This document shows positions 1-64,000 of a stretch of DNA of 64,000 nt, piece by piece. The position numbers and the translations under genes are program-made. The notes under the pieces are model-generated. The model did not search any database and was not told the origin of the DNA. It saw nothing but the letters and a program-made list of their open reading frames with translations. The number at the start of each line of letters is the position of its first letter. Within the stretch, counting starts at the first letter, position 1. This DNA is from Phycisphaerae bacterium (GTDB taxonomy: Bacteria > Planctomycetota > Phycisphaerae > UBA1845 > Fen-1342), in the NCBI GenBank assembly GCA_050115495.1, contig JASFQK010000013.1, positions 64,001-128,000 on the forward strand. The letters run 5' to 3'.

Positions 1-254
1 ATGTTCTCGTGGTGGTCGTGCTGAATGTCGAGCAGCTTGTCACTGAGCTGCCGGGCATGGTGGTTGTAGATGAGCGTGATGGTGCCGACGACCTCCTGGT
101 GCTCGTCGGCCCATTGCTGCTCGACGAGCCGCTCGCGGATCAGGTCGCGGATGTACTCGGAGCGGTTGGTGTAGCGGCTGGCCTTGACCAGCTTCGCCAG
201 TTGCCGCAGCAGCGGCTTTTCCAGCGAGATGCTCAGACGCACGAGATCGGACAT
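1..254 (-). CDS. nikR: Nickel-responsive regulator NikR (3' end runs off the window)
   Basis: Manual translation from ATG at 254: MSDLVRLSISLEKPLL...YTNRSEYIRDLIRERLVEQQW...VVGTITLIYNHHARQLSDKLLDIQHDHH. RHH N-terminus plus the NikR Y-x-H-H metal site. Not in the ORF track. Confidence 0.93.
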   Translation of the reverse strand, partial: MSDLVRLSISLEKPLLRQLAKLVKASRYTNRSEYIRDLIRERLVEQQWADEHQEVVGTITLIYNHHARQLSDKLLDIQHDHHEN

Positions 255-283
255 AGGCGAACCTCAACAAGGGCCACGGGCTG

Positions 284-312
284 CAGGCTAATGCGCTCTG
301 GGCTCCGCTTCA
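284..312 (-). promoter_or_regulatory. Putative sigma70 promoter of nikR
   Basis: Minus strand TTGAAG-17 nt-TAGCCT about 30 nt upstream of the ATG. Confidence 0.4.
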
Positions 313-385
313 ACCGGGTGGCGGGCGTTGGGTCTCCCGCGGGTGGCCAGCCTGGCGTGCGCCCGAGCGGGCGGGCCGCCGCGCG

Positions 386-422
386 AAAGAAGGCCCCGGC
401 GTGGGTTCACGTCGGGGCTTCC
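386..422 (-). terminator. Intrinsic terminator
   Basis: Minus strand GGAAGCCCCGACGTGAACCCACGCCGGGGCCTTCTTT: GC stem followed by a U-rich tail. Confidence 0.6.
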
Positions 423-668
423 GTGCAGACGGCGCCGGTGGAGGGGGGGCGCCGTGATGGAGTGGGAAGGACCAGTGGTTCCTCGGCGGGGCGTTGACGT
501 GCCCGGACGACGGCGGGTGCCGCCTGCCGCGTCGCCGTCAGCATACCGCCGGGAATGGCGTGCCCTGGAGACGCGGACCGGCTGGGAGGGTCCGCGCTCC
601 AGGGCGAGGAGGTACACACGATCGCGACCGCACGCGGGCCCCCGCACCCGCGCGGGCCGATTCACGCA

Positions 669-2270
669 TTACGGCTCAACGAGCAGGCCAACGAACGGCG
701 AGATGTCGAAGTTGTTCACCACACTGTCGCCGTTGCAGTCGCCGTTGAGGATATCGCACTCCGGATACGCCGCCGCGTACTCGGTCGGGTTGGTCACCGC
801 CAGCACGAACGGCGAGATGTCGAAGTTGTTCACCACGCCGTCGCAGTTCATGTCGCCGATGATGTTCGGTTCCAGCCACGTGACCCAGATGCCCTGCGGT
901 TCATAAGCACCGCTGCGAGCCTCGTACACGAGCATCATGCTGTCTTCATTCGCCTCGATCTCGCTCAACTCGGCCAGCGACTGGTCGGAGACGTCCATCT
1001 GTCCGTCCCACTCGCTGCCGGTGTACCACATGGACGTAGTAGAGGCGCCCGGGCCACTCAGCGCCGCCACGGCGTTCGAGTCATTCAGCATGCTCATCCG
1101 CACCGGACTGAGCGGGTCGAACGCCACATCCGGAAACTCCGCCGGCTGCCAGCCACCAGCGATCTTGTACGTGAGCGAGCAGAGTTTCTGCTCGCCGCCG
1201 ATGTAGACCGGCGTCAGCAGGGTGACGTCGCCCGCCGCGTTCACGACCACATCGCCGAAGTACTCCATGCCCGAGGCGCAGTCGAGCTCCAGCAGGTACT
1301 CCGCCGTTAGCCAGACACCGCTACACGTTCGACTTGCGCACAGCCAGGTCGTACCGCTCTCGACCCTCTCCCAGAACACCGTCGCGTCACCGTTGTCGTC
1401 CACGACGCCGCGCAGATGCCCCGGATTCTCGCCGAACACGACCGTACAATCGACTGCCTGTGGCACCGGCAGGCCCGGCTCCCACGCCAGATTGCTCGAA
1501 TCGAAACGATGCGCGTAGAGCCGAAACGCCCCCAGCATCTCGCGCGCCATGTAGAACAGGTACACCGCCGTGCCGGACTCGTTCTGAATGATAGTCGGCA
1601 ATATGCCGACATGTGTGCCAGTGGGAGCCATCGCCTCCGGCGTGCTCCATGCCGCTCCCTGTCCACTTGCCGGACACGTGCAACTGTGCACCTCCTCCAT
1701 TGCCACGTGCGCCTCGACCAGGTTTCCCGCCGAATCCACTCCGATGTTGAGCGACTGGATGTGAACATACCGCGCAGCATCGAGTGCCTCGTAGCCCACG
1801 GTCCATCCCGAACCGGGCACATAATGTGCCGCATTGACGAGGAAGAAGTCCATCTCGTACGTATCATGGCTCAGAAAGAGAAGCGTGATGTGGCCCTGCG
1901 GGTCAATCACCGCCGTGGACGCCAAGCCGATTGGCGCCACGTAGAACTCCATCCAATCGAACGCCGTCACGAAGTCCGCAGCGATGACTTCGGGGTCCTC
2001 CCACGTTCCCTCGCTCGCATCGAATCTCCGTGCAACCTGCTGGTACGTGCTCCCGCCGGGCTCTCCAGTGAATACCCAGGCGTCACCCTCGCTGCCGAAC
2101 AGCGTTGCCCCCAGGAGACTATAGGGCGCCGTCAGTTGTACGGGCTCCGCCCAGTGATGCGTCTCTGCGCCCCCGTTACCCCACGCCAGGCCGGGACACG
2201 CCAGACCGAGCGCGACTCCACACAGTACTGCCAGTATTACCCTGCGATTATGATCTCGTGATGTTCTCAC
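669..2270 (-). CDS. Secreted W-repeat (probable beta-propeller) protein with C-terminal dockerin-like domain
   Basis: Signal peptide; repeated ..R(F/Y)D..G.W..PE motifs; C-terminal [18 protein letters not shown]...[18 protein letters not shown]a-loop pair. Confidence 0.85.
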   Translation of the reverse strand: MRTSRDHNRRVILAVLCGVALGLACPGLAWGNGGAETHHWAEPVQLTAPYSLLGATLFGSEGDAWVFTGEPGGSTYQQVARRFDASEGTWEDPEVIAADFVTAFDWMEFYVAPIGLASTAVIDPQGHITLLFLSHDTYEMDFFLVNAAHYVPGSGWTVGYEALDAARYVHIQSLNIGVDSAGNLVEAHVAMEEVHSCTCPASGQGAAWSTPEAMAPTGTHVGILPTIIQNESGTAVYLFYMAREMLGAFRLYAHRFDSSNLAWEPGLPVPQAVDCTVVFGENPGHLRGVVDDNGDATVFWERVESGTTWLCASRTCSGVWLTAEYLLELDCASGMEYFGDVVVNAAGDVTLLTPVYIGGEQKLCSLTYKIAGGWQPAEFPDVAFDPLSPVRMSMLNDSNAVAALSGPGASTTSMWYTGSEWDGQMDVSDQSLAELSEIEANEDSMMLVYEARSGAYEPQGIWVTWLEPNIIGDMNCDGVVNNFDISPFVLAVTNPTEYAAAYPECDILNGDCNGDSVVNNFDISPFVGLLVEP

Positions 2271-2345
2271 CGAATGCTCCTTTCATTGTGCCAGCCCGCT
2301 ACGCTTCGGCTGGGCTCTGGACCCGCGGCTACTGCGTGCGACTGC

Positions 2346-4034
2346 TCACGGCGTTTCGCGCAGCCATGTCGTACGCACCGGGCTGTAGTCCCAGTCCTCA
2401 TGGTTCTCGTACATCAATACCGCCGTGCCCTGCGCCCCGGCCAGATCCTGGAAGTACACAACGCATTCCTCGGGTAGCGGTAGCAGGTCCGGCGACCAGG
2501 ACGTACCGTCGTATTCCAGAGACACCAGACGCGCGTAGCCGTCTACACTGGTCACTGTCGTTGCCACGGCCTTGTCGCCGTCGTAGAAGCACACGCGGCA
2601 GCGCGTCACGAGGGCCATGCTGTTTCGTACCGGATACTGGGTAGCATCCCAACCGACGCCCGCCCGATAGCGTACGGTGTGCAAGTACTTGTAGTTGTTG
2701 GCGTCGCCCGGAAGTCGATTGTTGACAGTGAACACCGCAATTACGTCGCCCGCGTCGTTGATGTCGATATCTCCCCACACCGTGAGGTCGGGCGAACTTA
2801 TCGTTACTATTCGCGACAACTCTGTGGGGGCTTGCCAGGCTCCGCCTTCCGTACGGCTGCCGCAGACCGTATGACCGTCAGGCAATGCTCGTCGCTTCGC
2901 CCACACGACAGTCGCCTCACCGGCTTCGTCCACAACGGCCAGACACCCTCGCGCGCTGCCGCCGTCGTCCCGAACGCCTATCGATCCCGGCAACATCTGT
3001 GGCGCGGACCACTGTTTCGTGGCGGTGTCATATCGGTTGGCGAACATCGCCCACCACAAATCTGTAGGTTGGCCAAAATACGTCACGAATGAGGCCTCCC
3101 GGCTGACGATCGGCTTGACGTAGAGCAGATAGACCGCGGTGCCGGAACGGTTGCCCACAACATCCACGGCCAACGTCAGCGTGTTTGGGTGCCCACCCAG
3201 TGGTACTGTCGACTCGCTCCACGTACCGGTGCCGGCATCATAGACCGCGCACACCAGGAAAGCATGATCGGGGTCGTTCCAGAGCATGGCGATCACGTTT
3301 CCGTCCTGATCGGCTGCCAGGGATATGCTTTGCCAGAACGCGTCCGTGGAATAGACCAGCACCTCCTCCGACCAGCCTGTTGCCGGTTCGTAGCGCTTGG
3401 CATAGGCGGAGTAGGCGTGTGGATCCTCCTCAATCTTGCGATACATGACCGTTATGTTGTCGTTCCGATCGATCGCAATCCGCCCGATCGGCGCCGCTGA
3501 GGGGTCACCGAACGCGTCGTGCCCTTCAGACTGGCGTGCCCATCCGCCATAGACCGCCCAGGCACGTCGCAAGCCATCGCCGCCGTTGTTGTTCTCGAAG
3601 AAGACACCGTCTCCGTTGAACAGAGTGCTGTCGCCGAAATCCTGATAGTCGTCCCAGTAGACGTCGCCGCGCGTCTTCCGCGTCTCTTTGCTTTCGCCGC
3701 CGGCTCCGTCGCCGAGACCGCCCACCAAGTCTCCCGGGTCGCGGGCCAGCAGTTGGCCCGTTCGGGCGTCAATGAGGTACCCGTTGTCGAGCAGAATCAT
3801 GTGGCCGGCCGTACGCGTGATCGCGGGCGTTTTGTGTTCGGGCGTTCGCAGCTTCCACACGGTGGCCCCGTGCGCGTCCACCGCCGACACCGCGCCCGGC
3901 CCCATCCTGAACGAGAGTCCCGCCACCGCCACATCGCCGGCGTCCCGTGGCGGCTGCTCCGCCGCCGCTCCGGCGACCCAAACGGCCACCGCGAGCAGGG
4001 CGATCACTGCCTGAATAGCGCTTCTACTTCTCAC
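2346..4034 (-). CDS. Secreted W-repeat propeller protein, paralogue without dockerin
   Basis: GTG start with AAGGAGG RBS; signal peptide; shares VVD..GEAT..W, RT.GG.WQAP.E and GD...N.AGD motifs with its neighbour. Confidence 0.85.
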   Translation of the reverse strand: MRSRSAIQAVIALLAVAVWVAGAAAEQPPRDAGDVAVAGLSFRMGPGAVSAVDAHGATVWKLRTPEHKTPAITRTAGHMILLDNGYLIDARTGQLLARDPGDLVGGLGDGAGGESKETRKTRGDVYWDDYQDFGDSTLFNGDGVFFENNNGGDGLRRAWAVYGGWARQSEGHDAFGDPSAAPIGRIAIDRNDNITVMYRKIEEDPHAYSAYAKRYEPATGWSEEVLVYSTDAFWQSISLAADQDGNVIAMLWNDPDHAFLVCAVYDAGTGTWSESTVPLGGHPNTLTLAVDVVGNRSGTAVYLLYVKPIVSREASFVTYFGQPTDLWWAMFANRYDTATKQWSAPQMLPGSIGVRDDGGSARGCLAVVDEAGEATVVWAKRRALPDGHTVCGSRTEGGAWQAPTELSRIVTISSPDLTVWGDIDINDAGDVIAVFTVNNRLPGDANNYKYLHTVRYRAGVGWDATQYPVRNSMALVTRCRVCFYDGDKAVATTVTSVDGYARLVSLEYDGTSWSPDLLPLPEECVVYFQDLAGAQGTAVLMYENHEDWDYSPVRTTWLRETP

Positions 4035-4045
4035 TGCTTTCCTCC

Positions 4046-4228
4046 TTAGCGATGGAGAGGCTCAAGAACACCGCTTGCGACTCCGCAGCCGCCGCGGCTT
4101 CCACAGGGGAGGTCCATCCCGCCGCCCAATCGGCGGCAGGTCTCAACTCGGATGGGGGCCGCCGTCTCGCCGCCAATCCCGCGACGAAACCGGTTACGGC
4201 CGGATGACTTGGTGAACGATAGGAGCAT
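4046..4228 (-). CDS. Putative conserved 60-aa leader/small ORF
   Basis: Ungapped homology with 9470-9667; its stop overlaps the downstream RBS. Confidence 0.45.
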   Translation of the reverse strand: MLLSFTKSSGRNRFRRGIGGETAAPIRVETCRRLGGGMDLPCGSRGGCGVASGVLEPLHR

Positions 4229-4312
4229 TCACTTCGTCCTCAGCTCCCATTCGGCGGCCCAGCTCCACACAGAGCCAGGGTTGCCGCCCCCTCTGATATT
4301 CGTACGATAACG

Positions 4313-4329
4313 GATTCTCCCTGAGAACT
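4313..4329. promoter_or_regulatory. Candidate operator palindrome (copy 1)
   Basis: GATTCTC-CCT-GAGAACT in the divergent promoter region; TATAAT at ~4376. Confidence 0.6.
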
Positions 4330-4395
4330 CAATCCAAAAATCACGAAAGTTCTGGCCTTTTGCCCTTCACCCCCGTATAATCGGCACCGAATACG

Positions 4396-5661
4396 GTGGA
4401 TACTATGGAAACAAGCACCGATACGAAACTTACCGGACCTACGGAACGGTCTGTTGGCCAGCGCATTTCCGCCGTCGGACGAGAGTTGACCACTGCCTTC
4501 GACGCGTTGGTCGCCGCCCTGCCCGGCCGAACACACAAGCCACAGGAACTCGCGCGGCTTCTCCACCTCGACAAGAACGTCACGCATCGGCTCGTGACGG
4601 CGATTCGCAAAGGTGATCCGCTCGCCACCGTGCATGCGATGCCCGGACCGGAACCTCTGCGACGCGTCGCCGCTGCCGCACGCCGCCATGCGGTGCCGGC
4701 CTCCGTCGCCGAGCGGGCCGAGCAGGCCATCGGGGCGTTCGAGGCGGTCATTAATGAGGGGGGCGATCGCGCCGGACTCGACGCCATCATCAGTGCCTGG
4801 CTACCGGACGCTCGCCGCCGATTCGAACGGCTTGCCAAGCAGTCGCTCTATCGTGGCGCTCGCCAGGTCAAAGGGCTCGCCGCCGACGTCAACTTCACCG
4901 CACACCTGATCCATCCGGCGGCAGACGCCGTGTGGTGTGATGCGGTGGACGTTTTCGGATACCTCGGTTTGCAGCGGATTCGCCCCGAGGCGTCGTTTAG
5001 CCTGGGCGTGCTTTGTGGCTCGTCCAACCCTGCCGCCTTGCCACGCACACTCACCGGCGAGACCGTCGAGGATCCGCATCAAACCCTGTGGCCGGAGTAC
5101 TGCTCACGCCCGGCCGTCGAGTTGACCGTCCATCAGATGCCGGCTGCCGCCGATCGCGTCTACGAGCTCAAGTGGAACGACGCCGTCGGCGTGAGTTCCG
5201 CCCGTGACGTCGTCATGCGGGAGTACATTCCGCAGGCGATGCGGGCGTCCCGCAATCCACAGACCGGACTGCGGAAGGCCGCGATCGAGGATTGTGTTAC
5301 GGTCCCCTCGAAAACCCTGATTCTCGATTTGCTGCTGCACAAGGACGTCTTCCCCGCCTGGCAACCGCAGGTCCGGGTCATGGAAACCGGCGCTCGCGGC
5401 CACGCCGATCCCAACGATCCGACGCGTGATTACGACGTCCTGCCACTGCTCGAACGCATCGAGCCACTCGGCCGCGGCGTCGGCCGCTTCCGGGCGGAGG
5501 AGATCCCGCACTACGTGGAGATGCTGGCCGAAGTGTGCGCCATCCGCGGCTGGAACCCCGACGACTTCCGCGGATTTCGAACCAGAATCGAATTCCCCGT
5601 GTTCAGCTCGCTGGTCCAGTTCGTCGTTACTTTGCCGGACCCACCGCCGTCAGCCGGGTAG
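4396..5661 (+). CDS. Uncharacterised ~420-aa protein with N-terminal HTH (putative regulator)
   Basis: PQELARLLHLDKNVTHRL looks like an HTH; long ORF (start may be ATG 4405); close paralogue at 10144. Confidence 0.8.
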   Translation: MDTMETSTDTKLTGPTERSVGQRISAVGRELTTAFDALVAALPGRTHKPQELARLLHLDKNVTHRLVTAIRKGDPLATVHAMPGPEPLRRVAAAARRHAVPASVAERAEQAIGAFEAVINEGGDRAGLDAIISAWLPDARRRFERLAKQSLYRGARQVKGLAADVNFTAHLIHPAADAVWCDAVDVFGYLGLQRIRPEASFSLGVLCGSSNPAALPRTLTGETVEDPHQTLWPEYCSRPAVELTVHQMPAAADRVYELKWNDAVGVSSARDVVMREYIPQAMRASRNPQTGLRKAAIEDCVTVPSKTLILDLLLHKDVFPAWQPQVRVMETGARGHADPNDPTRDYDVLPLLERIEPLGRGVGRFRAEEIPHYVEMLAEVCAIRGWNPDDFRGFRTRIEFPVFSSLVQFVVTLPDPPPSAG

Positions 5662-5955
5662 TCCCATCGCCGATCCTGGGGACTTCCGCGCCGACGTGCT
5701 CCCCCCGCTAGCGTAAGATGCGTGCGCCACGAGCCCACGCCCGTTTCGATGCCGGTCTGGCGTCCCCGCCCCGGCTCCCTGGGGGCGGGGACACAGCTCC
5801 AGCAACCAGACCATTGATCTCGAACATCCCCCCACGAGTCGTGCACCGTGCCCTGGAGACGCGGACCGGCTGGGAAGGCCCGCGCTCCAGGGCGAGGAGG
5901 CACAGAGGATAACGGCTTTGCGCAGGCGCCTCGCCCGCGCAGGCCGATTCACGCA

Positions 5956-7563
5956 CTACGGCTCAACGAGCAGGCCAACGAACGGCGAGATGTCGAAGTT
6001 GTTCAACACGCCGTCGCCGTTACAGTCGCCGTTGAGGATGTCGCATTCCGGATAGGCCGTCGCGTACGCCGCCGGATTCGTCAGCGCCAGCACGAACGGC
6101 GAGATGTCGAAGTTGTTCACCACGCCGTCGCAGTTCATATCGCCGGCGAGGCTCGTTTCCAGCCACCTGACCCAGACGCCCTGATCCTCGAATGCATTGT
6201 CGCGCAATTCGTAGACCATCAGCCGCTGAGTCTCATTACCGCCGAAGACCGTGGTCTGGCTGTACCAGTCTGCGGATGCCACGTCCAGCGGACCCTGCCA
6301 CTGGGCACCGTCGTGCCGGATCGTGCCGAAGACCATGTCGTCGCTGTTCAGGGCCGCGCACAGCGTGCCGTCTTCCAGCACACACAGACGCACCGTGCCG
6401 GACGTATCGAAGGGGATGTCGAGGAGTTCAGGAGACTGCCACCCGGCGCCGGCCTTGTACATCACCGAACACAGCCGGTACACGCCGTCGACGAACGCCG
6501 GTGTCAGCAACGTGACATCGCCGGCGGCGTTGACGACCGCGTCGCCGAATAATTCCATACCGGACGGGCAGTCCATCTCCAGCGGGTATTCAGGCGCCTG
6601 CCACACGCCCCCGTCGGTGCGGTTGGCACACAGCCACGTCGATCCGCCGACCGTCCGCTCCCAGAATACGGTCGCCTCGCCGTCGTCATCTACAACGCCC
6701 CGCAGGTAAGCCTGTTCCTCGCCGACCAGGAACGTGCAACCGGTGGCGCCCGGCACTGCCTCGGCCGCAGACCAGGTCAGCGTGTTCCAGTCGAAGCGGT
6801 GCGCGTAGAGCTGGAACGGTTGAAGCTGACTGTTGATGCTGGCCATGTAGATCAGGTACGTCGCCGTGCGTGCCTGGTTCTGGATGATCTTCGGCGACAC
6901 GGCCAATGCATAGGCGGGTGAGACCACCTGCGACGAGCTCCAACTCGTGCCATGGAAGCTCGCCTGACACGAAGAGCTGTAGACCTCTCCCTCGAAAGAG
7001 TGTACCTCGACCAGGTTGCCGAGGGCGTCTGCTTCGACGCTGATCGACTGCATGGGGACGTACCGGCCCATGGCGATCACGTTCACGTCGCTGTCCCATC
7101 CGATGCCAGGTCGGTAGTTCCGGGCCAGCACCTCCACCAGCCACAGGTCATCATCCCACGACGGATATACCAGTGTGATGTTGCCCTGCGGGTCGATGGC
7201 GCTGGCCGCTCCGTACCCTACCGGCATGAAGTCGGCAGGGGGCACGGCGGGGTCTACGTACTCGTCACTGAGAATTTCCGGATCCTGCCACATCCCCGTC
7301 TGAGCGTCGTATCGAATCACGTAGTCACGGTAGTGCTGGGCCGTTATGGCGCAGGTGCCCGTGAATACCCAGACGTTCCCCTGACTATCGACTTCGACGT
7401 CGTTGAGCCAGTAACTGCCTACCTGCGTCGCCTCGCCCCAGCGATAGGGGCCGGCGAACAGCGAGCTTGCGCAGCACAGCGCCAGCCCGATTCCCCATAC
7501 GTGCAGGCGCAATGTCCTGCGAATGTGCTTTTGTGATACACTCACGTGCATTCTCCTTATCAT
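5956..7563 (-). CDS. Secreted W-repeat propeller protein with C-terminal dockerin-like domain
   Basis: Paralogue of 669-2270 with an almost identical dockerin tail. Confidence 0.85.
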
Positions 7564-7715
7564 CTCTCGCGTTGATTCCGCGCAGTGTTATGATCCATGT
7601 TACGCTGCGTCACCGTACTGGTGATTCGGTGAGCGACCGCCTCGCCCATGCCCAACGCACGCGTCCCACGACTGGTTCACACCGCGCGCGGGTCGCGTGC
7701 CGACAACAGCGGTTC

Positions 7716-9473
7716 CTATGGCGCATCACGCAGCCACGTGCTCCGTCCCTCCCCCGTTAACCCCGGCTCATAGACCAGCACCGCCGTGCCTTGCGCGCCG
7801 CTCAGTGCCTGCATGTATATCTCGTCGACGCTGGGCAGAGCCAGCGGTGCCGCCGCCCAGGACGTTCCGTCGTACAGCAGGGATGTCAATTGCCAGGTGC
7901 CACCAACGTCCGTCATCGTCGTTGCCACTGCCTTGTCCGCGTCATAGAAACACACCCGCGTGCGCGTCCGCGTGAAGAATGGCTCACCCAGGCTGTAAGG
8001 CAGGTGATACTCAACAGGGCCCCAACCGACTCCGGCACGATAACGCACCGTGTGCGTCCAGGCTCCCCAGGGCTGCCCGTCTACCTCGTTGCCGGAGACG
8101 AAGGCTGCAATGATGTCGCCCGCCGCGTTGACGTCGATATCGCCCCATGGTTCCAGCGATTCGCTGTCGCCATCAACTTTGACCAGCTCCTCAGGCGCCT
8201 GCCAGACGCCTTGATCCGTGCGGCTTGCGCACAGTGTGGCGGCTTCCAGGTTGTAGACTCTCCGCTTCATCCAGAGCATGGTCGCCTCGCCAGCGTCGTC
8301 GACGACGACCAGCTTCTGCCCTAGTGCGCCGCTTTGCGCAGTGGCAGGAATCAGTTGCGGTGCGGACCACGTCCTGGTAGCCAGATCGAGCCGATGGGCA
8401 TAGTAGGCTGCCTGAGGATATGTGATTCGGCGATCGGAGAGATACTTCTGGTAGAGCAGGTACACGGCCATGCCCGAGCGATTACCGACCACCTCCGGGT
8501 TCGACATGAGTCCTGAACGCGCCCCGAACGGAATCGGAAGCTCGGTCCAGGTGCCCGCGGCCGCATCGTAATACATCGAAAGGGCGGACGAGCCCTCCGC
8601 GGTGCCGACGAGTTGAAGCACCAGAACCACGTTCCCATCTGCGTCTGCCGCTGCCGAGGCGATGCTATCTGTGTTTCCGGAAATCGCCGCATTCGCGCAC
8701 ACCACGGTCGGTGTCAACCAACCGGTCCCGGGTTCGTACCGGACGGCGTACATCGTCTGGACGTCGTTTGGCCTGCCTGTCGCGAATACGGTCAGGTTAT
8801 CGGAGGGGTCGAGCGCATAGGTGATGTAGGCAACGTCCACATCCTCAACGCTCAGGATGGGTACGGCGTCACCGAAAGTCTCATGACCCTCGGATCGACG
8901 AGCGAGAATGCCGAGGTGGTCGTTCACGTTGGCGCTGTAGAAGAGCCATGCGTGACGCAATCCCTGAACGCTGTTGTTCTCAAAGGCGACGCCGAAGTGG
9001 GATATCGAGCCAAGTGATTGCAGTGCACTCCAGTGGGCAGCACCACGCTGCTCTGTCGCTCCGTGATCGCCGTTCTCGCCGTGATCCGCGCCGGCGTTGC
9101 CGTGCGACCCGGGAGCGTACTGCTTCGCAGCCAGGATACGCCCACCGAGCACGTCGATGATCTGGCCATTATCCAACTCAATCATTCGGTCGCTCAGACG
9201 GCTCCACGACGGTGTTGTCCGCCCGTACGTAGGCATGCGCCAGGCCGTTGTGCCGTCCGGCCGGACCGCCTTCAAGATGCCCGGCTCGGCAACGAGGCTG
9301 ATCCCCTCCGAGAACCCCTGTTTCTGGGTTGCTGCGGGTGCCGGTGCGGCAGCCCCTCCGATCTGACCGCCCGATGCCGGCCCGTCCTTTGGCGGCGCCG
9401 CGAGCGCCGTCGCCAGCGCGGCCGCTGCCGACACTAGCGCGACCACTGCCCAAATACCAGTACTACTTCTCAC
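7716..9473 (-). CDS. Secreted W-repeat propeller protein
   Basis: Paralogue of 2346-4034; same RBS context AAGGAGGAAAGCAGTG. Confidence 0.85.
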   Translation of the reverse strand: MRSSTGIWAVVALVSAAAALATALAAPPKDGPASGGQIGGAAAPAPAATQKQGFSEGISLVAEPGILKAVRPDGTTAWRMPTYGRTTPSWSRLSDRMIELDNGQIIDVLGGRILAAKQYAPGSHGNAGADHGENGDHGATEQRGAAHWSALQSLGSISHFGVAFENNSVQGLRHAWLFYSANVNDHLGILARRSEGHETFGDAVPILSVEDVDVAYITYALDPSDNLTVFATGRPNDVQTMYAVRYEPGTGWLTPTVVCANAAISGNTDSIASAAADADGNVVLVLQLVGTAEGSSALSMYYDAAAGTWTELPIPFGARSGLMSNPEVVGNRSGMAVYLLYQKYLSDRRITYPQAAYYAHRLDLATRTWSAPQLIPATAQSGALGQKLVVVDDAGEATMLWMKRRVYNLEAATLCASRTDQGVWQAPEELVKVDGDSESLEPWGDIDVNAAGDIIAAFVSGNEVDGQPWGAWTHTVRYRAGVGWGPVEYHLPYSLGEPFFTRTRTRVCFYDADKAVATTMTDVGGTWQLTSLLYDGTSWAAAPLALPSVDEIYMQALSGAQGTAVLVYEPGLTGEGRSTWLRDAP

Positions 9474-9667
9474 TGCTTTCCTCCTTCATATTGGAGAGGC
9501 TCGAGAGCGCCGCTCGCGGCTCCACAGCCGCCACGGCTTTCAGAGGTGGGATTCGCCCCGCGGCCCGATCGGCACCGGGCCTCAATTTGGCAGGGGCCCG
9601 GCGCTTCATCGCCAAGTCGGCGACGAAACCGCTCACGCCCGGACAGCCTAGTGAATGGCAAGTGCAC
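9470..9667 (-). CDS. Putative conserved 65-aa leader/small ORF
   Basis: Homologous to 4046-4228; its stop overlaps the downstream start (GTGA). Confidence 0.45.
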   Translation of the reverse strand: MHLPFTRLSGRERFRRRLGDEAPGPCQIEARCRSGRGANPTSESRGGCGAASGALEPLQYEGGKQ

Positions 9668-9795
9668 CTACTTCGTCCTTCGTTCCCGTGTGGCTGCCCG
9701 GCTTCGCCCAGAGGCCGGCCCCTCGGCGCGGGAGGTCCATGAGCTGCATGGAACCTGCTGGCGCCAGTGCCCATCCTGATATTCGCACGTTAGTG

Positions 9796-9812
9796 AATTC
9801 TCCCTGAGAAAA
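9796..9812. promoter_or_regulatory. Candidate operator palindrome (copy 2a)
   Basis: AATTCTC-CCT-GAGAAAA followed by AATCCGAAAATC. Confidence 0.55.
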
Positions 9813-10050
9813 CAATCCGAAAATCGTAAAAACATGGATTATCGAGACTACGCCTCCAGGCCGTCGGTGTCGAATGAGATTTCTGCCGGGGAAGCAACTC
9901 GGGCACTGGAGTGCCGGGAAACTGCGATCGAGCGTTTAATGGCTTATTTTTCAAGGACGGCGATCCCGGAGAGGCTGTCGCACAAGGATGTCTTCCTCGC
10001 CTAGCAGCCAAGAGGTCGCGTCATGGGGGCAGGTGGGCGTGTCTGTATCA

Positions 10051-10067
10051 GATTCTCACTGAGAATC
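10051..10067. promoter_or_regulatory. Candidate operator palindrome (copy 2b, perfect)
   Basis: GATTCTC-ACT-GAGAATC followed by ATCTAAAAATCAC; TACAAT at ~10114. Confidence 0.65.
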
Positions 10068-10143
10068 GCATCTAAAAATCACCATTCTAAATGGACTCTT
10101 CGAAAATCTACTTTACAATGATGCGGAGAGGAGAGCACAAACA

Positions 10144-11400
10144 ATGAGGACGGCAATCAACCTGGAAGTCGGCGGACCGAGCGATCATTCCGTCGGCGAG
10201 CTCATCTGTGACGTCGGGCGCGAACTGAGCAGCGCTTTCGACGAGTTGATTGCAGTGCTTCCGGAATCCGCTCGGAGACCACAACCGTTGGCCCAGTTGC
10301 TCGGCCTCGACAGGAACACCGCCCATCGGTTAATGACGGCGATCCGCAAGGGCGACCCCTTGGCCACCGTTCACGCGATACCCGGCCCGGAGCCGCTGCG
10401 CCGCGTGACGGCGGGCGCGCGACGCCACTTCGTTCCCACCCCGATTGCGGAGCGCGCTGAAAGAGCGATTGGGGCCTTTGAGGCGCTGATCAACAATGAG
10501 GGCGGCGACCGCGCCGGACTCGACGCGATCATCAGCGCCTGGTTACCGGACGCACGCCGCCGCTTCGAGCGGCTGGCCAAGCAGTGGGTCTACCGTGGCG
10601 CCCGGCAGGTCAAGGGGCTGGCCGCGGATGTCAATTTCACCGCACATATGATCCATCCGGCGAGCGCACTGTGGTGCGATGCAGTGGACGTCTTCGGCTA
10701 CCTGGGACTTCAGCGGATTCGGCCTGAGGCTTCGTTGCGATTGGGGGTCTTCAGCGGTTCGACACACCTTGAGGCCGGGCCACGCACGCTCAACGGCGAG
10801 CTCATCCAGGATCCGCATGAAATCCTGTGGCCGGAATACTGCTCACGCCCGCCGGTCGAGTTGACTGTGCACCAGATCCCGGAGGGCAGCAGGCGGGTCT
10901 ATGAGCTGAAGTGGCACAAGGCTGTTGGTGTGAGCTCTGCCCGAGACATCGTCATGCGGGAGTACATGTCGCAGGCAATCCGGCGGTGCCGGAATCCGGA
11001 GACGGGACTGCGGAAGGCTGCGATCGAGGATTGTGTCGCTGTGCCGACGAAGGCAATGATCCTTGACGTGCTGTTGCACAAGGACGTCTTTCCCGCCTGG
11101 CAACCGCAGGTCCGCATCATGGAGACCGGTGCCCGCGGCCACGCCGACCCCAACGATCCGACGCGTGATTTCGACATCCTGCCGCTGCTCGAGCGCATCG
11201 AGCCGCTCGGCCGCGGCGTCGGACGTTTTCGGGCGGAGGAGATCCCGCACTACGTGGAGATGCTGGCGGAAGTGTGCGCCATCCGCGGCTGGAACCCTGA
11301 CGACTTCCGCGGTTACCGAACCAGGATTGAGTTCCCCGTGTTCAGCTCGCTGGTTCAGTTCGTCGTCGACTTGCCGGACCCACCGTCATCCGCTACGTGA
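10144..11400 (+). CDS. Uncharacterised ~420-aa HTH protein (paralogue)
   Basis: PQPLAQLLGLDRNTAHRL; RBS GAGGAG; highly similar to 4396-5661. Confidence 0.82.
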   Translation: MRTAINLEVGGPSDHSVGELICDVGRELSSAFDELIAVLPESARRPQPLAQLLGLDRNTAHRLMTAIRKGDPLATVHAIPGPEPLRRVTAGARRHFVPTPIAERAERAIGAFEALINNEGGDRAGLDAIISAWLPDARRRFERLAKQWVYRGARQVKGLAADVNFTAHMIHPASALWCDAVDVFGYLGLQRIRPEASLRLGVFSGSTHLEAGPRTLNGELIQDPHEILWPEYCSRPPVELTVHQIPEGSRRVYELKWHKAVGVSSARDIVMREYMSQAIRRCRNPETGLRKAAIEDCVAVPTKAMILDVLLHKDVFPAWQPQVRIMETGARGHADPNDPTRDFDILPLLERIEPLGRGVGRFRAEEIPHYVEMLAEVCAIRGWNPDDFRGYRTRIEFPVFSSLVQFVVDLPDPPSSAT

Positions 11401-11434
11401 GGTCCTGCCGGTGTCTTGCCGGGGGGCTTGCGAT

Positions 11435-11525
11435 CGGAGAGGGGGGGATTCGAACCCCCGGTAGAGCTTTGACGCCCTACGACGGTTTAGCAAACCGTTG
11501 CCTTCAGCCACTCGGCCACCTCTCC
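11435..11525 (-). tRNA. tRNA-Ser(GCT)
   Basis: GGAGAGGTGGCCGAGTGG...ACGGT-TTGCTAA-ACCGT, long variable arm, GGTTCGAATCC; CCA not encoded. Confidence 0.96.
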
Positions 11526-11768
11526 AGGCGGCGGCGGGCGTGCCCGGCGGGCCGCGTCCGCATGCGCTCGGACCAGCATACCGCCGACCCGGGCCCCGGA
11601 CAAGCCCGCTGGCCGGCCGAGTGCCGGGCCTGCGGTCGCGACTCGGTACCGTGGCGCATAAAATGCCGTTTTTCGGCGACCGATGGGACCCCGGTTCCCG
11701 ATTGCTGCGGCGTCGCCGGCCGGCTCCCGCTTAGATGCGACGACCGACCAGGCACGAGGGACGCAACC

Positions 11769-12785
11769 ATGAAGCACCTGCCCGACCCACAGCTCAGCTT
11801 CGAGCCGCTGACACGCATGCTCTACGGTGCGATTCCGTCCAGGCTGTTGCTTGCGGCCATCGAGTTGGACGTGTTCTCGCACCTGACCCAGCCCCTGTCC
11901 GCCGAGGCGCTCGCCCCCCGGATGCACGCTTCGCCGGAGCGAGCAAGACCGTTCCTGGATGCGCTGGTTGCCAACGACCTGCTGGAGAAGCGCGCCGGCC
12001 GCTACGGCAATACGCCGATCGCGGAGGCCTTCCTCGTCAAAGGGCGGCCCACGTACCTCGGTGACGTGTTCCTCAACATCAGCGGGTACATGCAGCCCGC
12101 CTTCGAGGCGCTGACGGCGTTGGTCCAGGCCCGGCCGGCGCCACCCGGAGAGCCCCGCCAGCCGGGCGGGCCCGATCCGGAAACCCAGATCTACGCCAAC
12201 TACCAGCGCGCCGGCCGCGCGCAGCAGGCGGCGGCGATGATCAGCGAACTCCCCGAGTTTCCCCGCATGAGGAGGATGCTGGACCTGGGCGCCGGTGCCG
12301 GCCTCATCGGCCTGGCCATCGTCGCGGCCCATCCGACGATGACCGGCGTGCTCTTCGATCGGCCGGACGTCGTCCAGGTCGCGCAGCAGTACATCCACGA
12401 ATATGATCTGGCCGACCGCGTGACGACGATCGGCGGCGACTACGCGGTCGATCCGATCGGCGACGGTTACGACCTCATCTGGTCCAGCTACACGCTCAAC
12501 TTCCAGCGCGGCAATCTGGACCCGATCATGCACAAGATCCGCGCGGCCCTGACCCCTGGCGGCGTCTATGTCAGCATGTCCGAGGGCCTGACCCAGGACC
12601 GCACCAAGCCCGCCACGCTGGTCAACTCCATGCTGGCGCACAGCCTCGCCGGCAGCGAATTGACGTTCGACGACGGCGAGATCGCCCAGGCGATGCTGCG
12701 TGCCGGCTTTCGGTCCGTCCACAGCCGCCACGCGGCCAGCCCCTGCTGGCACGGCCCCGTGGTCGTCGACATCGCCCGACCATAG
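11769..12785 (+). CDS. SAM-dependent O-methyltransferase (dimerisation domain + Methyltransf_2 type)
   Basis: LLAAIELDVF dimerisation region; MLDLGAGAG SAM motif; LFDRPDVV. Confidence 0.88.
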   Translation: MKHLPDPQLSFEPLTRMLYGAIPSRLLLAAIELDVFSHLTQPLSAEALAPRMHASPERARPFLDALVANDLLEKRAGRYGNTPIAEAFLVKGRPTYLGDVFLNISGYMQPAFEALTALVQARPAPPGEPRQPGGPDPETQIYANYQRAGRAQQAAAMISELPEFPRMRRMLDLGAGAGLIGLAIVAAHPTMTGVLFDRPDVVQVAQQYIHEYDLADRVTTIGGDYAVDPIGDGYDLIWSSYTLNFQRGNLDPIMHKIRAALTPGGVYVSMSEGLTQDRTKPATLVNSMLAHSLAGSELTFDDGEIAQAMLRAGFRSVHSRHAASPCWHGPVVVDIARP

Positions 12786-12975
12786 CTGGACCGCCCCTCG
12801 CGGCTATGGGACCGTGCCTTGGGGCCTACGCCTGCCGACGGCTCGCCGTGACTTCGGGTAGTATCCCGGCCACCGTCGCCCTCTGACGCCGCGGCGCGTA
12901 GAATGACGTCTTTCGGCGACCGGCCGGGGTCGGACCCTGGCCCCCCGGCGTCGCCGCCGGCGCGTAACACCTGGC

Positions 12976-15900
12976 ATGGGGAATCCGTCGTTGGGCAGCG
13001 AGCTGTTCGCCAGCGGACTCGCGGACCACCGCGCGGTCGAGATTCCCGCGGAGCTCGACGCCGCTGCCCGTACGCGCTTCGTGACGCTCATCCGCACGGC
13101 GGTTGAGAAACAGGCGGCCCTCGCCAAGCAGCACCCCAAGATTCTCCGCGTCGATCCGCAGATCGAGGCCGACAAGCACCGCGTCGTGATCCGGCACGAG
13201 CCGGCCAGCCCGGCGGACGCCGCCGCCATCGTCGCCGCCGCGCCGCAGGCCGACCTGACGACGCTCTGGTGGGTCACCGCGTCGCTGGTGCCGGCCCTGG
13301 CCGCCGGTCACGAGCAGATGCTGGTCCACGGCGGCATCCACAATGGCGTGCTGTTCCTCGACCGTAGCGGTTGCCTCAAGGTCGGGGACTTCGGCATCGC
13401 GCCCGTGTACGAGGTCGTCTGCGGCGGGCGGGAACGCCGCCGCGTGGCCTGCATCATCGAGCCGGGCGGCGGGGCCGAGCGCGGCGCCAGCTCGGGGCGC
13501 TGGGCCCTGCTCACCGAGGACTCGCGGCGGCCGTACGGCTGGATCGCCCCGTATTTCTCGCACGAACTGCTGGAGAGCGAGGATCTCCGGCTCAACCCGA
13601 AATCCGACCAGTTCGCCCTGGGCACGCTGCTGTTCCTCTGGGCGACCGGCACGCACCCGTACGGCGCCGCCCTCGACGATCCATCGCTGAACTTCTACTT
13701 CCATTTCGAGCCGTTCGCCCTGGAGGAAGAGCGGCCGGAGTGGGCCGATGTCTTCAAGAAGCAGCGCAGCGGACTGACGTCTGCCACCGACCGCCCGCTG
13801 TGCGCCTGGGCCGATCTGGTCCGCCGGCTGCTCAGCAGCGAGCCGGCGGAGCGTTTCGCGAACATCAAGGAAGCGGGCGAGACGATCACCGAGCACGTTT
13901 CCGACTCGTGGGGTCGGGCGGTGCAGGCCATCAGCGCGGCCCTCGTGGACCTGGACGCCGGCCAGCCCGAGGCGTTTCTCACGCAGGTGGAGCCTTGTGC
14001 GGCTGACGACTCGCTGCCAGCGCCGTGGGCGACACGGCTGGCGGCGCTGGTCGCCGACGTGCAGGCCCAGAAGGACGTCATCATCCGCCGGAAGGAACTG
14101 GCGGCCCTGCTTCACCAGGCGGAAGAGACCTTTGCCAGTGGCGACCTGGAGCAGACCCGCCGGCTAGCCGAGGAAGCGGCCGCCGATCCGGCGGCGGACG
14201 ACGGGCTGCGGGACCGCAGCGCGGAGCTGCTCAGCGCCTGTCAGGAGCGCGAGGAGATCATCGAGCAGGCGGTTCGCGCCCAGGCCGACGAGGTCTTCAA
14301 CGCCGCCCGGCAGGCACTCGGTACGCAGGACTTCAACGATGCCCGACTCTGCCTCAATGCGCTCGTCCAGGACGAGGCCACGCCCGAGGCGATCATCCAG
14401 GAAGCTCGGCAGTTCCTCGATGAGATTGATCGCATCGAGCAGGACCACCGTCGCCGATCGGCCGAGTTGGACCAAGTCCGCCGCGACCTCTCCGGCGGTG
14501 AGCTGGATGCGGCGGAGCAGCGGCTGTCGGCACTGCGGGGTGAGGAGGGGCTTTCGGACGAGATGGCCGCGGCGGCCGGGCAGCTCGCGGATGAGATTGC
14601 GTCGCAGCGTGAGCGTCTGGCCGCCAGTCGGGCCGCACTGGACGCCGCCGAGTTGGCCTGGGAGGCCGCGGACCCGGCGGCGATGCAGGAAGCGCTCGCC
14701 GGCGTGTCGGCCGACCTCTGCGTCACGGAGATTGTGGAGCGGCACCAGGACCTCGCTGATCGTGCCGACGCCCTCGCCGCCACCATCGCGCAGCGGGACA
14801 CCGCAGAGCGCGTGCTCGCGGAAGGCAACGCGGCGGCGGCGGCAGCGGTGCTGGCCCGCGCCCTCGAAAACGCGACGTTGCCCGCCAGTCTCCGCCAGGA
14901 ACTGACCGAAGCCGCCGAGCACACGCAGGAAGTGCTCAGAGAGCAGCAGCAGCAGGCCGCGGACAACGCTCGCGATAGCCTGGCCCAGGCCGAGAGTGCC
15001 TTCGTCGCCGGCGACGAGGGCGCGGCCCGCGCGATCATCGAAGGCGTCGTGCTCGGCGCGCCGCATCTGCCCGACGAGCTGCGCAAGACCGCCGAGAAGT
15101 TGCAGGCTCGCTGCGACCGCTTCCGGGCGGCGACGGCGACGCTTGGCGAGATCGCCGACAAGCTGGGTCAGGATGAGCTCGATGCGGCGGCGGCATCGCT
15201 CGAACAGGTCGATACCGCCGGTTTGCCGGAGACGATCGAAACGCAGGCCGCCGACCTGCGACAGCAGCTTGCTGAGGCTCGCCGGCTTTTCGCCGAACGC
15301 CAGCGGGAGCGCCTGGCCGGTCAGATCGAAGACGCCGGCCGGCGGCTGGCCACGGGTGATGTCTCCGTCGAGCCGGTTCTGCGGGAAGTCGCGGGTTCGC
15401 CGCACTGCGACGCGGAGCTGACGAATCGCGTCGCCGCACTGCGGGCGGAGCTGGAGCAGGCGAAGGCCGTCACCAGCACGCTCGCCGCCGCCGAGGCCGC
15501 ACTCGCCCGGGACGATATCCAGGCGGCGCAGACGCTGCTCGCCAAGGGCGGCAAGGTCGAAGGCGAGCGGCTGGCGGCGCTGCCGGCGGAACTGCCCGGC
15601 TGGGCGATCAAGCGCGCCACCCAACTGCGGAAACGCATCGCCGAGGCTGAGGCCGAACGCCGCCGAAAGGTGCTGGCCGCGTGGCGGGCCGATCTCGAAG
15701 CTGCCGAAGCCGCGCTCAACGCCGGCGATCACGCCAAGGCGAAGCCGCTGCTGGCTCGTACCGGCAGCGATCTCGAACTGGACGAAGCACTGCATGCCCG
15801 ACAGGAGAAGCTGCAAGCGCTGGCCGCGGCGCTGGCGAAGTGCATGCCGCAGATCGAGGCCCTCGAGCAGCGCCTGCTTCAGGACGATGTTCACGCCGTC

Positions 15901-17916
15901 GGTCGCGAGGCGCAGGCGCTCCTCGCGGATACCTCACTGCCGGCGCCGGCCGGGGCCCGGCTGCGTCGTTTGATCAAGGACGCCACGACCCGCACGGTCA
16001 CGCGACGGCAGCAGATCGACATCGAGCTGCGCGACCTGACCGCCGAATTGGACCGTCACGGCCGACGGGCGCGCGACGTGCCCCGCCGGGCCGAGGCCAT
16101 TCGCGCCGACGCCCTGGCGACCGACGAGCAGCGGAAGGCCGCCGCCGAACTGGTCGCCCGTTTTGAGGCGATGCCGAAGCCGCGGCCGGTGCTGCCGCTG
16201 GTCGGCGTGGCGGCGGTCGTGCTGCTTGCCCTCGGTGGCGGAGCCTGGTTCCTGATGGGCAGCGGCGGCGGCAATGGGGGTGGTGGCGATGGCGGTGGGA
16301 ACTCGGGCGGCGGCAATAGTGGCGCTGTGGTGACTCCGGTGACGCCCACGCAGCCGCAGCCGGAGCCAGGACCAGAGCCCGTTGTGGAGACCCTACCCAC
16401 GGCGCTCGAGCGAGCGAACGAACATCCGCCAACTCTGCCGGCGCTGCCGCCGTTGGCGGACCTCGTCGCCGCCGACAGTGCCCCGCTGGCTGACTTGTTG
16501 CGGCTGGTGTTGACCGAGCAGGAGACCGCCGTCGCGTTTCGTAGCGACGCCCCGATCGAATGGTCAGAGGACCCGGCGGACGCATCTGTGGTCATCGCCG
16601 ACGTGCTGGCCGATACCGTCGCCGGCCCGCTCACGCTGGTCGTGACGGCGCGCTGTCCCGAAGAAGGCGACACGCCCACGGAGTGCAACGCGATACTGCC
16701 GGCCGATGAACTCGGCAAGATCGCCGACTGGCTGGCGTCTGAAGGGAGCGGTTTGACCGCGGTGTGGGAGCGGATCAGCGACGAGCAGCGGCAGCAGGTT
16801 CGCGGGCTGGTGGAGACGCTGGATGCGCAGCGCTGGTTCGCCGACGCACACGTGACGCTGCCGCAACCGGTCGTCGAGCCCGTCGTGGAACCGGTCGTTG
16901 CGCAGACGCCGCCGGCGGACCTGACCTTGACGCTGTTGCAGGCCGCCCAGACGAGCAGCCCTCCGCTGGCCGAGGTGTTGCAGACACTGCCGGCTGCGCG
17001 GGATGCGGCGTTGTCTCTGGACGTTGCGAACTGGGCCGCCGCCGCGGACGAGCCGACCCGCTATACGCAAACCGTTGACCTCGCCGCGCTCGCGGATGGC
17101 CTGACCGCAGGCGTGTACGCCCAGAACACCGCAGCAGCCGGCGAGCCCGCGACCTGGTCCGTCGGCCTGACCGATGAGGCCGTCGCGGCGCTGGCGGGCT
17201 GGGCTCGCGGCCGCGTCGAGCACGTGTTGCGCGAGCTTGGCAACGAAGGTGAGCTCGCCACGGCGTGGGACCGTCACGATGCCGTCGCGACGCAGCTTGC
17301 CACGCTCGGACAGACGCTCAACACCGACATGCTCCCGCCGGCCTGGGCGACGGCCCGCGCCGATCTTGGGCTTGCGGAGACCTGGGCCGACGGACCGCTC
17401 GACCCGCGGTTGGGCTATCCCGAGAGCCTGAAGAACGCCGAGACGCAGGCCGAGTTGCTGCTCGTCCGCGCGTATCCGACGAGCGAGATCTGGCAGCAAT
17501 TTTCGGGTCAGACGCCTCGCTGGTGGATCTTCTACGTCGACGCCCGCCCCGCCGGGCAGCCGGCGGAGACGTTCGCCGACGCGCGGGCCGCGGCCCGTGA
17601 GCAGTTCGGTCGCGGACTGCCCACGCACGACGAGTGGACGCTGGCTGCGCTGATGCTCGGCGGCGATGCAGCCACCGGCCTGCTCGGTGGCCGGTACGAG
17701 TGGAGCACGGGCGACGAAGGCGGGCCGGCCTGGGCGTGTGGCGGGCGCCCGGAAGATACCGGCGATCGCAGCCCCATCCCGGCGCCGCCCAGACCGCAGG
17801 CTTCCGTCGCCGAGCGACAAGCATGGCTCGCGAATCCGCTCGTCTCGCAACGCCGCGCGTACGGCGACGGCCTGGTCACGTACCGCACGGTGCTGCGTGT
17901 CTACGAGTCTCGTTAG
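12976..17916 (+). CDS. Large membrane protein: degenerate Ser/Thr kinase domain, long helical/TPR-like region, TM helix, C-terminal FGE-sulfatase-like domain
   Basis: VHGGIHNGVLFL..LKVGDFG, YFSHE, KSDQFALG; TM helix LPLVGVAAVVLLALGGGAWFLM; TFADARA..GLPTHDEW..GGRYEW..YRTVL. Confidence 0.75.
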   Translation: MGNPSLGSELFASGLADHRAVEIPAELDAAARTRFVTLIRTAVEKQAALAKQHPKILRVDPQIEADKHRVVIRHEPASPADAAAIVAAAPQADLTTLWWVTASLVPALAAGHEQMLVHGGIHNGVLFLDRSGCLKVGDFGIAPVYEVVCGGRERRRVACIIEPGGGAERGASSGRWALLTEDSRRPYGWIAPYFSHELLESEDLRLNPKSDQFALGTLLFLWATGTHPYGAALDDPSLNFYFHFEPFALEEERPEWADVFKKQRSGLTSATDRPLCAWADLVRRLLSSEPAERFANIKEAGETITEHVSDSWGRAVQAISAALVDLDAGQPEAFLTQVEPCAADDSLPAPWATRLAALVADVQAQKDVIIRRKELAALLHQAEETFASGDLEQTRRLAEEAAADPAADDGLRDRSAELLSACQEREEIIEQAVRAQADEVFNAARQALGTQDFNDARLCLNALVQDEATPEAIIQEARQFLDEIDRIEQDHRRRSAELDQVRRDLSGGELDAAEQRLSALRGEEGLSDEMAAAAGQLADEIASQRERLAASRAALDAAELAWEAADPAAMQEALAGVSADLCVTEIVERHQDLADRADALAATIAQRDTAERVLAEGNAAAAAAVLARALENATLPASLRQELTEAAEHTQEVLREQQQQAADNARDSLAQAESAFVAGDEGAARAIIEGVVLGAPHLPDELRKTAEKLQARCDRFRAATATLGEIADKLGQDELDAAAASLEQVDTAGLPETIETQAADLRQQLAEARRLFAERQRERLAGQIEDAGRRLATGDVSVEPVLREVAGSPHCDAELTNRVAALRAELEQAKAVTSTLAAAEAALARDDIQAAQTLLAKGGKVEGERLAALPAELPGWAIKRATQLRKRIAEAEAERRRKVLAAWRADLEAAEAALNAGDHAKAKPLLARTGSDLELDEALHARQEKLQALAAALAKCMPQIEALEQRLLQDDVHAVGREAQALLADTSLPAPAGARLRRLIKDATTRTVTRRQQIDIELRDLTAELDRHGRRARDVPRRAEAIRADALATDEQRKAAAELVARFEAMPKPRPVLPLVGVAAVVLLALGGGAWFLMGSGGGNGGGGDGGGNSGGGNSGAVVTPVTPTQPQPEPGPEPVVETLPTALERANEHPPTLPALPPLADLVAADSAPLADLLRLVLTEQETAVAFRSDAPIEWSEDPADASVVIADVLADTVAGPLTLVVTARCPEEGDTPTECNAILPADELGKIADWLASEGSGLTAVWERISDEQRQQVRGLVETLDAQRWFADAHVTLPQPVVEPVVEPVVAQTPPADLTLTLLQAAQTSSPPLAEVLQTLPAARDAALSLDVANWAAAADEPTRYTQTVDLAALADGLTAGVYAQNTAAAGEPATWSVGLTDEAVAALAGWARGRVEHVLRELGNEGELATAWDRHDAVATQLATLGQTLNTDMLPPAWATARADLGLAETWADGPLDPRLGYPESLKNAETQAELLLVRAYPTSEIWQQFSGQTPRWWIFYVDARPAGQPAETFADARAAAREQFGRGLPTHDEWTLAALMLGGDAATGLLGGRYEWSTGDEGGPAWACGGRPEDTGDRSPIPAPPRPQASVAERQAWLANPLVSQRRAYGDGLVTYRTVLRVYESR

Positions 17917-18009
17917 GCGACGCCCCGACCGCCGTTGGCCAGTCACCCGGCGGAGGGGTACGATGATGTTGTGGCACGCTCGGGGCGTGCGCTGATGGTG
18001 AGGTGTCCC

Positions 18010-18291
18010 ATGAAACGACGACTCACGCTGCTGCCGGTTGTGGCGGCGGCTCTATCCATCGCGGGGCTGCTGGTGGTGGCCGGGGGTTGCCATTCCGGTG
18101 GGCGTGCCGAGCGGCCGCCGGCGCGGCGGGCGCCCGCACGTCCTCACGGACACGCCGAATCGCTGGCCGGCCGCGATGCCGACCGGGCCCGGGCGGATCT
18201 CGACCGGCAGGAACGGGACTCTCGCACCCGCCCGCCGGCGGCACCGCCCGCGCACTCCGGCTCGCGCGCCGTGGACCAGCCGCGGCACTGA
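18010..18291 (+). CDS. Small putative lipoprotein
   Basis: MKRR + hydrophobic stretch + AGG-C lipobox-like site. Confidence 0.6.
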   Translation: MKRRLTLLPVVAAALSIAGLLVVAGGCHSGGRAERPPARRAPARPHGHAESLAGRDADRARADLDRQERDSRTRPPAAPPAHSGSRAVDQPRH

Positions 18292-18318
18292 TCGACGTCG
18301 ACCGGCAGGTTGTGTGGA

Positions 18319-20265
18319 ATGCCCCTGATCCAACGTCATTTGTCGTTCAGCGCCTTGTCGCCGAGCATCGTCGCGCCGTCTCCGCGCTGGTGTGCTGCGA
18401 TGCTCGTGCTGGCGGTGTCGATGCCGGCGGTGCTGGGCCAGGACCGCAGCGCCGATCGTCAGGCTCAAATCGACGCGCTCGATGCGCACGTGGCTCGGTT
18501 GGAGCCGCCGGCGACGCCCGAGGAACTCGTCGAGTTTTCCCGCCTGCTGTCCGAGCCCGAGGATCAGATCAACTGGCTGATCGCCCAGGTCACGCGCCTG
18601 GCCGAAAGCCGCCGGGCCGACGCCGTGAAGCTCCGCGACCTGACCGACCAACGCATCGACGCCTGGACCGCGCGCGGTGTCGCCAGCGTGGCCGCGCTGA
18701 AGGAAGCGCTTGCCGCCGCCTGTCCGGCGGAGCTACCGATCGCCGAGGTTCTCGATCCCGAGGAGCTCAAGGCGCGTCTGGTCGATCGTCTCAACGTCGC
18801 CGAACTGACCGATGCCGACAAGTTCCGGCTGCTGGCTCGCGGCGTGCCGTCGAGCAAGCTCGGCGTGCGCGGCACCGGGCGGGCCGGCACGTGGGATGTA
18901 CCGCGCGTGGTGTTGCAGCGTCTGGCGTCCGGGTCGGAGCACCGTTTGCCCGCGATGTGGGAATTGCTCGACCAGGACCGCAGTCTGCGTGAGGCCGCCA
19001 CGGCCACCGCAAATCAGACCGATCTGCCGCCACATGTCGCGGAGACTTTCGACATCGCCCGGGCATTGCTCGATCGGGCGATGGGGATCACGGACGGTCA
19101 GACGACGTCCGACACGTGGAAGACGCTGGCTGACACGCTCAGCGCGAATAGCGCCGACGCTGCCCTGTGGGAATGGGCCGCGGCAGCTCGACTCCTGCAA
19201 GCGGCGACGACACCGACGGCCGAAGCCCGCACGGCCGTGTTCGCCCAGGCCCGCGAGCACCTCGCGCCCGCCAGCACGGTGGCGGCCACGGTACCCAACG
19301 ACACCAGGTCGCTGGCGTCCGCGCTGGGTGCCTGGCTTGCCCGCGCCGACGAACCCACCTCGCCGCCGGCGGCCAGTGGCCTCCTGCCGCTACAGCTAGC
19401 CGCGCCCGCCGCCAATCAGACCCGCGCGGCGGCGGAAGCTGAACTCGCTCGTCTGTGGCCGCAGGCTCAGGCGGGCGACGAACGGGCGCTGAACAACGCG
19501 TTCGCCCAGATGCAGTACGCCAAGCTACGCGAGATCGGCTTGCCCGACGGGACGCCGTTGACCATCGCCGATGTACAGAAGCAGTTGTGCGAGCCTCATC
19601 ACGGAGCCGCCGTCCCCGGTGTGCACCTGTTCCTCGAAACGGTCGTCACGGCCAGCGGCGACTACTACGGTCTCGCGGTGCGCGCCGCGATCGGCTCGTT
19701 CTCGTCGCAGGACTCGTGGGAGGTGAAAGTCGTCGGCCCGGTACGATCGCGGTCAGAGCTGTTCGCGGCGGCACTGCCGGAGAAGGAGCGGCTCTCCAAG
19801 GGCCAGTTCGTCGTAGCTCCGGACGGACCGGGCCGCGTGGGCAAGGAGCTGGAGGACACCACCAGCCAGTTGGTAGCCTTCATCGAACCCTCGGACTCTG
19901 CCTTCGGTGACGAGGCGAACTGGCTGGTGTACGTACCTTCGGCGGCGGCGATGGCGGGAGACTCGCCGTGGACACTGGAGACGGCGCTGCGCCTCTGGTA
20001 TCGCACACTGCGCGCCCAGTCGTCCGCCGGCGCCGCGACGATGCTCGGTCGTCTGCCCCAGACGGGTGAGCCGGGGCATTGGCGTCTCGACTCACCGCTG
20101 CCCGACAAGCTGCTCTTCATGACGCTGGCTGTCGGCAGCGAGTACCCGACCAGTCTGCGATACACGCCCGACGGCAAGCAGTTTCGCCATCGCGTGATGA
20201 TCGGTCTCAAGGCCGGTGAGGTTCCTCCCAACGTGATCCTCCTCGGCGCTCGCCTGACGCCGTAG
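18319..20265 (+). CDS. Secreted hypothetical protein with degenerate CHAT-like C-terminal region (start uncertain)
   Basis: Signal-like MLVLAVSMPAVLG; PLTIADVQKQL, FVVAPDGP and LVYVPSA motifs. Confidence 0.65.
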   Translation: MPLIQRHLSFSALSPSIVAPSPRWCAAMLVLAVSMPAVLGQDRSADRQAQIDALDAHVARLEPPATPEELVEFSRLLSEPEDQINWLIAQVTRLAESRRADAVKLRDLTDQRIDAWTARGVASVAALKEALAAACPAELPIAEVLDPEELKARLVDRLNVAELTDADKFRLLARGVPSSKLGVRGTGRAGTWDVPRVVLQRLASGSEHRLPAMWELLDQDRSLREAATATANQTDLPPHVAETFDIARALLDRAMGITDGQTTSDTWKTLADTLSANSADAALWEWAAAARLLQAATTPTAEARTAVFAQAREHLAPASTVAATVPNDTRSLASALGAWLARADEPTSPPAASGLLPLQLAAPAANQTRAAAEAELARLWPQAQAGDERALNNAFAQMQYAKLREIGLPDGTPLTIADVQKQLCEPHHGAAVPGVHLFLETVVTASGDYYGLAVRAAIGSFSSQDSWEVKVVGPVRSRSELFAAALPEKERLSKGQFVVAPDGPGRVGKELEDTTSQLVAFIEPSDSAFGDEANWLVYVPSAAAMAGDSPWTLETALRLWYRTLRAQSSAGAATMLGRLPQTGEPGHWRLDSPLPDKLLFMTLAVGSEYPTSLRYTPDGKQFRHRVMIGLKAGEVPPNVILLGARLTP

Positions 20266-20305
20266 GCAAAGCACTGGCGTCCCGCCGTGAAATCGGAGAA
20301 CCTCC

Positions 20306-21052
20306 GTGAGTGATCAGCCCGTTCGCGTCCTCGTCTGGGACGAGCATCCGCCGCACGCCTCGAAGAGCCTCTATCCGGACAGCATCAACGGCGCCGTCGC
20401 CGACGGTCTGCGCCAGCTCGGCGGCGAGCGGCTCGCCGTGCGGACGGCATCACTCGACGATCCGGAGCAGGGGGTCTCCGCCGAAGCGTTGGCCGCCGCG
20501 GATGTTCTCATTTGGTGGGGGCACATCCGCCACGCCGAAGTCACGGATGACGCCGCCGCCCGCGTGGCCGAGCGCGTGTGCGAGCACGGGCTGGGCTTCG
20601 TCGCCCTGCACTCCGCGCACTACTCGAAGCCGCTGCAACGCATCCTCGACTGCCCCGGCCACCTCAAGGGTGGCTGGCGCGAGGACGGGCAGCCCGAGGT
20701 CATTCGCGTCTGCGCCCCGCAGCATCCCATCGCCGCCGGCGTAAGCGATTTCACCCTCGCCGAGGAGGAAATGTACGGCGCCCCCTTCGCCGTCCCGCCG
20801 CCCGCGGTGGTTGTGCTGCAATCGTACTTCCCCGCCGGCGGCGAGTACTTTCCGTCGGGCATCGCCTGGACGGTCGGCCGCGGGATCGACCCAGACTTCA
20901 CGTCCGGTCCGGGGAAGGGCGTCGGCCAGGGCAGGGGCGTCGGGCGCGTCTTCTACTTCCGCCCCGGTCACGAGGCCAACCCCACGTTCCACGACCCCAA
21001 CGTCCGCCGCATTCTCCTCAACGCCGTCCTTTGGGCGGCGGGCCGGGACTGA
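20306..21052 (+). CDS. thuA: ThuA-like (trehalose utilisation, GATase-like) protein
   Basis: VLVWDE, DVLIWWGH, GFVALHSAHYSK, EEMYG, RVFYFRPGHE. Confidence 0.9.
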   Translation: MSDQPVRVLVWDEHPPHASKSLYPDSINGAVADGLRQLGGERLAVRTASLDDPEQGVSAEALAAADVLIWWGHIRHAEVTDDAAARVAERVCEHGLGFVALHSAHYSKPLQRILDCPGHLKGGWREDGQPEVIRVCAPQHPIAAGVSDFTLAEEEMYGAPFAVPPPAVVVLQSYFPAGGEYFPSGIAWTVGRGIDPDFTSGPGKGVGQGRGVGRVFYFRPGHEANPTFHDPNVRRILLNAVLWAAGRD

Positions 21053-21196
21053 GACGCTGCCGCATCCGCCCTGAGGTAGAATACGTGGAACGTGGCGCCG
21101 CGGCTTCGATCGGTGCCCCCGCCCGTCTTCCCTGCACCGCGCGATTGGTGCGCGCCCCAACCAGGACGAGAATTCGCCAACCATTAGCGTCGTGCT

Positions 21197-21937
21197 CTAC
21201 CAGTCTGTCTCGTCTGGTACATCCGCTGACAGATCGGCCAGATACTGACGCGCTTGGTCGACGCAGTCTTCGACGCCGCCGAAGAAGTTCCGCAGCGCGC
21301 GCATGGTCTTGACGAGCTGCTCCAAGTCGGTGCGCGGGATGGAGTTTTCCTGGGTTCGTCCGCGTTTGTCACGTCGATAGCGAAATGTTTGGGATCTCGG
21401 GTCGAACTGATGGAACTCGTTGATCAGCCGTTCCACTTGCTTGTCGGTGTCGTCAGTGGGGTCGGGTGGTTCGCCGAGCGCCGCGACCATCTGCCGCTTC
21501 GCCTCGTTCCAGAGCGGCATGAGGCCATGCTCCTTTTGTAGATCGACCTTGACATGGACGCAGTCCGAGTCGCCTATGATGGAGTGAGCATCCTCGATCA
21601 GGAACTTGAGCGACACCTCCAGGTAGTGGCGGTAGCAGTACAGCATAGGGAGATACACACCGCGAAACTCGCGTTCAGGCTGGATCTGCTTGAGGTCCTC
21701 CTGCTGGAGCAGGTCGAGGGCGAGATTCTCACCGCCCCGGAACCAACCATTGCGATAATCCAAGTCCCACAGCAGGTTGCGCACGTGGTCTCGGGACGGG
21801 TCTCCCGGGGACTGCCGGCAGGGCGGCGCATCTGCGGGTCTCTTTCGCCGCGGCTGTTTAGACGCAAAAGGCCTGTGTTTGCGGCTCGGCCAGTCGAAAT
21901 CGGCGGGGTCCATCATGTTCCACCTTCGGTCGATCAA
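21197..21937 (-). CDS. Hypothetical protein, probable HEPN-like fold
   Basis: PMLYCYRHYLEVSLK...H.L..LW...DPRSQTFRY pattern; overlaps the antitoxin stop. Confidence 0.6.
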   Translation of the reverse strand: MIDRRWNMMDPADFDWPSRKHRPFASKQPRRKRPADAPPCRQSPGDPSRDHVRNLLWDLDYRNGWFRGGENLALDLLQQEDLKQIQPEREFRGVYLPMLYCYRHYLEVSLKFLIEDAHSIIGDSDCVHVKVDLQKEHGLMPLWNEAKRQMVAALGEPPDPTDDTDKQVERLINEFHQFDPRSQTFRYRRDKRGRTQENSIPRTDLEQLVKTMRALRNFFGGVEDCVDQARQYLADLSADVPDETDW

Positions 21938-22953
21938 TCATCGAGTGATAGGGACAAGCTGGCGGCATGCCGGTAGGAGATGAGGTTTTTCTCGGGAGTG
22001 TCTTTCCATGCAGGTTCCCGGTGCGATCGCTCGCTGATGGCCACCGAGCCGAGATCGTGGAACGTCTGCGCGACGTGCTCCAGAACAGCCCGTTCGTTCT
22101 CTGAGAACTCAACGTGGACATCCCAACTGGCCGGGCCCGCAAGTACCCTAACGTACTCGTATCCCTCGCTGAATGTGCCTTGTTCCACCTGGATGACGCC
22201 CTCGTCCTCGAGCGCCTCTTCGAGTGAGCCGTAGTCGACCGGAACGGGACCATAGGCGAGGCGGCGGTACGTCGTGCCAGTGAGTGACCGGCCGGTCTCC
22301 TTGTGGCACAGAAAATCCGCGTAGAACAGCAGCTTGTTGAGCTTCGTGCGCAACACTCCGCCGAGCTTGTGGCAGAACCACAGCACAGCAGCGGCATATC
22401 GCTCCTGGTCGAATGCCCTTCCACCGGTCACCTCGCTCGGGCCCAGGGGCTGAAACCGCGTGGCCGGCCGCAATTGCGCGCGCAGCTGAGACAGGGCGGC
22501 CTGTTCGGCTCGCTCTCGCTGCCAGTTGGAAAGCAAGTGCCCGCGTCGCTCCAGCAATGAGAGAATGGCGTCAGGCTTGTCGGCGAGACGAATCGTGTTG
22601 TCCTGAGTTTCTTCCTGCAGTCCGCCTTGTTCGTAGCGGTTGATTGTCGCCTCGCTCATCCCAAGCAGGGCAGCGAACGACTTCTGGCTCAACGCATAGC
22701 GGTCACGGATCTCACCGATCTCGTGCGGGAAAAGCAGCCCTTTCTGTCGTCGGTAGGCTGCGTAAGCCTCTCTCAGCAGACGCGCGTCCCGCTGTTCGTC
22801 GAACAGCTCTTCGCCACAGGTTGCGCACACCTCAACCTCGATCGGGAGTTCGACCTTGAGCCCCCGCACGTCGTAGGTATCAGTCTGTCGGCGAGCGACG
22901 AACTCGCGTTCGGTTTCGCAGCTCGGGCAGTAGTGCATCGCCATATCACTCAC
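21934..22953 (-). CDS. MqsA-family antitoxin: Zn ribbon + XRE HTH + DUF4065 (SocA/Panacea)
   Basis: CPSC..CATCGEE; LSQKSFAALLGMSEATINRYEQG; TKLNKLLFYADF..YGPVP..SH.EPAW. Confidence 0.9.
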   Translation of the reverse strand: MSDMAMHYCPSCETEREFVARRQTDTYDVRGLKVELPIEVEVCATCGEELFDEQRDARLLREAYAAYRRQKGLLFPHEIGEIRDRYALSQKSFAALLGMSEATINRYEQGGLQEETQDNTIRLADKPDAILSLLERRGHLLSNWQRERAEQAALSQLRAQLRPATRFQPLGPSEVTGGRAFDQERYAAAVLWFCHKLGGVLRTKLNKLLFYADFLCHKETGRSLTGTTYRRLAYGPVPVDYGSLEEALEDEGVIQVEQGTFSEGYEYVRVLAGPASWDVHVEFSENERAVLEHVAQTFHDLGSVAISERSHREPAWKDTPEKNLISYRHAASLSLSLDD

Positions 22954-23326
22954 CTCTCAGTGGATAGCGGAGCGCACGTTCAGCTCGGTGGAAGGACCAT
23001 ACCACTGCGCGACTAAGCTCCTTGTTCCTCGTGTCCGGCGCGAGACGCAACTTGATGTAGATTTCCTTGCCATCCAACTCGTAGCCGAAGATCCAGACAT
23101 CCCTCGACGGATCGTCATGCTCGGGTTCGGGGCCGGACGCGTAGTTTTCCACGCCCAGCTGAGCGAGGATTTCCTTTGCGCCATCGACCGAGAGCCCCAA
23201 ATCGACGAGCCCCTGGAGGTTTCTCTGCCGGTTCTTGAAATGAAACCAGCCGAATCCCATAGCCGTCTTGAACGACGTCAAGAACTCGACGACTTCCTGG
23301 CGCTTCCCATGGGCGCAACCCGTCAC
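22946..23326 (-). CDS. MqsR-like type II toxin (RelE superfamily)
   Basis: NY.SGPE...DVWIFG...EIYIKL...SFH.AE; overlaps the antitoxin start. Confidence 0.85.
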   Translation of the reverse strand: MTGCAHGKRQEVVEFLTSFKTAMGFGWFHFKNRQRNLQGLVDLGLSVDGAKEILAQLGVENYASGPEPEHDDPSRDVWIFGYELDGKEIYIKLRLAPDTRNKELSRAVVWSFHRAERALRYPLRGE

Positions 23327-23350
23327 TGGCTGGCTCCTTCCAGTCAGTAA

Positions 23351-23379
23351 ATACTATCATATGAAAGTGTTTTCGTCAA
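23351..23379 (-). promoter_or_regulatory. TA promoter with overlapping palindrome
   Basis: TTGACG-17 nt-TAGTAT; near-palindrome ACTATCAT|ATGAAAGT at 23353-23368. Confidence 0.7.
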
Positions 23380-23489
23380 GCCTTGCTCCCAGGCTCGCGC
23401 CAAGTGCTGATTATAGGACACTAACACGTCGTAATTAGGACCCTGGGCACCGCCTCTACCCACGGAGGTCGGGAGCGGGGACCATGCGA

Positions 23490-23860
23490 GCCGGCGGCAT
23501 ACCTGTTCGCGATTCGTGTCGTCAATGCACTCCGCGATGATCCGGAGCAAAGGGGCAACGATGTGGCCCCGGCTGCCGCCATCGTCGTTTGGTGGGGGCA
23601 CGTTTGCCATGCCGAAGTCACGGATGAAACCGCCGCCCGAGGTGGTTGCGCTGCAATCGTACTTCTCCGCCGGCGGCGAGTACTTTCCGCCGGGCGTGTC
23701 TTCTACTTCCGCCCCGGCCACGAGGCCAACCCTACGTTCCACGATCCCAACGTCCGCCGCATTCTCTTCAATGCCGTCCTTTGGGCGGCGGATCGGGACT
23801 AAGCGGCGCTGCCGAACCGGCTCTGCGGTAGAATGCGTGGAACGTGGCGCCGCGGCTTCG
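23490..23860 (+). pseudogene. Decayed, internally deleted copy of thuA plus its 3' flank
   Basis: Matches ~20420-21108 with two internal deletions and frameshifts. Confidence 0.9.
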
Positions 23861-23903
23861 CCCGGCGTCGATGTCACATCGTCACCGGGATGAGGTACGC
23901 ACC

Positions 23904-25346
23904 ATGCTCCGCCGCGACCTTCTCGCCCTCGCTCGTCTCGTTGCGGTTCTGACGATGGCTTGTCTGCTGGCCTGCCGGCCGGCGCCGCCTACGAACGGTG
24001 CCGAGCAAGCCGCCGAAGTGCCGGCGGACACAACCGCCAACGACACGGCCGGCGGCGACGAGGAAAGCCACAACGCCGTCACCGAGGTCACGCCCGGTCC
24101 GGACGTCGGCGGCACGCCGGGCGAACGCCTCCAGCCCACCGACCTTACGTACGAAGGCGCGTTCCGCCTGCCCGAGGACTTCAACTGGGGCGCCCGCGGG
24201 CTGTGCTTCTATCCCAACGGCGCCGGCGGCAACGGCTCGCTGCTCGTCACCGGCTTCGAGTTGCTGTTCGATCCCGCGCACCCGGGCGAGTCCTGCTACG
24301 ACCCGAACTGGGACTGCGGCGCCTACTGCGGCGAGGTGGCGATTCCCGCTCCGGCCCGGGCGGCCGACTGGCATGACCTGCCCGAAGCGACACTCCTGCG
24401 ACCGCTCACGCAGTTCGACGGCGATCTCGCCGCCACCGTGCACCGCGAGTACGTCCACGTCGAAGACCTCGCCTACGTCCCGCGCCGCGGCTCGCAGACG
24501 CAGGACAAGCTGTACGGTTCGCTCGTCGTCTGGTACGCCGAAGGCGCGTTTGGCGAAGACACATTCCCCACCGTGTGGCTGGCGAACCTCGACGGCACCG
24601 GCGCCCACGGCATGTTCCACATCGGCCCGCACGAGACGCCATTCCACGGCCGCAAGATGGGCGCGTACCTCTTCACGGTGCCCACGTGGTACGCGGACCA
24701 GTATCTCGGCGGGCGCACGCTCGTTACCGGACGTTGCCGCGGCACGCCAGCCGACGGCACCGAACCCGTGACGACTCGCGGCGGCTCGCAGGGGCCGACC
24801 TTGTTCGTGTTTCGCGCCTGCGACACCGACGATCCCACGGGCGACCTCGACGCGCTGCCCATGCTCTACTACCGCGTCAGCTTCCCCGGCTGTGCGGGTC
24901 CGAACGTCGGCGATCCGGCGAACTGCGACTACCCCGACTTCACCATGTGTGACGAATGGACCGGCGGGGCGTTCGTCGAGGGCACCGGTCGGCGGGCTAT
25001 CCTGCTGCTCGGCCACAAGGGCCTGGGCAACAACTGCTACGACGAGCCGCCCGTTAACTGCCACGATCCTTGCAGCGATGACCACGGCTACCACTGCCAG
25101 CCGTACGAGCGACAGGTCATCTTCTACGACGTGGATGCCCTCGGACAAACCGCCCTCGGCCAACACAACCCGTGGACCGTGCTACCTTACACGATCTGGC
25201 GGCCGACAGAGTTCTATCTCGGCCCGACGACCTGCTGGAACGCCGGCGGCATGGCCTTCGACCGCGAGAACCGGCGGCTGTTCATGGTGGAGCGTGGCCT
25301 GGACGATGACACCAACGCTGCCGTCGTGCACGTCTGGTCGCTGTAG
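23904..25346 (+). CDS. Hypothetical Cys-rich lipoprotein (possible propeller)
   Basis: LLA-C lipobox; acidic linker; LTYEGAFRLP; C-terminal GGMAFDRENRRLF. Confidence 0.8.
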   Translation: MLRRDLLALARLVAVLTMACLLACRPAPPTNGAEQAAEVPADTTANDTAGGDEESHNAVTEVTPGPDVGGTPGERLQPTDLTYEGAFRLPEDFNWGARGLCFYPNGAGGNGSLLVTGFELLFDPAHPGESCYDPNWDCGAYCGEVAIPAPARAADWHDLPEATLLRPLTQFDGDLAATVHREYVHVEDLAYVPRRGSQTQDKLYGSLVVWYAEGAFGEDTFPTVWLANLDGTGAHGMFHIGPHETPFHGRKMGAYLFTVPTWYADQYLGGRTLVTGRCRGTPADGTEPVTTRGGSQGPTLFVFRACDTDDPTGDLDALPMLYYRVSFPGCAGPNVGDPANCDYPDFTMCDEWTGGAFVEGTGRRAILLLGHKGLGNNCYDEPPVNCHDPCSDDHGYHCQPYERQVIFYDVDALGQTALGQHNPWTVLPYTIWRPTEFYLGPTTCWNAGGMAFDRENRRLFMVERGLDDDTNAAVVHVWSL

Positions 25347-25379
25347 GCACCCGCGCCCCATCGCCGGGCAAGGAGACAC

Positions 25380-26282
25380 GTGATGAAGGATCATCCGCAC
25401 CGCAACCGCCTGTTCAGCGTGCTCGCGATCCACGTGGCGTTCATTTGTGTGGTGGGGATCATGCTGCTGGGCGGTTGTCCGCTATCGCTCTTCACGGGTT
25501 CGACCGGTACCACTGACGACCAGCCCGGCCCGAGCAGCAGTGCGGACGCCGACACCGACACGAACCCGGCCAGCGGAGGCTCGGGGAACATTGTCGCCGA
25601 CCACCAGGCGGCGGCAGACTTCGACGACGTGCCGACGGCGTACTTCGCCACGGCCAAGTCGCAATTCCGCATCTTCTACGGCCACACGTCGCACGGCAGC
25701 CAGGTGGTGACCGGGATGAACATGTTGGACACGGGCGCGGGCACGCTCAGCGTCGAAGAGGAAAGCGGCGACCTGGGGTACGCCGGCGATCTCGACTGGG
25801 TGGACGTCACGCGCGACGCGCTGGACCAGCCCGGCAGCGACATCAACATGGTCATGTGGTCCTGGTGCGGCGGCGTCAGCAGCAACACCACGCAGGGCAT
25901 CGACACCTACCTGGACGCCATGAACGAGCTCGAAGGCGATTACCCCAATGTGGTGTTTGTCTACATGACCGGGCACCTCGACGGCACCGGTCCGAACGGC
26001 AACCTCTACACCCGCAACAACCAGATCCGCGCCTACTGCGCCGCCCACAACAAGGTCCTCTTCGACTTCGCGGACATCGAGAGCTACGACCCTGACGGCA
26101 GCTACTACCCCGACGGCACCGACTGGTGCGAATGGTGCGAGACCTGGTGTGACACGCACGACTGCCCGGACCTGAATTGCACCGACGACAGCGGCTGCGC
26201 CCACTCGGTGTGCTTCAACTGCTACCAGAAAGGCCGCGCCTTCTGGTGGATGATGGCCCGCCTGGCTGGTTGGGACGGTTGA
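25380..26282 (+). CDS. Hypothetical lipoprotein, possibly SGNH-like
   Basis: LGG-C; YGHTSHGSQ, MWSWCG, YMTGHLDG, LFDFADIESY, CAHS. Confidence 0.75.
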   Translation: MMKDHPHRNRLFSVLAIHVAFICVVGIMLLGGCPLSLFTGSTGTTDDQPGPSSSADADTDTNPASGGSGNIVADHQAAADFDDVPTAYFATAKSQFRIFYGHTSHGSQVVTGMNMLDTGAGTLSVEEESGDLGYAGDLDWVDVTRDALDQPGSDINMVMWSWCGGVSSNTTQGIDTYLDAMNELEGDYPNVVFVYMTGHLDGTGPNGNLYTRNNQIRAYCAAHNKVLFDFADIESYDPDGSYYPDGTDWCEWCETWCDTHDCPDLNCTDDSGCAHSVCFNCYQKGRAFWWMMARLAGWDG

Positions 26283-26330
26283 GCGACTCGCGCCTGCCAA
26301 ACACGGACGCGGCTCTTCACGGGTGGCTCA

Positions 26331-26368
26331 GAAAGGAAAAACCCCGCTCCGAGACCGGAAGCGGGGTT
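26331..26368 (-). terminator. Intrinsic terminator after tRNA-Ser(CGA)
   Basis: AACCCCGCTTCCGGTCTCGGAGCGGGGTTTTTCCTTT. Confidence 0.85.
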
Positions 26369-26371
26369 CGA

Positions 26372-26458
26372 CGGAGAGGGCGGGATTCGAACCCGCGGTA
26401 CGGTTGCCCGTACACCGGTTTTCGAAACCGGCCCGATCGGCCACTCCGGCACCTCTCC
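26372..26458 (-). tRNA. tRNA-Ser(CGA)
   Basis: GGAGAGGTGCCGGAGTGG...CCGGT-TTCGAAA-ACCGG, long variable arm, GGTTCGAATCC. Confidence 0.96.
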
Positions 26459-26630
26459 AGGCCTGCGTCGCCCGCCGCGACGGCCATCGCCGGCTGGACC
26501 GGGGGATAGGCCGCGCGACCGACGCGCGAACGGGCATTGTAACCGCCGAATCCCCCCCGGCCAAGCGGACGCAAGAACAGCCTTAAGCCCTGAGCCTTGA
26601 ACCAGAAGCTATCGGCCGTTTCCCCGCTCC

Positions 26631-26675
26631 GGCTGATGGCTGACGGCTGACGGCTGACGGCTGATGGCTAACGGC
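26631..26675. repeat. Heptamer tandem repeat (GGCTGAY) x6
   Basis: ggctgat ggctgac ggctgac ggctgac ggctgat ggctaac. Confidence 0.9.
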
Positions 26676-26677
26676 CG

Positions 26678-28609
26678 CTACTGCGCATTCGGCCCGAGTT
26701 CGCGGACGTCGCCGACTCGGCGAGTGATGCCCATCTTGTCCATGTGCTCGATGATCGGCACCATGAACTTCCGCGAAGAGTCGGCCAGCGTCCGCAGATC
26801 GCCCAAGCCCAACGGACCTCGCTTGCGGATCGTCGACGTCACCAGGTCGATGAGTTCGTTCCACCGGCGTTCGTGCAGCCAGTACTCGCTCGATATCCGC
26901 TCCAGCCGCCCCTGCGTCGCCGCCAGGTCGATGAGCTGCCGCAGCCGCTTCTCGTTGCCCGGGCGGTAGCACGAGAGCTCGGTCAGCACCGGCGGCTGGT
27001 ACGCGGCGGCGTCGATCTGTTGCAGGATGCTGTCGAACAGGGCCTGGTCGCCGGGCGACATCTTCTGTCGCTCGCCCGCCGGCCGCACGTGCTCCAGATC
27101 CAGGATGAACGGGCCGGACTTGAGGAAGTGCTCGGCCAGGACCGGCCGCAGGCGCGGCGGGCACGCGCTGGGCATCCAGGCCGGCCACTGCGGCCGCGGC
27201 AGCCCGGGCAGACGCGGATTGTCCTGCATGTACGCCTTGAGCCGGACGAGCAGGTTGTCGGTGAGCGCCTCCAGCCACGCGTTGTGCACGTGCACGCGCA
27301 GCGACGCCGCCTCGAACAGGCGGATCTTGCCGCCGCCCATCAGCCGTTGGCACAGCTCCGCCGCCTCGGCCTCATCACGCAGCCCGGCCAGCATGGCCAG
27401 TTGCTGATAGTCGAGCGGCTGCCACTCGGCGTTGCGGATGACCTCTTCGAGCCGGGCCGGTGGTTGGCCGTCCAGCAGGGCTTCGAGCCCCTCGCGGTAG
27501 GCCGGTCGGCGAGCCGTCCACAAACGCGTCACCGGCCGCACGACGGCCCCGCCGCCGAGCGTCCGCCGGCCGCTCTCGTCGCGAAGGATGAAGCGCTCGT
27601 TCCAGACGGCGACGATCGGCTCGGCGGTCTTGAGCTGGCCGAAGACGCCGCGGATGTCCTGGTCGTCGGGCTTGTCCAGCAGGCGCAGCTCGGTGAGCAC
27701 CTCACTGGTGGCCATGTGCAGGCGGAGGCGCAGCGTCTGCCGGCGAGTCTTGCCGGGCATGCGCAGCCACGCGAGCCAGACGTCGAGATAGCGGGTGGCT
27801 TGCAGGTAGCCGGGCGTGGACAACGTGCAACCGCGGCCGGCGCCGGCCTGCTCGATGCCGGCGAGATTGACCGCCAGGCGGACCCGGCCGAAGGTCGCCT
27901 CGCGTGAGTCGTTGTGCACCTGGAGGTCGCGGACGCGGACGCGCTGTCCGCCCGGCCACAGCACGCACTCGTCCTCGCGGGCGACCGACCCGTGGGCGAC
28001 CGTGCCCGTGGCCACCGTCCCGCGCCCGGAGACCGTAAACGAGCGGTCGATCGGCATGCGGAACCACGTCTGCGGGGCTCGCCGGCGGCTGCGCTCGGTG
28101 GCCAGGCCGGCGAGCAGGTGGCCGAGCTCTTCGACGCCGCGGCCGTCTTCGGCCGACGTCCGCGCCCAGCCCACGGCTTCCAGCCCCAGGTCGGCGAGCA
28201 GCCCGCGGACCTCTTCTTCAACCTGGTCCGCCCACTCCTCGTCGACAAGGTCCATCTTGGTCAAAGCCACGACGCACTGCTTCACGCCGAGCAGGGCGAG
28301 CACTTCGGCGTGCTCACGTGTCTGGGGCATGACGGAGTCGTCGGCGGCGACGACCAGCAGGGCCAGGTCGATACCGCTCGCGCCGGCGAGCATGTTGCGG
28401 ATGAAGCGTTCGTGGCCGGGCACGTCGACGAACGAGATGTCGCAGCCGTCGATCCGGGCGTGGGCGAAGCCGAGGTCGATGGTCATGCCCCGGGCCTTCT
28501 CTTCGGGCAGGCGGTCCGGGTCAGACCCGGTCAGGGCCAGCACGAGCCGGCTCTTGCCATGATCGATGTGCCCGGCGGTCCCGACGACGAGATTGGCGGT
28601 CGCATCCAT
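26678..28609 (-). CDS. selB: Selenocysteine-specific elongation factor SelB
   Basis: GTAGHIDHGKS, DRLPEEKARGMTIDLGFA, DVPGHERFIRNM; C-terminal winged helices SRKF..P..E..D..GIT.R.GD.R. Confidence 0.96.
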   Translation of the reverse strand: MDATANLVVGTAGHIDHGKSRLVLALTGSDPDRLPEEKARGMTIDLGFAHARIDGCDISFVDVPGHERFIRNMLAGASGIDLALLVVAADDSVMPQTREHAEVLALLGVKQCVVALTKMDLVDEEWADQVEEEVRGLLADLGLEAVGWARTSAEDGRGVEELGHLLAGLATERSRRRAPQTWFRMPIDRSFTVSGRGTVATGTVAHGSVAREDECVLWPGGQRVRVRDLQVHNDSREATFGRVRLAVNLAGIEQAGAGRGCTLSTPGYLQATRYLDVWLAWLRMPGKTRRQTLRLRLHMATSEVLTELRLLDKPDDQDIRGVFGQLKTAEPIVAVWNERFILRDESGRRTLGGGAVVRPVTRLWTARRPAYREGLEALLDGQPPARLEEVIRNAEWQPLDYQQLAMLAGLRDEAEAAELCQRLMGGGKIRLFEAASLRVHVHNAWLEALTDNLLVRLKAYMQDNPRLPGLPRPQWPAWMPSACPPRLRPVLAEHFLKSGPFILDLEHVRPAGERQKMSPGDQALFDSILQQIDAAAYQPPVLTELSCYRPGNEKRLRQLIDLAATQGRLERISSEYWLHERRWNELIDLVTSTIRKRGPLGLGDLRTLADSSRKFMVPIIEHMDKMGITRRVGDVRELGPNAQ

Positions 28610-28639
28610 GGCCGGCATTGTACCGGCCGAGCCGCTGAT

Positions 28640-28990
28640 TGTGGCACCGGATTGCATCCGGTGCGTCGCCACCCGCTGATTCGCGAACCGCCCGTAGCGT
28701 CGGCCCCCGTGGCCGACGTCGATCTTCGACAAACGCGGGACTCGCAACGTAGCGGCCGGTCTCCGTGCCGGCCGCCGATTGCCAACAAGCGTTCGTCCCC
28801 GCTTTGTACCGGCAGGGAGGCGGTTTCTCCAGCAGTCCGCCGTATCCGCGATTCACCGGTCGCTTCCGCTCGCGGCTCGGACTGACGTCACTCGCGTTCG
28901 CGCGCAGCGTGGCATGCCGAAGCGCAGCGCCGGCATGTCTGCTCGTCGTGTCGGGGACAATCCGCCCGCGCTTACCGCTTGGGCATGTCG
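28640..28990. repeat. Composite REP-like mosaic, copy A
   Basis: GT(A/G)G-headed hairpins; direct repeat of 29689-30125. Confidence 0.85.
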
Positions 28991-28999
28991 CACACCGCT

Positions 29000-29542
29000 C
29001 TACTCTCCACTCTCTCCTGTTCTCCTCTCTCGCGCAGCGTTGATGGCTTCCGCCAGCCGTTCCGGCGTCGGCGAACCGATGAGCAGGGGGCGTTTGTCGG
29101 CGAGCTTCAGTTGCACGCCGCGGTTGCCGCGCAGGGTGTACGCCCATCCGCGGCCGTCGAGGGCGAAACGGATGCCCCAGCCGCCGTATTCGCCCAGTGG
29201 TTTGTACGTGCGTGCCTGGCAGTCGACGATGCTGTCGAGCGGCACCGTCCGCCCCCAGATCGGGAACAGGCGCACCCGGACGGCGTCGTCGCGCACCTCG
29301 ACGCTCAGCGTGGCCGACACCAGGAACGCCGGCAGGAGCAGCCCGAATAGCACCCAGAGGAAGACGACCAGCGTCGTCCCGCACCCGGGCGCGTCGCCGA
29401 CCGGCGATCGTTCCAGGACGATTTGGCTGACGAACAGCCACCAGCCGAACACCGCCAGCGGCAGCCCCACGACCCAGAACCCCGGATGCGGCCGCCGGTG
29501 GCGTTCTTCGTAGATAGTCGGGGACTGAATCGCGGAGATCAT
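29000..29542 (-). CDS. Small two-TM membrane protein with bacterial PH-like domain (DUF6141-like)
   Basis: Two TM helices followed by YKPLGEYGGWGIR...AYTLRGNRGVQL...LLIGS. Confidence 0.82.
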   Translation of the reverse strand: MISAIQSPTIYEERHRRPHPGFWVVGLPLAVFGWWLFVSQIVLERSPVGDAPGCGTTLVVFLWVLFGLLLPAFLVSATLSVEVRDDAVRVRLFPIWGRTVPLDSIVDCQARTYKPLGEYGGWGIRFALDGRGWAYTLRGNRGVQLKLADKRPLLIGSPTPERLAEAINAARERRTGESGE

Positions 29543-29688
29543 GGGAGCCTTCCTTCCAGTGCGCACAGCACCGCACACGCACCGCATACGTATACGCGGC
29601 GCACCCGTGATAATTGCGGCGGCGGTTTGGAACGGCGGCGTCTGAGCCGGAATCCCGGTCGGCACGCGCGTAGTGTTGGCACCCCAAA

Positions 29689-30125
29689 TGTGGCACCGGA
29701 TTGCATCCGGTGCGTCGTCACGCGCTCGCTCGCCGATCCGCGCGTGGCGCCGGCCCCCCGTGGCCGACGTCGATCTTCGACAAACGCGGGACTCGCAACG
29801 TAGCGGCTCCCGGCGCGCCGGGATGTCGGCCGTCGCTGTAGTGTCCGGGCTCCGCACCGGCCGTCGATCGCCAACGAGTATTCGCCCCCCCTCTGTCCGA
29901 GCCCCGACCGGCAGGGAGCGGTCTCTCCAGCAATCCACCGTATCCGCGCTTGACCGGTCGCTTCCGCTCGCGGCTCGGACTGTCGTCACTCGTGTCTGCG
30001 CAGTGTGGCATGCCGAAGCCTCGGGCGCCGGCATGTCTTCCTCTCGCGTCGAGAACACCATGCCCGCACCTCAGAGCTTGGGCATGCCAAACCCCGTAGT
30101 TTCCGGGCTTCGCACCGGACGTCTT
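29689..30125. repeat. Composite REP-like mosaic, copy B
   Basis: Shares GTGGCACCGGATTGCATCCGGTGC and CGTCGATCTTCGACAAACGCGGGACTCGCAACGTAGCGG with copy A. Confidence 0.85.
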
Positions 30126-30390
30126 CCGCAGCGGCCGATACAGGCGCACCCAACAGGGATTGGCGCGGCGCGAGTCAGGCGGGACGGCGGCCACTGCTCC
30201 GCGTCCCTGGTGACCGTCTGCCGCCGGAGTCTGGTATATGAGGCTGGGCGCGAGCCGCTATCACCAGTAGACTGCGGATGTGATATTCAGTGGGACGCTG
30301 TCAGGAGAAGAACCGTGTCATGCACGCACCGCAACAGCGCAGCTCGGAGGATTCGACGGTTCTGAGCGTGTTCTACGGAGGTAATGTGTT

Positions 30391-31185
30391 GTGCCGAGGC
30401 CTGCTCACGCCATCGCTGGTTGGGTTGCGGTTGTCTACACCATTTCTGAACGTCTTCTGAAGTTGTCTCAGAGTCGTGCGGGGCGCGAGTGCTATGGTCC
30501 GTCACCGTGGCAGTTTCGCGCAGACGGCAGAACGATATGGCGCGACGACGTCCGTGTCTGGATACCCGAATCCCAGACTGAGCGGATGGAGCGCGAGCGC
30601 CGCTTGGCTGAGGCCGAACGAGCCGAACGAGCCGCGCAGGAATACGTTCTTCGACACAATGCTGAATTGAACGACATCGTGCGACTTGCGCAGAGCCTCT
30701 GGGAGTATCCCGAGGCTCGTCCGAATGCCAAGACGGTTGCTCGCCTACAACGCCTTGTCACGAAGACTTCGGCGATCCGGAAGCTCCGCAACTTGGCCGA
30801 TCGAAGTCGTGTTGACCCAGTTCAGGGCCCCAAGCTCAGGCGTCCAACAAAACGAATGAAGGCAATGGCGGACTTGGCGGAGGTCTGGGATGCCTTGGCG
30901 AACCTGCACAGCGCTGCGCCCCGGGAAGAGCAGGCTGAGGCGCGACCGTCGGAGGCGTTGGTTCCCCAAGAGAGTGATCTCACGCACCCAGTGTGCGTGG
31001 CCGACATCGCCAGAAACCTGCCGCGGCAACACGGTGGCGGCCGGAGCGACAAACTCGGCGACAAGCTGAGGCGTATGAAGGCTCGGATGCAGAAACTCGC
31101 GGGCAGGTGGTACGTCGAGCGCGAGGACGCGCAGCGACTTCTACCCGCATACCGGAAGTGGGCTACTCGGCAGACCGACGAGTAA
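30391..31185 (+). CDS. Orphan protein with possible C-terminal DNA-binding domain
   Basis: GGAGG RBS + GTG; homologous to 31414-31908; lower GC than flanks. Confidence 0.7.
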   Translation: MPRPAHAIAGWVAVVYTISERLLKLSQSRAGRECYGPSPWQFRADGRTIWRDDVRVWIPESQTERMERERRLAEAERAERAAQEYVLRHNAELNDIVRLAQSLWEYPEARPNAKTVARLQRLVTKTSAIRKLRNLADRSRVDPVQGPKLRRPTKRMKAMADLAEVWDALANLHSAAPREEQAEARPSEALVPQESDLTHPVCVADIARNLPRQHGGGRSDKLGDKLRRMKARMQKLAGRWYVEREDAQRLLPAYRKWATRQTDE

Positions 31186-31413
31186 CAGAACCGCGTCTCT
31201 TCCCCGGCTTGCCCCGCGATCCCCCATCATTCCCCACGCGGCCGTCCGCGAAAACCGTAAATCGTTGAAAAGCAAGGCGCTTCCAGCGGTGTCGCACGGC
31301 ACGACCTGTTTGGCTAATACTGTAGGTGCTGGGGCCGCACGGACGCGTCTCCGACGGCGACATGCTTTGGGCGCAGCGTCATCGTGGACGCTGCCTCGGA
31401 TAGGAGACTGACG

Positions 31414-31908
31414 ATGCCGAAGCCCCCACATGAGCTTGACCAGTGGGTTGCTGACATGTACGAACTGGCGACCATGTTCGCTGACTTGCTGAGTGATTCA
31501 CCATCACGCAATTGCTTCGGCCCGAGTGTCTGGGAGTGCTACGACCTCTTCAGTCGCTCTTCCCCTGAGACTCTGCCTCAGCGCATCAAGCGAGAACGGT
31601 GCGAGCAGGAGAGGGCGGCCGCCGCTCAGGCCGCAGAGACGTACCTGCAACGCCATAATGCGGCCCTACGAGAAGCGCGTCGCCTTGCCAACGCTTTGTG
31701 GGACTACTCGGAGTTGCGGCCCACAACGCGCGCACTTCAGCGGCTGATCGACGAGACGGAGAGTGTGCAGAATCTGCGAGACGTGAGGGATTTCTCGGGC
31801 GGCGAGGAAGCGTGCGCGACGTACGAGGCTCTTTCCAAGCGATGGGATGAGGAAGCGAACCGCCGAAGTGGGCCGCGACGCACGCCGAAGCTCCGGTTGT
31901 GGCCGTAG
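31414..31908 (+). CDS. Orphan paralogue
   Basis: AGGAG RBS + ATG; MPKPPHELDQWV aligns with MPRPAHAIAGWV. Confidence 0.7.
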   Translation: MPKPPHELDQWVADMYELATMFADLLSDSPSRNCFGPSVWECYDLFSRSSPETLPQRIKRERCEQERAAAAQAAETYLQRHNAALREARRLANALWDYSELRPTTRALQRLIDETESVQNLRDVRDFSGGEEACATYEALSKRWDEEANRRSGPRRTPKLRLWP

Positions 31909-31950
31909 AGGCGCCAGTCACCAACGGTCGCAACCGATCGTTTCACTGAC

Positions 31951-32616
31951 TCATCCCCCCGCCCCCACCATCTCCCCCACCAACCCCGCCGTAATCTCCA
32001 TCAGCGCATGCACCACCCGCCCCGCGCCCGCTTCGACCAGCGTCGCTACAGGGTGCGTACCCGCGTACGCGATGACCGCCATGCCCGCTGCTCGGGCGGC
32101 GGCGATGCCTACGGGGGCGTCTTCCACGACCACGCATTGCGCCGGCGGGACGCCGAGCCGCTCGGCCGCCAGCAGGAAGACGTCCGGCGCCGGCTTGCCG
32201 TGGCGCACGTCGGTGCCGCTCACCGTCGCCGCGAAGAACGCTCCCAGCCCCGCCTCGCGCAGCACAAGCTCCAGGTTCTCCGGCGGGCCAGACGTGCCGA
32301 CCGCCAGCACGAGCCCGCCGGCGGCGAGGGCGGTCAGCGTCTCGCGCACGCCGGCACAGAGCGGCACACGGCCGGTGATGAGCTCGCGGTAGAGGACCTC
32401 CTTGCGGTCGACGAGGCGCCGAATGTCGTCGTCTGTCGTGTTTTCGCCCCAAATGGTGCGAATGATGTCCCGGCTGCGCATGCCGAACGTGCGCGTGAAC
32501 GTCTCCGGCGACACGTCGAGGCCGTGCTCGCGGGCCAGCAACTGCCAGCTTTCGAGGTGCGGCCCACCCGAATCGACCAGCACGCCGTCCATATCGAAGA
32601 TCACAGCCTGGGGCAC
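31951..32616 (-). CDS. HAD-family phosphatase (beta-phosphoglucomutase-like)
   Basis: IFDMDGVLVDS, GKPAPDVF, VVEDAPVG. Confidence 0.93.
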   Translation of the reverse strand: MPQAVIFDMDGVLVDSGGPHLESWQLLAREHGLDVSPETFTRTFGMRSRDIIRTIWGENTTDDDIRRLVDRKEVLYRELITGRVPLCAGVRETLTALAAGGLVLAVGTSGPPENLELVLREAGLGAFFAATVSGTDVRHGKPAPDVFLLAAERLGVPPAQCVVVEDAPVGIAAARAAGMAVIAYAGTHPVATLVEAGAGRVVHALMEITAGLVGEMVGAGG

Positions 32617-32785
32617 GAACACCTCCGCGGAGCCTCCGCCGGCCGCCGCCGACGGAACGTACGGTTTCCGACAGACCGGCGAGCCGCCGCCAGAGCCGGT
32701 CCGCCGACACAATAGCGCGGGACGATACCCCGCCGGCCGCACACGAGCCAGCCGCACGCTGACGGCCGACGCCAGCCCACCGTCT

Positions 32786-32919
32786 GGAAGCTGGAGCCCG
32801 GAAGCCGGAAGCCCGAAGCTGGCAGCCGGCGGGTGGTAGCCGCAAGCTGGAGCTCGGAAGCTGAACGCTGAAAGCTGAAAGCTGAGGGCTGACGGCTGAC
32901 GGCTGAAGGCTGATGGCTG
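32786..32919. repeat. Heptamer tandem repeats (GAAGCYG / GCTGANN)
   Basis: gctgaac gctgaaa gctgaaa gctgagg gctgacg gctgacg gctgaag gctgatg in a divergent intergenic region. Confidence 0.85.
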
Positions 32920-32968
32920 CCCTCCCGGCACGTTGAGCGACGCCGCCGGCCCGCATACACTGGCTCGC

Positions 32969-33745
<777 letters not shown>

Positions 33746-36494
33746 GCGGGTCCGCACGGCCGGCGCATTACTGGCAATCGCCCTGGGGGTGGGGGCGGTC
33801 GTGTGGGTGAGCTGCTGCTATGAGTCCGTGCGCCTGACGGTGGGGCAGTGGGCGGGGGCGTACGTCGGGCGGAGCCAGATCAACATCGAATCACCGCTGG
33901 GCCGGCTGACGCAGTTCTCGTCGCGCCTGCTGAAGCCGGTGAGCGAACTGCCCAAGGTGGCCTACGCGGCGCCGCTGCTCGTCCAGCGGTTGCGCGGCAA
34001 GCCGATACGCCCGCACGATTACGAAGAGGACCGGCGCTACGATCCCTGGACCTGCTGGGAGGTGGACTACAACGGCATCGACGTGGACCGTGAAGCGAAC
34101 GTGCGTGACAACCAGATCGTCGCCGGCCGGATGTTACAGGCGGACGACGAGTTCGGCTGCGTAGTCGAAGAGGCGTGGGCGAAGGAGATCGGGCTGGAGG
34201 TGGGGGATTACCTGATCACCTGGAGCGAGGAAGGCCGCACGCAGTACAAGCTGAACGTCGTGGGGCTGGTCATCCGGCGGCGCATCGCCCGGTTCCAGCC
34301 GCCGACGGCGCTCGTGCGGTTGCAGGATCTCCAGACGATCAACAACAAGTGGGGGTTCGTCACATCGATCGACGTCGTGCTGCGCGACAAGGATCCGAAG
34401 ACGATCCGGCGCGTGTCGCGACAGATACGGTCGCTCGTCCGCCAGCAGGGCATCCAGGCGAATGTGCGCAACGCCGAAAGCCGGATGAGACAGGTGGAAG
34501 GCGCCCAGCGGCAACAGGACGTTGTGCTGGGGTTGCTGAGCTGCGTGGCGATGCTGACGGCGCTGTTCATCATCCTGAGCACGCTGAGCATGGGCATGCT
34601 CGAACGCATCTCGCAACTCGGCCTGCTGCGCTGCGTGGGGGCGACCGGATGGCAACTGGCGACGTTGGTCTTCGTCGAGGTGCTGCCGCTCGGCGTAATC
34701 GGGATCGCGGCGGGCATGCCGCTCGGGTTGGGGCTGACGGCGCTGACGGTCTGGCTGGTTCCGGACTACATTGGAGATTTCGTCATCAGTTGGTGGGGGA
34801 TGCTCCGGGCAGCGGGGGCCGGGCTGGCCACGACGATCGTGGCGGCCAGCCTGCCGGCGCTGAGCGCCCTGAGCGTCTCGCCGCTCGAAGCCTCGCGGCC
34901 GCGGGCGCGGCATCCGCGGCGCACGCCGCTCATCGTGCTGTTCATCATCGGACTGGCGCTGCTGGCCGGGCAGGTGTTCATCGAGCAGCACATGGTGCGC
35001 CGCGATTTCGAGTTCGTGAACTGGTCCGCGACAGCGATCGTGCTGTTGTATCTGGTGTACGCGCTGGCGGCGCCGCTGGCGGTGTGGGTGCTCGGTTCGC
35101 CGGCGGTGATGCTGATGTCGCGCGTGATCCGCGTGCGCTCCCGGCTACTTCAGGACCAGGTGGGCCGCGCGGCGTGGCGATCGGCGGGGATCTGCTGCGG
35201 GTTGATGGTCGGGCTCTCGCTGATCGTGGCCCTCGTGGTGCTGAACACGAGCTTCCGGGCCGGCTGGCAGTTCCCGCGCGAGTTCGCCGAGGCGTATATC
35301 TGGAGCTTCGACCAGATCAACCTCGATTCGACGGAGGCGGCCCGCAGGCTGGCGGAAACACCCGGTATTAAGAAGGGCACGCTGGCCAACGCCGTGAACG
35401 TCGTGGTCGAGGAAGGCCCGAACTCGCCGACGGCGCGAGTCCTGCGGTCAGCAACCTGGTTCCTGGGCATCGACCCGGACACGTTCTTCGACATGATGCG
35501 GATGGAGTTCGTCGAGGGGGACGAGGAGACGGCGAAAACGCTGCTCAAGCAGGGCGGCCACGTGTTGATCGCCGTGGACTTCGCCCGCACGCGAAACAAA
35601 CGCTACCTGAGCCCCGACGAAGAGAAGCGCGGGGATATGTCGAACAAGGTGCGCGTGTGGTACTCGGACCGGGGTTCACGCACGTTCCGCGTGGCGGGCG
35701 TGGTGGACTCGCCGGCGCTGGACATCGCGGCGAGCTTCTTCCAGGCGCAGTCGGAGATGCGCGTGGTGGCGGTGGGCTCGGTGATCGGAACGAACGCCGA
35801 CCTCAAGCGCTACTACGCGATCGAAGGTGTACGGCTGGCGCTGGTGGATTTCGATTTGCCGCCGGAGCCGGTGCCGCCGGGCTGGCCGCCGGATCCGGAT
35901 TCTGCGGACGCGGCGGGGCTGACGGTTGACTTCTACGACCGGCAGATACCGGTGGACCAGCGCTGGCAGCGCTGGCGCGAGGAAGCGGTGCTCCGCGACC
36001 TGCGCGCGCGGTTGGGCGCACCGCAAGCCTACGGCGGGACGGCCCGTGCCCTGAAGGACAGGATCGACAGCGAACTGACGAAGGGCACGTACCTCCTGAC
36101 CGCCGTGCCGATCGTGGCGCTGCTCGTGGCGGCGATCGGCGTGGCCAACCTGATGACCGCCAACGTCGCCAGCCGGACGAAGCAGTTGGCGATCCTGCGC
36201 GCCGTGGGGGCGACGCGCGGACAAATCCTGCGCATGGTCGTCGGCGAGGCCCTCGTGCTCGGCGTGCTTGGTAGCGGGTTGGGCCTGGCTCTCGGGCTGC
36301 ACTTGGCGGCGAACGTTACCGAGATGACGATCGTGTTCTGGGGGTTCGAGGCGCCGCTGACCGTGCCGTGGGGATTCGTCGGCGGCGCGGTCGCGCTCAC
36401 CGTGGGACTGTGCGTGCTGGCGGGGATCCTGCCGGCGCGGCACGCGTCGCGCACGAACGTGATCGAGGCCCTGCACGTCGCGTAAGGAGCAGCC

Positions 36495-37781
36495 ATGCGG
36501 ACGCTGCTGGTGTCATTCGTCGCGGTCTGCGTGCTGATGGTGGGGGCGTACATCTGGCGGATGACCAACGTGGTCATCGACCCGGAGCCGCCGGCGGCGC
36601 CCGTGGCAGCGCCCGAGGCGCCGACGCCGGCCGTTGCGGCCGAGAGCGCACGCGAAGCAACCCCTCAACACGGGGTGGAGCAGACATCAAACGCCGAACT
36701 CCGGGTGGGGCGGGCATCAGACTCCCAGCTCGGGGAGGGGCAGGCGCCGAACCCCGAGCTAGGCGTGGAGCAGACGCCGGGCCCCCAAGTCGGGGAGGGG
36801 CAGGCGCCGGATTCCCAACTCCGGGAGGGGCAGGTGTCTCGCCTGCCGCCTTCGCCAGGAGATCGGGGAATGTCGGGCGGGACGCCCGCCCCACCCCAGT
36901 CCGCCCCACCCGAACCCGACTCGCCCCAGTCCGATGCACCTCAGTCTGAATCACCCGAGCCCGTCGTCGCCGAGTTGCCGGAGAGTGCGCCGGCGCCGCC
37001 CGAGCCAGCCGTGCGTTGGGCCGATGAACAGGCCACGCGTGCGGCGGAGGAGCGGCTGGTCGAAGCGCGGGCCGTGCTCGCGGACGATCCGCTGCATCCG
37101 CGAGCCCTGGCCGACGAGTTGGCAGCGCTGCGCGAACTGGGCCGCTGGGCCGAGGCGGCCGACACACTCATCCGCTTGGTCGAGGCGGCTCCCGAGGATG
37201 TCGACCGGCGGTTCGAACTGGCCGAGGTGCTCGTGCGGCTGAAGCGCTGGGTGGCCGCCACGCACGCACTGCGAGCGATCGTGCGGGACCAGCCCGAGAA
37301 CGTGCCAGCTTGGGAGCTGCTGGCCGGCGTGCAACAGGCGCTCGGACGCCTCGGCGACGCCGAGCGGAGTTGCACACGCGCCCTGGAACTCGATCCGGAG
37401 CAAGTGGCGACGCGGCAGCGGCGTGCCGAGGTACGCCTAGCGTTGCACGACTGGGCGGAAGCGCTGGCCGACTTCGAGGTGCTCCTGCAGCGGTCGCCGG
37501 CGGACGTCGAGGCGGCGCTCGGGGCGGCGCAGGCCGAGGCTGGTACGGGCGACCTGGCCGCAGCCCGGGCTCGGCTGGAGGCGATCATCGCCGACAACCC
37601 GCGACACGTCGTAGCCCTGAACCGCTTGGCGGAGCTGGCTTGGCAGGAGTACCGCACGACAGGCGAGCGTCCCGCCCTGTCCGCGACGGCGTCCCGGTGC
37701 CGCCAATCCCTGGCCATCGACCCCAACCAACCGGCCATCCAAGCCCTCCTCGATTCCGCCCTCGCCGCGGGGGCGGAGTAG
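36495..37781 (+). CDS. Membrane-anchored TPR protein with repeat linker
   Basis: N-terminal TM helix; TPR motifs (RALELDPE, SLAIDPNQP). Confidence 0.88.
   Translation: MRTLLVSFVAVCVLMVGAYIWRMTNVVIDPEPPAAPVAAPEAPTPAVAAESAREATPQHGVEQTSNAELRVGRASDSQLGEGQAPNPELGVEQTPGPQVGEGQAPDSQLREGQVSRLPPSPGDRGMSGGTPAPPQSAPPEPDSPQSDAPQSESPEPVVAELPESAPAPPEPAVRWADEQATRAAEERLVEARAVLADDPLHPRALADELAALRELGRWAEAADTLIRLVEAAPEDVDRRFELAEVLVRLKRWVAATHALRAIVRDQPENVPAWELLAGVQQALGRLGDAERSCTRALELDPEQVATRQRRAEVRLALHDWAEALADFEVLLQRSPADVEAALGAAQAEAGTGDLAAARARLEAIIADNPRHVVALNRLAELAWQEYRTTGERPALSATASRCRQSLAIDPNQPAIQALLDSALAAGAE
36661..36840 (+). repeat. Six in-frame 30-bp tandem units
   Basis: Period 30, e.g. ACTCCCAGCTCGGGGAGGGGCAGGCGCCGA. 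Confidence 0.85.
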
Positions 37782-37975
37782 GGGATAGTGCTTTCGCCTT
37801 TGGGGTGGCTGCGTCTGTAATGTACTGTGGGTTCTGGGTTTACAGCGGTATCTTTGGTGGGGCGTCGATGCCCGGCGGACCGTGGGCGGAACGTCCTGAG
37901 GGGCCCGTGCGAGGCAGAGGGACGCCGCCGGTGCCGCAGAACCCATCGTGAGTTCGGGACAATCCACCACCAAGC

Positions 37976-38013
37976 GTTAGATAATCTAACACGCAGTGTT
38001 AGATTATCTAACA
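37976..38013. other. AT-rich double palindrome
   Basis: GTTAGATAATCTAAC-ACGCAGT-GTTAGATTATCTAAC. Confidence 0.9.
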
Positions 38014-38034
38014 TCGGGCAGACGCGTGGCGTCA

Positions 38035-38565
38035 TTACTTCGCCGCCTTGGCCTTCGGCGGGCGGACAACCGCGTAGGGGTTCCCCAGCAGGACAACGGC
38101 GACGAAGACCAGACCGCCGCCGATGAAGAGCAGGAATGGGCGTGTCTGGGGACGGACGAATATGCCGGTGAGCGGATAGCGGATGAGGAGCTTCTCGATC
38201 AGCGCGGACAGCTCGGGGGCCAGTTCATCCTGAAGGATGGCCGACTCGGGCTCAGCCGGGGCGGTCGTGGGCAGGGCGCCGGGCTCGACGGGGATGTGCT
38301 CGACGCCGGGTGTTTCGATGTTCAACTGCTCGCGGGCCAGGCGGAGGACGTAGGCGTCGTCGGTCGCCAGGTGCTCGCGCTGGGCCCGCAGGCGGTCGAA
38401 CTGCTCCTGTTTCTCGGCGTACTGCTGCTGGTAGAAGGCCTTGATTTCGAGCGAGGCACGGTATTCGAGCCACGCCGGCAGGATCAGCGCCGGCACCAGG
38501 ATGGCGCCGCCGAGCAGCACCATGAACCAGTACAGGTAGTGGGCCAGCCGGGCTGACGGTGACAT
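38035..38565 (-). CDS. FtsB/DivIC-like protein with extra C-terminal TM helix
   Basis: TM + coiled coil + D..YV.RLARE.L..PGVE; directly downstream of eno. Confidence 0.65.
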   Translation of the reverse strand: MSPSARLAHYLYWFMVLLGGAILVPALILPAWLEYRASLEIKAFYQQQYAEKQEQFDRLRAQREHLATDDAYVLRLAREQLNIETPGVEHIPVEPGALPTTAPAEPESAILQDELAPELSALIEKLLIRYPLTGIFVRPQTRPFLLFIGGGLVFVAVVLLGNPYAVVRPPKAKAAK

Positions 38566-38599
38566 CCGTGTCTTCTCCGGCCGCGGCGGCGGCCAGCGC

Positions 38600-40323
<1,724 letters not shown>

Positions 40324-40647
40324 CGGCGACGAACACTCCTCAGCGGCGCGGTTCCACCCCGCCGCATTGAGGCGCAATTGTACCGTGGTCCGCAAGGATG
40401 CGAACCCGCCGGCCTGCCCCGCCCGCCAATATGGCAGTCCGCAGGCAACGGACGGCCGCGGGCGGCGGCAGGACCGGTCCATAATGAATAGAATCTCCAA
40501 GGATTTGCGGCGATCGGGCGATGCAGGCCGGCGGCAACGTGCTCTGGCGCCGAGCTTGCTACCTCCCGGATCAGGCGGGCGGCGATAACACGCCGCCCGA
40601 TTTATCGAGCCTCAATGTCCGCCATTCGGCGGCGATTGGAGTGAATC

Positions 40648-41508
40648 ATGCGGTGGATGAACAACGCGAAAACGGCAGCGCTCCTCGGCGGGATGATGGC
40701 CCTCTTCATGGCCGCCGGCTACTTCATCTTCGGGCCGCAGGGCGTGCTGATCGGCTTCCTCTTCGGCGGCCTCGGCAACCTCGTAGCGTATTTCTACTCG
40801 GACAAACTGGCCCTGACAGCGATGCGGGCTCAGCCCGTGACGCGCAGCGACATCCCCTGGTTGTATGAAATGGTCGAACGGCTCGCCCTGCGGGCTGGCC
40901 TGCCGATGCCACGCGTCTACGTCTGCCCGCAGCCGGCACCGAACGCCTTCGCCACCGGCCGCAACCCGCAGCACTCGGCGGTCGCGGTCACCACCGGCCT
41001 GCTGCGGAACTTCCCCGCCCACGAGATCGAAGGCGTGCTCGCTCACGAACTGGCCCACGTACGCCATCGCGACGTGTTGATCAGCACCGTGGCGGCGACG
41101 CTCGCCGGCATCATCAGCTACGCCGGGTACGCCTTCATGTTCATGGGTGGACGCGGTCGGGATAACCCGTTCGGGGCGGTCGGCGCCCTGGCCATGATGA
41201 TCCTCGCCCCCATCGCCGCCATGCTGATTCAGGCCGCCATCTCGCGGCAGCGCGAATTCGCTGCGGACTCCTACGGCGGCGAGCTCTGCGGCGACCCGAA
41301 CAAGCTGGCGGCGGCGCTCGTCCGGCTGCAAACCGGCAACGAACGCATCCCCACCGACACGAACCCGGCGTTTCACAACATGTACATCATCGCCCCGCTG
41401 TCGGCCCGCGGCGCCAGCAAGCTGTTCGGCACGCACCCGCCGACGGAGGAGCGAATCGCCGCCCTGCGTCGCCAGGCGGCGAACCGGGCGGCCGCCTCAC
41501 ACGTATAG
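40648..41508 (+). CDS. htpX: Zinc metalloprotease HtpX
   Basis: PNAFATGRNP, HELAH, ISRQREFAAD, THPP..RI. Confidence 0.95.
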   Translation: MRWMNNAKTAALLGGMMALFMAAGYFIFGPQGVLIGFLFGGLGNLVAYFYSDKLALTAMRAQPVTRSDIPWLYEMVERLALRAGLPMPRVYVCPQPAPNAFATGRNPQHSAVAVTTGLLRNFPAHEIEGVLAHELAHVRHRDVLISTVAATLAGIISYAGYAFMFMGGRGRDNPFGAVGALAMMILAPIAAMLIQAAISRQREFAADSYGGELCGDPNKLAAALVRLQTGNERIPTDTNPAFHNMYIIAPLSARGASKLFGTHPPTEERIAALRRQAANRAAASHV

Positions 41509-41583
41509 AAACTTGGAGTGCCACTCGCTCCTGGCCGGCGAGGCGACCAGTTTCCTCCTGACTGGTCCCTCGCCGGTGTCTTT

Positions 41584-41669
41584 GTTGAGAAAGGGGACTG
41601 GCTCCGAGCTGAGGGAGCCACCCGAGTCCGGAGACAACATGGCGCGAGGTACCTGTCCCCTTTCTCAAC
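41584..41669. repeat. 86-bp MITE/REPIN-like element with perfect 15-bp terminal inverted repeats
   Basis: GTTGAGAAAGGGGAC...GTCCCCTTTCTCAAC. Confidence 0.8.
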
Positions 41670-41684
41670 CGACTGCCCGCGTGT

Positions 41685-42890
41685 TCAGATCGCCGCGGTC
41701 AGGCGTTGCAGGAGGGATACCACGAACAGCGCGGTGAAGTTCAGCGTGACGGCGTAGGCGATGGCTGCCTTCCACCAGATCGGCCGCACGCGCGGGGCTC
41801 CCAGGGCGATCAGCAACATCAGAATGGGCAGATAGTCGAGCGTGAAGCGCTGGGCGTTTGTCTGGGCGTAGCCGTTGTTGTAGTAGAACAGGCCGTTCAC
41901 GACCGCCAGCGTCACCGCCAGCCACGCCGCCCACAGCTTCGGCCGGTCCCAGCGAGCCAGGAACGCCAGGAAGATGAACGGGCTGGCAAACGTCACCGAC
42001 GTTCCAAGCGGGTCCATCTCCGCCACGCTCAGATACATCGGCGGCGCGAAGTCGATGCGGAAGCCCTGGAGCAGCAGGTGCACCAGGTTGAACGGCACGT
42101 ACGCCGGGTGGAACAGGCCGTAGCGATTGACGCGTTCCTGGAGAAAGCCCTCCAGCGGCATGAATGCGTAACCGGTTTCGAGCGGGTTACCGAAGCGAAC
42201 CCAGTTGAGGTACAGGTACACGCCCGCACACAGCGCCAGCGGCAGGGCAAAGCCGACGCCGTGCAGGATTTGCCGCGGCACGGACAAGTGCCGGCGATGC
42301 TGCCACAACAGCACGGCCGGGAAGATCGCCGCGTACACGCACAGATGTCGCGACAGGAATGCCAACCCGCAGCACAGGCCGACCAGCGGCGTGCGGGCCC
42401 GGCCCATCGCCTCGCGGATCGCCAGCAGCAGGCATGCGACGGCGACCATATGTGCGAAATGCCATGACTCGTACGCCCGGAACAGGGACGTCGTGTACGC
42501 CGTTCCCAGGAAGAAGCCGGCGAGTAGCCACACCCGCAGTTCGGGATCGACCTCCATCTTGCGCAGGATGCTGCGCAGCACGAGGAAGCTGAGGAGCGTC
42601 AGCAGCAGGCTGACGACGGTCGTGCGGGCCTCGTCGCCGAAGATGGCCACCAGCGGCGTGATCAGGACGGCAGGGAAGGGAGGGAAGACGACGTAGTGCT
42701 TGCCGTTGAAGGTGGCGACGTCGCCGAAGGGCTCGTCAATATCGAGCCGGCCGTGGAGAAACGCGCGAGCCAGGTGGACGTAGTGTTTGTGCTCGCCGGT
42801 GGGGGCCCAGAGCCGCGGCCAGACGTCCCATCCGACGGCGAGCAGCAGGGCGATGATGATGACCGTGCGGCCGTAACGAGCCACGAGCAA
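41685..42890 (-). CDS. Polytopic membrane protein, probable GT-C-fold glycosyltransferase
   Basis: Many TM helices; YVVFPPFPAVL, NWVRFGNPLETGY, RFTLD. Confidence 0.7.
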   Translation of the reverse strand: MLVARYGRTVIIIALLLAVGWDVWPRLWAPTGEHKHYVHLARAFLHGRLDIDEPFGDVATFNGKHYVVFPPFPAVLITPLVAIFGDEARTTVVSLLLTLLSFLVLRSILRKMEVDPELRVWLLAGFFLGTAYTTSLFRAYESWHFAHMVAVACLLLAIREAMGRARTPLVGLCCGLAFLSRHLCVYAAIFPAVLLWQHRRHLSVPRQILHGVGFALPLALCAGVYLYLNWVRFGNPLETGYAFMPLEGFLQERVNRYGLFHPAYVPFNLVHLLLQGFRIDFAPPMYLSVAEMDPLGTSVTFASPFIFLAFLARWDRPKLWAAWLAVTLAVVNGLFYYNNGYAQTNAQRFTLDYLPILMLLIALGAPRVRPIWWKAAIAYAVTLNFTALFVVSLLQRLTAAI

Positions 42891-42896
42891 TCCTCA

Positions 42897-43345
42897 CGTA
42901 GCGGCCGGGCTCCGCACCGGACGTCTTCGCACCGTCCGACCTTCGTGTCGGCCGTCGATCACCAACCGGGCGCCGCCCGCGCGTAGCGTCGGCCCCCCGT
43001 GGCCGACGTCGATCACCGACAACCGTCCGTCCTCGCAATCTCCGTAGCGGCCGACCTCCGTGTCGGCCGTCGATCGCCGACAAACGCACATCTCCGCGGC
43101 GAATCGCCAGCACTGCTCAAGAGCAGTGGCACACCGGGGCGTTGCGCGGAAAGCGTACCATCATGCACCGGTTCGGGCTATGCGGGGAAGGCGGACGGAG
43201 CGATCGGCACTGGTGGACAAGCCACCTGTGGCACCCGCGTGCTGCTCCCAAATAGCTGTGTGGCATGCCCAAGTCGTGGGCGCGGGCATGAGGACCTTCA
43301 CGCCCGCGCTGCGCTTGGACATGCCACACAGGAAGGGGCATGCCA
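42897..43345. repeat. REP-like hairpin cluster
   Basis: GTAGCGGCCGGGCTCCGCACCGG, GTAGCGTCGGCCCCCCGTGGCCGACG, GTGGCATGCCCAAG...CTTGGACATGCCAC. Confidence 0.8.
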
Positions 43346-43363
43346 CAGAGGATCCGCCGTCAG

Positions 43364-43978
43364 CTAGCCGCCGACGCGCGGGGCCTGGATGTTGTCGGCC
43401 CGCTCGGTCTCGTCCGGGGCGTACGTCTTGATGAGCTCGGCCGCCTCCCGGCGCAGGGCCTCGTAATCGGCGAGCTTCAGCGTCTTCCCGCCGGCGGTGA
43501 CGGCCTTGCGCACGTTCTCCGTCGGGACCGGCGTGATGCTGGCGGCTACGGCCTGCTGCGTCTGCTGCCGGATCTTCTCCGCGGTGACGCGTTCGGGCAG
43601 GTCAGGATCGCCGAACCAGGCCAGGGCTTTCTCGAGATCGACCTCGCCGGGGACGATGGCCACGACGTGGCCGGACACGTAGCCGACGTTGACGCGTTCG
43701 GCGGTTTGGTCGCCGACGTAGAGCACAGGTTCGGCCGTCTGGCGCGGGTAGACGAGGTCGGGGTTGACCTTGAGCACGAGGAGCAGGCCGCTGTCTACCT
43801 TAGGCTGCTCGGCGCGCCAGGTGCTGGCGTAGGCCTTCTCCAGCGTAAACGGCTGAACGTAGAGGATGTCATCGACGGACGCCGGAGTGGCGGGCACCGG
43901 CGGCGCGCCGGCCGAAGCGATGAGCACGGACATGGTGGCCAGCAGGCCGGCCAGGGTCAGTTGCTTGGTCTTGGTCAT
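43364..43978 (-). CDS. Secreted hypothetical protein
   Basis: Signal peptide; GAAAGGA RBS; co-oriented with the upstream hydrolase. Confidence 0.8.
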   Translation of the reverse strand: MTKTKQLTLAGLLATMSVLIASAGAPPVPATPASVDDILYVQPFTLEKAYASTWRAEQPKVDSGLLLVLKVNPDLVYPRQTAEPVLYVGDQTAERVNVGYVSGHVVAIVPGEVDLEKALAWFGDPDLPERVTAEKIRQQTQQAVAASITPVPTENVRKAVTAGGKTLKLADYEALRREAAELIKTYAPDETERADNIQAPRVGG

Positions 43979-44023
43979 GGGTCGATATCCTTTCGCATCT
44001 CGCGTGATGGCTCAGATTCCCGG

Positions 44024-47000
44024 CTAGTCGCAGCCGAACGAGGACAGGCGCACATCGTCGATGTTCCAGCCGCAGTATTGCCAACTCGTGTCCGTGGTCC
44101 CCATGGTCCAGCGGATGTACACGGTGGCTTGGTTGGCGGCGATGCTGGAAATGTCGAACTCCTGGTAGTTCCACGACGAGTCGGTGATCTCCGCGGCGTT
44201 CGTCCAGACGGTGGTCCAACTGCTACCGTTCGTGCTGACGCGGACGTACGCGTGGTCATACCGCGGCTGCTCGACGCCCAGCCAGCGATAGAAGGACAGG
44301 TGGACGTTGTCGTAACCGGTGCAGTTGATGGCTGGCGTGGTCAGGTGGCGTTCGGGAAGGTTGTTCTCGTAGTCGCCACTGAGGTTGTAGCCGTAAACAT
44401 TCGGGCCGGTGAAGCCGCTGGTGGGATCGTTTTCGCCGTACTGCCCGCCGCCGCCGGTCGGCTGACCGTAGGCCCAGAGCCCCTGCGTGGTCCAGCCGGG
44501 GTCGCTGTCCATGGTCTCGACGATGAAGTCGGTGAACGTGCCGACCATGGGGCCGTAGACATACGCCGGCGCCCCGGGCGGGTCGGTGATGAGGCCGCTC
44601 TCCGAGCCCTCGGCGGAGACGTAGAACTCGGGCGTTTCGCTGCACGTCGCACCGGGCAGCTCCTGCTCGAACACATCGTCGCCGACCGCGTTGAGCGGCA
44701 GCGTGAGGAAGGCGTTGCCGTCATAGCGGTAGTGCAGCAGGGCCGTGCCGGGCACGTAGGTCTCGTTGGCGGCGGCGATGCGCACCTGGAGCGTATAGGG
44801 TGTATTGGGCGGCAGGTACTGCGGGGCGTTGAGCACGCGGACGGTGAGGCCGCCGGGCCCACGGTCCTTGCTGAGCTGCAAGTCGTCGAGGGCGACGCGG
44901 CCGCGGCTGGAGCCGTAGCTCGAGCCGAAGTCGAAGCGGACGTGCTGGACGTCGGTGAGGTCGAGGGCCGCGCCGTTGTGCAGGAAGTCGGTCAGCCGGA
45001 TGCGGATGGTCTCGAACTCGTTCTGCCAGCCGGCGCCGCTGCCGTCACCGGTGCGCTGATAGGGCTCTTCGATGCCGCCGCCATAGGCGCCGATATTGAT
45101 ACTGCTGCTGTAGCCGTCGCCGTCTTCGAGGGCCACCGTGAAGGTCAGGTCGCCGAGCTCGGCGACGGTTTGAGTGTGGCGCGTGCCCTGGCAGGCGCGG
45201 AAGGAGAGGAAGGCGTAGTCGGAGAAGTCGTTGGCCCCGGGGACGACGGTGAAGTCGAGATAGCGGTCCGCCGTCGTGGTCCAGTCGAAGACGAGACCCG
45301 CGGTCGTGTCCGTGGTACGGGCCCGCGTCATGCCGTTCATCGGATCGTCGGTGGACCAGGTGAACGAGCCGTCGACGTCGTTCATCAGGCCTTCCCACGG
45401 GTTCTGCACGTTGTAGGCCACCGCGCCGCCGGAGCTGCTGATCGTCAGCGACGGCTCCGACTGAAAGTCGTCGATCACGAAGCCGCCGGCGGCCGCCGGT
45501 TCCTTGTACTCGCGATCGATGGTGTCGCTGGCGGCGACGCCGATGGGCTTGAGCGCCTCGTTCTGCCGCCAGAGGAAATCCTTGGCGGGGATGTTGGCTT
45601 CGACGTAGTGCTGGATGAGGGCCAGGTAGGCACCCTTGGCGACCTGCTGCGCCTCGGGGCGGCCGATGGCCGTGCCGGGCGGTCCCTCGAAGTCGTTGAC
45701 GCCGCAGCAGTTGAAGTCATTGTGGTCGGCGCCGTGCACGTAGGTCACCTGGCGGAAGCCGGTGGCCCGCTCGTACACGTTGAACGAGTCGGCGATGTCG
45801 TTGTCGGGATAGCCGCCGACGTCGCCGTCCGCCGCACCGTAGATCAGGTGGTAAGGCACGCCGTGCGGGTCGGCGTTGCCCGTGCCGAGGAAGTCGGTCG
45901 GAGCGATGCTGCTGACCAGCACGATGTCATCGAGCGTGAAGTAGGAGGGCGTGTACGTGCCGTCATAGACGCGGTCGTAGGCCCGGGCGACGCCCTCGCC
46001 ACCGCGGCTGTGGCCGATCCAGACGATGCGGGTGGTGTCGATGTGGCCGTCGAAGATGCCGCCGTTGATCGTGTCCAGGTGGTCGAGGAAGTAGTCGGTG
46101 TTGGTCAGCGTGGTCGTCGAGGCCGACTCGATGCCCGGCTGCGTGTTGTTCTGGTGGCTCATGACCACGTAGCCGTAGGAGGCCAGGTGCGACTGGAGAT
46201 AGTCGTACCACGTGTAGTCGTGGCCGTTGCCGTGGCTGATGACGATCAGCGGAAGCTGGCCGAGCGAGGCGATGGCCGTCGGGTACCAGGTGCGCTGGCC
46301 GAGCCACGAGCCGCCGCTGTACGTGATGGACGTCGTGGCCAGCGGGCCGGCCTGCGTGAGGTCGTGCACGACGTAGAACCCGGCGGCGGAGCTGCGGCCG
46401 TCGATGTAGTCGCCGCCGCTGAGCACGCCGTCCTGGTCGCAGTCGAGCACCACGTCATAGCTGACGCCCAGGCCGGTGCCGGCGTCGGCGTCCAGCGTGC
46501 CCGTATCGAGCACGATCGTGTTGTCCTGGATCGTCGTGCCGCCGAACGCCACGGTCTGCGGTCCGCCCGTCCGCACGTCGACCAGCGCCGGATCAGTCTG
46601 CCAGTCCGCGGCCGTCTTGCTGGCCACCACGTACACGTCGGCCGTCGTGCCGATGATGTCCGGGTACATGGTCGGATCGATGGCCATCTCGACCGACTTG
46701 CCGGCGTTGAACGCACTCACGTACGTGAAGTACGGGTACGCCGCCAGCGAGTTGCCCGCCAGCTCCACGTCGTGCACCGGCCCGCCGTTCAGCAGCAACT
46801 GCACGAACGGGCTGATGTCGAAGTTATCGACCGCGCCGTCGCCGTTCACGTCGGCGTGCATGTGGTCGCAATCAGGATAGAGGGCGTAGTATTCGAGGTA
46901 GTCCGGTGGGGTGGCGGTCAGGGCGAGCACGAATGGGCTGATGTCGAAGTTATCGACCGCCCCGTCACAATTGAGATCGCCGGTCAGCGCCATGGTCGGT

Positions 47001-47062
47001 CCGGACAGTGCCGGCAACACAACCAGGGCCGCCAACGTCATAAAAACGCGGGCCTTGCGCAT
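44024..47062 (-). CDS. Secreted multidomain alpha/beta hydrolase with N-terminal dockerin-like domain
   Basis: [18 protein letters not shown] x2; LIVISHG; GHSRGG nucleophile; GADHN; C-terminal beta-sandwich ending GWNIDDV. Confidence 0.85.
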   Translation of the reverse strand: MRKARVFMTLAALVVLPALSGPTMALTGDLNCDGAVDNFDISPFVLALTATPPDYLEYYALYPDCDHMHADVNGDGAVDNFDISPFVQLLLNGGPVHDVELAGNSLAAYPYFTYVSAFNAGKSVEMAIDPTMYPDIIGTTADVYVVASKTAADWQTDPALVDVRTGGPQTVAFGGTTIQDNTIVLDTGTLDADAGTGLGVSYDVVLDCDQDGVLSGGDYIDGRSSAAGFYVVHDLTQAGPLATTSITYSGGSWLGQRTWYPTAIASLGQLPLIVISHGNGHDYTWYDYLQSHLASYGYVVMSHQNNTQPGIESASTTTLTNTDYFLDHLDTINGGIFDGHIDTTRIVWIGHSRGGEGVARAYDRVYDGTYTPSYFTLDDIVLVSSIAPTDFLGTGNADPHGVPYHLIYGAADGDVGGYPDNDIADSFNVYERATGFRQVTYVHGADHNDFNCCGVNDFEGPPGTAIGRPEAQQVAKGAYLALIQHYVEANIPAKDFLWRQNEALKPIGVAASDTIDREYKEPAAAGGFVIDDFQSEPSLTISSSGGAVAYNVQNPWEGLMNDVDGSFTWSTDDPMNGMTRARTTDTTAGLVFDWTTTADRYLDFTVVPGANDFSDYAFLSFRACQGTRHTQTVAELGDLTFTVALEDGDGYSSSINIGAYGGGIEEPYQRTGDGSGAGWQNEFETIRIRLTDFLHNGAALDLTDVQHVRFDFGSSYGSSRGRVALDDLQLSKDRGPGGLTVRVLNAPQYLPPNTPYTLQVRIAAANETYVPGTALLHYRYDGNAFLTLPLNAVGDDVFEQELPGATCSETPEFYVSAEGSESGLITDPPGAPAYVYGPMVGTFTDFIVETMDSDPGWTTQGLWAYGQPTGGGGQYGENDPTSGFTGPNVYGYNLSGDYENNLPERHLTTPAINCTGYDNVHLSFYRWLGVEQPRYDHAYVRVSTNGSSWTTVWTNAAEITDSSWNYQEFDISSIAANQATVYIRWTMGTTDTSWQYCGWNIDDVRLSSFGCD

Positions 47063-47307
47063 GTATTCACCTTTCTCCTGGGAAGCTTCTTCGTGGGCGG
47101 GATCCCGGCCCAGCGCTGTGCCGGTGGACCACACCTCCATGTTCCTACTCTAGCGGGGTGGGCAAGGCCGTCAAAGGACAATCACCAGCGGGCTGTCCCC
47201 GTGCCAGACCACGCCGCCGGACCCCCGGCATCTGTGCTCCGCCACGCAGTCTTTTGTTGCCGATGAGTTTGTAGCTGAGTATTATCCAAGGTCTGGGGAC
47301 GGGGGGC

Positions 47308-49575
47308 GTGGCTTATCTCAGGAGACGGCTCATTCGAACGCGGGTGTCGGAACTTGTGAGCAGAGGGGGATCGTCGGGTCGAGGCAGGTCCAGGGCGGGC
47401 CGGCATGGCTGGTGTCTACTGGCCGTCGGCGTGGCCTTGCTGTGTTTCCCGGAGCCAGCACAAGCTTATATCGGACCTGGAGCCGGCTTCGCCGTCGGCA
47501 CCACCCTCGTCACCCTCTTCTTCGCCGTCATCTCCGCCATCGGCGCTCTCTTTGTCTGGCCCTTCCGCTGGGTCTTCCGCGTGATTCGGCGAACGCGGGC
47601 GCACGCCAAGGCCCGCGTGCGGCGATTCGTCATTCTGGGCCTTGACGGTCTCGAACCCTCACTCGTCGAACGCTTCATGGCCGAAGGCAAGCTGCCGAAC
47701 TTCGCCAAGCTGAAAGAGCAGGGGTCGTTCATGCGGCTCGGCACGACCGCGCCGCCACTGTCGCCCGTGGCCTGGTCCTCGTTCCTGACGAGCTGCAACC
47801 CGGGCAAACACAACATCTTCGACTTTCTGACCCGCGATACGCACAACTACCTGCCACTGCTCTCCTCCGTTCGCATCAGCGGCCCTCAGCGGACGATGAA
47901 GGTCGGTCCGTACCGCATCCCCCTCGGCAAGCCCGACATCCGCCTGCTCCGCAAAGGCAAGCCCTTCTGGAACACCCTCGGCGAGCACGGCGTCTTCAGC
48001 AACATCCTGCGCGTCCCCATCACCTTCCCGCCCGAGAAGTTCCGCGGCGTGCTCCTGTCGGCCATGTGCGTGCCGGATTTGCGCGGCAGCCAGGGTACCT
48101 TCTCGTACTACTCGACCGCGTCCAGCGTCGAAGAGGAGTACATCGGCGGCGAGCAGATCCGCGTGCAGCGCGACGGCGACGTCGTCCGCTCGCACCTTGT
48201 CGGCCCGGAGAACACGTTCAAGGACAAGGCCGGCGCGATGCGCTGCCCGTTCGAGGTGCGCATCACCGGCCACGGCACCGCCGTCCTCAAGGTCTCCGGC
48301 GAGACCGTTCCACTGAAGCTCGGCGAGTACACCCCGTGGGTCAAGGTGACGTTCCGCCCCGGCCTCGGCGTGAAGGTGCGCGGCATCTGCGAGTTCCTCC
48401 TGCTCGAAATCGAGCCCGAGTTTCGCCTGTACGTCACGCCCATTCAGATCGACCCCAACAATCCGGCGATGCCCATCTCGCAGCCGACCGTCTTCGCCAC
48501 GTACCTCAGCAAGCTGCTGGGCACGTACGCGACGCTCGGGTTGGCGGAGGATACCTGGGGGCTGAACGCTCGCGTTCTCGACGATGAGGCTTTCTTGCAC
48601 CAGTGTCTCGAAACGGACGGCGAGCGCGAGAAGATGTTCCTCGACGCCCTGGAGAAGACGCGGCACGGTCTGTGCGTGTGCGTCTTCGACGGCCCCGACC
48701 GCATCCAGCACATGTTCTGGCGTTACCTCGACGAGCAGCACCCCGCCCGCCACGGCCAGGGCGGCCGCGAGCGCCGCAACGCCATCGAGGAGATGTACGT
48801 CCGCATGGACCGCCTCGTTGGCGAGACCATGCGCCGCTGCAACGATCGCCACACCGTGCTGGCCGTCATCTCCGACCACGGCTTCAGCCCCTTCCGCCGC
48901 GGCATCGACCTCAACCGCTGGCTCGAAGAGAACGGCTACCTCAAGCTCAAAGAGGGCGGCCGCGGGCAGAAGTATCTCGCTGGCGTCGACTGGTCCCAGA
49001 CGAAGGCCTACTGCCTCGGCCTGGCCGGCATCTGGCTCAACGTGCGCGGCCGTGAGGCCCAGGGCATCGTCGAGCCCACCGACGCCGCGGCCTTGCGTCA
49101 GGAGATCATCGGCAAGCTCGGCGGCCTGCGCGACGAGCAGGCCGGCGAAGTCGCCATCACCCGCGTGTTCGACGCCCACCAGATCTACCGCGGCCCCTAC
49201 AGCCAGGCGGCCCCGGACCTGATCATCGGCTACAACCGCGGTTATCGCGTCTGCTGGGAGGCCGCCATCGGCCAGCCCACCGACACGCTGTTCCACGACA
49301 ACACCAAGGCCTGGAGCGGCGACCACTGCATCGATCCCAAGCTCGTGCCGGGAATCTTCTTCTGCAACCGGCGCATCGGCACCGAACAGCCGCACCTGAC
49401 CGACCTCGGCGCGACGGTGCTCGACATGTTCGGCGTGCGCACCCCGTCGCACATGGACGGGCGGCCACTGAAGGTGGCCAACGCGGATGGAACCTTCCCC
49501 AATGGGCATCAGGCGGGGCGAGCCAAACGCAGCGCGGCACCACAACCAACGGTCGCCGCCGGAAAGGAGCGCTGA
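47308..49575 (+). CDS. Alkaline phosphatase superfamily (phosphodiesterase/NPP-like) protein, membrane-anchored (start uncertain)
   Basis: ILGLDG, PPLSPVAWSSF.T..NPGKH.IFDF, SDHGF, SGDH; N-terminal AYIGPGAG + TM. Confidence 0.9.
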   Translation: MAYLRRRLIRTRVSELVSRGGSSGRGRSRAGRHGWCLLAVGVALLCFPEPAQAYIGPGAGFAVGTTLVTLFFAVISAIGALFVWPFRWVFRVIRRTRAHAKARVRRFVILGLDGLEPSLVERFMAEGKLPNFAKLKEQGSFMRLGTTAPPLSPVAWSSFLTSCNPGKHNIFDFLTRDTHNYLPLLSSVRISGPQRTMKVGPYRIPLGKPDIRLLRKGKPFWNTLGEHGVFSNILRVPITFPPEKFRGVLLSAMCVPDLRGSQGTFSYYSTASSVEEEYIGGEQIRVQRDGDVVRSHLVGPENTFKDKAGAMRCPFEVRITGHGTAVLKVSGETVPLKLGEYTPWVKVTFRPGLGVKVRGICEFLLLEIEPEFRLYVTPIQIDPNNPAMPISQPTVFATYLSKLLGTYATLGLAEDTWGLNARVLDDEAFLHQCLETDGEREKMFLDALEKTRHGLCVCVFDGPDRIQHMFWRYLDEQHPARHGQGGRERRNAIEEMYVRMDRLVGETMRRCNDRHTVLAVISDHGFSPFRRGIDLNRWLEENGYLKLKEGGRGQKYLAGVDWSQTKAYCLGLAGIWLNVRGREAQGIVEPTDAAALRQEIIGKLGGLRDEQAGEVAITRVFDAHQIYRGPYSQAAPDLIIGYNRGYRVCWEAAIGQPTDTLFHDNTKAWSGDHCIDPKLVPGIFFCNRRIGTEQPHLTDLGATVLDMFGVRTPSHMDGRPLKVANADGTFPNGHQAGRAKRSAAPQPTVAAGKER

Positions 49576-49578
49576 GCC

Positions 49579-51636
49579 ATGTCGCAAGAGCCGACGAGGA
49601 TCAGCCGCAGACGTTTCATGGAGTTGGCCGGGGCCACGAGTCTGGCCTCGATGGTCCTGTTCTCGGAAGGTTGCAGCAGCCGGACGAAGCCGCGCGGCCG
49701 GGCCAATGGCAAACGCGTGATCGTGCTCGGTATCGACGGCGTCGATCCGCTGTTGTGCGAGCGGCTCATGGACGCCGGTCGCATGCCCAACTTCCAGCGG
49801 CTGCGGGCGGCGGGGGGCTACCGGCGGCTGGGGACGAGCATTCCGCCACAGAGCCCGGTGGCCTGGGCCAACTTCATCACCGGGGCGAATCCCGGCGCGC
49901 ACGGCATCTTCGACTTCATCCACCGCGACCCGACGCAACAGTGCGTGCCGTACTTCGCCGCCGCCCAGACCACGGAGAGCGAGGACGGCTGGGAAGTCGG
50001 TGAGCATAAGATCCCGCTGACGTTCTGGCCCTTCAACCACGCGGCGGGCGGAACGAATCTGCGACGCGAAGGAACGGCGTTCTGGGACTACCTCGACGAA
50101 GCCGGCATCCCGGCGTGGATCTACGACATCCCGTCGAACTACCCACCGAGCCCGTCGCGCTACGGTAACCAGTTCAGCTTGGCCGGCATGGGTACGCCGG
50201 ACCTGTTCGGCAGCTACGGCACCTATCAACACTTCTCGACGAAACACCTGCGGACGCGGCAGGACGGCGGGGGCATGCGTTGCCCGCTGCGCTTCGTGGA
50301 CGATGTGGCCACGGGCAAGCTGGTCGGGCCGCAGAACACGATGCTGAAGAAGCCGGTGGACACGGAGATCGAGTTCCAGATCTACCGCCACCCGAAAGAG
50401 CAGGTGGCCCGCATCGAGCTTCAGGGACGGACGATCGTGCTGCGGGCGGGCGAGTGGAGCGGCTGGGAGCGGCTCTCGTTCCCGCTCGAGATGCCCAGGT
50501 TCCTGCCCAACGAGCACGTGCCCGCCATCTGCCGCTTCTACCTTCAGGAAGTGCACCCCAACTTCCGCCTCTACGTCTCGCCACTGAACATCGATCCGGC
50601 CGATCCTGGCGACCAGCGCATCAGCACGCCGAAGGACTTCGTGGAGAACATTGCCGACGAGCTTGGTCCGTTCTACACCACCGGCTTCCAGGAAGACCAC
50701 AAGGCCCTGTCCAACGGCGTGTTCACCGACGACGAGTACCGCACGCAGGCCGACTACGTGCTGAAAGAGCGACTGAACCTACTCGACTACGCCCTGCGGC
50801 ACTACGAGGACGGGTTCCTGTTCTTCTACATCTCCAGCACCGACCTGCAAGCGCATATGTTCTGGTGGGACACCGACGAGAAGCACCCGATCCGCGACAC
50901 GGAGGCGGCCCGCAAGGGCCAGGCCGTCATCGAGGACCTGTACGCCCGGATGGACGGCCTGCTGGGCGACATGCAGAAGCGCTACCCGGACGCCACGCTC
51001 ATGGTCGTATCGGACCACGGCTTCTGCCACTTCCGCCGACAGTTCAACCTGAACACCTGGCTGCGGGATGAGGGCTACATCGGGCCGTCGAACTGCGACT
51101 CGCTCTTCGCCTCGCGGCGGGGCTGGGACGTCGACTGGAACCGCACGAGGGCCTACGGCCTCGGCCTCAACGGGTTATACTTGAACCTGCGCGGGCGCGA
51201 GCGCTACGGCATCGTGGAGGAATCCGAGCGCGACGCCCTGCTCGAAGAGATCCGCACGAAGTTGCTCGCCGTGCGCGACCCGGAGAACGGGGAGCTGGCG
51301 ATCGCCAACGTGTACCGTGCCGGCCAGGTGTACAGCGGCGACTTCGTCGGCCGGGCGCCGGACCTCATCATCGGCTACGCCCGCGGCTATCGTTACGCGT
51401 GGGCGACGGCCCTCGGCTCGATGAGCAGAGAGGTATTCAGCGACAACGACATGGCCTGGAGCGCCGACCACTGCATGGCTGCCGAGCAGCTTCCCGGCGT
51501 GGTGTTCAGCTCCAAGCCGATCCACCACGACCAGCCGGCCCTGACCGACATGGGCCCGACGATCCTGGAGGAGTTCGGCGTTACGCCGCCGAAGACCATG
51601 ACCGGTCGCAGCATTCTGCGACCGCCGACTGCGTAG
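49579..51636 (+). CDS. Alkaline phosphatase superfamily protein, Tat-exported (possible lipoprotein)
   Basis: SRRRFM Tat motif; VLGIDG, PQSPVAWANF, SDHGF, SADH. Confidence 0.9.
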   Translation: MSQEPTRISRRRFMELAGATSLASMVLFSEGCSSRTKPRGRANGKRVIVLGIDGVDPLLCERLMDAGRMPNFQRLRAAGGYRRLGTSIPPQSPVAWANFITGANPGAHGIFDFIHRDPTQQCVPYFAAAQTTESEDGWEVGEHKIPLTFWPFNHAAGGTNLRREGTAFWDYLDEAGIPAWIYDIPSNYPPSPSRYGNQFSLAGMGTPDLFGSYGTYQHFSTKHLRTRQDGGGMRCPLRFVDDVATGKLVGPQNTMLKKPVDTEIEFQIYRHPKEQVARIELQGRTIVLRAGEWSGWERLSFPLEMPRFLPNEHVPAICRFYLQEVHPNFRLYVSPLNIDPADPGDQRISTPKDFVENIADELGPFYTTGFQEDHKALSNGVFTDDEYRTQADYVLKERLNLLDYALRHYEDGFLFFYISSTDLQAHMFWWDTDEKHPIRDTEAARKGQAVIEDLYARMDGLLGDMQKRYPDATLMVVSDHGFCHFRRQFNLNTWLRDEGYIGPSNCDSLFASRRGWDVDWNRTRAYGLGLNGLYLNLRGRERYGIVEESERDALLEEIRTKLLAVRDPENGELAIANVYRAGQVYSGDFVGRAPDLIIGYARGYRYAWATALGSMSREVFSDNDMAWSADHCMAAEQLPGVVFSSKPIHHDQPALTDMGPTILEEFGVTPPKTMTGRSILRPPTA

Positions 51637-51665
51637 ACGGGTGCGATGAGGAAGGAGTAACACGG

Positions 51666-51848
51666 GTGCCGAAGATCAAGATCGACGCCAACCTGTACGA
51701 GCGGATCAAGAAGGTCGCCAAGCTGGCGGGATACTCCTCGCCGGACGAGTTCATCATCCACGTCATCGAGAAGGAGCTCGGCGCGCTCGAGTCGGAGAAC
51801 GACCAGGAGGTTGTCGATCGCCTCCGCGGGCTGGGCTACCTGGAGTAG
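51666..51848 (+). CDS. Small RHH/CopG-like protein ending in RLRGLGYLE
   Basis: AAGGAG RBS + GTG; MPKIKIDANLYERIKKVAKLAGYSSPDEFI. Confidence 0.8.
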   Translation: MPKIKIDANLYERIKKVAKLAGYSSPDEFIIHVIEKELGALESENDQEVVDRLRGLGYLE

Positions 51849-51907
51849 CCTCTCGCACCGATGCGGGACGGGCTTCTCGTGGTTGAGGTCGACCGGGGAT
51901 CCGCCGG

Positions 51908-52852
51908 ATGAACTTCATTAACCAGGTGTTGCTGACCGGCGGTGCCGCCGCGTTGTGGCTGTGGGCGGTCATCTGCAAGTTCTTCTCGGCGCTCGGCGGC
52001 TGGCTGGACGCCATTCTCAACCCCGTCCTCTCGCCGCTGCTGGCGGTGCTGAACCCGATTTGTACGTCCATCGCCGACGCGTTGTACGCCGTCCTCGATG
52101 TGCTGCCCGTCTGGCTCGGGCTGACGATCCTCTCCGCGGTGACCGGCGTCGTGATGCTGGTGGCCTTCCGCTACGTCTCCAACCAGCGGGCGATCGGCCA
52201 GGCCCGCGACCAGATCACCGCGAACCTGCTCGCCCTGAAGCTGTTCAAGGACGAGGTCCGCGTCGCCTTCACGTCGCAGTGGCGTCTGCTGAAGGCCTTG
52301 CTGCGGCTCCAGGTGCATATGCTCCTGCCGATCCTGATCATGATTCTGCCGCTGCTGCTCGGCCTGGCTCAGATGGGCCTGCGCTACCAGTGGCGGCCGC
52401 TGCATCCCGGTGAGGAGACGGTGCTCACCGTCCGCCTGCAGCCCGACCACGCACACGAGACCGACGCCGTCCTGCAACCCAACCCGGGCGTCGCCGACGC
52501 CATCGGGCCCGTTCCCGGCGGCGGAATCCTCGTCTGGCGCCTGAAGACCGGCGAACCCGGCCAGCACACCTTGCACATCACCGTCGCCGGCAAGGACGTC
52601 GAGAAACTGCTCGTCGTCGGCGACGGCCCCGCCCGCGTCAGCGCCGAGCGACCCGATCGCCACTGGACCGCCCAGTTGTTCCACCCGGTCGAGTCGCCCC
52701 TGTCGGCGGACAGCCCGGTGGCCGCCATCGAATTGGAGCATCCTGGCGTCGATTCGTGGATCTATGGCGCCAACTGGTGGGTTCTGTACTTCTTCATCGT
52801 ATCGATGGCCGCCGCCTTGCTGCTCAAACCCGTCTTCAAGGTCCGCTTCTAA
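51908..52852 (+). CDS. Membrane protein (DUF106/EMC3-like N-terminus, inferred)
   Basis: TM-coiled coil-TM, soluble domain, then C-terminal W..YF TM helix. Confidence 0.7.
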   Translation: MNFINQVLLTGGAAALWLWAVICKFFSALGGWLDAILNPVLSPLLAVLNPICTSIADALYAVLDVLPVWLGLTILSAVTGVVMLVAFRYVSNQRAIGQARDQITANLLALKLFKDEVRVAFTSQWRLLKALLRLQVHMLLPILIMILPLLLGLAQMGLRYQWRPLHPGEETVLTVRLQPDHAHETDAVLQPNPGVADAIGPVPGGGILVWRLKTGEPGQHTLHITVAGKDVEKLLVVGDGPARVSAERPDRHWTAQLFHPVESPLSADSPVAAIELEHPGVDSWIYGANWWVLYFFIVSMAAALLLKPVFKVRF

Positions 52853-53008
52853 TACCCGATCCGGGGTGGCTGGGGGCTCAGGATTACCGGGCTATAACGC
52901 CGGTGACGGAGAGTCCTTGTTCAGCCGAGCCGGATTCGCGACAATGCGGATAGCCACGGGGGAAGACGAAGCTAGCCATCCGTGTAAGGCTGGCCGAACG
53001 GTATTGGT

Positions 53009-53575
53009 ATGGGCGAACGTACGGACATCACGCAGATCCTGCGGCGAGCCAGCGAAGGCCACGAGTCGGCCGTGCAGCGCCTGCTGCCGCTGGTCTACGA
53101 AGAGCTGCGGGCCCTGGCCCAGAGCTACCTGAGCCAGGAGCGCCCGGACCACACGCTCCAGGCCACGGCCCTCGTGCACGAAGCCTACGTCCGCCTGATC
53201 CGCCAGGAAGACGTCGAATGGCGCGATCGCGCCCACTTCTTCGCCGTCGCCGCCCAGGCGATCCGCCGGATTCTCGTCGATCACGCCCGTGCCCGGCAGC
53301 GGGTGAAGCGCGGCGGCGGCCGTGAACGCGTGCAGCTCGAGACGGACATCGTCCAGGTTCCCCAGGCGAGAGTCGACGTCCTGGCCGTGGACGAGGCCCT
53401 CGAAAAGCTCGCCGCCATCCACGAACGCCAGGCGCGCATCGTCGAGCTGCGTTTCTTCGGCGGGCTGAACCTCAAGGAAGTGGCTGAGTATCTCGGCGTG
53501 TCGCCGCGCACTGTCGACGGCGACTGGAGCATGGCCCGGGCCTGGCTGCGGCGGGAGTTGCAGGAGGCAGGCTGA
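53009..53575 (+). CDS. ECF sigma factor, TIGR02999-like
   Basis: LLPLVYEELR, HTLQATALVHEAY, VELRFFGGL, DW..ARAWL. Confidence 0.93.
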   Translation: MGERTDITQILRRASEGHESAVQRLLPLVYEELRALAQSYLSQERPDHTLQATALVHEAYVRLIRQEDVEWRDRAHFFAVAAQAIRRILVDHARARQRVKRGGGRERVQLETDIVQVPQARVDVLAVDEALEKLAAIHERQARIVELRFFGGLNLKEVAEYLGVSPRTVDGDWSMARAWLRRELQEAG

Positions 53576-53577
53576 GC

Positions 53578-56133
53578 ATGACGCCAGCCGAGTACGAGCG
53601 CGTACGCGAGTTGTTCCTGGCGGCGCGCGAATTGCCCCCGGACGAGCGTGCGGCGCACCTGGCCGAAACGTGCGGCGACGAGACCACCCGGGCAGAAGTG
53701 GCGGCCCTGCTGGCGGCGGACGCCGAAGATGGTTTCCTCGAATCGCCGGCCCTGGGGGCGATCCTCGACGGTGTCGGTCCCGAGACCCGCGAAAGTGCCC
53801 GCGCCGCGGCGGCAGCCCGGCGGGAGTCTCTCTCCCCAGGCCAGCATCCCGAACGCATCGGCCAGTACCGTATCCTCGACATCCTCGGCGAGGGGGGCAT
53901 GGGCGTCGTCTACCGCGCCGAGCAGGACCGCCCCCGGCGCATCGTTGCCCTGAAAGTCATCAAGCCGGGGGTCGAGTCCCGCGAGACGCTCCGCCGGTTC
54001 GAATACGAAGGACAGGTGCTCGGCTGGTTGCAGCACCCGGGCATCGCTCAGGTTTACGAGGCCGGAACCGCCGATACCGGGCAGGGGCCGCAACCATTCT
54101 TCGCGCTCGAATTGGTGCACGGCGAGGGGCTGACCGACTACGCCCACAAGCACCGCCTGGGCATCCGCGGGCGGCTCGAGCTGCTGGCCAAAGTCTGCGA
54201 CGCCGTGCACCACGCCCACCAGAAAGGCGTCATCCACCGCGATCTGAAGCCGGGCAACATCCTCGTCGACAACCGCGACCAGCCGAAAATCCTCGATTTC
54301 GGCGTGGCCCGGGCGACGGACGCCGACCTGCGGCCCACGACGCTCGAAACATCCGTCGGCCAACTGCTCGGCACCGTGCGCTACATGAGCCCGGAGCAGG
54401 TGGCCGGTGCCTCGCGCGAGCTCGACACGCGCTCCGACGTCTACGCCCTCGGCGTCATCGCCTACGAGCTGCTGACCGGCCGCCCACCCGTGGACATCTC
54501 CGGCAAGACGCTCCCGCAGGCGCTGCGGGCCGTGAGCGAGGAAGATGCGCCCCCGCTCGGTGCCGTGAACCGTGCCTTGCGCGGCGACGTGGCCACGATC
54601 GTCGCCAAGGCGCTGGAGAAGGACAAGACGCGACGCTACCAGTCAGCGTCGGACCTCGCCGCCGATATCCGCCATTACCTCGCCGATCAGCCGATCATGG
54701 CCCGGCCGGCGACGTCGTTCTACCAGTTGCGGAAGTTCGCCCGGCGGAACCGGCCACTGGTCATCGCTGGCACCGTGGCGTTTGTCGCGCTGTGCTGGGG
54801 GCTGGTGCAGGTGACCTGGGAGCGGAACCGCGCCGTGGCGGCGGAGTTGCTGGCCCGCGAGCGGGCGGAGCGGGCGCAGGCCGAAGCCGACAAGGCCCTC
54901 GCCGTGAACCAGTTCTTCAATCGGCTGCTGACGCTGGCCGACCCGACGCAGGACGGGCGCGACGTGCGCGTCGTGGACCTGCTCCAGCGAGCCGCCGACA
55001 GCGTTACCGCCGAGCTGCCGGGCCAGCCGGAGGTCGAGGCCGCCGTCCAGAACTCGGTGGGGACGGCGTATCTCAATCTCGGGCTATACGCCGAGGCCGT
55101 GCCGTTCCTCCAGGCGTCGCTGGATACGCGAGCCGCCGTGCTCGGCGAGGATGCCCCCGACACGCTCGTGTGCATGACCAATCTCGCCGCGGCGTATGAC
55201 AAGCTCGCCCGCTGGGCCGAGGCGGAGGCCCTGGTTCGGCGGACGTTGGAAGTGCGTCGCCGGCAGTTGGGCCCGGAGAACGTGCGCACACTCGAATCGA
55301 TGAAGAACCTGGGCGGCGTTCTCCAGAAGCAGGGTAAGTTCGACGAGGCCGAAGCCCTCTGGAGTGACGCCCTGGCGATCGCCCGCCGCGTGTTGCCCGA
55401 GGATCACTGCACGCGGCTGACCATCATGAACAACCTGGGGCAGTTGCTCAAACAGCGCGGCCGGCCGGCGGAGGCCGAGCCGCTGTTACGCGACAGCCTC
55501 GCCCTGCTGCGCAAGAGCGTCGGCGAGGACAGTCAGGTCACGCTCACCTGCGCCAGCAACCTGGCCGGCACGCTCTCCGCCCAGGGCAGGTTCGCCGAGG
55601 CCGAGCCGCTGTTGCGGCACGTGCTCGCCGTTCGGCGGAGCGCGCTCGGCGAACACCCCACCGTCTACGCCGCCGTCAGCAACCTGGCGATGTTGCTCCG
55701 CGACAAGGGCGATCTGGTCGAGGCCGAACGTCTCGCGCAGGAAGCCCTGACCGGCTTTCGCCAGATCGTCGGGCCGGAGAACCGCCAGACGTTCGTCGCC
55801 TGGAACAACCTGGCCTCGCTGATGGTCGAGCGGGGGCGGGCGGCCGAGGCGGCGGACGAGTACACCGGACTGCTCGAAGTTGCCGCCCGCGTGCTGCCCC
55901 CCGAGCACTACATGGTGCGCGTGTTCCGCAGCGGTTACGGTGAGTGCCTGACCGCACTGCAACGCTACGAAGAGGCCGAGGCCCTCCTGTTGCCGGTCTA
56001 CGAAGGACTGTCCACCGACGTGGGCGCCAGACATCAGCACACCCAGCGGACCGTGGAGCGCATCGTCGCCCTGTACGAAGCCTGGGGCCGGCCCGAGCAG
56101 GCGGCGACTTGGCGTGCCCGGCTCAACGAATAG
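53578..56133 (+). CDS. Ser/Thr protein kinase with TM helix and TPR repeats
   Basis: GEGGMGVVY, VALK, HRDLKPGN, DFG, YMSPE; kinesin-light-chain-type TPRs. Confidence 0.95.
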   Translation: MTPAEYERVRELFLAARELPPDERAAHLAETCGDETTRAEVAALLAADAEDGFLESPALGAILDGVGPETRESARAAAAARRESLSPGQHPERIGQYRILDILGEGGMGVVYRAEQDRPRRIVALKVIKPGVESRETLRRFEYEGQVLGWLQHPGIAQVYEAGTADTGQGPQPFFALELVHGEGLTDYAHKHRLGIRGRLELLAKVCDAVHHAHQKGVIHRDLKPGNILVDNRDQPKILDFGVARATDADLRPTTLETSVGQLLGTVRYMSPEQVAGASRELDTRSDVYALGVIAYELLTGRPPVDISGKTLPQALRAVSEEDAPPLGAVNRALRGDVATIVAKALEKDKTRRYQSASDLAADIRHYLADQPIMARPATSFYQLRKFARRNRPLVIAGTVAFVALCWGLVQVTWERNRAVAAELLARERAERAQAEADKALAVNQFFNRLLTLADPTQDGRDVRVVDLLQRAADSVTAELPGQPEVEAAVQNSVGTAYLNLGLYAEAVPFLQASLDTRAAVLGEDAPDTLVCMTNLAAAYDKLARWAEAEALVRRTLEVRRRQLGPENVRTLESMKNLGGVLQKQGKFDEAEALWSDALAIARRVLPEDHCTRLTIMNNLGQLLKQRGRPAEAEPLLRDSLALLRKSVGEDSQVTLTCASNLAGTLSAQGRFAEAEPLLRHVLAVRRSALGEHPTVYAAVSNLAMLLRDKGDLVEAERLAQEALTGFRQIVGPENRQTFVAWNNLASLMVERGRAAEAADEYTGLLEVAARVLPPEHYMVRVFRSGYGECLTALQRYEEAEALLLPVYEGLSTDVGARHQHTQRTVERIVALYEAWGRPEQAATWRARLNE

Positions 56134-56164
56134 CCCTCCGAGATCGCGTTCCACGAGGAGAACC

Positions 56165-57094
56165 ATGTCCCGAGTCAGTTGGCAGTACGTCTACGGTCCC
56201 GTGCCCTCGCGGCGTCTGGGCCGTTCACTCGGCATCGACCTCGTACCGCCCAAGACCTGCACGTTCGATTGCGTGTACTGCCAGTTGGGCCGCACGACCT
56301 GCCGGACGTTGCATCGTGACGTCTATCATCCGGTCGAACCGATGTTGGTCGAACTCGGCGAGGCGCTCGCGGCGAACGCGGCGCCCGATTACATCACCCT
56401 CGCCGGCTCCGGCGAGCCGACGCTGCACAGCCAGTTGGCGGACATCGTCGCCGGCGTGCGCAAGCGCACCACCGTGCCCGTCGTTGTGCTGACGAACGGC
56501 TCGCTGTTGTGGGACGAGGACGTGCGGCGGGCGTGTGCCCAGGCAGACGCAGTCCTGCCGACGCTCGCCGCCCATGACGAGGCGACGTTCCAGCGCGTCC
56601 ACCGTCCGGCCGCGGGGCTCAGTCTTGCCCGGCACATCGACGGTTTGCTCGCCTTCACCCGGGAATCGAACACACCGCTGTGGCTCGAGCTGTTCCTGCT
56701 CGCCGGCATCAACGACAGCCCGGACGACCTCGAAGCCTTCGCCGGCCTGATCGAGCGGATCCGCCCCGAGCGCGTGCATCTGAACACCGCCGTCCGGCCG
56801 ACGAGCGACCGCGACATCCGCCCCGTCTCCGCCGAGACGCTGGCGGCCTGGGCGGAACGCCTGGGCCCGGCGGCGGAGGTGATCGTCGAGCTGGCCCGCG
56901 AGACCGGGCCTGATGCGGACGCGGCTGAGGCGGACGTGTTGGCCCTGTGTCGCCGCCGGCCGTGCACGATCGAGCACATCGCCACCGGCCTCGGCGTCCA
57001 TCCGAACGTGGTCATCAAGCACGTGGGCCACCTGCGCGAGCAGGGGCGGCTGCGGTCGGAGTGGCGCGACGGCCGCGAGTTTTTCGTGGCGTGA
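56165..57094 (+). CDS. Radical SAM protein (COG0731-like) with C-terminal HTH
   Basis: YGPVPSRRLGRSLG, CTFDCVYC, GSGEPTL, VLTNGSLL. Confidence 0.9.
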   Translation: MSRVSWQYVYGPVPSRRLGRSLGIDLVPPKTCTFDCVYCQLGRTTCRTLHRDVYHPVEPMLVELGEALAANAAPDYITLAGSGEPTLHSQLADIVAGVRKRTTVPVVVLTNGSLLWDEDVRRACAQADAVLPTLAAHDEATFQRVHRPAAGLSLARHIDGLLAFTRESNTPLWLELFLLAGINDSPDDLEAFAGLIERIRPERVHLNTAVRPTSDRDIRPVSAETLAAWAERLGPAAEVIVELARETGPDADAAEADVLALCRRRPCTIEHIATGLGVHPNVVIKHVGHLREQGRLRSEWRDGREFFVA

Positions 57095-57238
57095 CCGCCC
57101 CGGAAGCCGCCACCGCGAGCGGGCTGGCCGCCGGGGCGGTAGATTGCCGATGTTGTATATAGGGGATGCCGCGCGCGGCCCGAAGACGGTCGCCGTGCCC
57201 CCGGGACGTGACCGCGCGTTCGTCACAGGAGCCTGAGG

Positions 57239-60200
57239 ATGCCCTCGTTGGCGCTTAACCGTGTGAAACTCGGCTTGGCCTTGCTCGGTTTGCTTGGCGG
57301 TCTCTGCCAGGCGGCGACCGCGGCCGAGCCGAATGGAATCTCGCCGGCCCTGCCCGATCGTTGGGTCGACACCTTCCACTGGCGCTGTATCGGGCCGGCG
57401 AACATGGGTGGCCGCATCTCCGCCCTTGCCGTCTACGAGGCCGACTCCACGTGCTGGTGGGCGGCCACCGCTTCCGGCGGTTTGCTGAAGACCATCAACA
57501 ACGGCATCACCTTCGAGCACCAGTTCGACCGCGAAGCCACCGTCTCCATCGGCGACGTGGCCGTGGCTCAGTCGAACCGCGACATCGTCTGGGTCGGCAC
57601 CGGCGAGAATAACCCGCGCAACAGCGTTTCTTGGGGCGACGGCGTCTACAAGTCCGTCGACGGCGGCCGGACGTGGCAGAACATGGGCCTGCGCGAGAGC
57701 TTCCAGATCGGCCGCATCGCCATTCATCCCACGAACCCCGACATCGTGTACATCGGCGCCCTCGGCCGACTCTGGGGCCCGAACGAGCAGCGCGGCCTTT
57801 TCAAGACCACCGACGGCGGCCGCACCTGGCAGAACGTGCTGTACATCGACGATCGCACCGGCGTCATCGACGTCGCCATGCACCCGACCGACCCGCAGAC
57901 ACTCATCGTCGCCACCTACGAGCGGCAGCGCGACGGCTTCGATTCCAACGATCCGGCGAAGAAATTCGGCCCCGGCAGCGGCCTGTACAAGACGACCGAC
58001 GGCGGCGCCACCTGGTACAAGCTCACCCGCGGCCTGCCCACTTGCCACCTGGGCCGCATCGGCATTGACTACTACCGCGCCGACCCGAACATCGTCTACG
58101 TCGTGCTCGAATCCGCCCGCATCGGCCACGTGCCGCCGAATGCCGCCTACGCCGGCTTCCGTGGCGAAGACGTCGAAGTTGGCGCCCGCTTGGTCGAGAT
58201 CGTCGACGACGGGCCGGCGGCCCAGGCCGGCCTGCAAACGGGCGACGTCGTCACCCGCCTCGACGACGTCGGCATCAACTCCTACGGCGATCTGCTGCGC
58301 GAGGTCCGCCGGCACGCCGCGGGCAACACGGTCTCCGTCGAGGTCTCGCGCGAGCGGAAGAGCGTCCCGGTCGAGCTGACCTTCGGCAAGCGGTCGGGGC
58401 GCGAGGACGAACGCTCGCCCTTCGACGCCGGCCTCGGCGGCCAGGAGGCCAACCTCCAGGACCAGCAGGGCGGCGAAGGCTACGAGTACGGCGGCGTGTA
58501 CCGCTCGATCGACGGCGGCGAATCGTGGCAGCGGATCAACAGCGTCAATCCCCGCCCGATGTACTTCAGCCAGGTCCGCGTCGACCCGCGCGACAACAAC
58601 TACATCTGGGTGCTGGGCATGGCCCTGCACCGCTCCGTCGACGGCGGCAAGACCTTCACCAACGACGGTGCCCGCGAAGCGCACGTCGACCACCACGCCA
58701 TGTGGATCGACCCGCAGAACGGCCGCCACCTCATCCTCGGCAACGACGGCGGCGTGTACGTCAGCTACGACCGCGGCGACCGCTGGGACTACCACAATCA
58801 CATGGCCATCGGGCAGTATTACCACGTGACCGTCAGTCCACGCCGCGACTACCGTGTCTACGGCGGCCTCCAGGACAACGGCACCTGGGGCGGCCCGTCG
58901 CGCAGCCGCTCCGGGCCCGGCCCCGTTAACGCGGACTGGACGCTCCTCGGCTGGGGCGATGGCTTTGTCTGCTGCGTCGACCGCGACCAGCCCGACCTCG
59001 TCTACTTCGAAAGCCAGAACGGCTGGATGGGTCGCTACGACTACGCCACGGCCGAGCGCGGCTGGATCCGGCCGGAAGGGGGGCGCGGCAACCTCTACCG
59101 CTTCAACTGGAAGACGCCGTATCTCCTCTCGCATCACAACCCGCGGCTCTTCTACGTCGCCGCCAACTACGTCTTCCGCTCCCTCGACCGCGGCGAGAAG
59201 CTGAAGCGGATCTCCCCCGAGATCACGCGCACTAGCGAGGGCAGCGCCACCGCCCTAGCCGAATCGCCGCTGGACGAGGGCCTGCTCTACGTCGGCACCG
59301 ACGACGGTCTGCTGTGGGTGACTCGTGACGGCGGCCACACCTGGCACAAGGTCACCGACTTCCCCACGCAGACGCGCGCGTGGAGCCGCGTGAAGGACTT
59401 CGCCGGCAAGATCTGGACGCAAATGGCCGCCACGGCGACAGCGCCCGCCGAAACGCAACCGGCGACCGAACCCGTCACGCAGCCGACCACGCGGCCCATG
59501 TCACAGCCGACCAGCGCCCCGGCCACTCGCCCGGCGACGCCAACGTCTGCACCCGCCGGCGACGAACCCCGCCGACTGGTCGACCTGCTGCCCGGCCCGC
59601 GCTTCATCAGCGCCGTCGAACCGTCGCGCTTCGAGCCCGGCCGCGTCTACCTCACGCTCGACGCCCACCGCAGCAACGATGACGAGCTGTACGTGTTCGT
59701 CTCCGAGGACCACGGGCAGACCTGGCGCTCGCTACGGGCGAACCTGCCGACCGCCGCCGGCTCCACCCGGGTTATTCGTGAGGACCTCTACAACCCCGAC
59801 CTGCTCTACCTCGGCACCGAGTTCGGCGCGTGGGTCAGCATCGACCGCGGCGGCAGTTGGACGCGTCTGCGCGGCAACCTGCCGACCGTCGCCGTGCACG
59901 AGTTCGCCATTCACCCCACCGCCGGCGAGATCGTGATCGCCACCCACGGCCGCAGTCTGTGGGCGCTGGACGTGACCGCACTGCGGCAGATGACCCCCGA
60001 CGTCGTCCGCCAGCCCGCCTTCCTCTACGAGCCCAACCACGCCATCTACTGGCGGGAGGACCTGCCTCGTGGCGCTGGCACCGCCCGCTACTTCTACGGC
60101 GAGAATCCGCCGGCGGGAGCGCAGGTCTACTACTCGCTGACCGAGAAGCCGGACAGGATCCATCTGAAAATTACCGACCTGGCGGGCGAGGTTCTGTGCG

Positions 60201-60403
60201 AACTGCCGGCGCCCGCCGAGCCCGGCCTGCATTGCGTGCCCTGGGACCTGCGCCGCGCTCCCGCCGAGGGCGAACGCGGTCCGGGACCCCTCGTGCCGGC
60301 GGGTCCGTACCGGGTCGAGCTGACCGTCGGCGACGAGGTGCTGACGCAAACGCTGGAAGTGGAGACGGATCCCGTCTATCCGGACTACCGACCGTGGGAG
60401 TGA
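57239..60403 (+). CDS. Secreted VPS10/BNR-repeat glycosyl-hydrolase-like protein with inserted PDZ domain
   Basis: IGPANMGGRI; many S.DGG.TW repeats; GPAAQAGLQTGDVV PDZ motif. Confidence 0.9.
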   Translation: MPSLALNRVKLGLALLGLLGGLCQAATAAEPNGISPALPDRWVDTFHWRCIGPANMGGRISALAVYEADSTCWWAATASGGLLKTINNGITFEHQFDREATVSIGDVAVAQSNRDIVWVGTGENNPRNSVSWGDGVYKSVDGGRTWQNMGLRESFQIGRIAIHPTNPDIVYIGALGRLWGPNEQRGLFKTTDGGRTWQNVLYIDDRTGVIDVAMHPTDPQTLIVATYERQRDGFDSNDPAKKFGPGSGLYKTTDGGATWYKLTRGLPTCHLGRIGIDYYRADPNIVYVVLESARIGHVPPNAAYAGFRGEDVEVGARLVEIVDDGPAAQAGLQTGDVVTRLDDVGINSYGDLLREVRRHAAGNTVSVEVSRERKSVPVELTFGKRSGREDERSPFDAGLGGQEANLQDQQGGEGYEYGGVYRSIDGGESWQRINSVNPRPMYFSQVRVDPRDNNYIWVLGMALHRSVDGGKTFTNDGAREAHVDHHAMWIDPQNGRHLILGNDGGVYVSYDRGDRWDYHNHMAIGQYYHVTVSPRRDYRVYGGLQDNGTWGGPSRSRSGPGPVNADWTLLGWGDGFVCCVDRDQPDLVYFESQNGWMGRYDYATAERGWIRPEGGRGNLYRFNWKTPYLLSHHNPRLFYVAANYVFRSLDRGEKLKRISPEITRTSEGSATALAESPLDEGLLYVGTDDGLLWVTRDGGHTWHKVTDFPTQTRAWSRVKDFAGKIWTQMAATATAPAETQPATEPVTQPTTRPMSQPTSAPATRPATPTSAPAGDEPRRLVDLLPGPRFISAVEPSRFEPGRVYLTLDAHRSNDDELYVFVSEDHGQTWRSLRANLPTAAGSTRVIREDLYNPDLLYLGTEFGAWVSIDRGGSWTRLRGNLPTVAVHEFAIHPTAGEIVIATHGRSLWALDVTALRQMTPDVVRQPAFLYEPNHAIYWREDLPRGAGTARYFYGENPPAGAQVYYSLTEKPDRIHLKITDLAGEVLCELPAPAEPGLHCVPWDLRRAPAEGERGPGPLVPAGPYRVELTVGDEVLTQTLEVETDPVYPDYRPWE

Positions 60404-60626
60404 ATCCGTAGCCCGACGGCCGTCGACGCACTCTATTCGCAACTTTTATCGGGCAGAGGGGCCGCCAATCCGTCCTGCCGTGCGCCACGCGCGTTTCCTG
60501 CCCAACCGGCGGCGTGGTCTGGATAAGAAGCGCTACCGGTTCTCCCCCTTAAAGGGTTATAGTGCATGTTCCGGGGGAACAGCGGCGCTGTGGAGTGGAA
60601 CCGCAGATCTCAGAGGAGTCAGAAGT

Positions 60627-63176
60627 ATGGCCAGCACGATGTGGACGTGGCGCGGCGTGTTGACGCTCGCCGCCGTGGTTGTGGTATGGGCGGGAAGCGG
60701 AGTTGGGGCGGCCGCACAGGCGGTTGCACCCGGGTCGGCGCCGGAGTCGTCATGGGGGGAGGGCTGGGAAACCCCGCAGGTCATGGTTGGTCCGGTCGAG
60801 CGGCTGGTCCCGCCGACCGCGGGCGACGTGCAGTCCACCGGGCGCGGTCTGACGCTTGATTTCGTGTCGGTGAACGTCCCGCCCGAGGGCGACGCGCCGA
60901 CCGAGCTGGCGTTCACGCCCGATGGAGCGCACATCATCATCGCCCATCGTGACAGTCAGAACCTGGTGGTGTTCGACGCAGCCACGCGCCTCGTCGTGCA
61001 GGTCATCCCGCTGTCCGGCTCGCCGGGCTCGCTCGCCATTTCCTCCGACGGGTTGTACGCCGTGACGGCGAACCTCTTTGAGGACACCGCCTCGATCGTC
61101 GATCTGACGACCGGCACGGAGACGGCCGTGGTGCCCGTCGGTGACCAGCCGGGAACGGCGCGGATCACGCCCGACGGCACGACCGCCATCATCGGCAACA
61201 CCGTGGACAGCACGCTCTCCGTGGTGGACATCGCCACGGCGACGGAGCTGCGGCGGATCCCGGATGCGGGCTTCAATCAGGTTACGAGCTGGGGGGCCTG
61301 GGCGATCACGTACCGCTTCACCGACTTCGTCATCACGCCCGACGGGGCGACGATCATCTTCCCCGATGCCCCGAACGACCGGATCGACTTCTTCGACATC
61401 GCGACCGGTGCCCTGAACGCCGTGTCGTGCGGCGCGGATCCGTGGGCCGTCGCCCTCAGCGCGGACGGGCTGACGGCTGTGGTCTCGCACGGCTACCCGC
61501 TCTCGCAGGTGACGGTGCTCGACGTGGCGACGCAGTCGATCAACAAGGAGATCCCGACGGGGGCCAGCGCGACGTCGGCCCCGCCGATCACCATCAATCC
61601 GGAGGGCACGAAGGCAGTCATCGCCGTGCAGAACGCGGTGTGCGTCGTGACCCTGGCGACCAGCGCCGTCTCGGGCAACCTGTCGACGGGCGCCGTCAAC
61701 TTCCTGCGCACGACGGCGGACGGACAGTACTGCGTCGTGGGTGGCTACATGGGCAGCATCGTCAGCTACGCCACGCAGTCGATCGTGAAGAACCCGCTGA
61801 GCACGACCACGCCGGACGCCCTCGCCGTCTCGCCGGTCGACGCCCGCGCGGCCACGGCCCACGCTCTGCGCAAGGAGTTCATGGAGGTGATCAACACGGC
61901 CGGTTCGGCCGGGTACCAGGAAGGCGTCGTGCCGACCGGGCCGTTGCCGGAGGGCGACAAGGCTCGCGCCGTGGCCGTCACGCCCGACGGGCAGACCGCC
62001 GTGGTCATCAACAACCACAGCAACAACGCGACGATCATCGACCTGCCCTCGCGGACGATCACCGGCGTCGCCGACGTGGGCCTGCGTCCCGGCGACGTGG
62101 CCGTCACGCCCGACGGCGCGCGGGCCGTTGTGACCAACCTTGATTCGACGTTCGTAAGCGTGGTCAACTTGGCCGACGCCTCGGTGACCAACGTCGCCGT
62201 CTCCTATCGCGACAGTCTGGTCGTGATGTCCCCCGATGGGCAATACGCTTACGTCTCGGTCGTGGCCAGCGGCGACGGCGTCTGGCGGGTCAACATGACG
62301 ACCCTCAGCACCGAAGGCCCGCGGATCTCCACCGGCAACATGGGCAGCGTCGGCTATGCCTTCGAGGCGGCCAGCGGCGTGACCCTTAGCCACGACGGGC
62401 TGACGCTCGCCGTGTGCGGCAGCTTCACCAACGATGTGTCCGTGATCGACACGGCGACCTGGGCCGAGGTAGCCCGCGTGCCTGTGGGGACCTTCCCGGT
62501 CCGGGCCTGCTTCTCGCCGGATGACTCGCTCATCTACGTCAGCAACAAGAACGACGATACCGTCTCGGTGATGACGAACGCCGGCTCCGGCTCGACGGTC
62601 GTGGACACGATCAACGTCGGCGACCAACCCTTCGAACTGGTCACCAACCCGGCCGGTACCAAGCTGTACGTCGCCAACTTCGCCTCGCGCAGCGTCTCCG
62701 TCGTGGATCTGCCTGCCAACGTCGTGACCAACACGATCCCGATTCCGCAGACGAACGACGCGGGCCAGCCGATCGGCCTCCGCATGGCAGCCAGCGGCAG
62801 CGCCTTCTACGTCGCGGCCAACGGCGCCGACTTCCACGTCATCGACACCGCAACCGAGACCATCACCGACACGATCAACACGGGCCTCGCCCCGACCGAG
62901 CTCCAGATCAACGAGGCCACGCGCTGCGCCTTCATGCCCTCGCCCAACGGCGGCGACGGCGTGTCGATCGTCTCGCTCGGCCTGGTGGGCGACCTGAACT
63001 GCGACGGGATCGTGAACAACTTCGACATCACCGCGTTCATCAAGGCCCTGACGGACCCGGCCGGCTACGGCGTGGTGTACCCGAACTGCGATGTGAATCT
63101 CGCCGACGTCAACGGCGACGGTCTGGTGAACAACTTCGACATCAGCCCGTTCATCGATCTGCTGACCGGCGGGTAG
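60627..63176 (+). CDS. YVTN/YncE beta-propeller protein with C-terminal dockerin-like domain
   Basis: Repeated VPVG..P..TPDG..V.N..SVVD; tail GDLNCDGIVNNFDI...[16 protein letters not shown]. Confidence 0.9.
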   Translation: MASTMWTWRGVLTLAAVVVVWAGSGVGAAAQAVAPGSAPESSWGEGWETPQVMVGPVERLVPPTAGDVQSTGRGLTLDFVSVNVPPEGDAPTELAFTPDGAHIIIAHRDSQNLVVFDAATRLVVQVIPLSGSPGSLAISSDGLYAVTANLFEDTASIVDLTTGTETAVVPVGDQPGTARITPDGTTAIIGNTVDSTLSVVDIATATELRRIPDAGFNQVTSWGAWAITYRFTDFVITPDGATIIFPDAPNDRIDFFDIATGALNAVSCGADPWAVALSADGLTAVVSHGYPLSQVTVLDVATQSINKEIPTGASATSAPPITINPEGTKAVIAVQNAVCVVTLATSAVSGNLSTGAVNFLRTTADGQYCVVGGYMGSIVSYATQSIVKNPLSTTTPDALAVSPVDARAATAHALRKEFMEVINTAGSAGYQEGVVPTGPLPEGDKARAVAVTPDGQTAVVINNHSNNATIIDLPSRTITGVADVGLRPGDVAVTPDGARAVVTNLDSTFVSVVNLADASVTNVAVSYRDSLVVMSPDGQYAYVSVVASGDGVWRVNMTTLSTEGPRISTGNMGSVGYAFEAASGVTLSHDGLTLAVCGSFTNDVSVIDTATWAEVARVPVGTFPVRACFSPDDSLIYVSNKNDDTVSVMTNAGSGSTVVDTINVGDQPFELVTNPAGTKLYVANFASRSVSVVDLPANVVTNTIPIPQTNDAGQPIGLRMAASGSAFYVAANGADFHVIDTATETITDTINTGLAPTELQINEATRCAFMPSPNGGDGVSIVSLGLVGDLNCDGIVNNFDITAFIKALTDPAGYGVVYPNCDVNLADVNGDGLVNNFDISPFIDLLTGG

Positions 63177-63295
63177 CGTGCGGGTCGGATCGGCCGCGGC
63201 CCCCGGGCCGCCGTCCGTCCGTCACGCAACGTATATGAATATCGGGTTACCTGTTGCCAGGGGCGCCGCCCCGGGGTCTGCAAGCAAGGAGAAAC

Positions 63296-64000
63296 ATGAT
63301 GCGGGTCACACTGAACACACGCGTGCTGCACGCGCACGGTCTCATCTTCGCCAGTATGCTGGCGGCCGTCACCCTGCTGGTGGCCGCGCCGCAGGCACAG
63401 GCCGGCGCACGGCGCACGGGCAACTATCTCATCATCATGGCCAGCGACTACGCCGATTCCGCCCCGATGAACGACCTCATCGCGGCCAAGACCGCGCAGG
63501 GCCTGAACGTCATGACCTACGTGCCCGCGATCGGCGAAACCAACCAGCAAATCAAGGACTACATCGCCACTCTCTGGACCACGCCGAACAAGCCGCGCTA
63601 CATCCTGCTGGTCGGCGACACCGACGGCTTCAACGCCACCGCCCAGTGCGTTCCGCACTGGGAGGGCAGCGCCAGCAAGCATGCCGCCACCGACTTGCCC
63701 TACGCCTGCATGGACGGCGCCGGTGACTGGAAGCCGGACATCGCCGTCGGCCGCTACTCCGTCCGCAACGTCAACACGCTGCGGGCCGTCGTGGACAAGA
63801 CGCTCTACGTCGAGGCCGGCGTCTACGACGACCCCGACTACGTCAAGCGGGCGGCCTTCCTGGCCACTAACGACACCAGCTCCGGCGCCGAGGAGACGCA
63901 CGACTGGGTGATCGACAACCTCCTCGTGCCGAACGACTACACCTGCACGAAGATCTACGCCCGCCTGGGTGGCAACACCGCCGACATCACCAACGCGGTG
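63296..64000 (+). CDS. Peptidase C25 (gingipain-like), truncated by the window end
   Basis: Signal peptide; NYLII, YILLVGD, TDLPY..DG..D..PDIAVGR; AAGGAG RBS. Not in the ORF track. Confidence 0.85.
   Translation, partial: MMRVTLNTRVLHAHGLIFASMLAAVTLLVAAPQAQAGARRTGNYLIIMASDYADSAPMNDLIAAKTAQGLNVMTYVPAIGETNQQIKDYIATLWTTPNKPRYILLVGDTDGFNATAQCVPHWEGSASKHAATDLPYACMDGAGDWKPDIAVGRYSVRNVNTLRAVVDKTLYVEAGVYDDPDYVKRAAFLATNDTSSGAEETHDWVIDNLLVPNDYTCTKIYARLGGNTADITNAV

Follow-up and report, generated by a model that had tools for sequence, protein, structure and literature searches.

Two tandem gene modules from a Phycisphaerae bacterium encode ~420-aa proteins that likely belong to an unnamed and apparently undescribed family of one-component regulators in Planctomycetota. 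The best overall explanation, to which we assign a probability of about three in four, is that these proteins are dimers, each acting through its own palindrome, located at the facing tagged gene's promoter, with "tagged" meaning that the product carries a PEP-CTERM or dockerin-like tail. Four things are read directly in the sequence: how the genes are arranged, the palindromes themselves, the constant distance between these and -35/-10-like hexamers, and the way residues covary with bases.

Layout of the tandem copies

The window, by which we mean the whole 64,000-nucleotide stretch analysed, is the forward strand of positions 64,001-128,000 of contig JASFQK010000013.1 (assembly GCA_050115495.1). 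An earlier note had proposed a tandem duplication in the order D <- P <- ~60-aa ORF <- palindrome -> regulator (R), where D is a dockerin-tailed propeller and P a tail-less one. Both copies are present with this gene order and these strands, and the four secreted proteins are paralogues as claimed (P versus D, 26-32% identity over partial alignments). The features are as follows, numbered within the window.

559..612, minus: long hairpin 3' of D1, a possible terminator or stabiliser
669..2270, minus: D1, with signal-peptide-like N terminus, beta-propeller and type-I-dockerin-like C-terminal tail, without N-terminal extension
2346..4034, minus: P1, with signal-peptide-like N terminus, beta-rich N-terminal extension and beta-propeller (fold by homology to P2), without dockerin
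4030..4274, minus: conserved 5' leader, copy 1, including a 60-codon ORF (4046-4228)
4304..4332, minus: P1-D1 operon promoter (predicted, sigma70-type), TTGAGT - 17 bp - TATCGT
4314..4328, unstranded: predicted operator ATTCTC-CCT-GAGAAC, within the P1-D1 promoter spacer
4353..4381, plus: predicted R1 promoter, TGGCCT - 17 bp - TATAAT, read from sequence
4396..5661, plus: R1, with HTH-like N-domain and beta-sandwich C-domain; predicted recognition helix DKNVTHR
5847..5900, minus: long hairpin 3' of D2
5956..7563, minus: D2, propeller with dockerin-like tail; the database start lies 6 codons later (529 aa)
7716..9473, minus: P2, with N-terminal extension and beta-propeller, without dockerin
9469..9713, minus: conserved 5' leader, copy 2; its ORF (9470-9667) has a stop overlapping the P2 start
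9787..9815, minus: predicted P2-D2 operon promoter, TTGTTT - 17 bp - TAACGT; the spacer contains operator A (9797-9811)
9915..10040, plus: third regulator copy, a decayed remnant flanked by operators A and B
10052..10066, unstranded: operator B, ATTCTC-ACT-GAGAAT
10092..10119, plus: predicted R2 promoter, TGGACT - 16 bp - TACAAT
10144..11400, plus: R2, 418 aa; predicted recognition helix DRNTAHR

Identity between copies is 79% for R1 and R2, 47% for D1 and D2, and 40-41% for P1 and P2. The module called self-contained in the earlier note holds up as a duplicated unit but not as a self-contained one, since the genome has 57 regulator paralogues and the propeller homologues in 7 related genomes are lone genes. 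The decayed third regulator copy is a 50% match to R1 residues 293-334 with one internal stop. A tRNA-Ser gene lies 37 bp 3' of R2.

A probable regulator family beside genes for tagged, likely surface-exposed proteins

The 57 full-length paralogues in this genome, compared with 1-11 found in relatives, have a median pairwise identity of 27% and variable recognition helices. The family takes in 2,343 Planctomycetota clusters (E<=1e-10) and has no curated model. The regulators had no match at cut-off in Pfam, NCBIfam, PADLOC or PDB-sequence searches, and in the ESM Atlas they matched only unnamed Planctomycetota clusters by features, with no usable named match for the C-domain. No paper describing the family was listed in topical searches of the openly accessible literature.

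The regulator gene is divergent from its upstream gene in 47 of the 57 paralogues, compared with 30% of other genes; 10 are not divergent. Of the 57, 38 lie opposite a tagged gene, 29 with a PEP-CTERM tail and 9 with a dockerin-like one, and a tagged neighbour is found in 44/57 when the second gene is counted. All these neighbour counts come from a home-made gene caller, with PEP-CTERM tails recognised by a regex. The background rate of tagged genes is 1.9% of genes and 6.5% of divergent genes, and 38 of the 115 divergently starting tagged genes in the genome face a family regulator. When 28 regex-called PEP-CTERM targets were checked, 21 matched PF07589 or TIGR02595 (E<=0.01) and 17 passed the curated cut-off. 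The divergent linkage of regulators to tagged secreted genes, for which a neighbourhood survey had been proposed, is conserved across the family, and the facing proteins are likely surface-exposed. Pairing of a regulator with propellers was not seen in relatives; it is the link to tagged genes that is general, and propeller pairs are only one among many cargo types.

The structure model of R2 (pLDDT 93) consists of helices (residues 17-157) followed by a beta-sandwich (159-409), with helices 46-53 and 57-68 joined by a short turn. The N-terminal HTH suggested previously appears in the model, but all HTH profile matches fall under curated cut-offs. The IclR HTH profile (E 0.034) and PDB 5tjj (E 0.12) match the N-domain, several HTH models match in up to 7 of 93 family members scanned, all sub-threshold, and no Pfam XRE profile matched in those 93 members (E<=0.05). 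By fold, the N-domain resembles Cro/XRE/HigA/ChiS structures (Z 5.3-7.1; for XRE, 3f6w, 3trb and 2ict at Z 5.3-5.8), the best-scoring DNA-binding fold being that of ChiS's DNA-binding domain (7kpo, Z 7.1, rmsd 3.0, 92 aligned), and plain helical bundles score equally (6n63, Z 7.1; talin, Z 7.0). The N-terminal helix-turn-helix of the model is weakly supported.

The C-terminal domain, which the earlier note could not assign to a known regulator family, has no profile match. It is an Arg-rich beta-sandwich with conserved residues R191, R193, R392 (invariant in 57), D179 and D308, and residues 155-410 best match 6s7o_E (Z 11.2, rmsd 3.8, 186 aligned), followed by 3kd4 (Z 10.8). This fold is shared with the M1 aminopeptidase N-terminal domain, ribophorin I and DUF3857. 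Identity to these is 6-9%, and the family lacks the catalytic domain and has the sandwich fused to the predicted HTH; an aminopeptidase reading was rejected because R1 and R2 have no HExxH and only the N-terminal beta domain aligns. Among Atlas models the same fold (TM 0.54-0.65) is seen next to domains of TIR, deaminase, LuxR-HTH and phosphoesterase type, and the aminopeptidase-N-like sandwich may here have a new sensor role. No clear membrane span was found in the regulators (median max KD19 1.15; >1.6 in 5/57), and no receiver or kinase model matched. As modelled, an HTH with a second soluble domain and neither kinase nor receiver is the general one-component architecture.

Several known families were compared with this one. 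Members of the IclR family act locally on divergent genes, and their C-terminal effector domain is alpha/beta and GAF-like. Our proteins would share such local divergent regulation and show a weak N-terminal HTH similarity, but the effector domain is unmatched in Pfam and the C-domain is an all-beta sandwich. The ChiS DNA-binding domain has a beta-sheet between its HTH helices and is always C-terminal (PMC8092284), whereas the HTH modelled here is N-terminal and without that sheet. Controller (C) proteins are small and HTH-only, with ~74-aa subunits and operators 15 bp apart, lie beside restriction-modification genes and are cotranscribed with a restriction endonuclease; their distal operator activates via sigma70 at the -35, while repression comes from another operator that covers the -35 (PMC2504287). 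The family is like them and Cro/C1 (XRE) regulators in its predicted HTH dimer on a palindrome, and at most loci it has the C-protein operator geometry. Unlike C proteins, its 420-aa members include a 250-aa beta-sandwich, have sites ~11 bp apart and neighbour tagged secreted genes, their predicted targets, and no XRE model matched.

Control of PEP-CTERM genes is known from Proteobacteria, where PrsK/PrsR/PrsT act with an upstream DNA motif and a single regulator, PrsR, serves globally as the sigma54 enhancer-binding response regulator, partnered by a kinase. The founding paper (Haft et al. 2006, PMC1569441) left other lineages open and stated that additional regulators and DNA motifs had yet to be found. 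The present family shares with PrsK/PrsR a predicted dedicated transcriptional control of PEP-CTERM genes via an upstream motif. It differs in consisting of dozens of local one-component proteins with differing sites and sigma70-like promoter hexamers, and no sigma54-interaction, receiver or kinase domain matched, which sets it apart from that system. The family, with its local regulators, predicted operators, promoter geometry and specificity residue, is a candidate answer for Planctomycetota.

Predicted operators and proposed mode of regulation

The palindrome reported earlier, TTCTC-N3-GAGAA, lies at 4315 and 9798, with a previously unmentioned third copy at 10053. The 5.97-Mb genome has it only 12 times, and 4 of these copies lie upstream of family genes. 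The copy-1 operator is 24 bp upstream of the predicted -35 of R1, and operator B is 25 bp upstream of that of R2. Across the family, a 14-15-bp palindrome lies upstream of the regulator. A near-consensus promoter directed away from the regulator is found at 27 of 57 paralogues, compared with 127 of 880 control regions, and, with that promoter as the sole anchor, a palindrome end falls 0-4 or 11-15 bp upstream of it in 25/43 family loci versus 24/127 controls; TTC/AAA peaks repeat about every 11 bp. Most family loci have the strong site abutting the -35 of the surface gene's sigma70-like promoter (the activator position). The window copies instead have it two turns further down, filling the 17-bp spacer (the repressor position); the site also fills the spacer at C26, L001 and L002. 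The target promoters of the window copies score only 8/12 and are unlisted by the consensus scan.

One base pair of the palindrome also covaries with one residue of the predicted recognition helix, which together with the divergent linkage supports, family-wide, the earlier proposal of an undescribed one-component regulator facing secreted genes. A hydrophobic residue in the helix goes with T:A at 29 loci, with mixed bases at 4 and with C:G at none, and a polar one with C:G at 14, mixed at 4 and T:A at none. These counts come from the loci from which the site pattern was derived and are not phylogenetically independent, nearly all T:A loci forming one clade with ~3 independent switches on a quick tree. 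Newly fetched loci gave TTTC for KV helices (2/2), TCTC for S/N/D helices (3/6, the other 3 without a site) and GCTC for HRT helices (1/2), with no cross-class matches. Outside the W-type loci, a site is present at 51/97 where 5.3 are expected (two diagnostic bases unscored), and the remaining 46 have none at that threshold. We infer that a hydrophobic helix residue would specify T:A and a polar one C:G. Given this covariation and the tagged gene faced, each regulator is likely the private on/off switch of the gene that it faces. At the 43 W-type-like loci the common consensus is weaker, aTTTC-N2-GAAAt (IC 9.8 versus 7.9 shuffled), so many paralogues may cross-bind rather than be private. One family member, L034, comes from Fontivita pretiosa, which is in culture, and has a site scoring 12/12 that adjoins TTGACA-16-TACGAT, so the prediction is open to test now.

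In the proposed mechanism, the N-terminal HTH would read the 14-15-bp palindrome as a dimer. Since the strong site at most family loci ends 1-4 or 11-15 bp upstream of the -35, most family regulators would activate sigma70 RNA polymerase from within an 11-bp-phased array, and would damp their own expression once a further site over the -35 fills. R1 and R2, judged from position alone, would repress the P-D operon from the spacer site, and they would autoregulate through that operator, or through operator B as its duplicate, placed 24-25 bp ahead of the regulator's own -35. The Arg-rich beta-sandwich may take up an anionic small ligand, by which DNA binding would be released or retuned. At the window, the predicted product is a heterodimer of P and D propellers, which the dockerin-like tail of D would keep at the surface.

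The sign of regulation at the window could be the reverse if R1 and R2, bound in the spacer, twisted the DNA in the manner of MerR proteins and so activated. The spacer-filling sites at five loci and the activator position held by most of the family are compatible with this, but MerR target promoters have a spacer of ~19 bp, longer than the optimal 17 bp here, and no MerR model matched in the profile searches; we consider it unlikely. That the beta-sandwich binds no ligand and only oligomerises along the 11-bp array, each locus being a noisy self-reinforcing switch and cells varying their surface coat at random, seems quite improbable. Arrayed sites overlapping both divergent promoters, conserved residues common to paralogues with unrelated cargo and the lack of a clear membrane span would suit such a switch, but a sensor or interaction domain that can move between proteins would be expected to occur, as this fold does, beside TIR, deaminase and other domains. 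An enzyme of a mobile element, be it recombinase or transposase, with the palindromes as recombination ends and surface genes as cargo, is scarcely credible: the copies are many and dispersed, one is decayed and R2 ends near the tRNA-Ser gene, but no recombinase, transposase or defence model matched, such folds are absent from the top structure matches, the copies are only 27% identical, a tRNA lies within 6 kb of only 6/57 paralogues, and the sites sit at fixed promoter offsets rather than at element ends. Dimeric regulators on their own palindromes remain our preferred reading. A decidedly unlikely extension of it has planctomycetes control their surface proteome by combining up to ~57 local switches, a one-residue/one-base code, a previously unrecognised Arg-rich sandwich sensor and self-reinforcing 11-bp arrays into independent on/off states of individual surface proteins in each cell; if true, coats would vary combinatorially with no rearrangement of DNA, and the family would offer a ready-made orthogonal set of sigma70 regulators.

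Propeller pairs and the leader

Structure comparison confirmed a beta-propeller in P2. The top Foldseek matches were 6rgr (E 3.8e-11), 7esk (E 6.9e-11) and 5mul (E 2.1e-10), at rmsd 6-7 A and 11-15% identity, and by Z, WD40 propellers ranked above PLL/PHL lectins and GH145/PL enzymes; lectins, lyases, hydrolases and WD40 proteins are all matched to a similar degree, which makes the receptor/lectin role proposed earlier one candidate among others. P2 resembles PLL/PHL seven-bladed lectins and GH145/PL enzymes in fold, but P and D differ from them in the N-terminal extension, the dockerin-like tail and the paired subunits. A homologue search returned 3 matches, 2 of them this genome's own proteins. 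Propeller homologues in 7 related genomes occur as lone genes, and the 10-16 kb fetched there contained no regulator. P and D come from a single-gene ancestor, of which P retained the N-terminal extension and D the dockerin.

Two lines of evidence favour the claim of a two-subunit propeller: a complex model scoring 0.63 (best control 0.00), a mark reached by 116/157 solved pairs and 2/215 mismatched pairs, and loops at the modelled interface that are longer in all four P subunits and in these alone. The runs share at least 47% of contacts, partner pLDDT is at least 81, and one of three runs scored 0.43. The model may mirror an ancestral self-interface, as it was built from the overlapping alignments of two homologous chains. 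P and D could then be independent paralogous surface proteins, in line with relatives that make do with a single propeller gene; but the domain losses are complementary, the P-only loops lie at the modelled interface, and the two lineages were passed on as a pair four times (support 99 for D, only 67 for P), so we regard independence as somewhat unlikely. At loci C9 and C7, a distant regulator paralogue stands co-directionally before the propeller pair.

The D tails have duplicated DxNxDG loops, the duplicated calcium-binding loop-helix of type I dockerin (PF00404). D1 and D2 match below cut-off (E 0.06 and 0.18), and a paralogue tail that clears the Pfam cut-off shares 68% identity with that of D2. 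There are 157 dockerin-like tails in the genome; a non-cellulosomal cohesin-dockerin "planctosome" has been proposed (PMC6461901).

The ~60-aa leader ORF, proposed earlier as a functional peptide, is open in both copies but has no coding signal. The leaders are 73% identical without indels, and the ORF follows a conserved GAGGA-type site and in copy 2 overlaps the P2 start with its stop, as a peptide might lead one to expect. Against this, differences fall evenly over codon positions (19/15/18), pN/pS is 0.77 compared with 0.24-0.32 for the regulators, and searches of the other family loci and of 60-100 related genomes were blank or gave matches at chance level, making a regulatory or signalling peptide that serves as ligand of the regulator very improbable. 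A hairpin covers the P1 Shine-Dalgarno sequence, and substitutions in two leader hairpins preserve pairing (two sequences, too few for covariation). This pattern would fit an RNA role, in which translation may at most open the Shine-Dalgarno hairpin. The leaders do not fold more stably than shuffles (z -1.1 and -0.9), and an Rfam scan of 1-12000 found only tRNA and nothing credible in them. Long hairpins also lie 3' of the D genes at C9 and C7 and of two dockerin genes at C53.

Layout of the duplicated module

The earlier note had described two tandem copies in which a palindrome separates a ~420-aa protein from a pair of secreted propellers, and both copies are present in that arrangement:

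669-2270, minus strand: D1, secreted propeller with a dockerin-like tail
2346-4034, minus strand: P1, secreted propeller without dockerin
4396-5661, plus strand: R1, predicted regulator
5956-7563, minus strand: D2, secreted propeller with a dockerin-like tail
7716-9473, minus strand: P2, secreted propeller without dockerin
9915-10040, plus strand: fragment of a decayed third regulator copy, between operators A and B
10144-11400, plus strand: R2, predicted regulator

R1 and R2 are 79% identical, D1 and D2 47%, and P1 and P2 40-41%; sequence comparison bears out that all four secreted proteins are paralogues. The palindrome TTCTC-N3-GAGAA occurs 12 times genome-wide, including window positions 4315, 9798 and 10053 (the last two being operators A and B of copy 2), and a fourth family-linked occurrence lies upstream of the closest R1/R2 paralogue, on contig C26. 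The decayed regulator fragment, lying between the operators, accounts for the extra palindrome in copy 2.

A tRNA-Ser(GCT) (11434-11526, minus strand) lies 37 bp past R2 and is a possible integration boundary, although no more than 6 of the 57 regulator paralogues in the genome have a tRNA nearby. Further downstream are an O-methyltransferase (11769-12785, plus strand) and a 1646-aa protein (12976-17916, plus strand) that has long helical repeats and, at its N-terminus, a weak kinase-like domain.

The regulator family and its fold

In a profile search the source genome yielded 57 full-length paralogues (median pairwise identity 27%) plus one fragment. Among 50%-identity representatives the family comprises 2,343 clusters at E<=1e-10. 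Homologues with a name come from Phycisphaerae and the Atlas clusters from Planctomycetota, which points to a planctomycete as the source. Matches occur in 31 of 36 genomes of the same taxonomic family (at least 1-11 per genome, with at most 29 candidates scored), in 1 of 24 belonging to the order's other families, and, phylum-wide, in 10 of 151, the source genome counted. A GTDB scan yielded 58 loci, mostly in Planctomycetota records and one from the cultured Fontivita pretiosa. One member with a perfect TTTC-type site (L025) comes from a record titled Pseudohongiellaceae, which may reflect mis-binning or transfer. No Pfam, NCBIfam or PADLOC model matched the regulators at cut-off, and among the papers listed by topical literature searches none describes them. 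The family is real, large and without a name; its operators are predicted, its specificity code can be tested, and its members would be one-component regulators. Their ligand, whether R1 and R2 repress or activate, and the function of the cargo are matters that we infer.

The AlphaFold regulator model is confident (pLDDT 93), with helices at 17-157 and a beta-sandwich at 159-409. The sandwich resembles ribophorin I (Z 11.2, rmsd 3.8, 186 aligned) and the DUF3857-type protein 3kd4 (Z 10.8), and its matches include the N-terminal domains of aminopeptidases; the HExxH motif is absent from the regulators. Conserved polar residues are chiefly basic (R190, R191, R193 and R392, the last invariant across the 57 paralogues), plus D179, D308 and H312. 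The helical part matches the ChiS DNA-binding domain (Z 7.1) and XRE and HigA proteins (Z 5.3-5.8). Plain helical bundles match as well, so the fold alone is no proof of an HTH. Atlas models pair the same sandwich (TM 0.54-0.65) with TIR, deaminase, LuxR-HTH and phosphoesterase domains, and it is possibly a mobile sensor domain without a name. ESM Atlas proteins of other phyla with this fold include TIR, DUF4062, dCMP-deaminase-like, metallophosphoesterase, LuxR-HTH and HTH-plus-peptide-deformylase types.

Predicted operators, promoters and targets

Family genes carry an AT-rich palindrome roughly 110-260 bp ahead of the aligned protein start, and its class goes together with the predicted recognition helix. 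Helices of the form DKV(L/I)xxR (KV) accompany AGTTTC-N3-GAAACT at 28 of 35 loci (7 without a site), S/N/D types accompany ATTCTC-N3-GAGAAT at 12 of 26 (1 of another class, 13 without), and HRTLASR (HRT) accompanies ATGCTC-N3-GAGCAT at 2 of 2. Later-fetched loci, duplicates removed, had sites of their own class in 2/2 (KV), 3/6 (S/N/D) and 1/2 (HRT) cases, with zero cross-class matches. When the two diagnostic bases were left unscored, sites were found at 51 of 97 loci outside the W type, against 5.3 expected from local shuffles; in these 51, V/A/I helix residues go with T:A (29, mixed 4, C:G 0) and S/N/D/T with C:G (14, mixed 4, T:A 0). In a quick C-domain tree the T:A loci mostly form one clade, with further switches at L036 and at L008, which sits inside the clade of R1 and R2, and therefore about three independent events are indicated. 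A methyl contact by a hydrophobic helix residue and a hydrogen bond by a polar one would account for this choice. Where helix position 7 is W, C or Y (43 loci), the shared consensus, aTTTC-N2-GAAAt, is weaker.

A near-consensus sigma70 promoter directed away from the regulator is found at 27 of 57 paralogues; among 880 control regions, 127 have one. With the -35 as sole anchor, TTC peaks at -37, -27, -15 and -4, and there are AAA peaks around -18 and -8; controls lack these peaks. Relative to the -35, 25 of 43 family loci have a palindrome whose end lies 0-4 or 11-15 bp upstream, versus 24 of 127 controls. In the C proteins described in PMC2504287, activation through sigma70 comes from a distal operator and repression from another that lies over the -35; the arrangement at family loci is the same, although the spacing is 11 bp rather than the 15 bp of C proteins. 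In the window, the site fills the spacer of the predicted target promoter in copy 1 (TTGAGT-17-TATCGT, 4332-4304) and in copy 2 (TTGTTT-17-TAACGT, 9815-9787), as it does at C26, L001 and L002. These spacer sites lie 22 bp downstream of the usual family position, and therefore on the same DNA face, and their position suggests repression. The single site of copy 1 doubles as a site 24 bp ahead of the predicted -35 of R1, whereas in copy 2 operator A is at the target promoter and operator B lies 25 bp ahead of the predicted -35 of R2; that both positions are retained fits dual use.

The divergence from secreted genes anticipated earlier held in the neighborhood survey, for which we called the genes ourselves: the gene upstream is divergent for 47 of 57 paralogues, versus 30% of other genes, and 10 paralogues are not divergent. 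A tagged gene is directly faced by 38 of 57 (PEP-CTERM tail 29, dockerin-like tail 9; background 1.9%), or 44 with the second gene counted. Targets scanned were 40 proteins, comprising 37 of the 38 facing genes and 3 first genes with a tagged next gene. Of 28 regex-called PEP-CTERM targets, 21 match PF07589 or TIGR02595 (E<=0.01), and a curated cut-off is reached by 17. The cargo includes HAF-repeat, DUF4394, FGE-sulfatase-like, FG-GAP, ELWxxDGT, beta-helix and GEVED proteins, and family loci of other genomes face the same kind of target. The closest described parallel is the Proteobacterial PrsK/PrsR system, which controls PEP-CTERM genes with sigma54 (PMC1569441). Of 4261 called genes >=100 aa in the source genome, ~157 encode a dockerin-like tail and ~154 a PEP-CTERM-like one.

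Leader and propellers

The 230-bp leader 5' of the P genes is 73% identical between copies with zero indels, a conservation exceeding that of the regulators' synonymous sites. The ~60-aa ORF that the earlier note placed here has no coding signal (pN/pS 0.77 versus 0.24-0.32 for the regulators; differences 19/15/18 by codon position). Within two hairpins every change between copies preserves pairing, and a hairpin with a variable loop covers the Shine-Dalgarno sequence. Folding showed no excess over shuffles, Rfam returned nothing for the leader, and a search for a third copy found none. The leader is best read as cis-acting, possibly with translational coupling, rather than as coding for a peptide.

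The P2 model has a small beta-rich extension and a propeller (pLDDT 82); PHL/PLL lectins, rhamnose-glucuronate lyase and Bacteroides glycoside hydrolases rank together in Foldseek, and the VIA ranking puts WD40 proteins on top. Modeling of the P2-D2 complex, with alignment rows common to both, scored 0.63 (best control 0.00), a mark reached by 116 of 157 solved pairs but just 2 of 215 mismatched ones. Agreement between runs is 47% of contacts or more, and partner pLDDT is at least 81. This model supports binding, and with it the two-subunit propeller proposed earlier, but does not establish it. At the modeled interface each of the four P proteins has longer loops than the D or single-gene forms do (25-36 residues against 19-22, and 10-11 against 4-8).

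Among 60 related genomes, 7 carry propeller homologues, as does contig C34; these are single genes that combine the extension, the propeller and a dockerin-like tail. The source genome has four P-D pairs (two in the window, one each on C9 and C7), in which P, one lineage, kept the extension and D, also one lineage, kept the tail. Because the loci of the 7 relatives have no regulator within the DNA fetched, and the C9 and C7 pairs have a distant, co-directional family paralogue, the specific regulator-propeller module is local to this genome.

A hairpin with a ~17-bp stem follows six dockerin-tailed genes (window 559-612 and 5847-5900; C9, C7 and C53), four of which are D propellers. The last 60 residues of D1 (672-850) match those of D2 (5959-6140) and the C9 and C7 D proteins at 54-56 positions, and those of two unrelated C53 genes at 51-52; the propeller bodies are 32-45% identical. 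Dockerin tails and downstream hairpin may have been homogenized or swapped by recombination.
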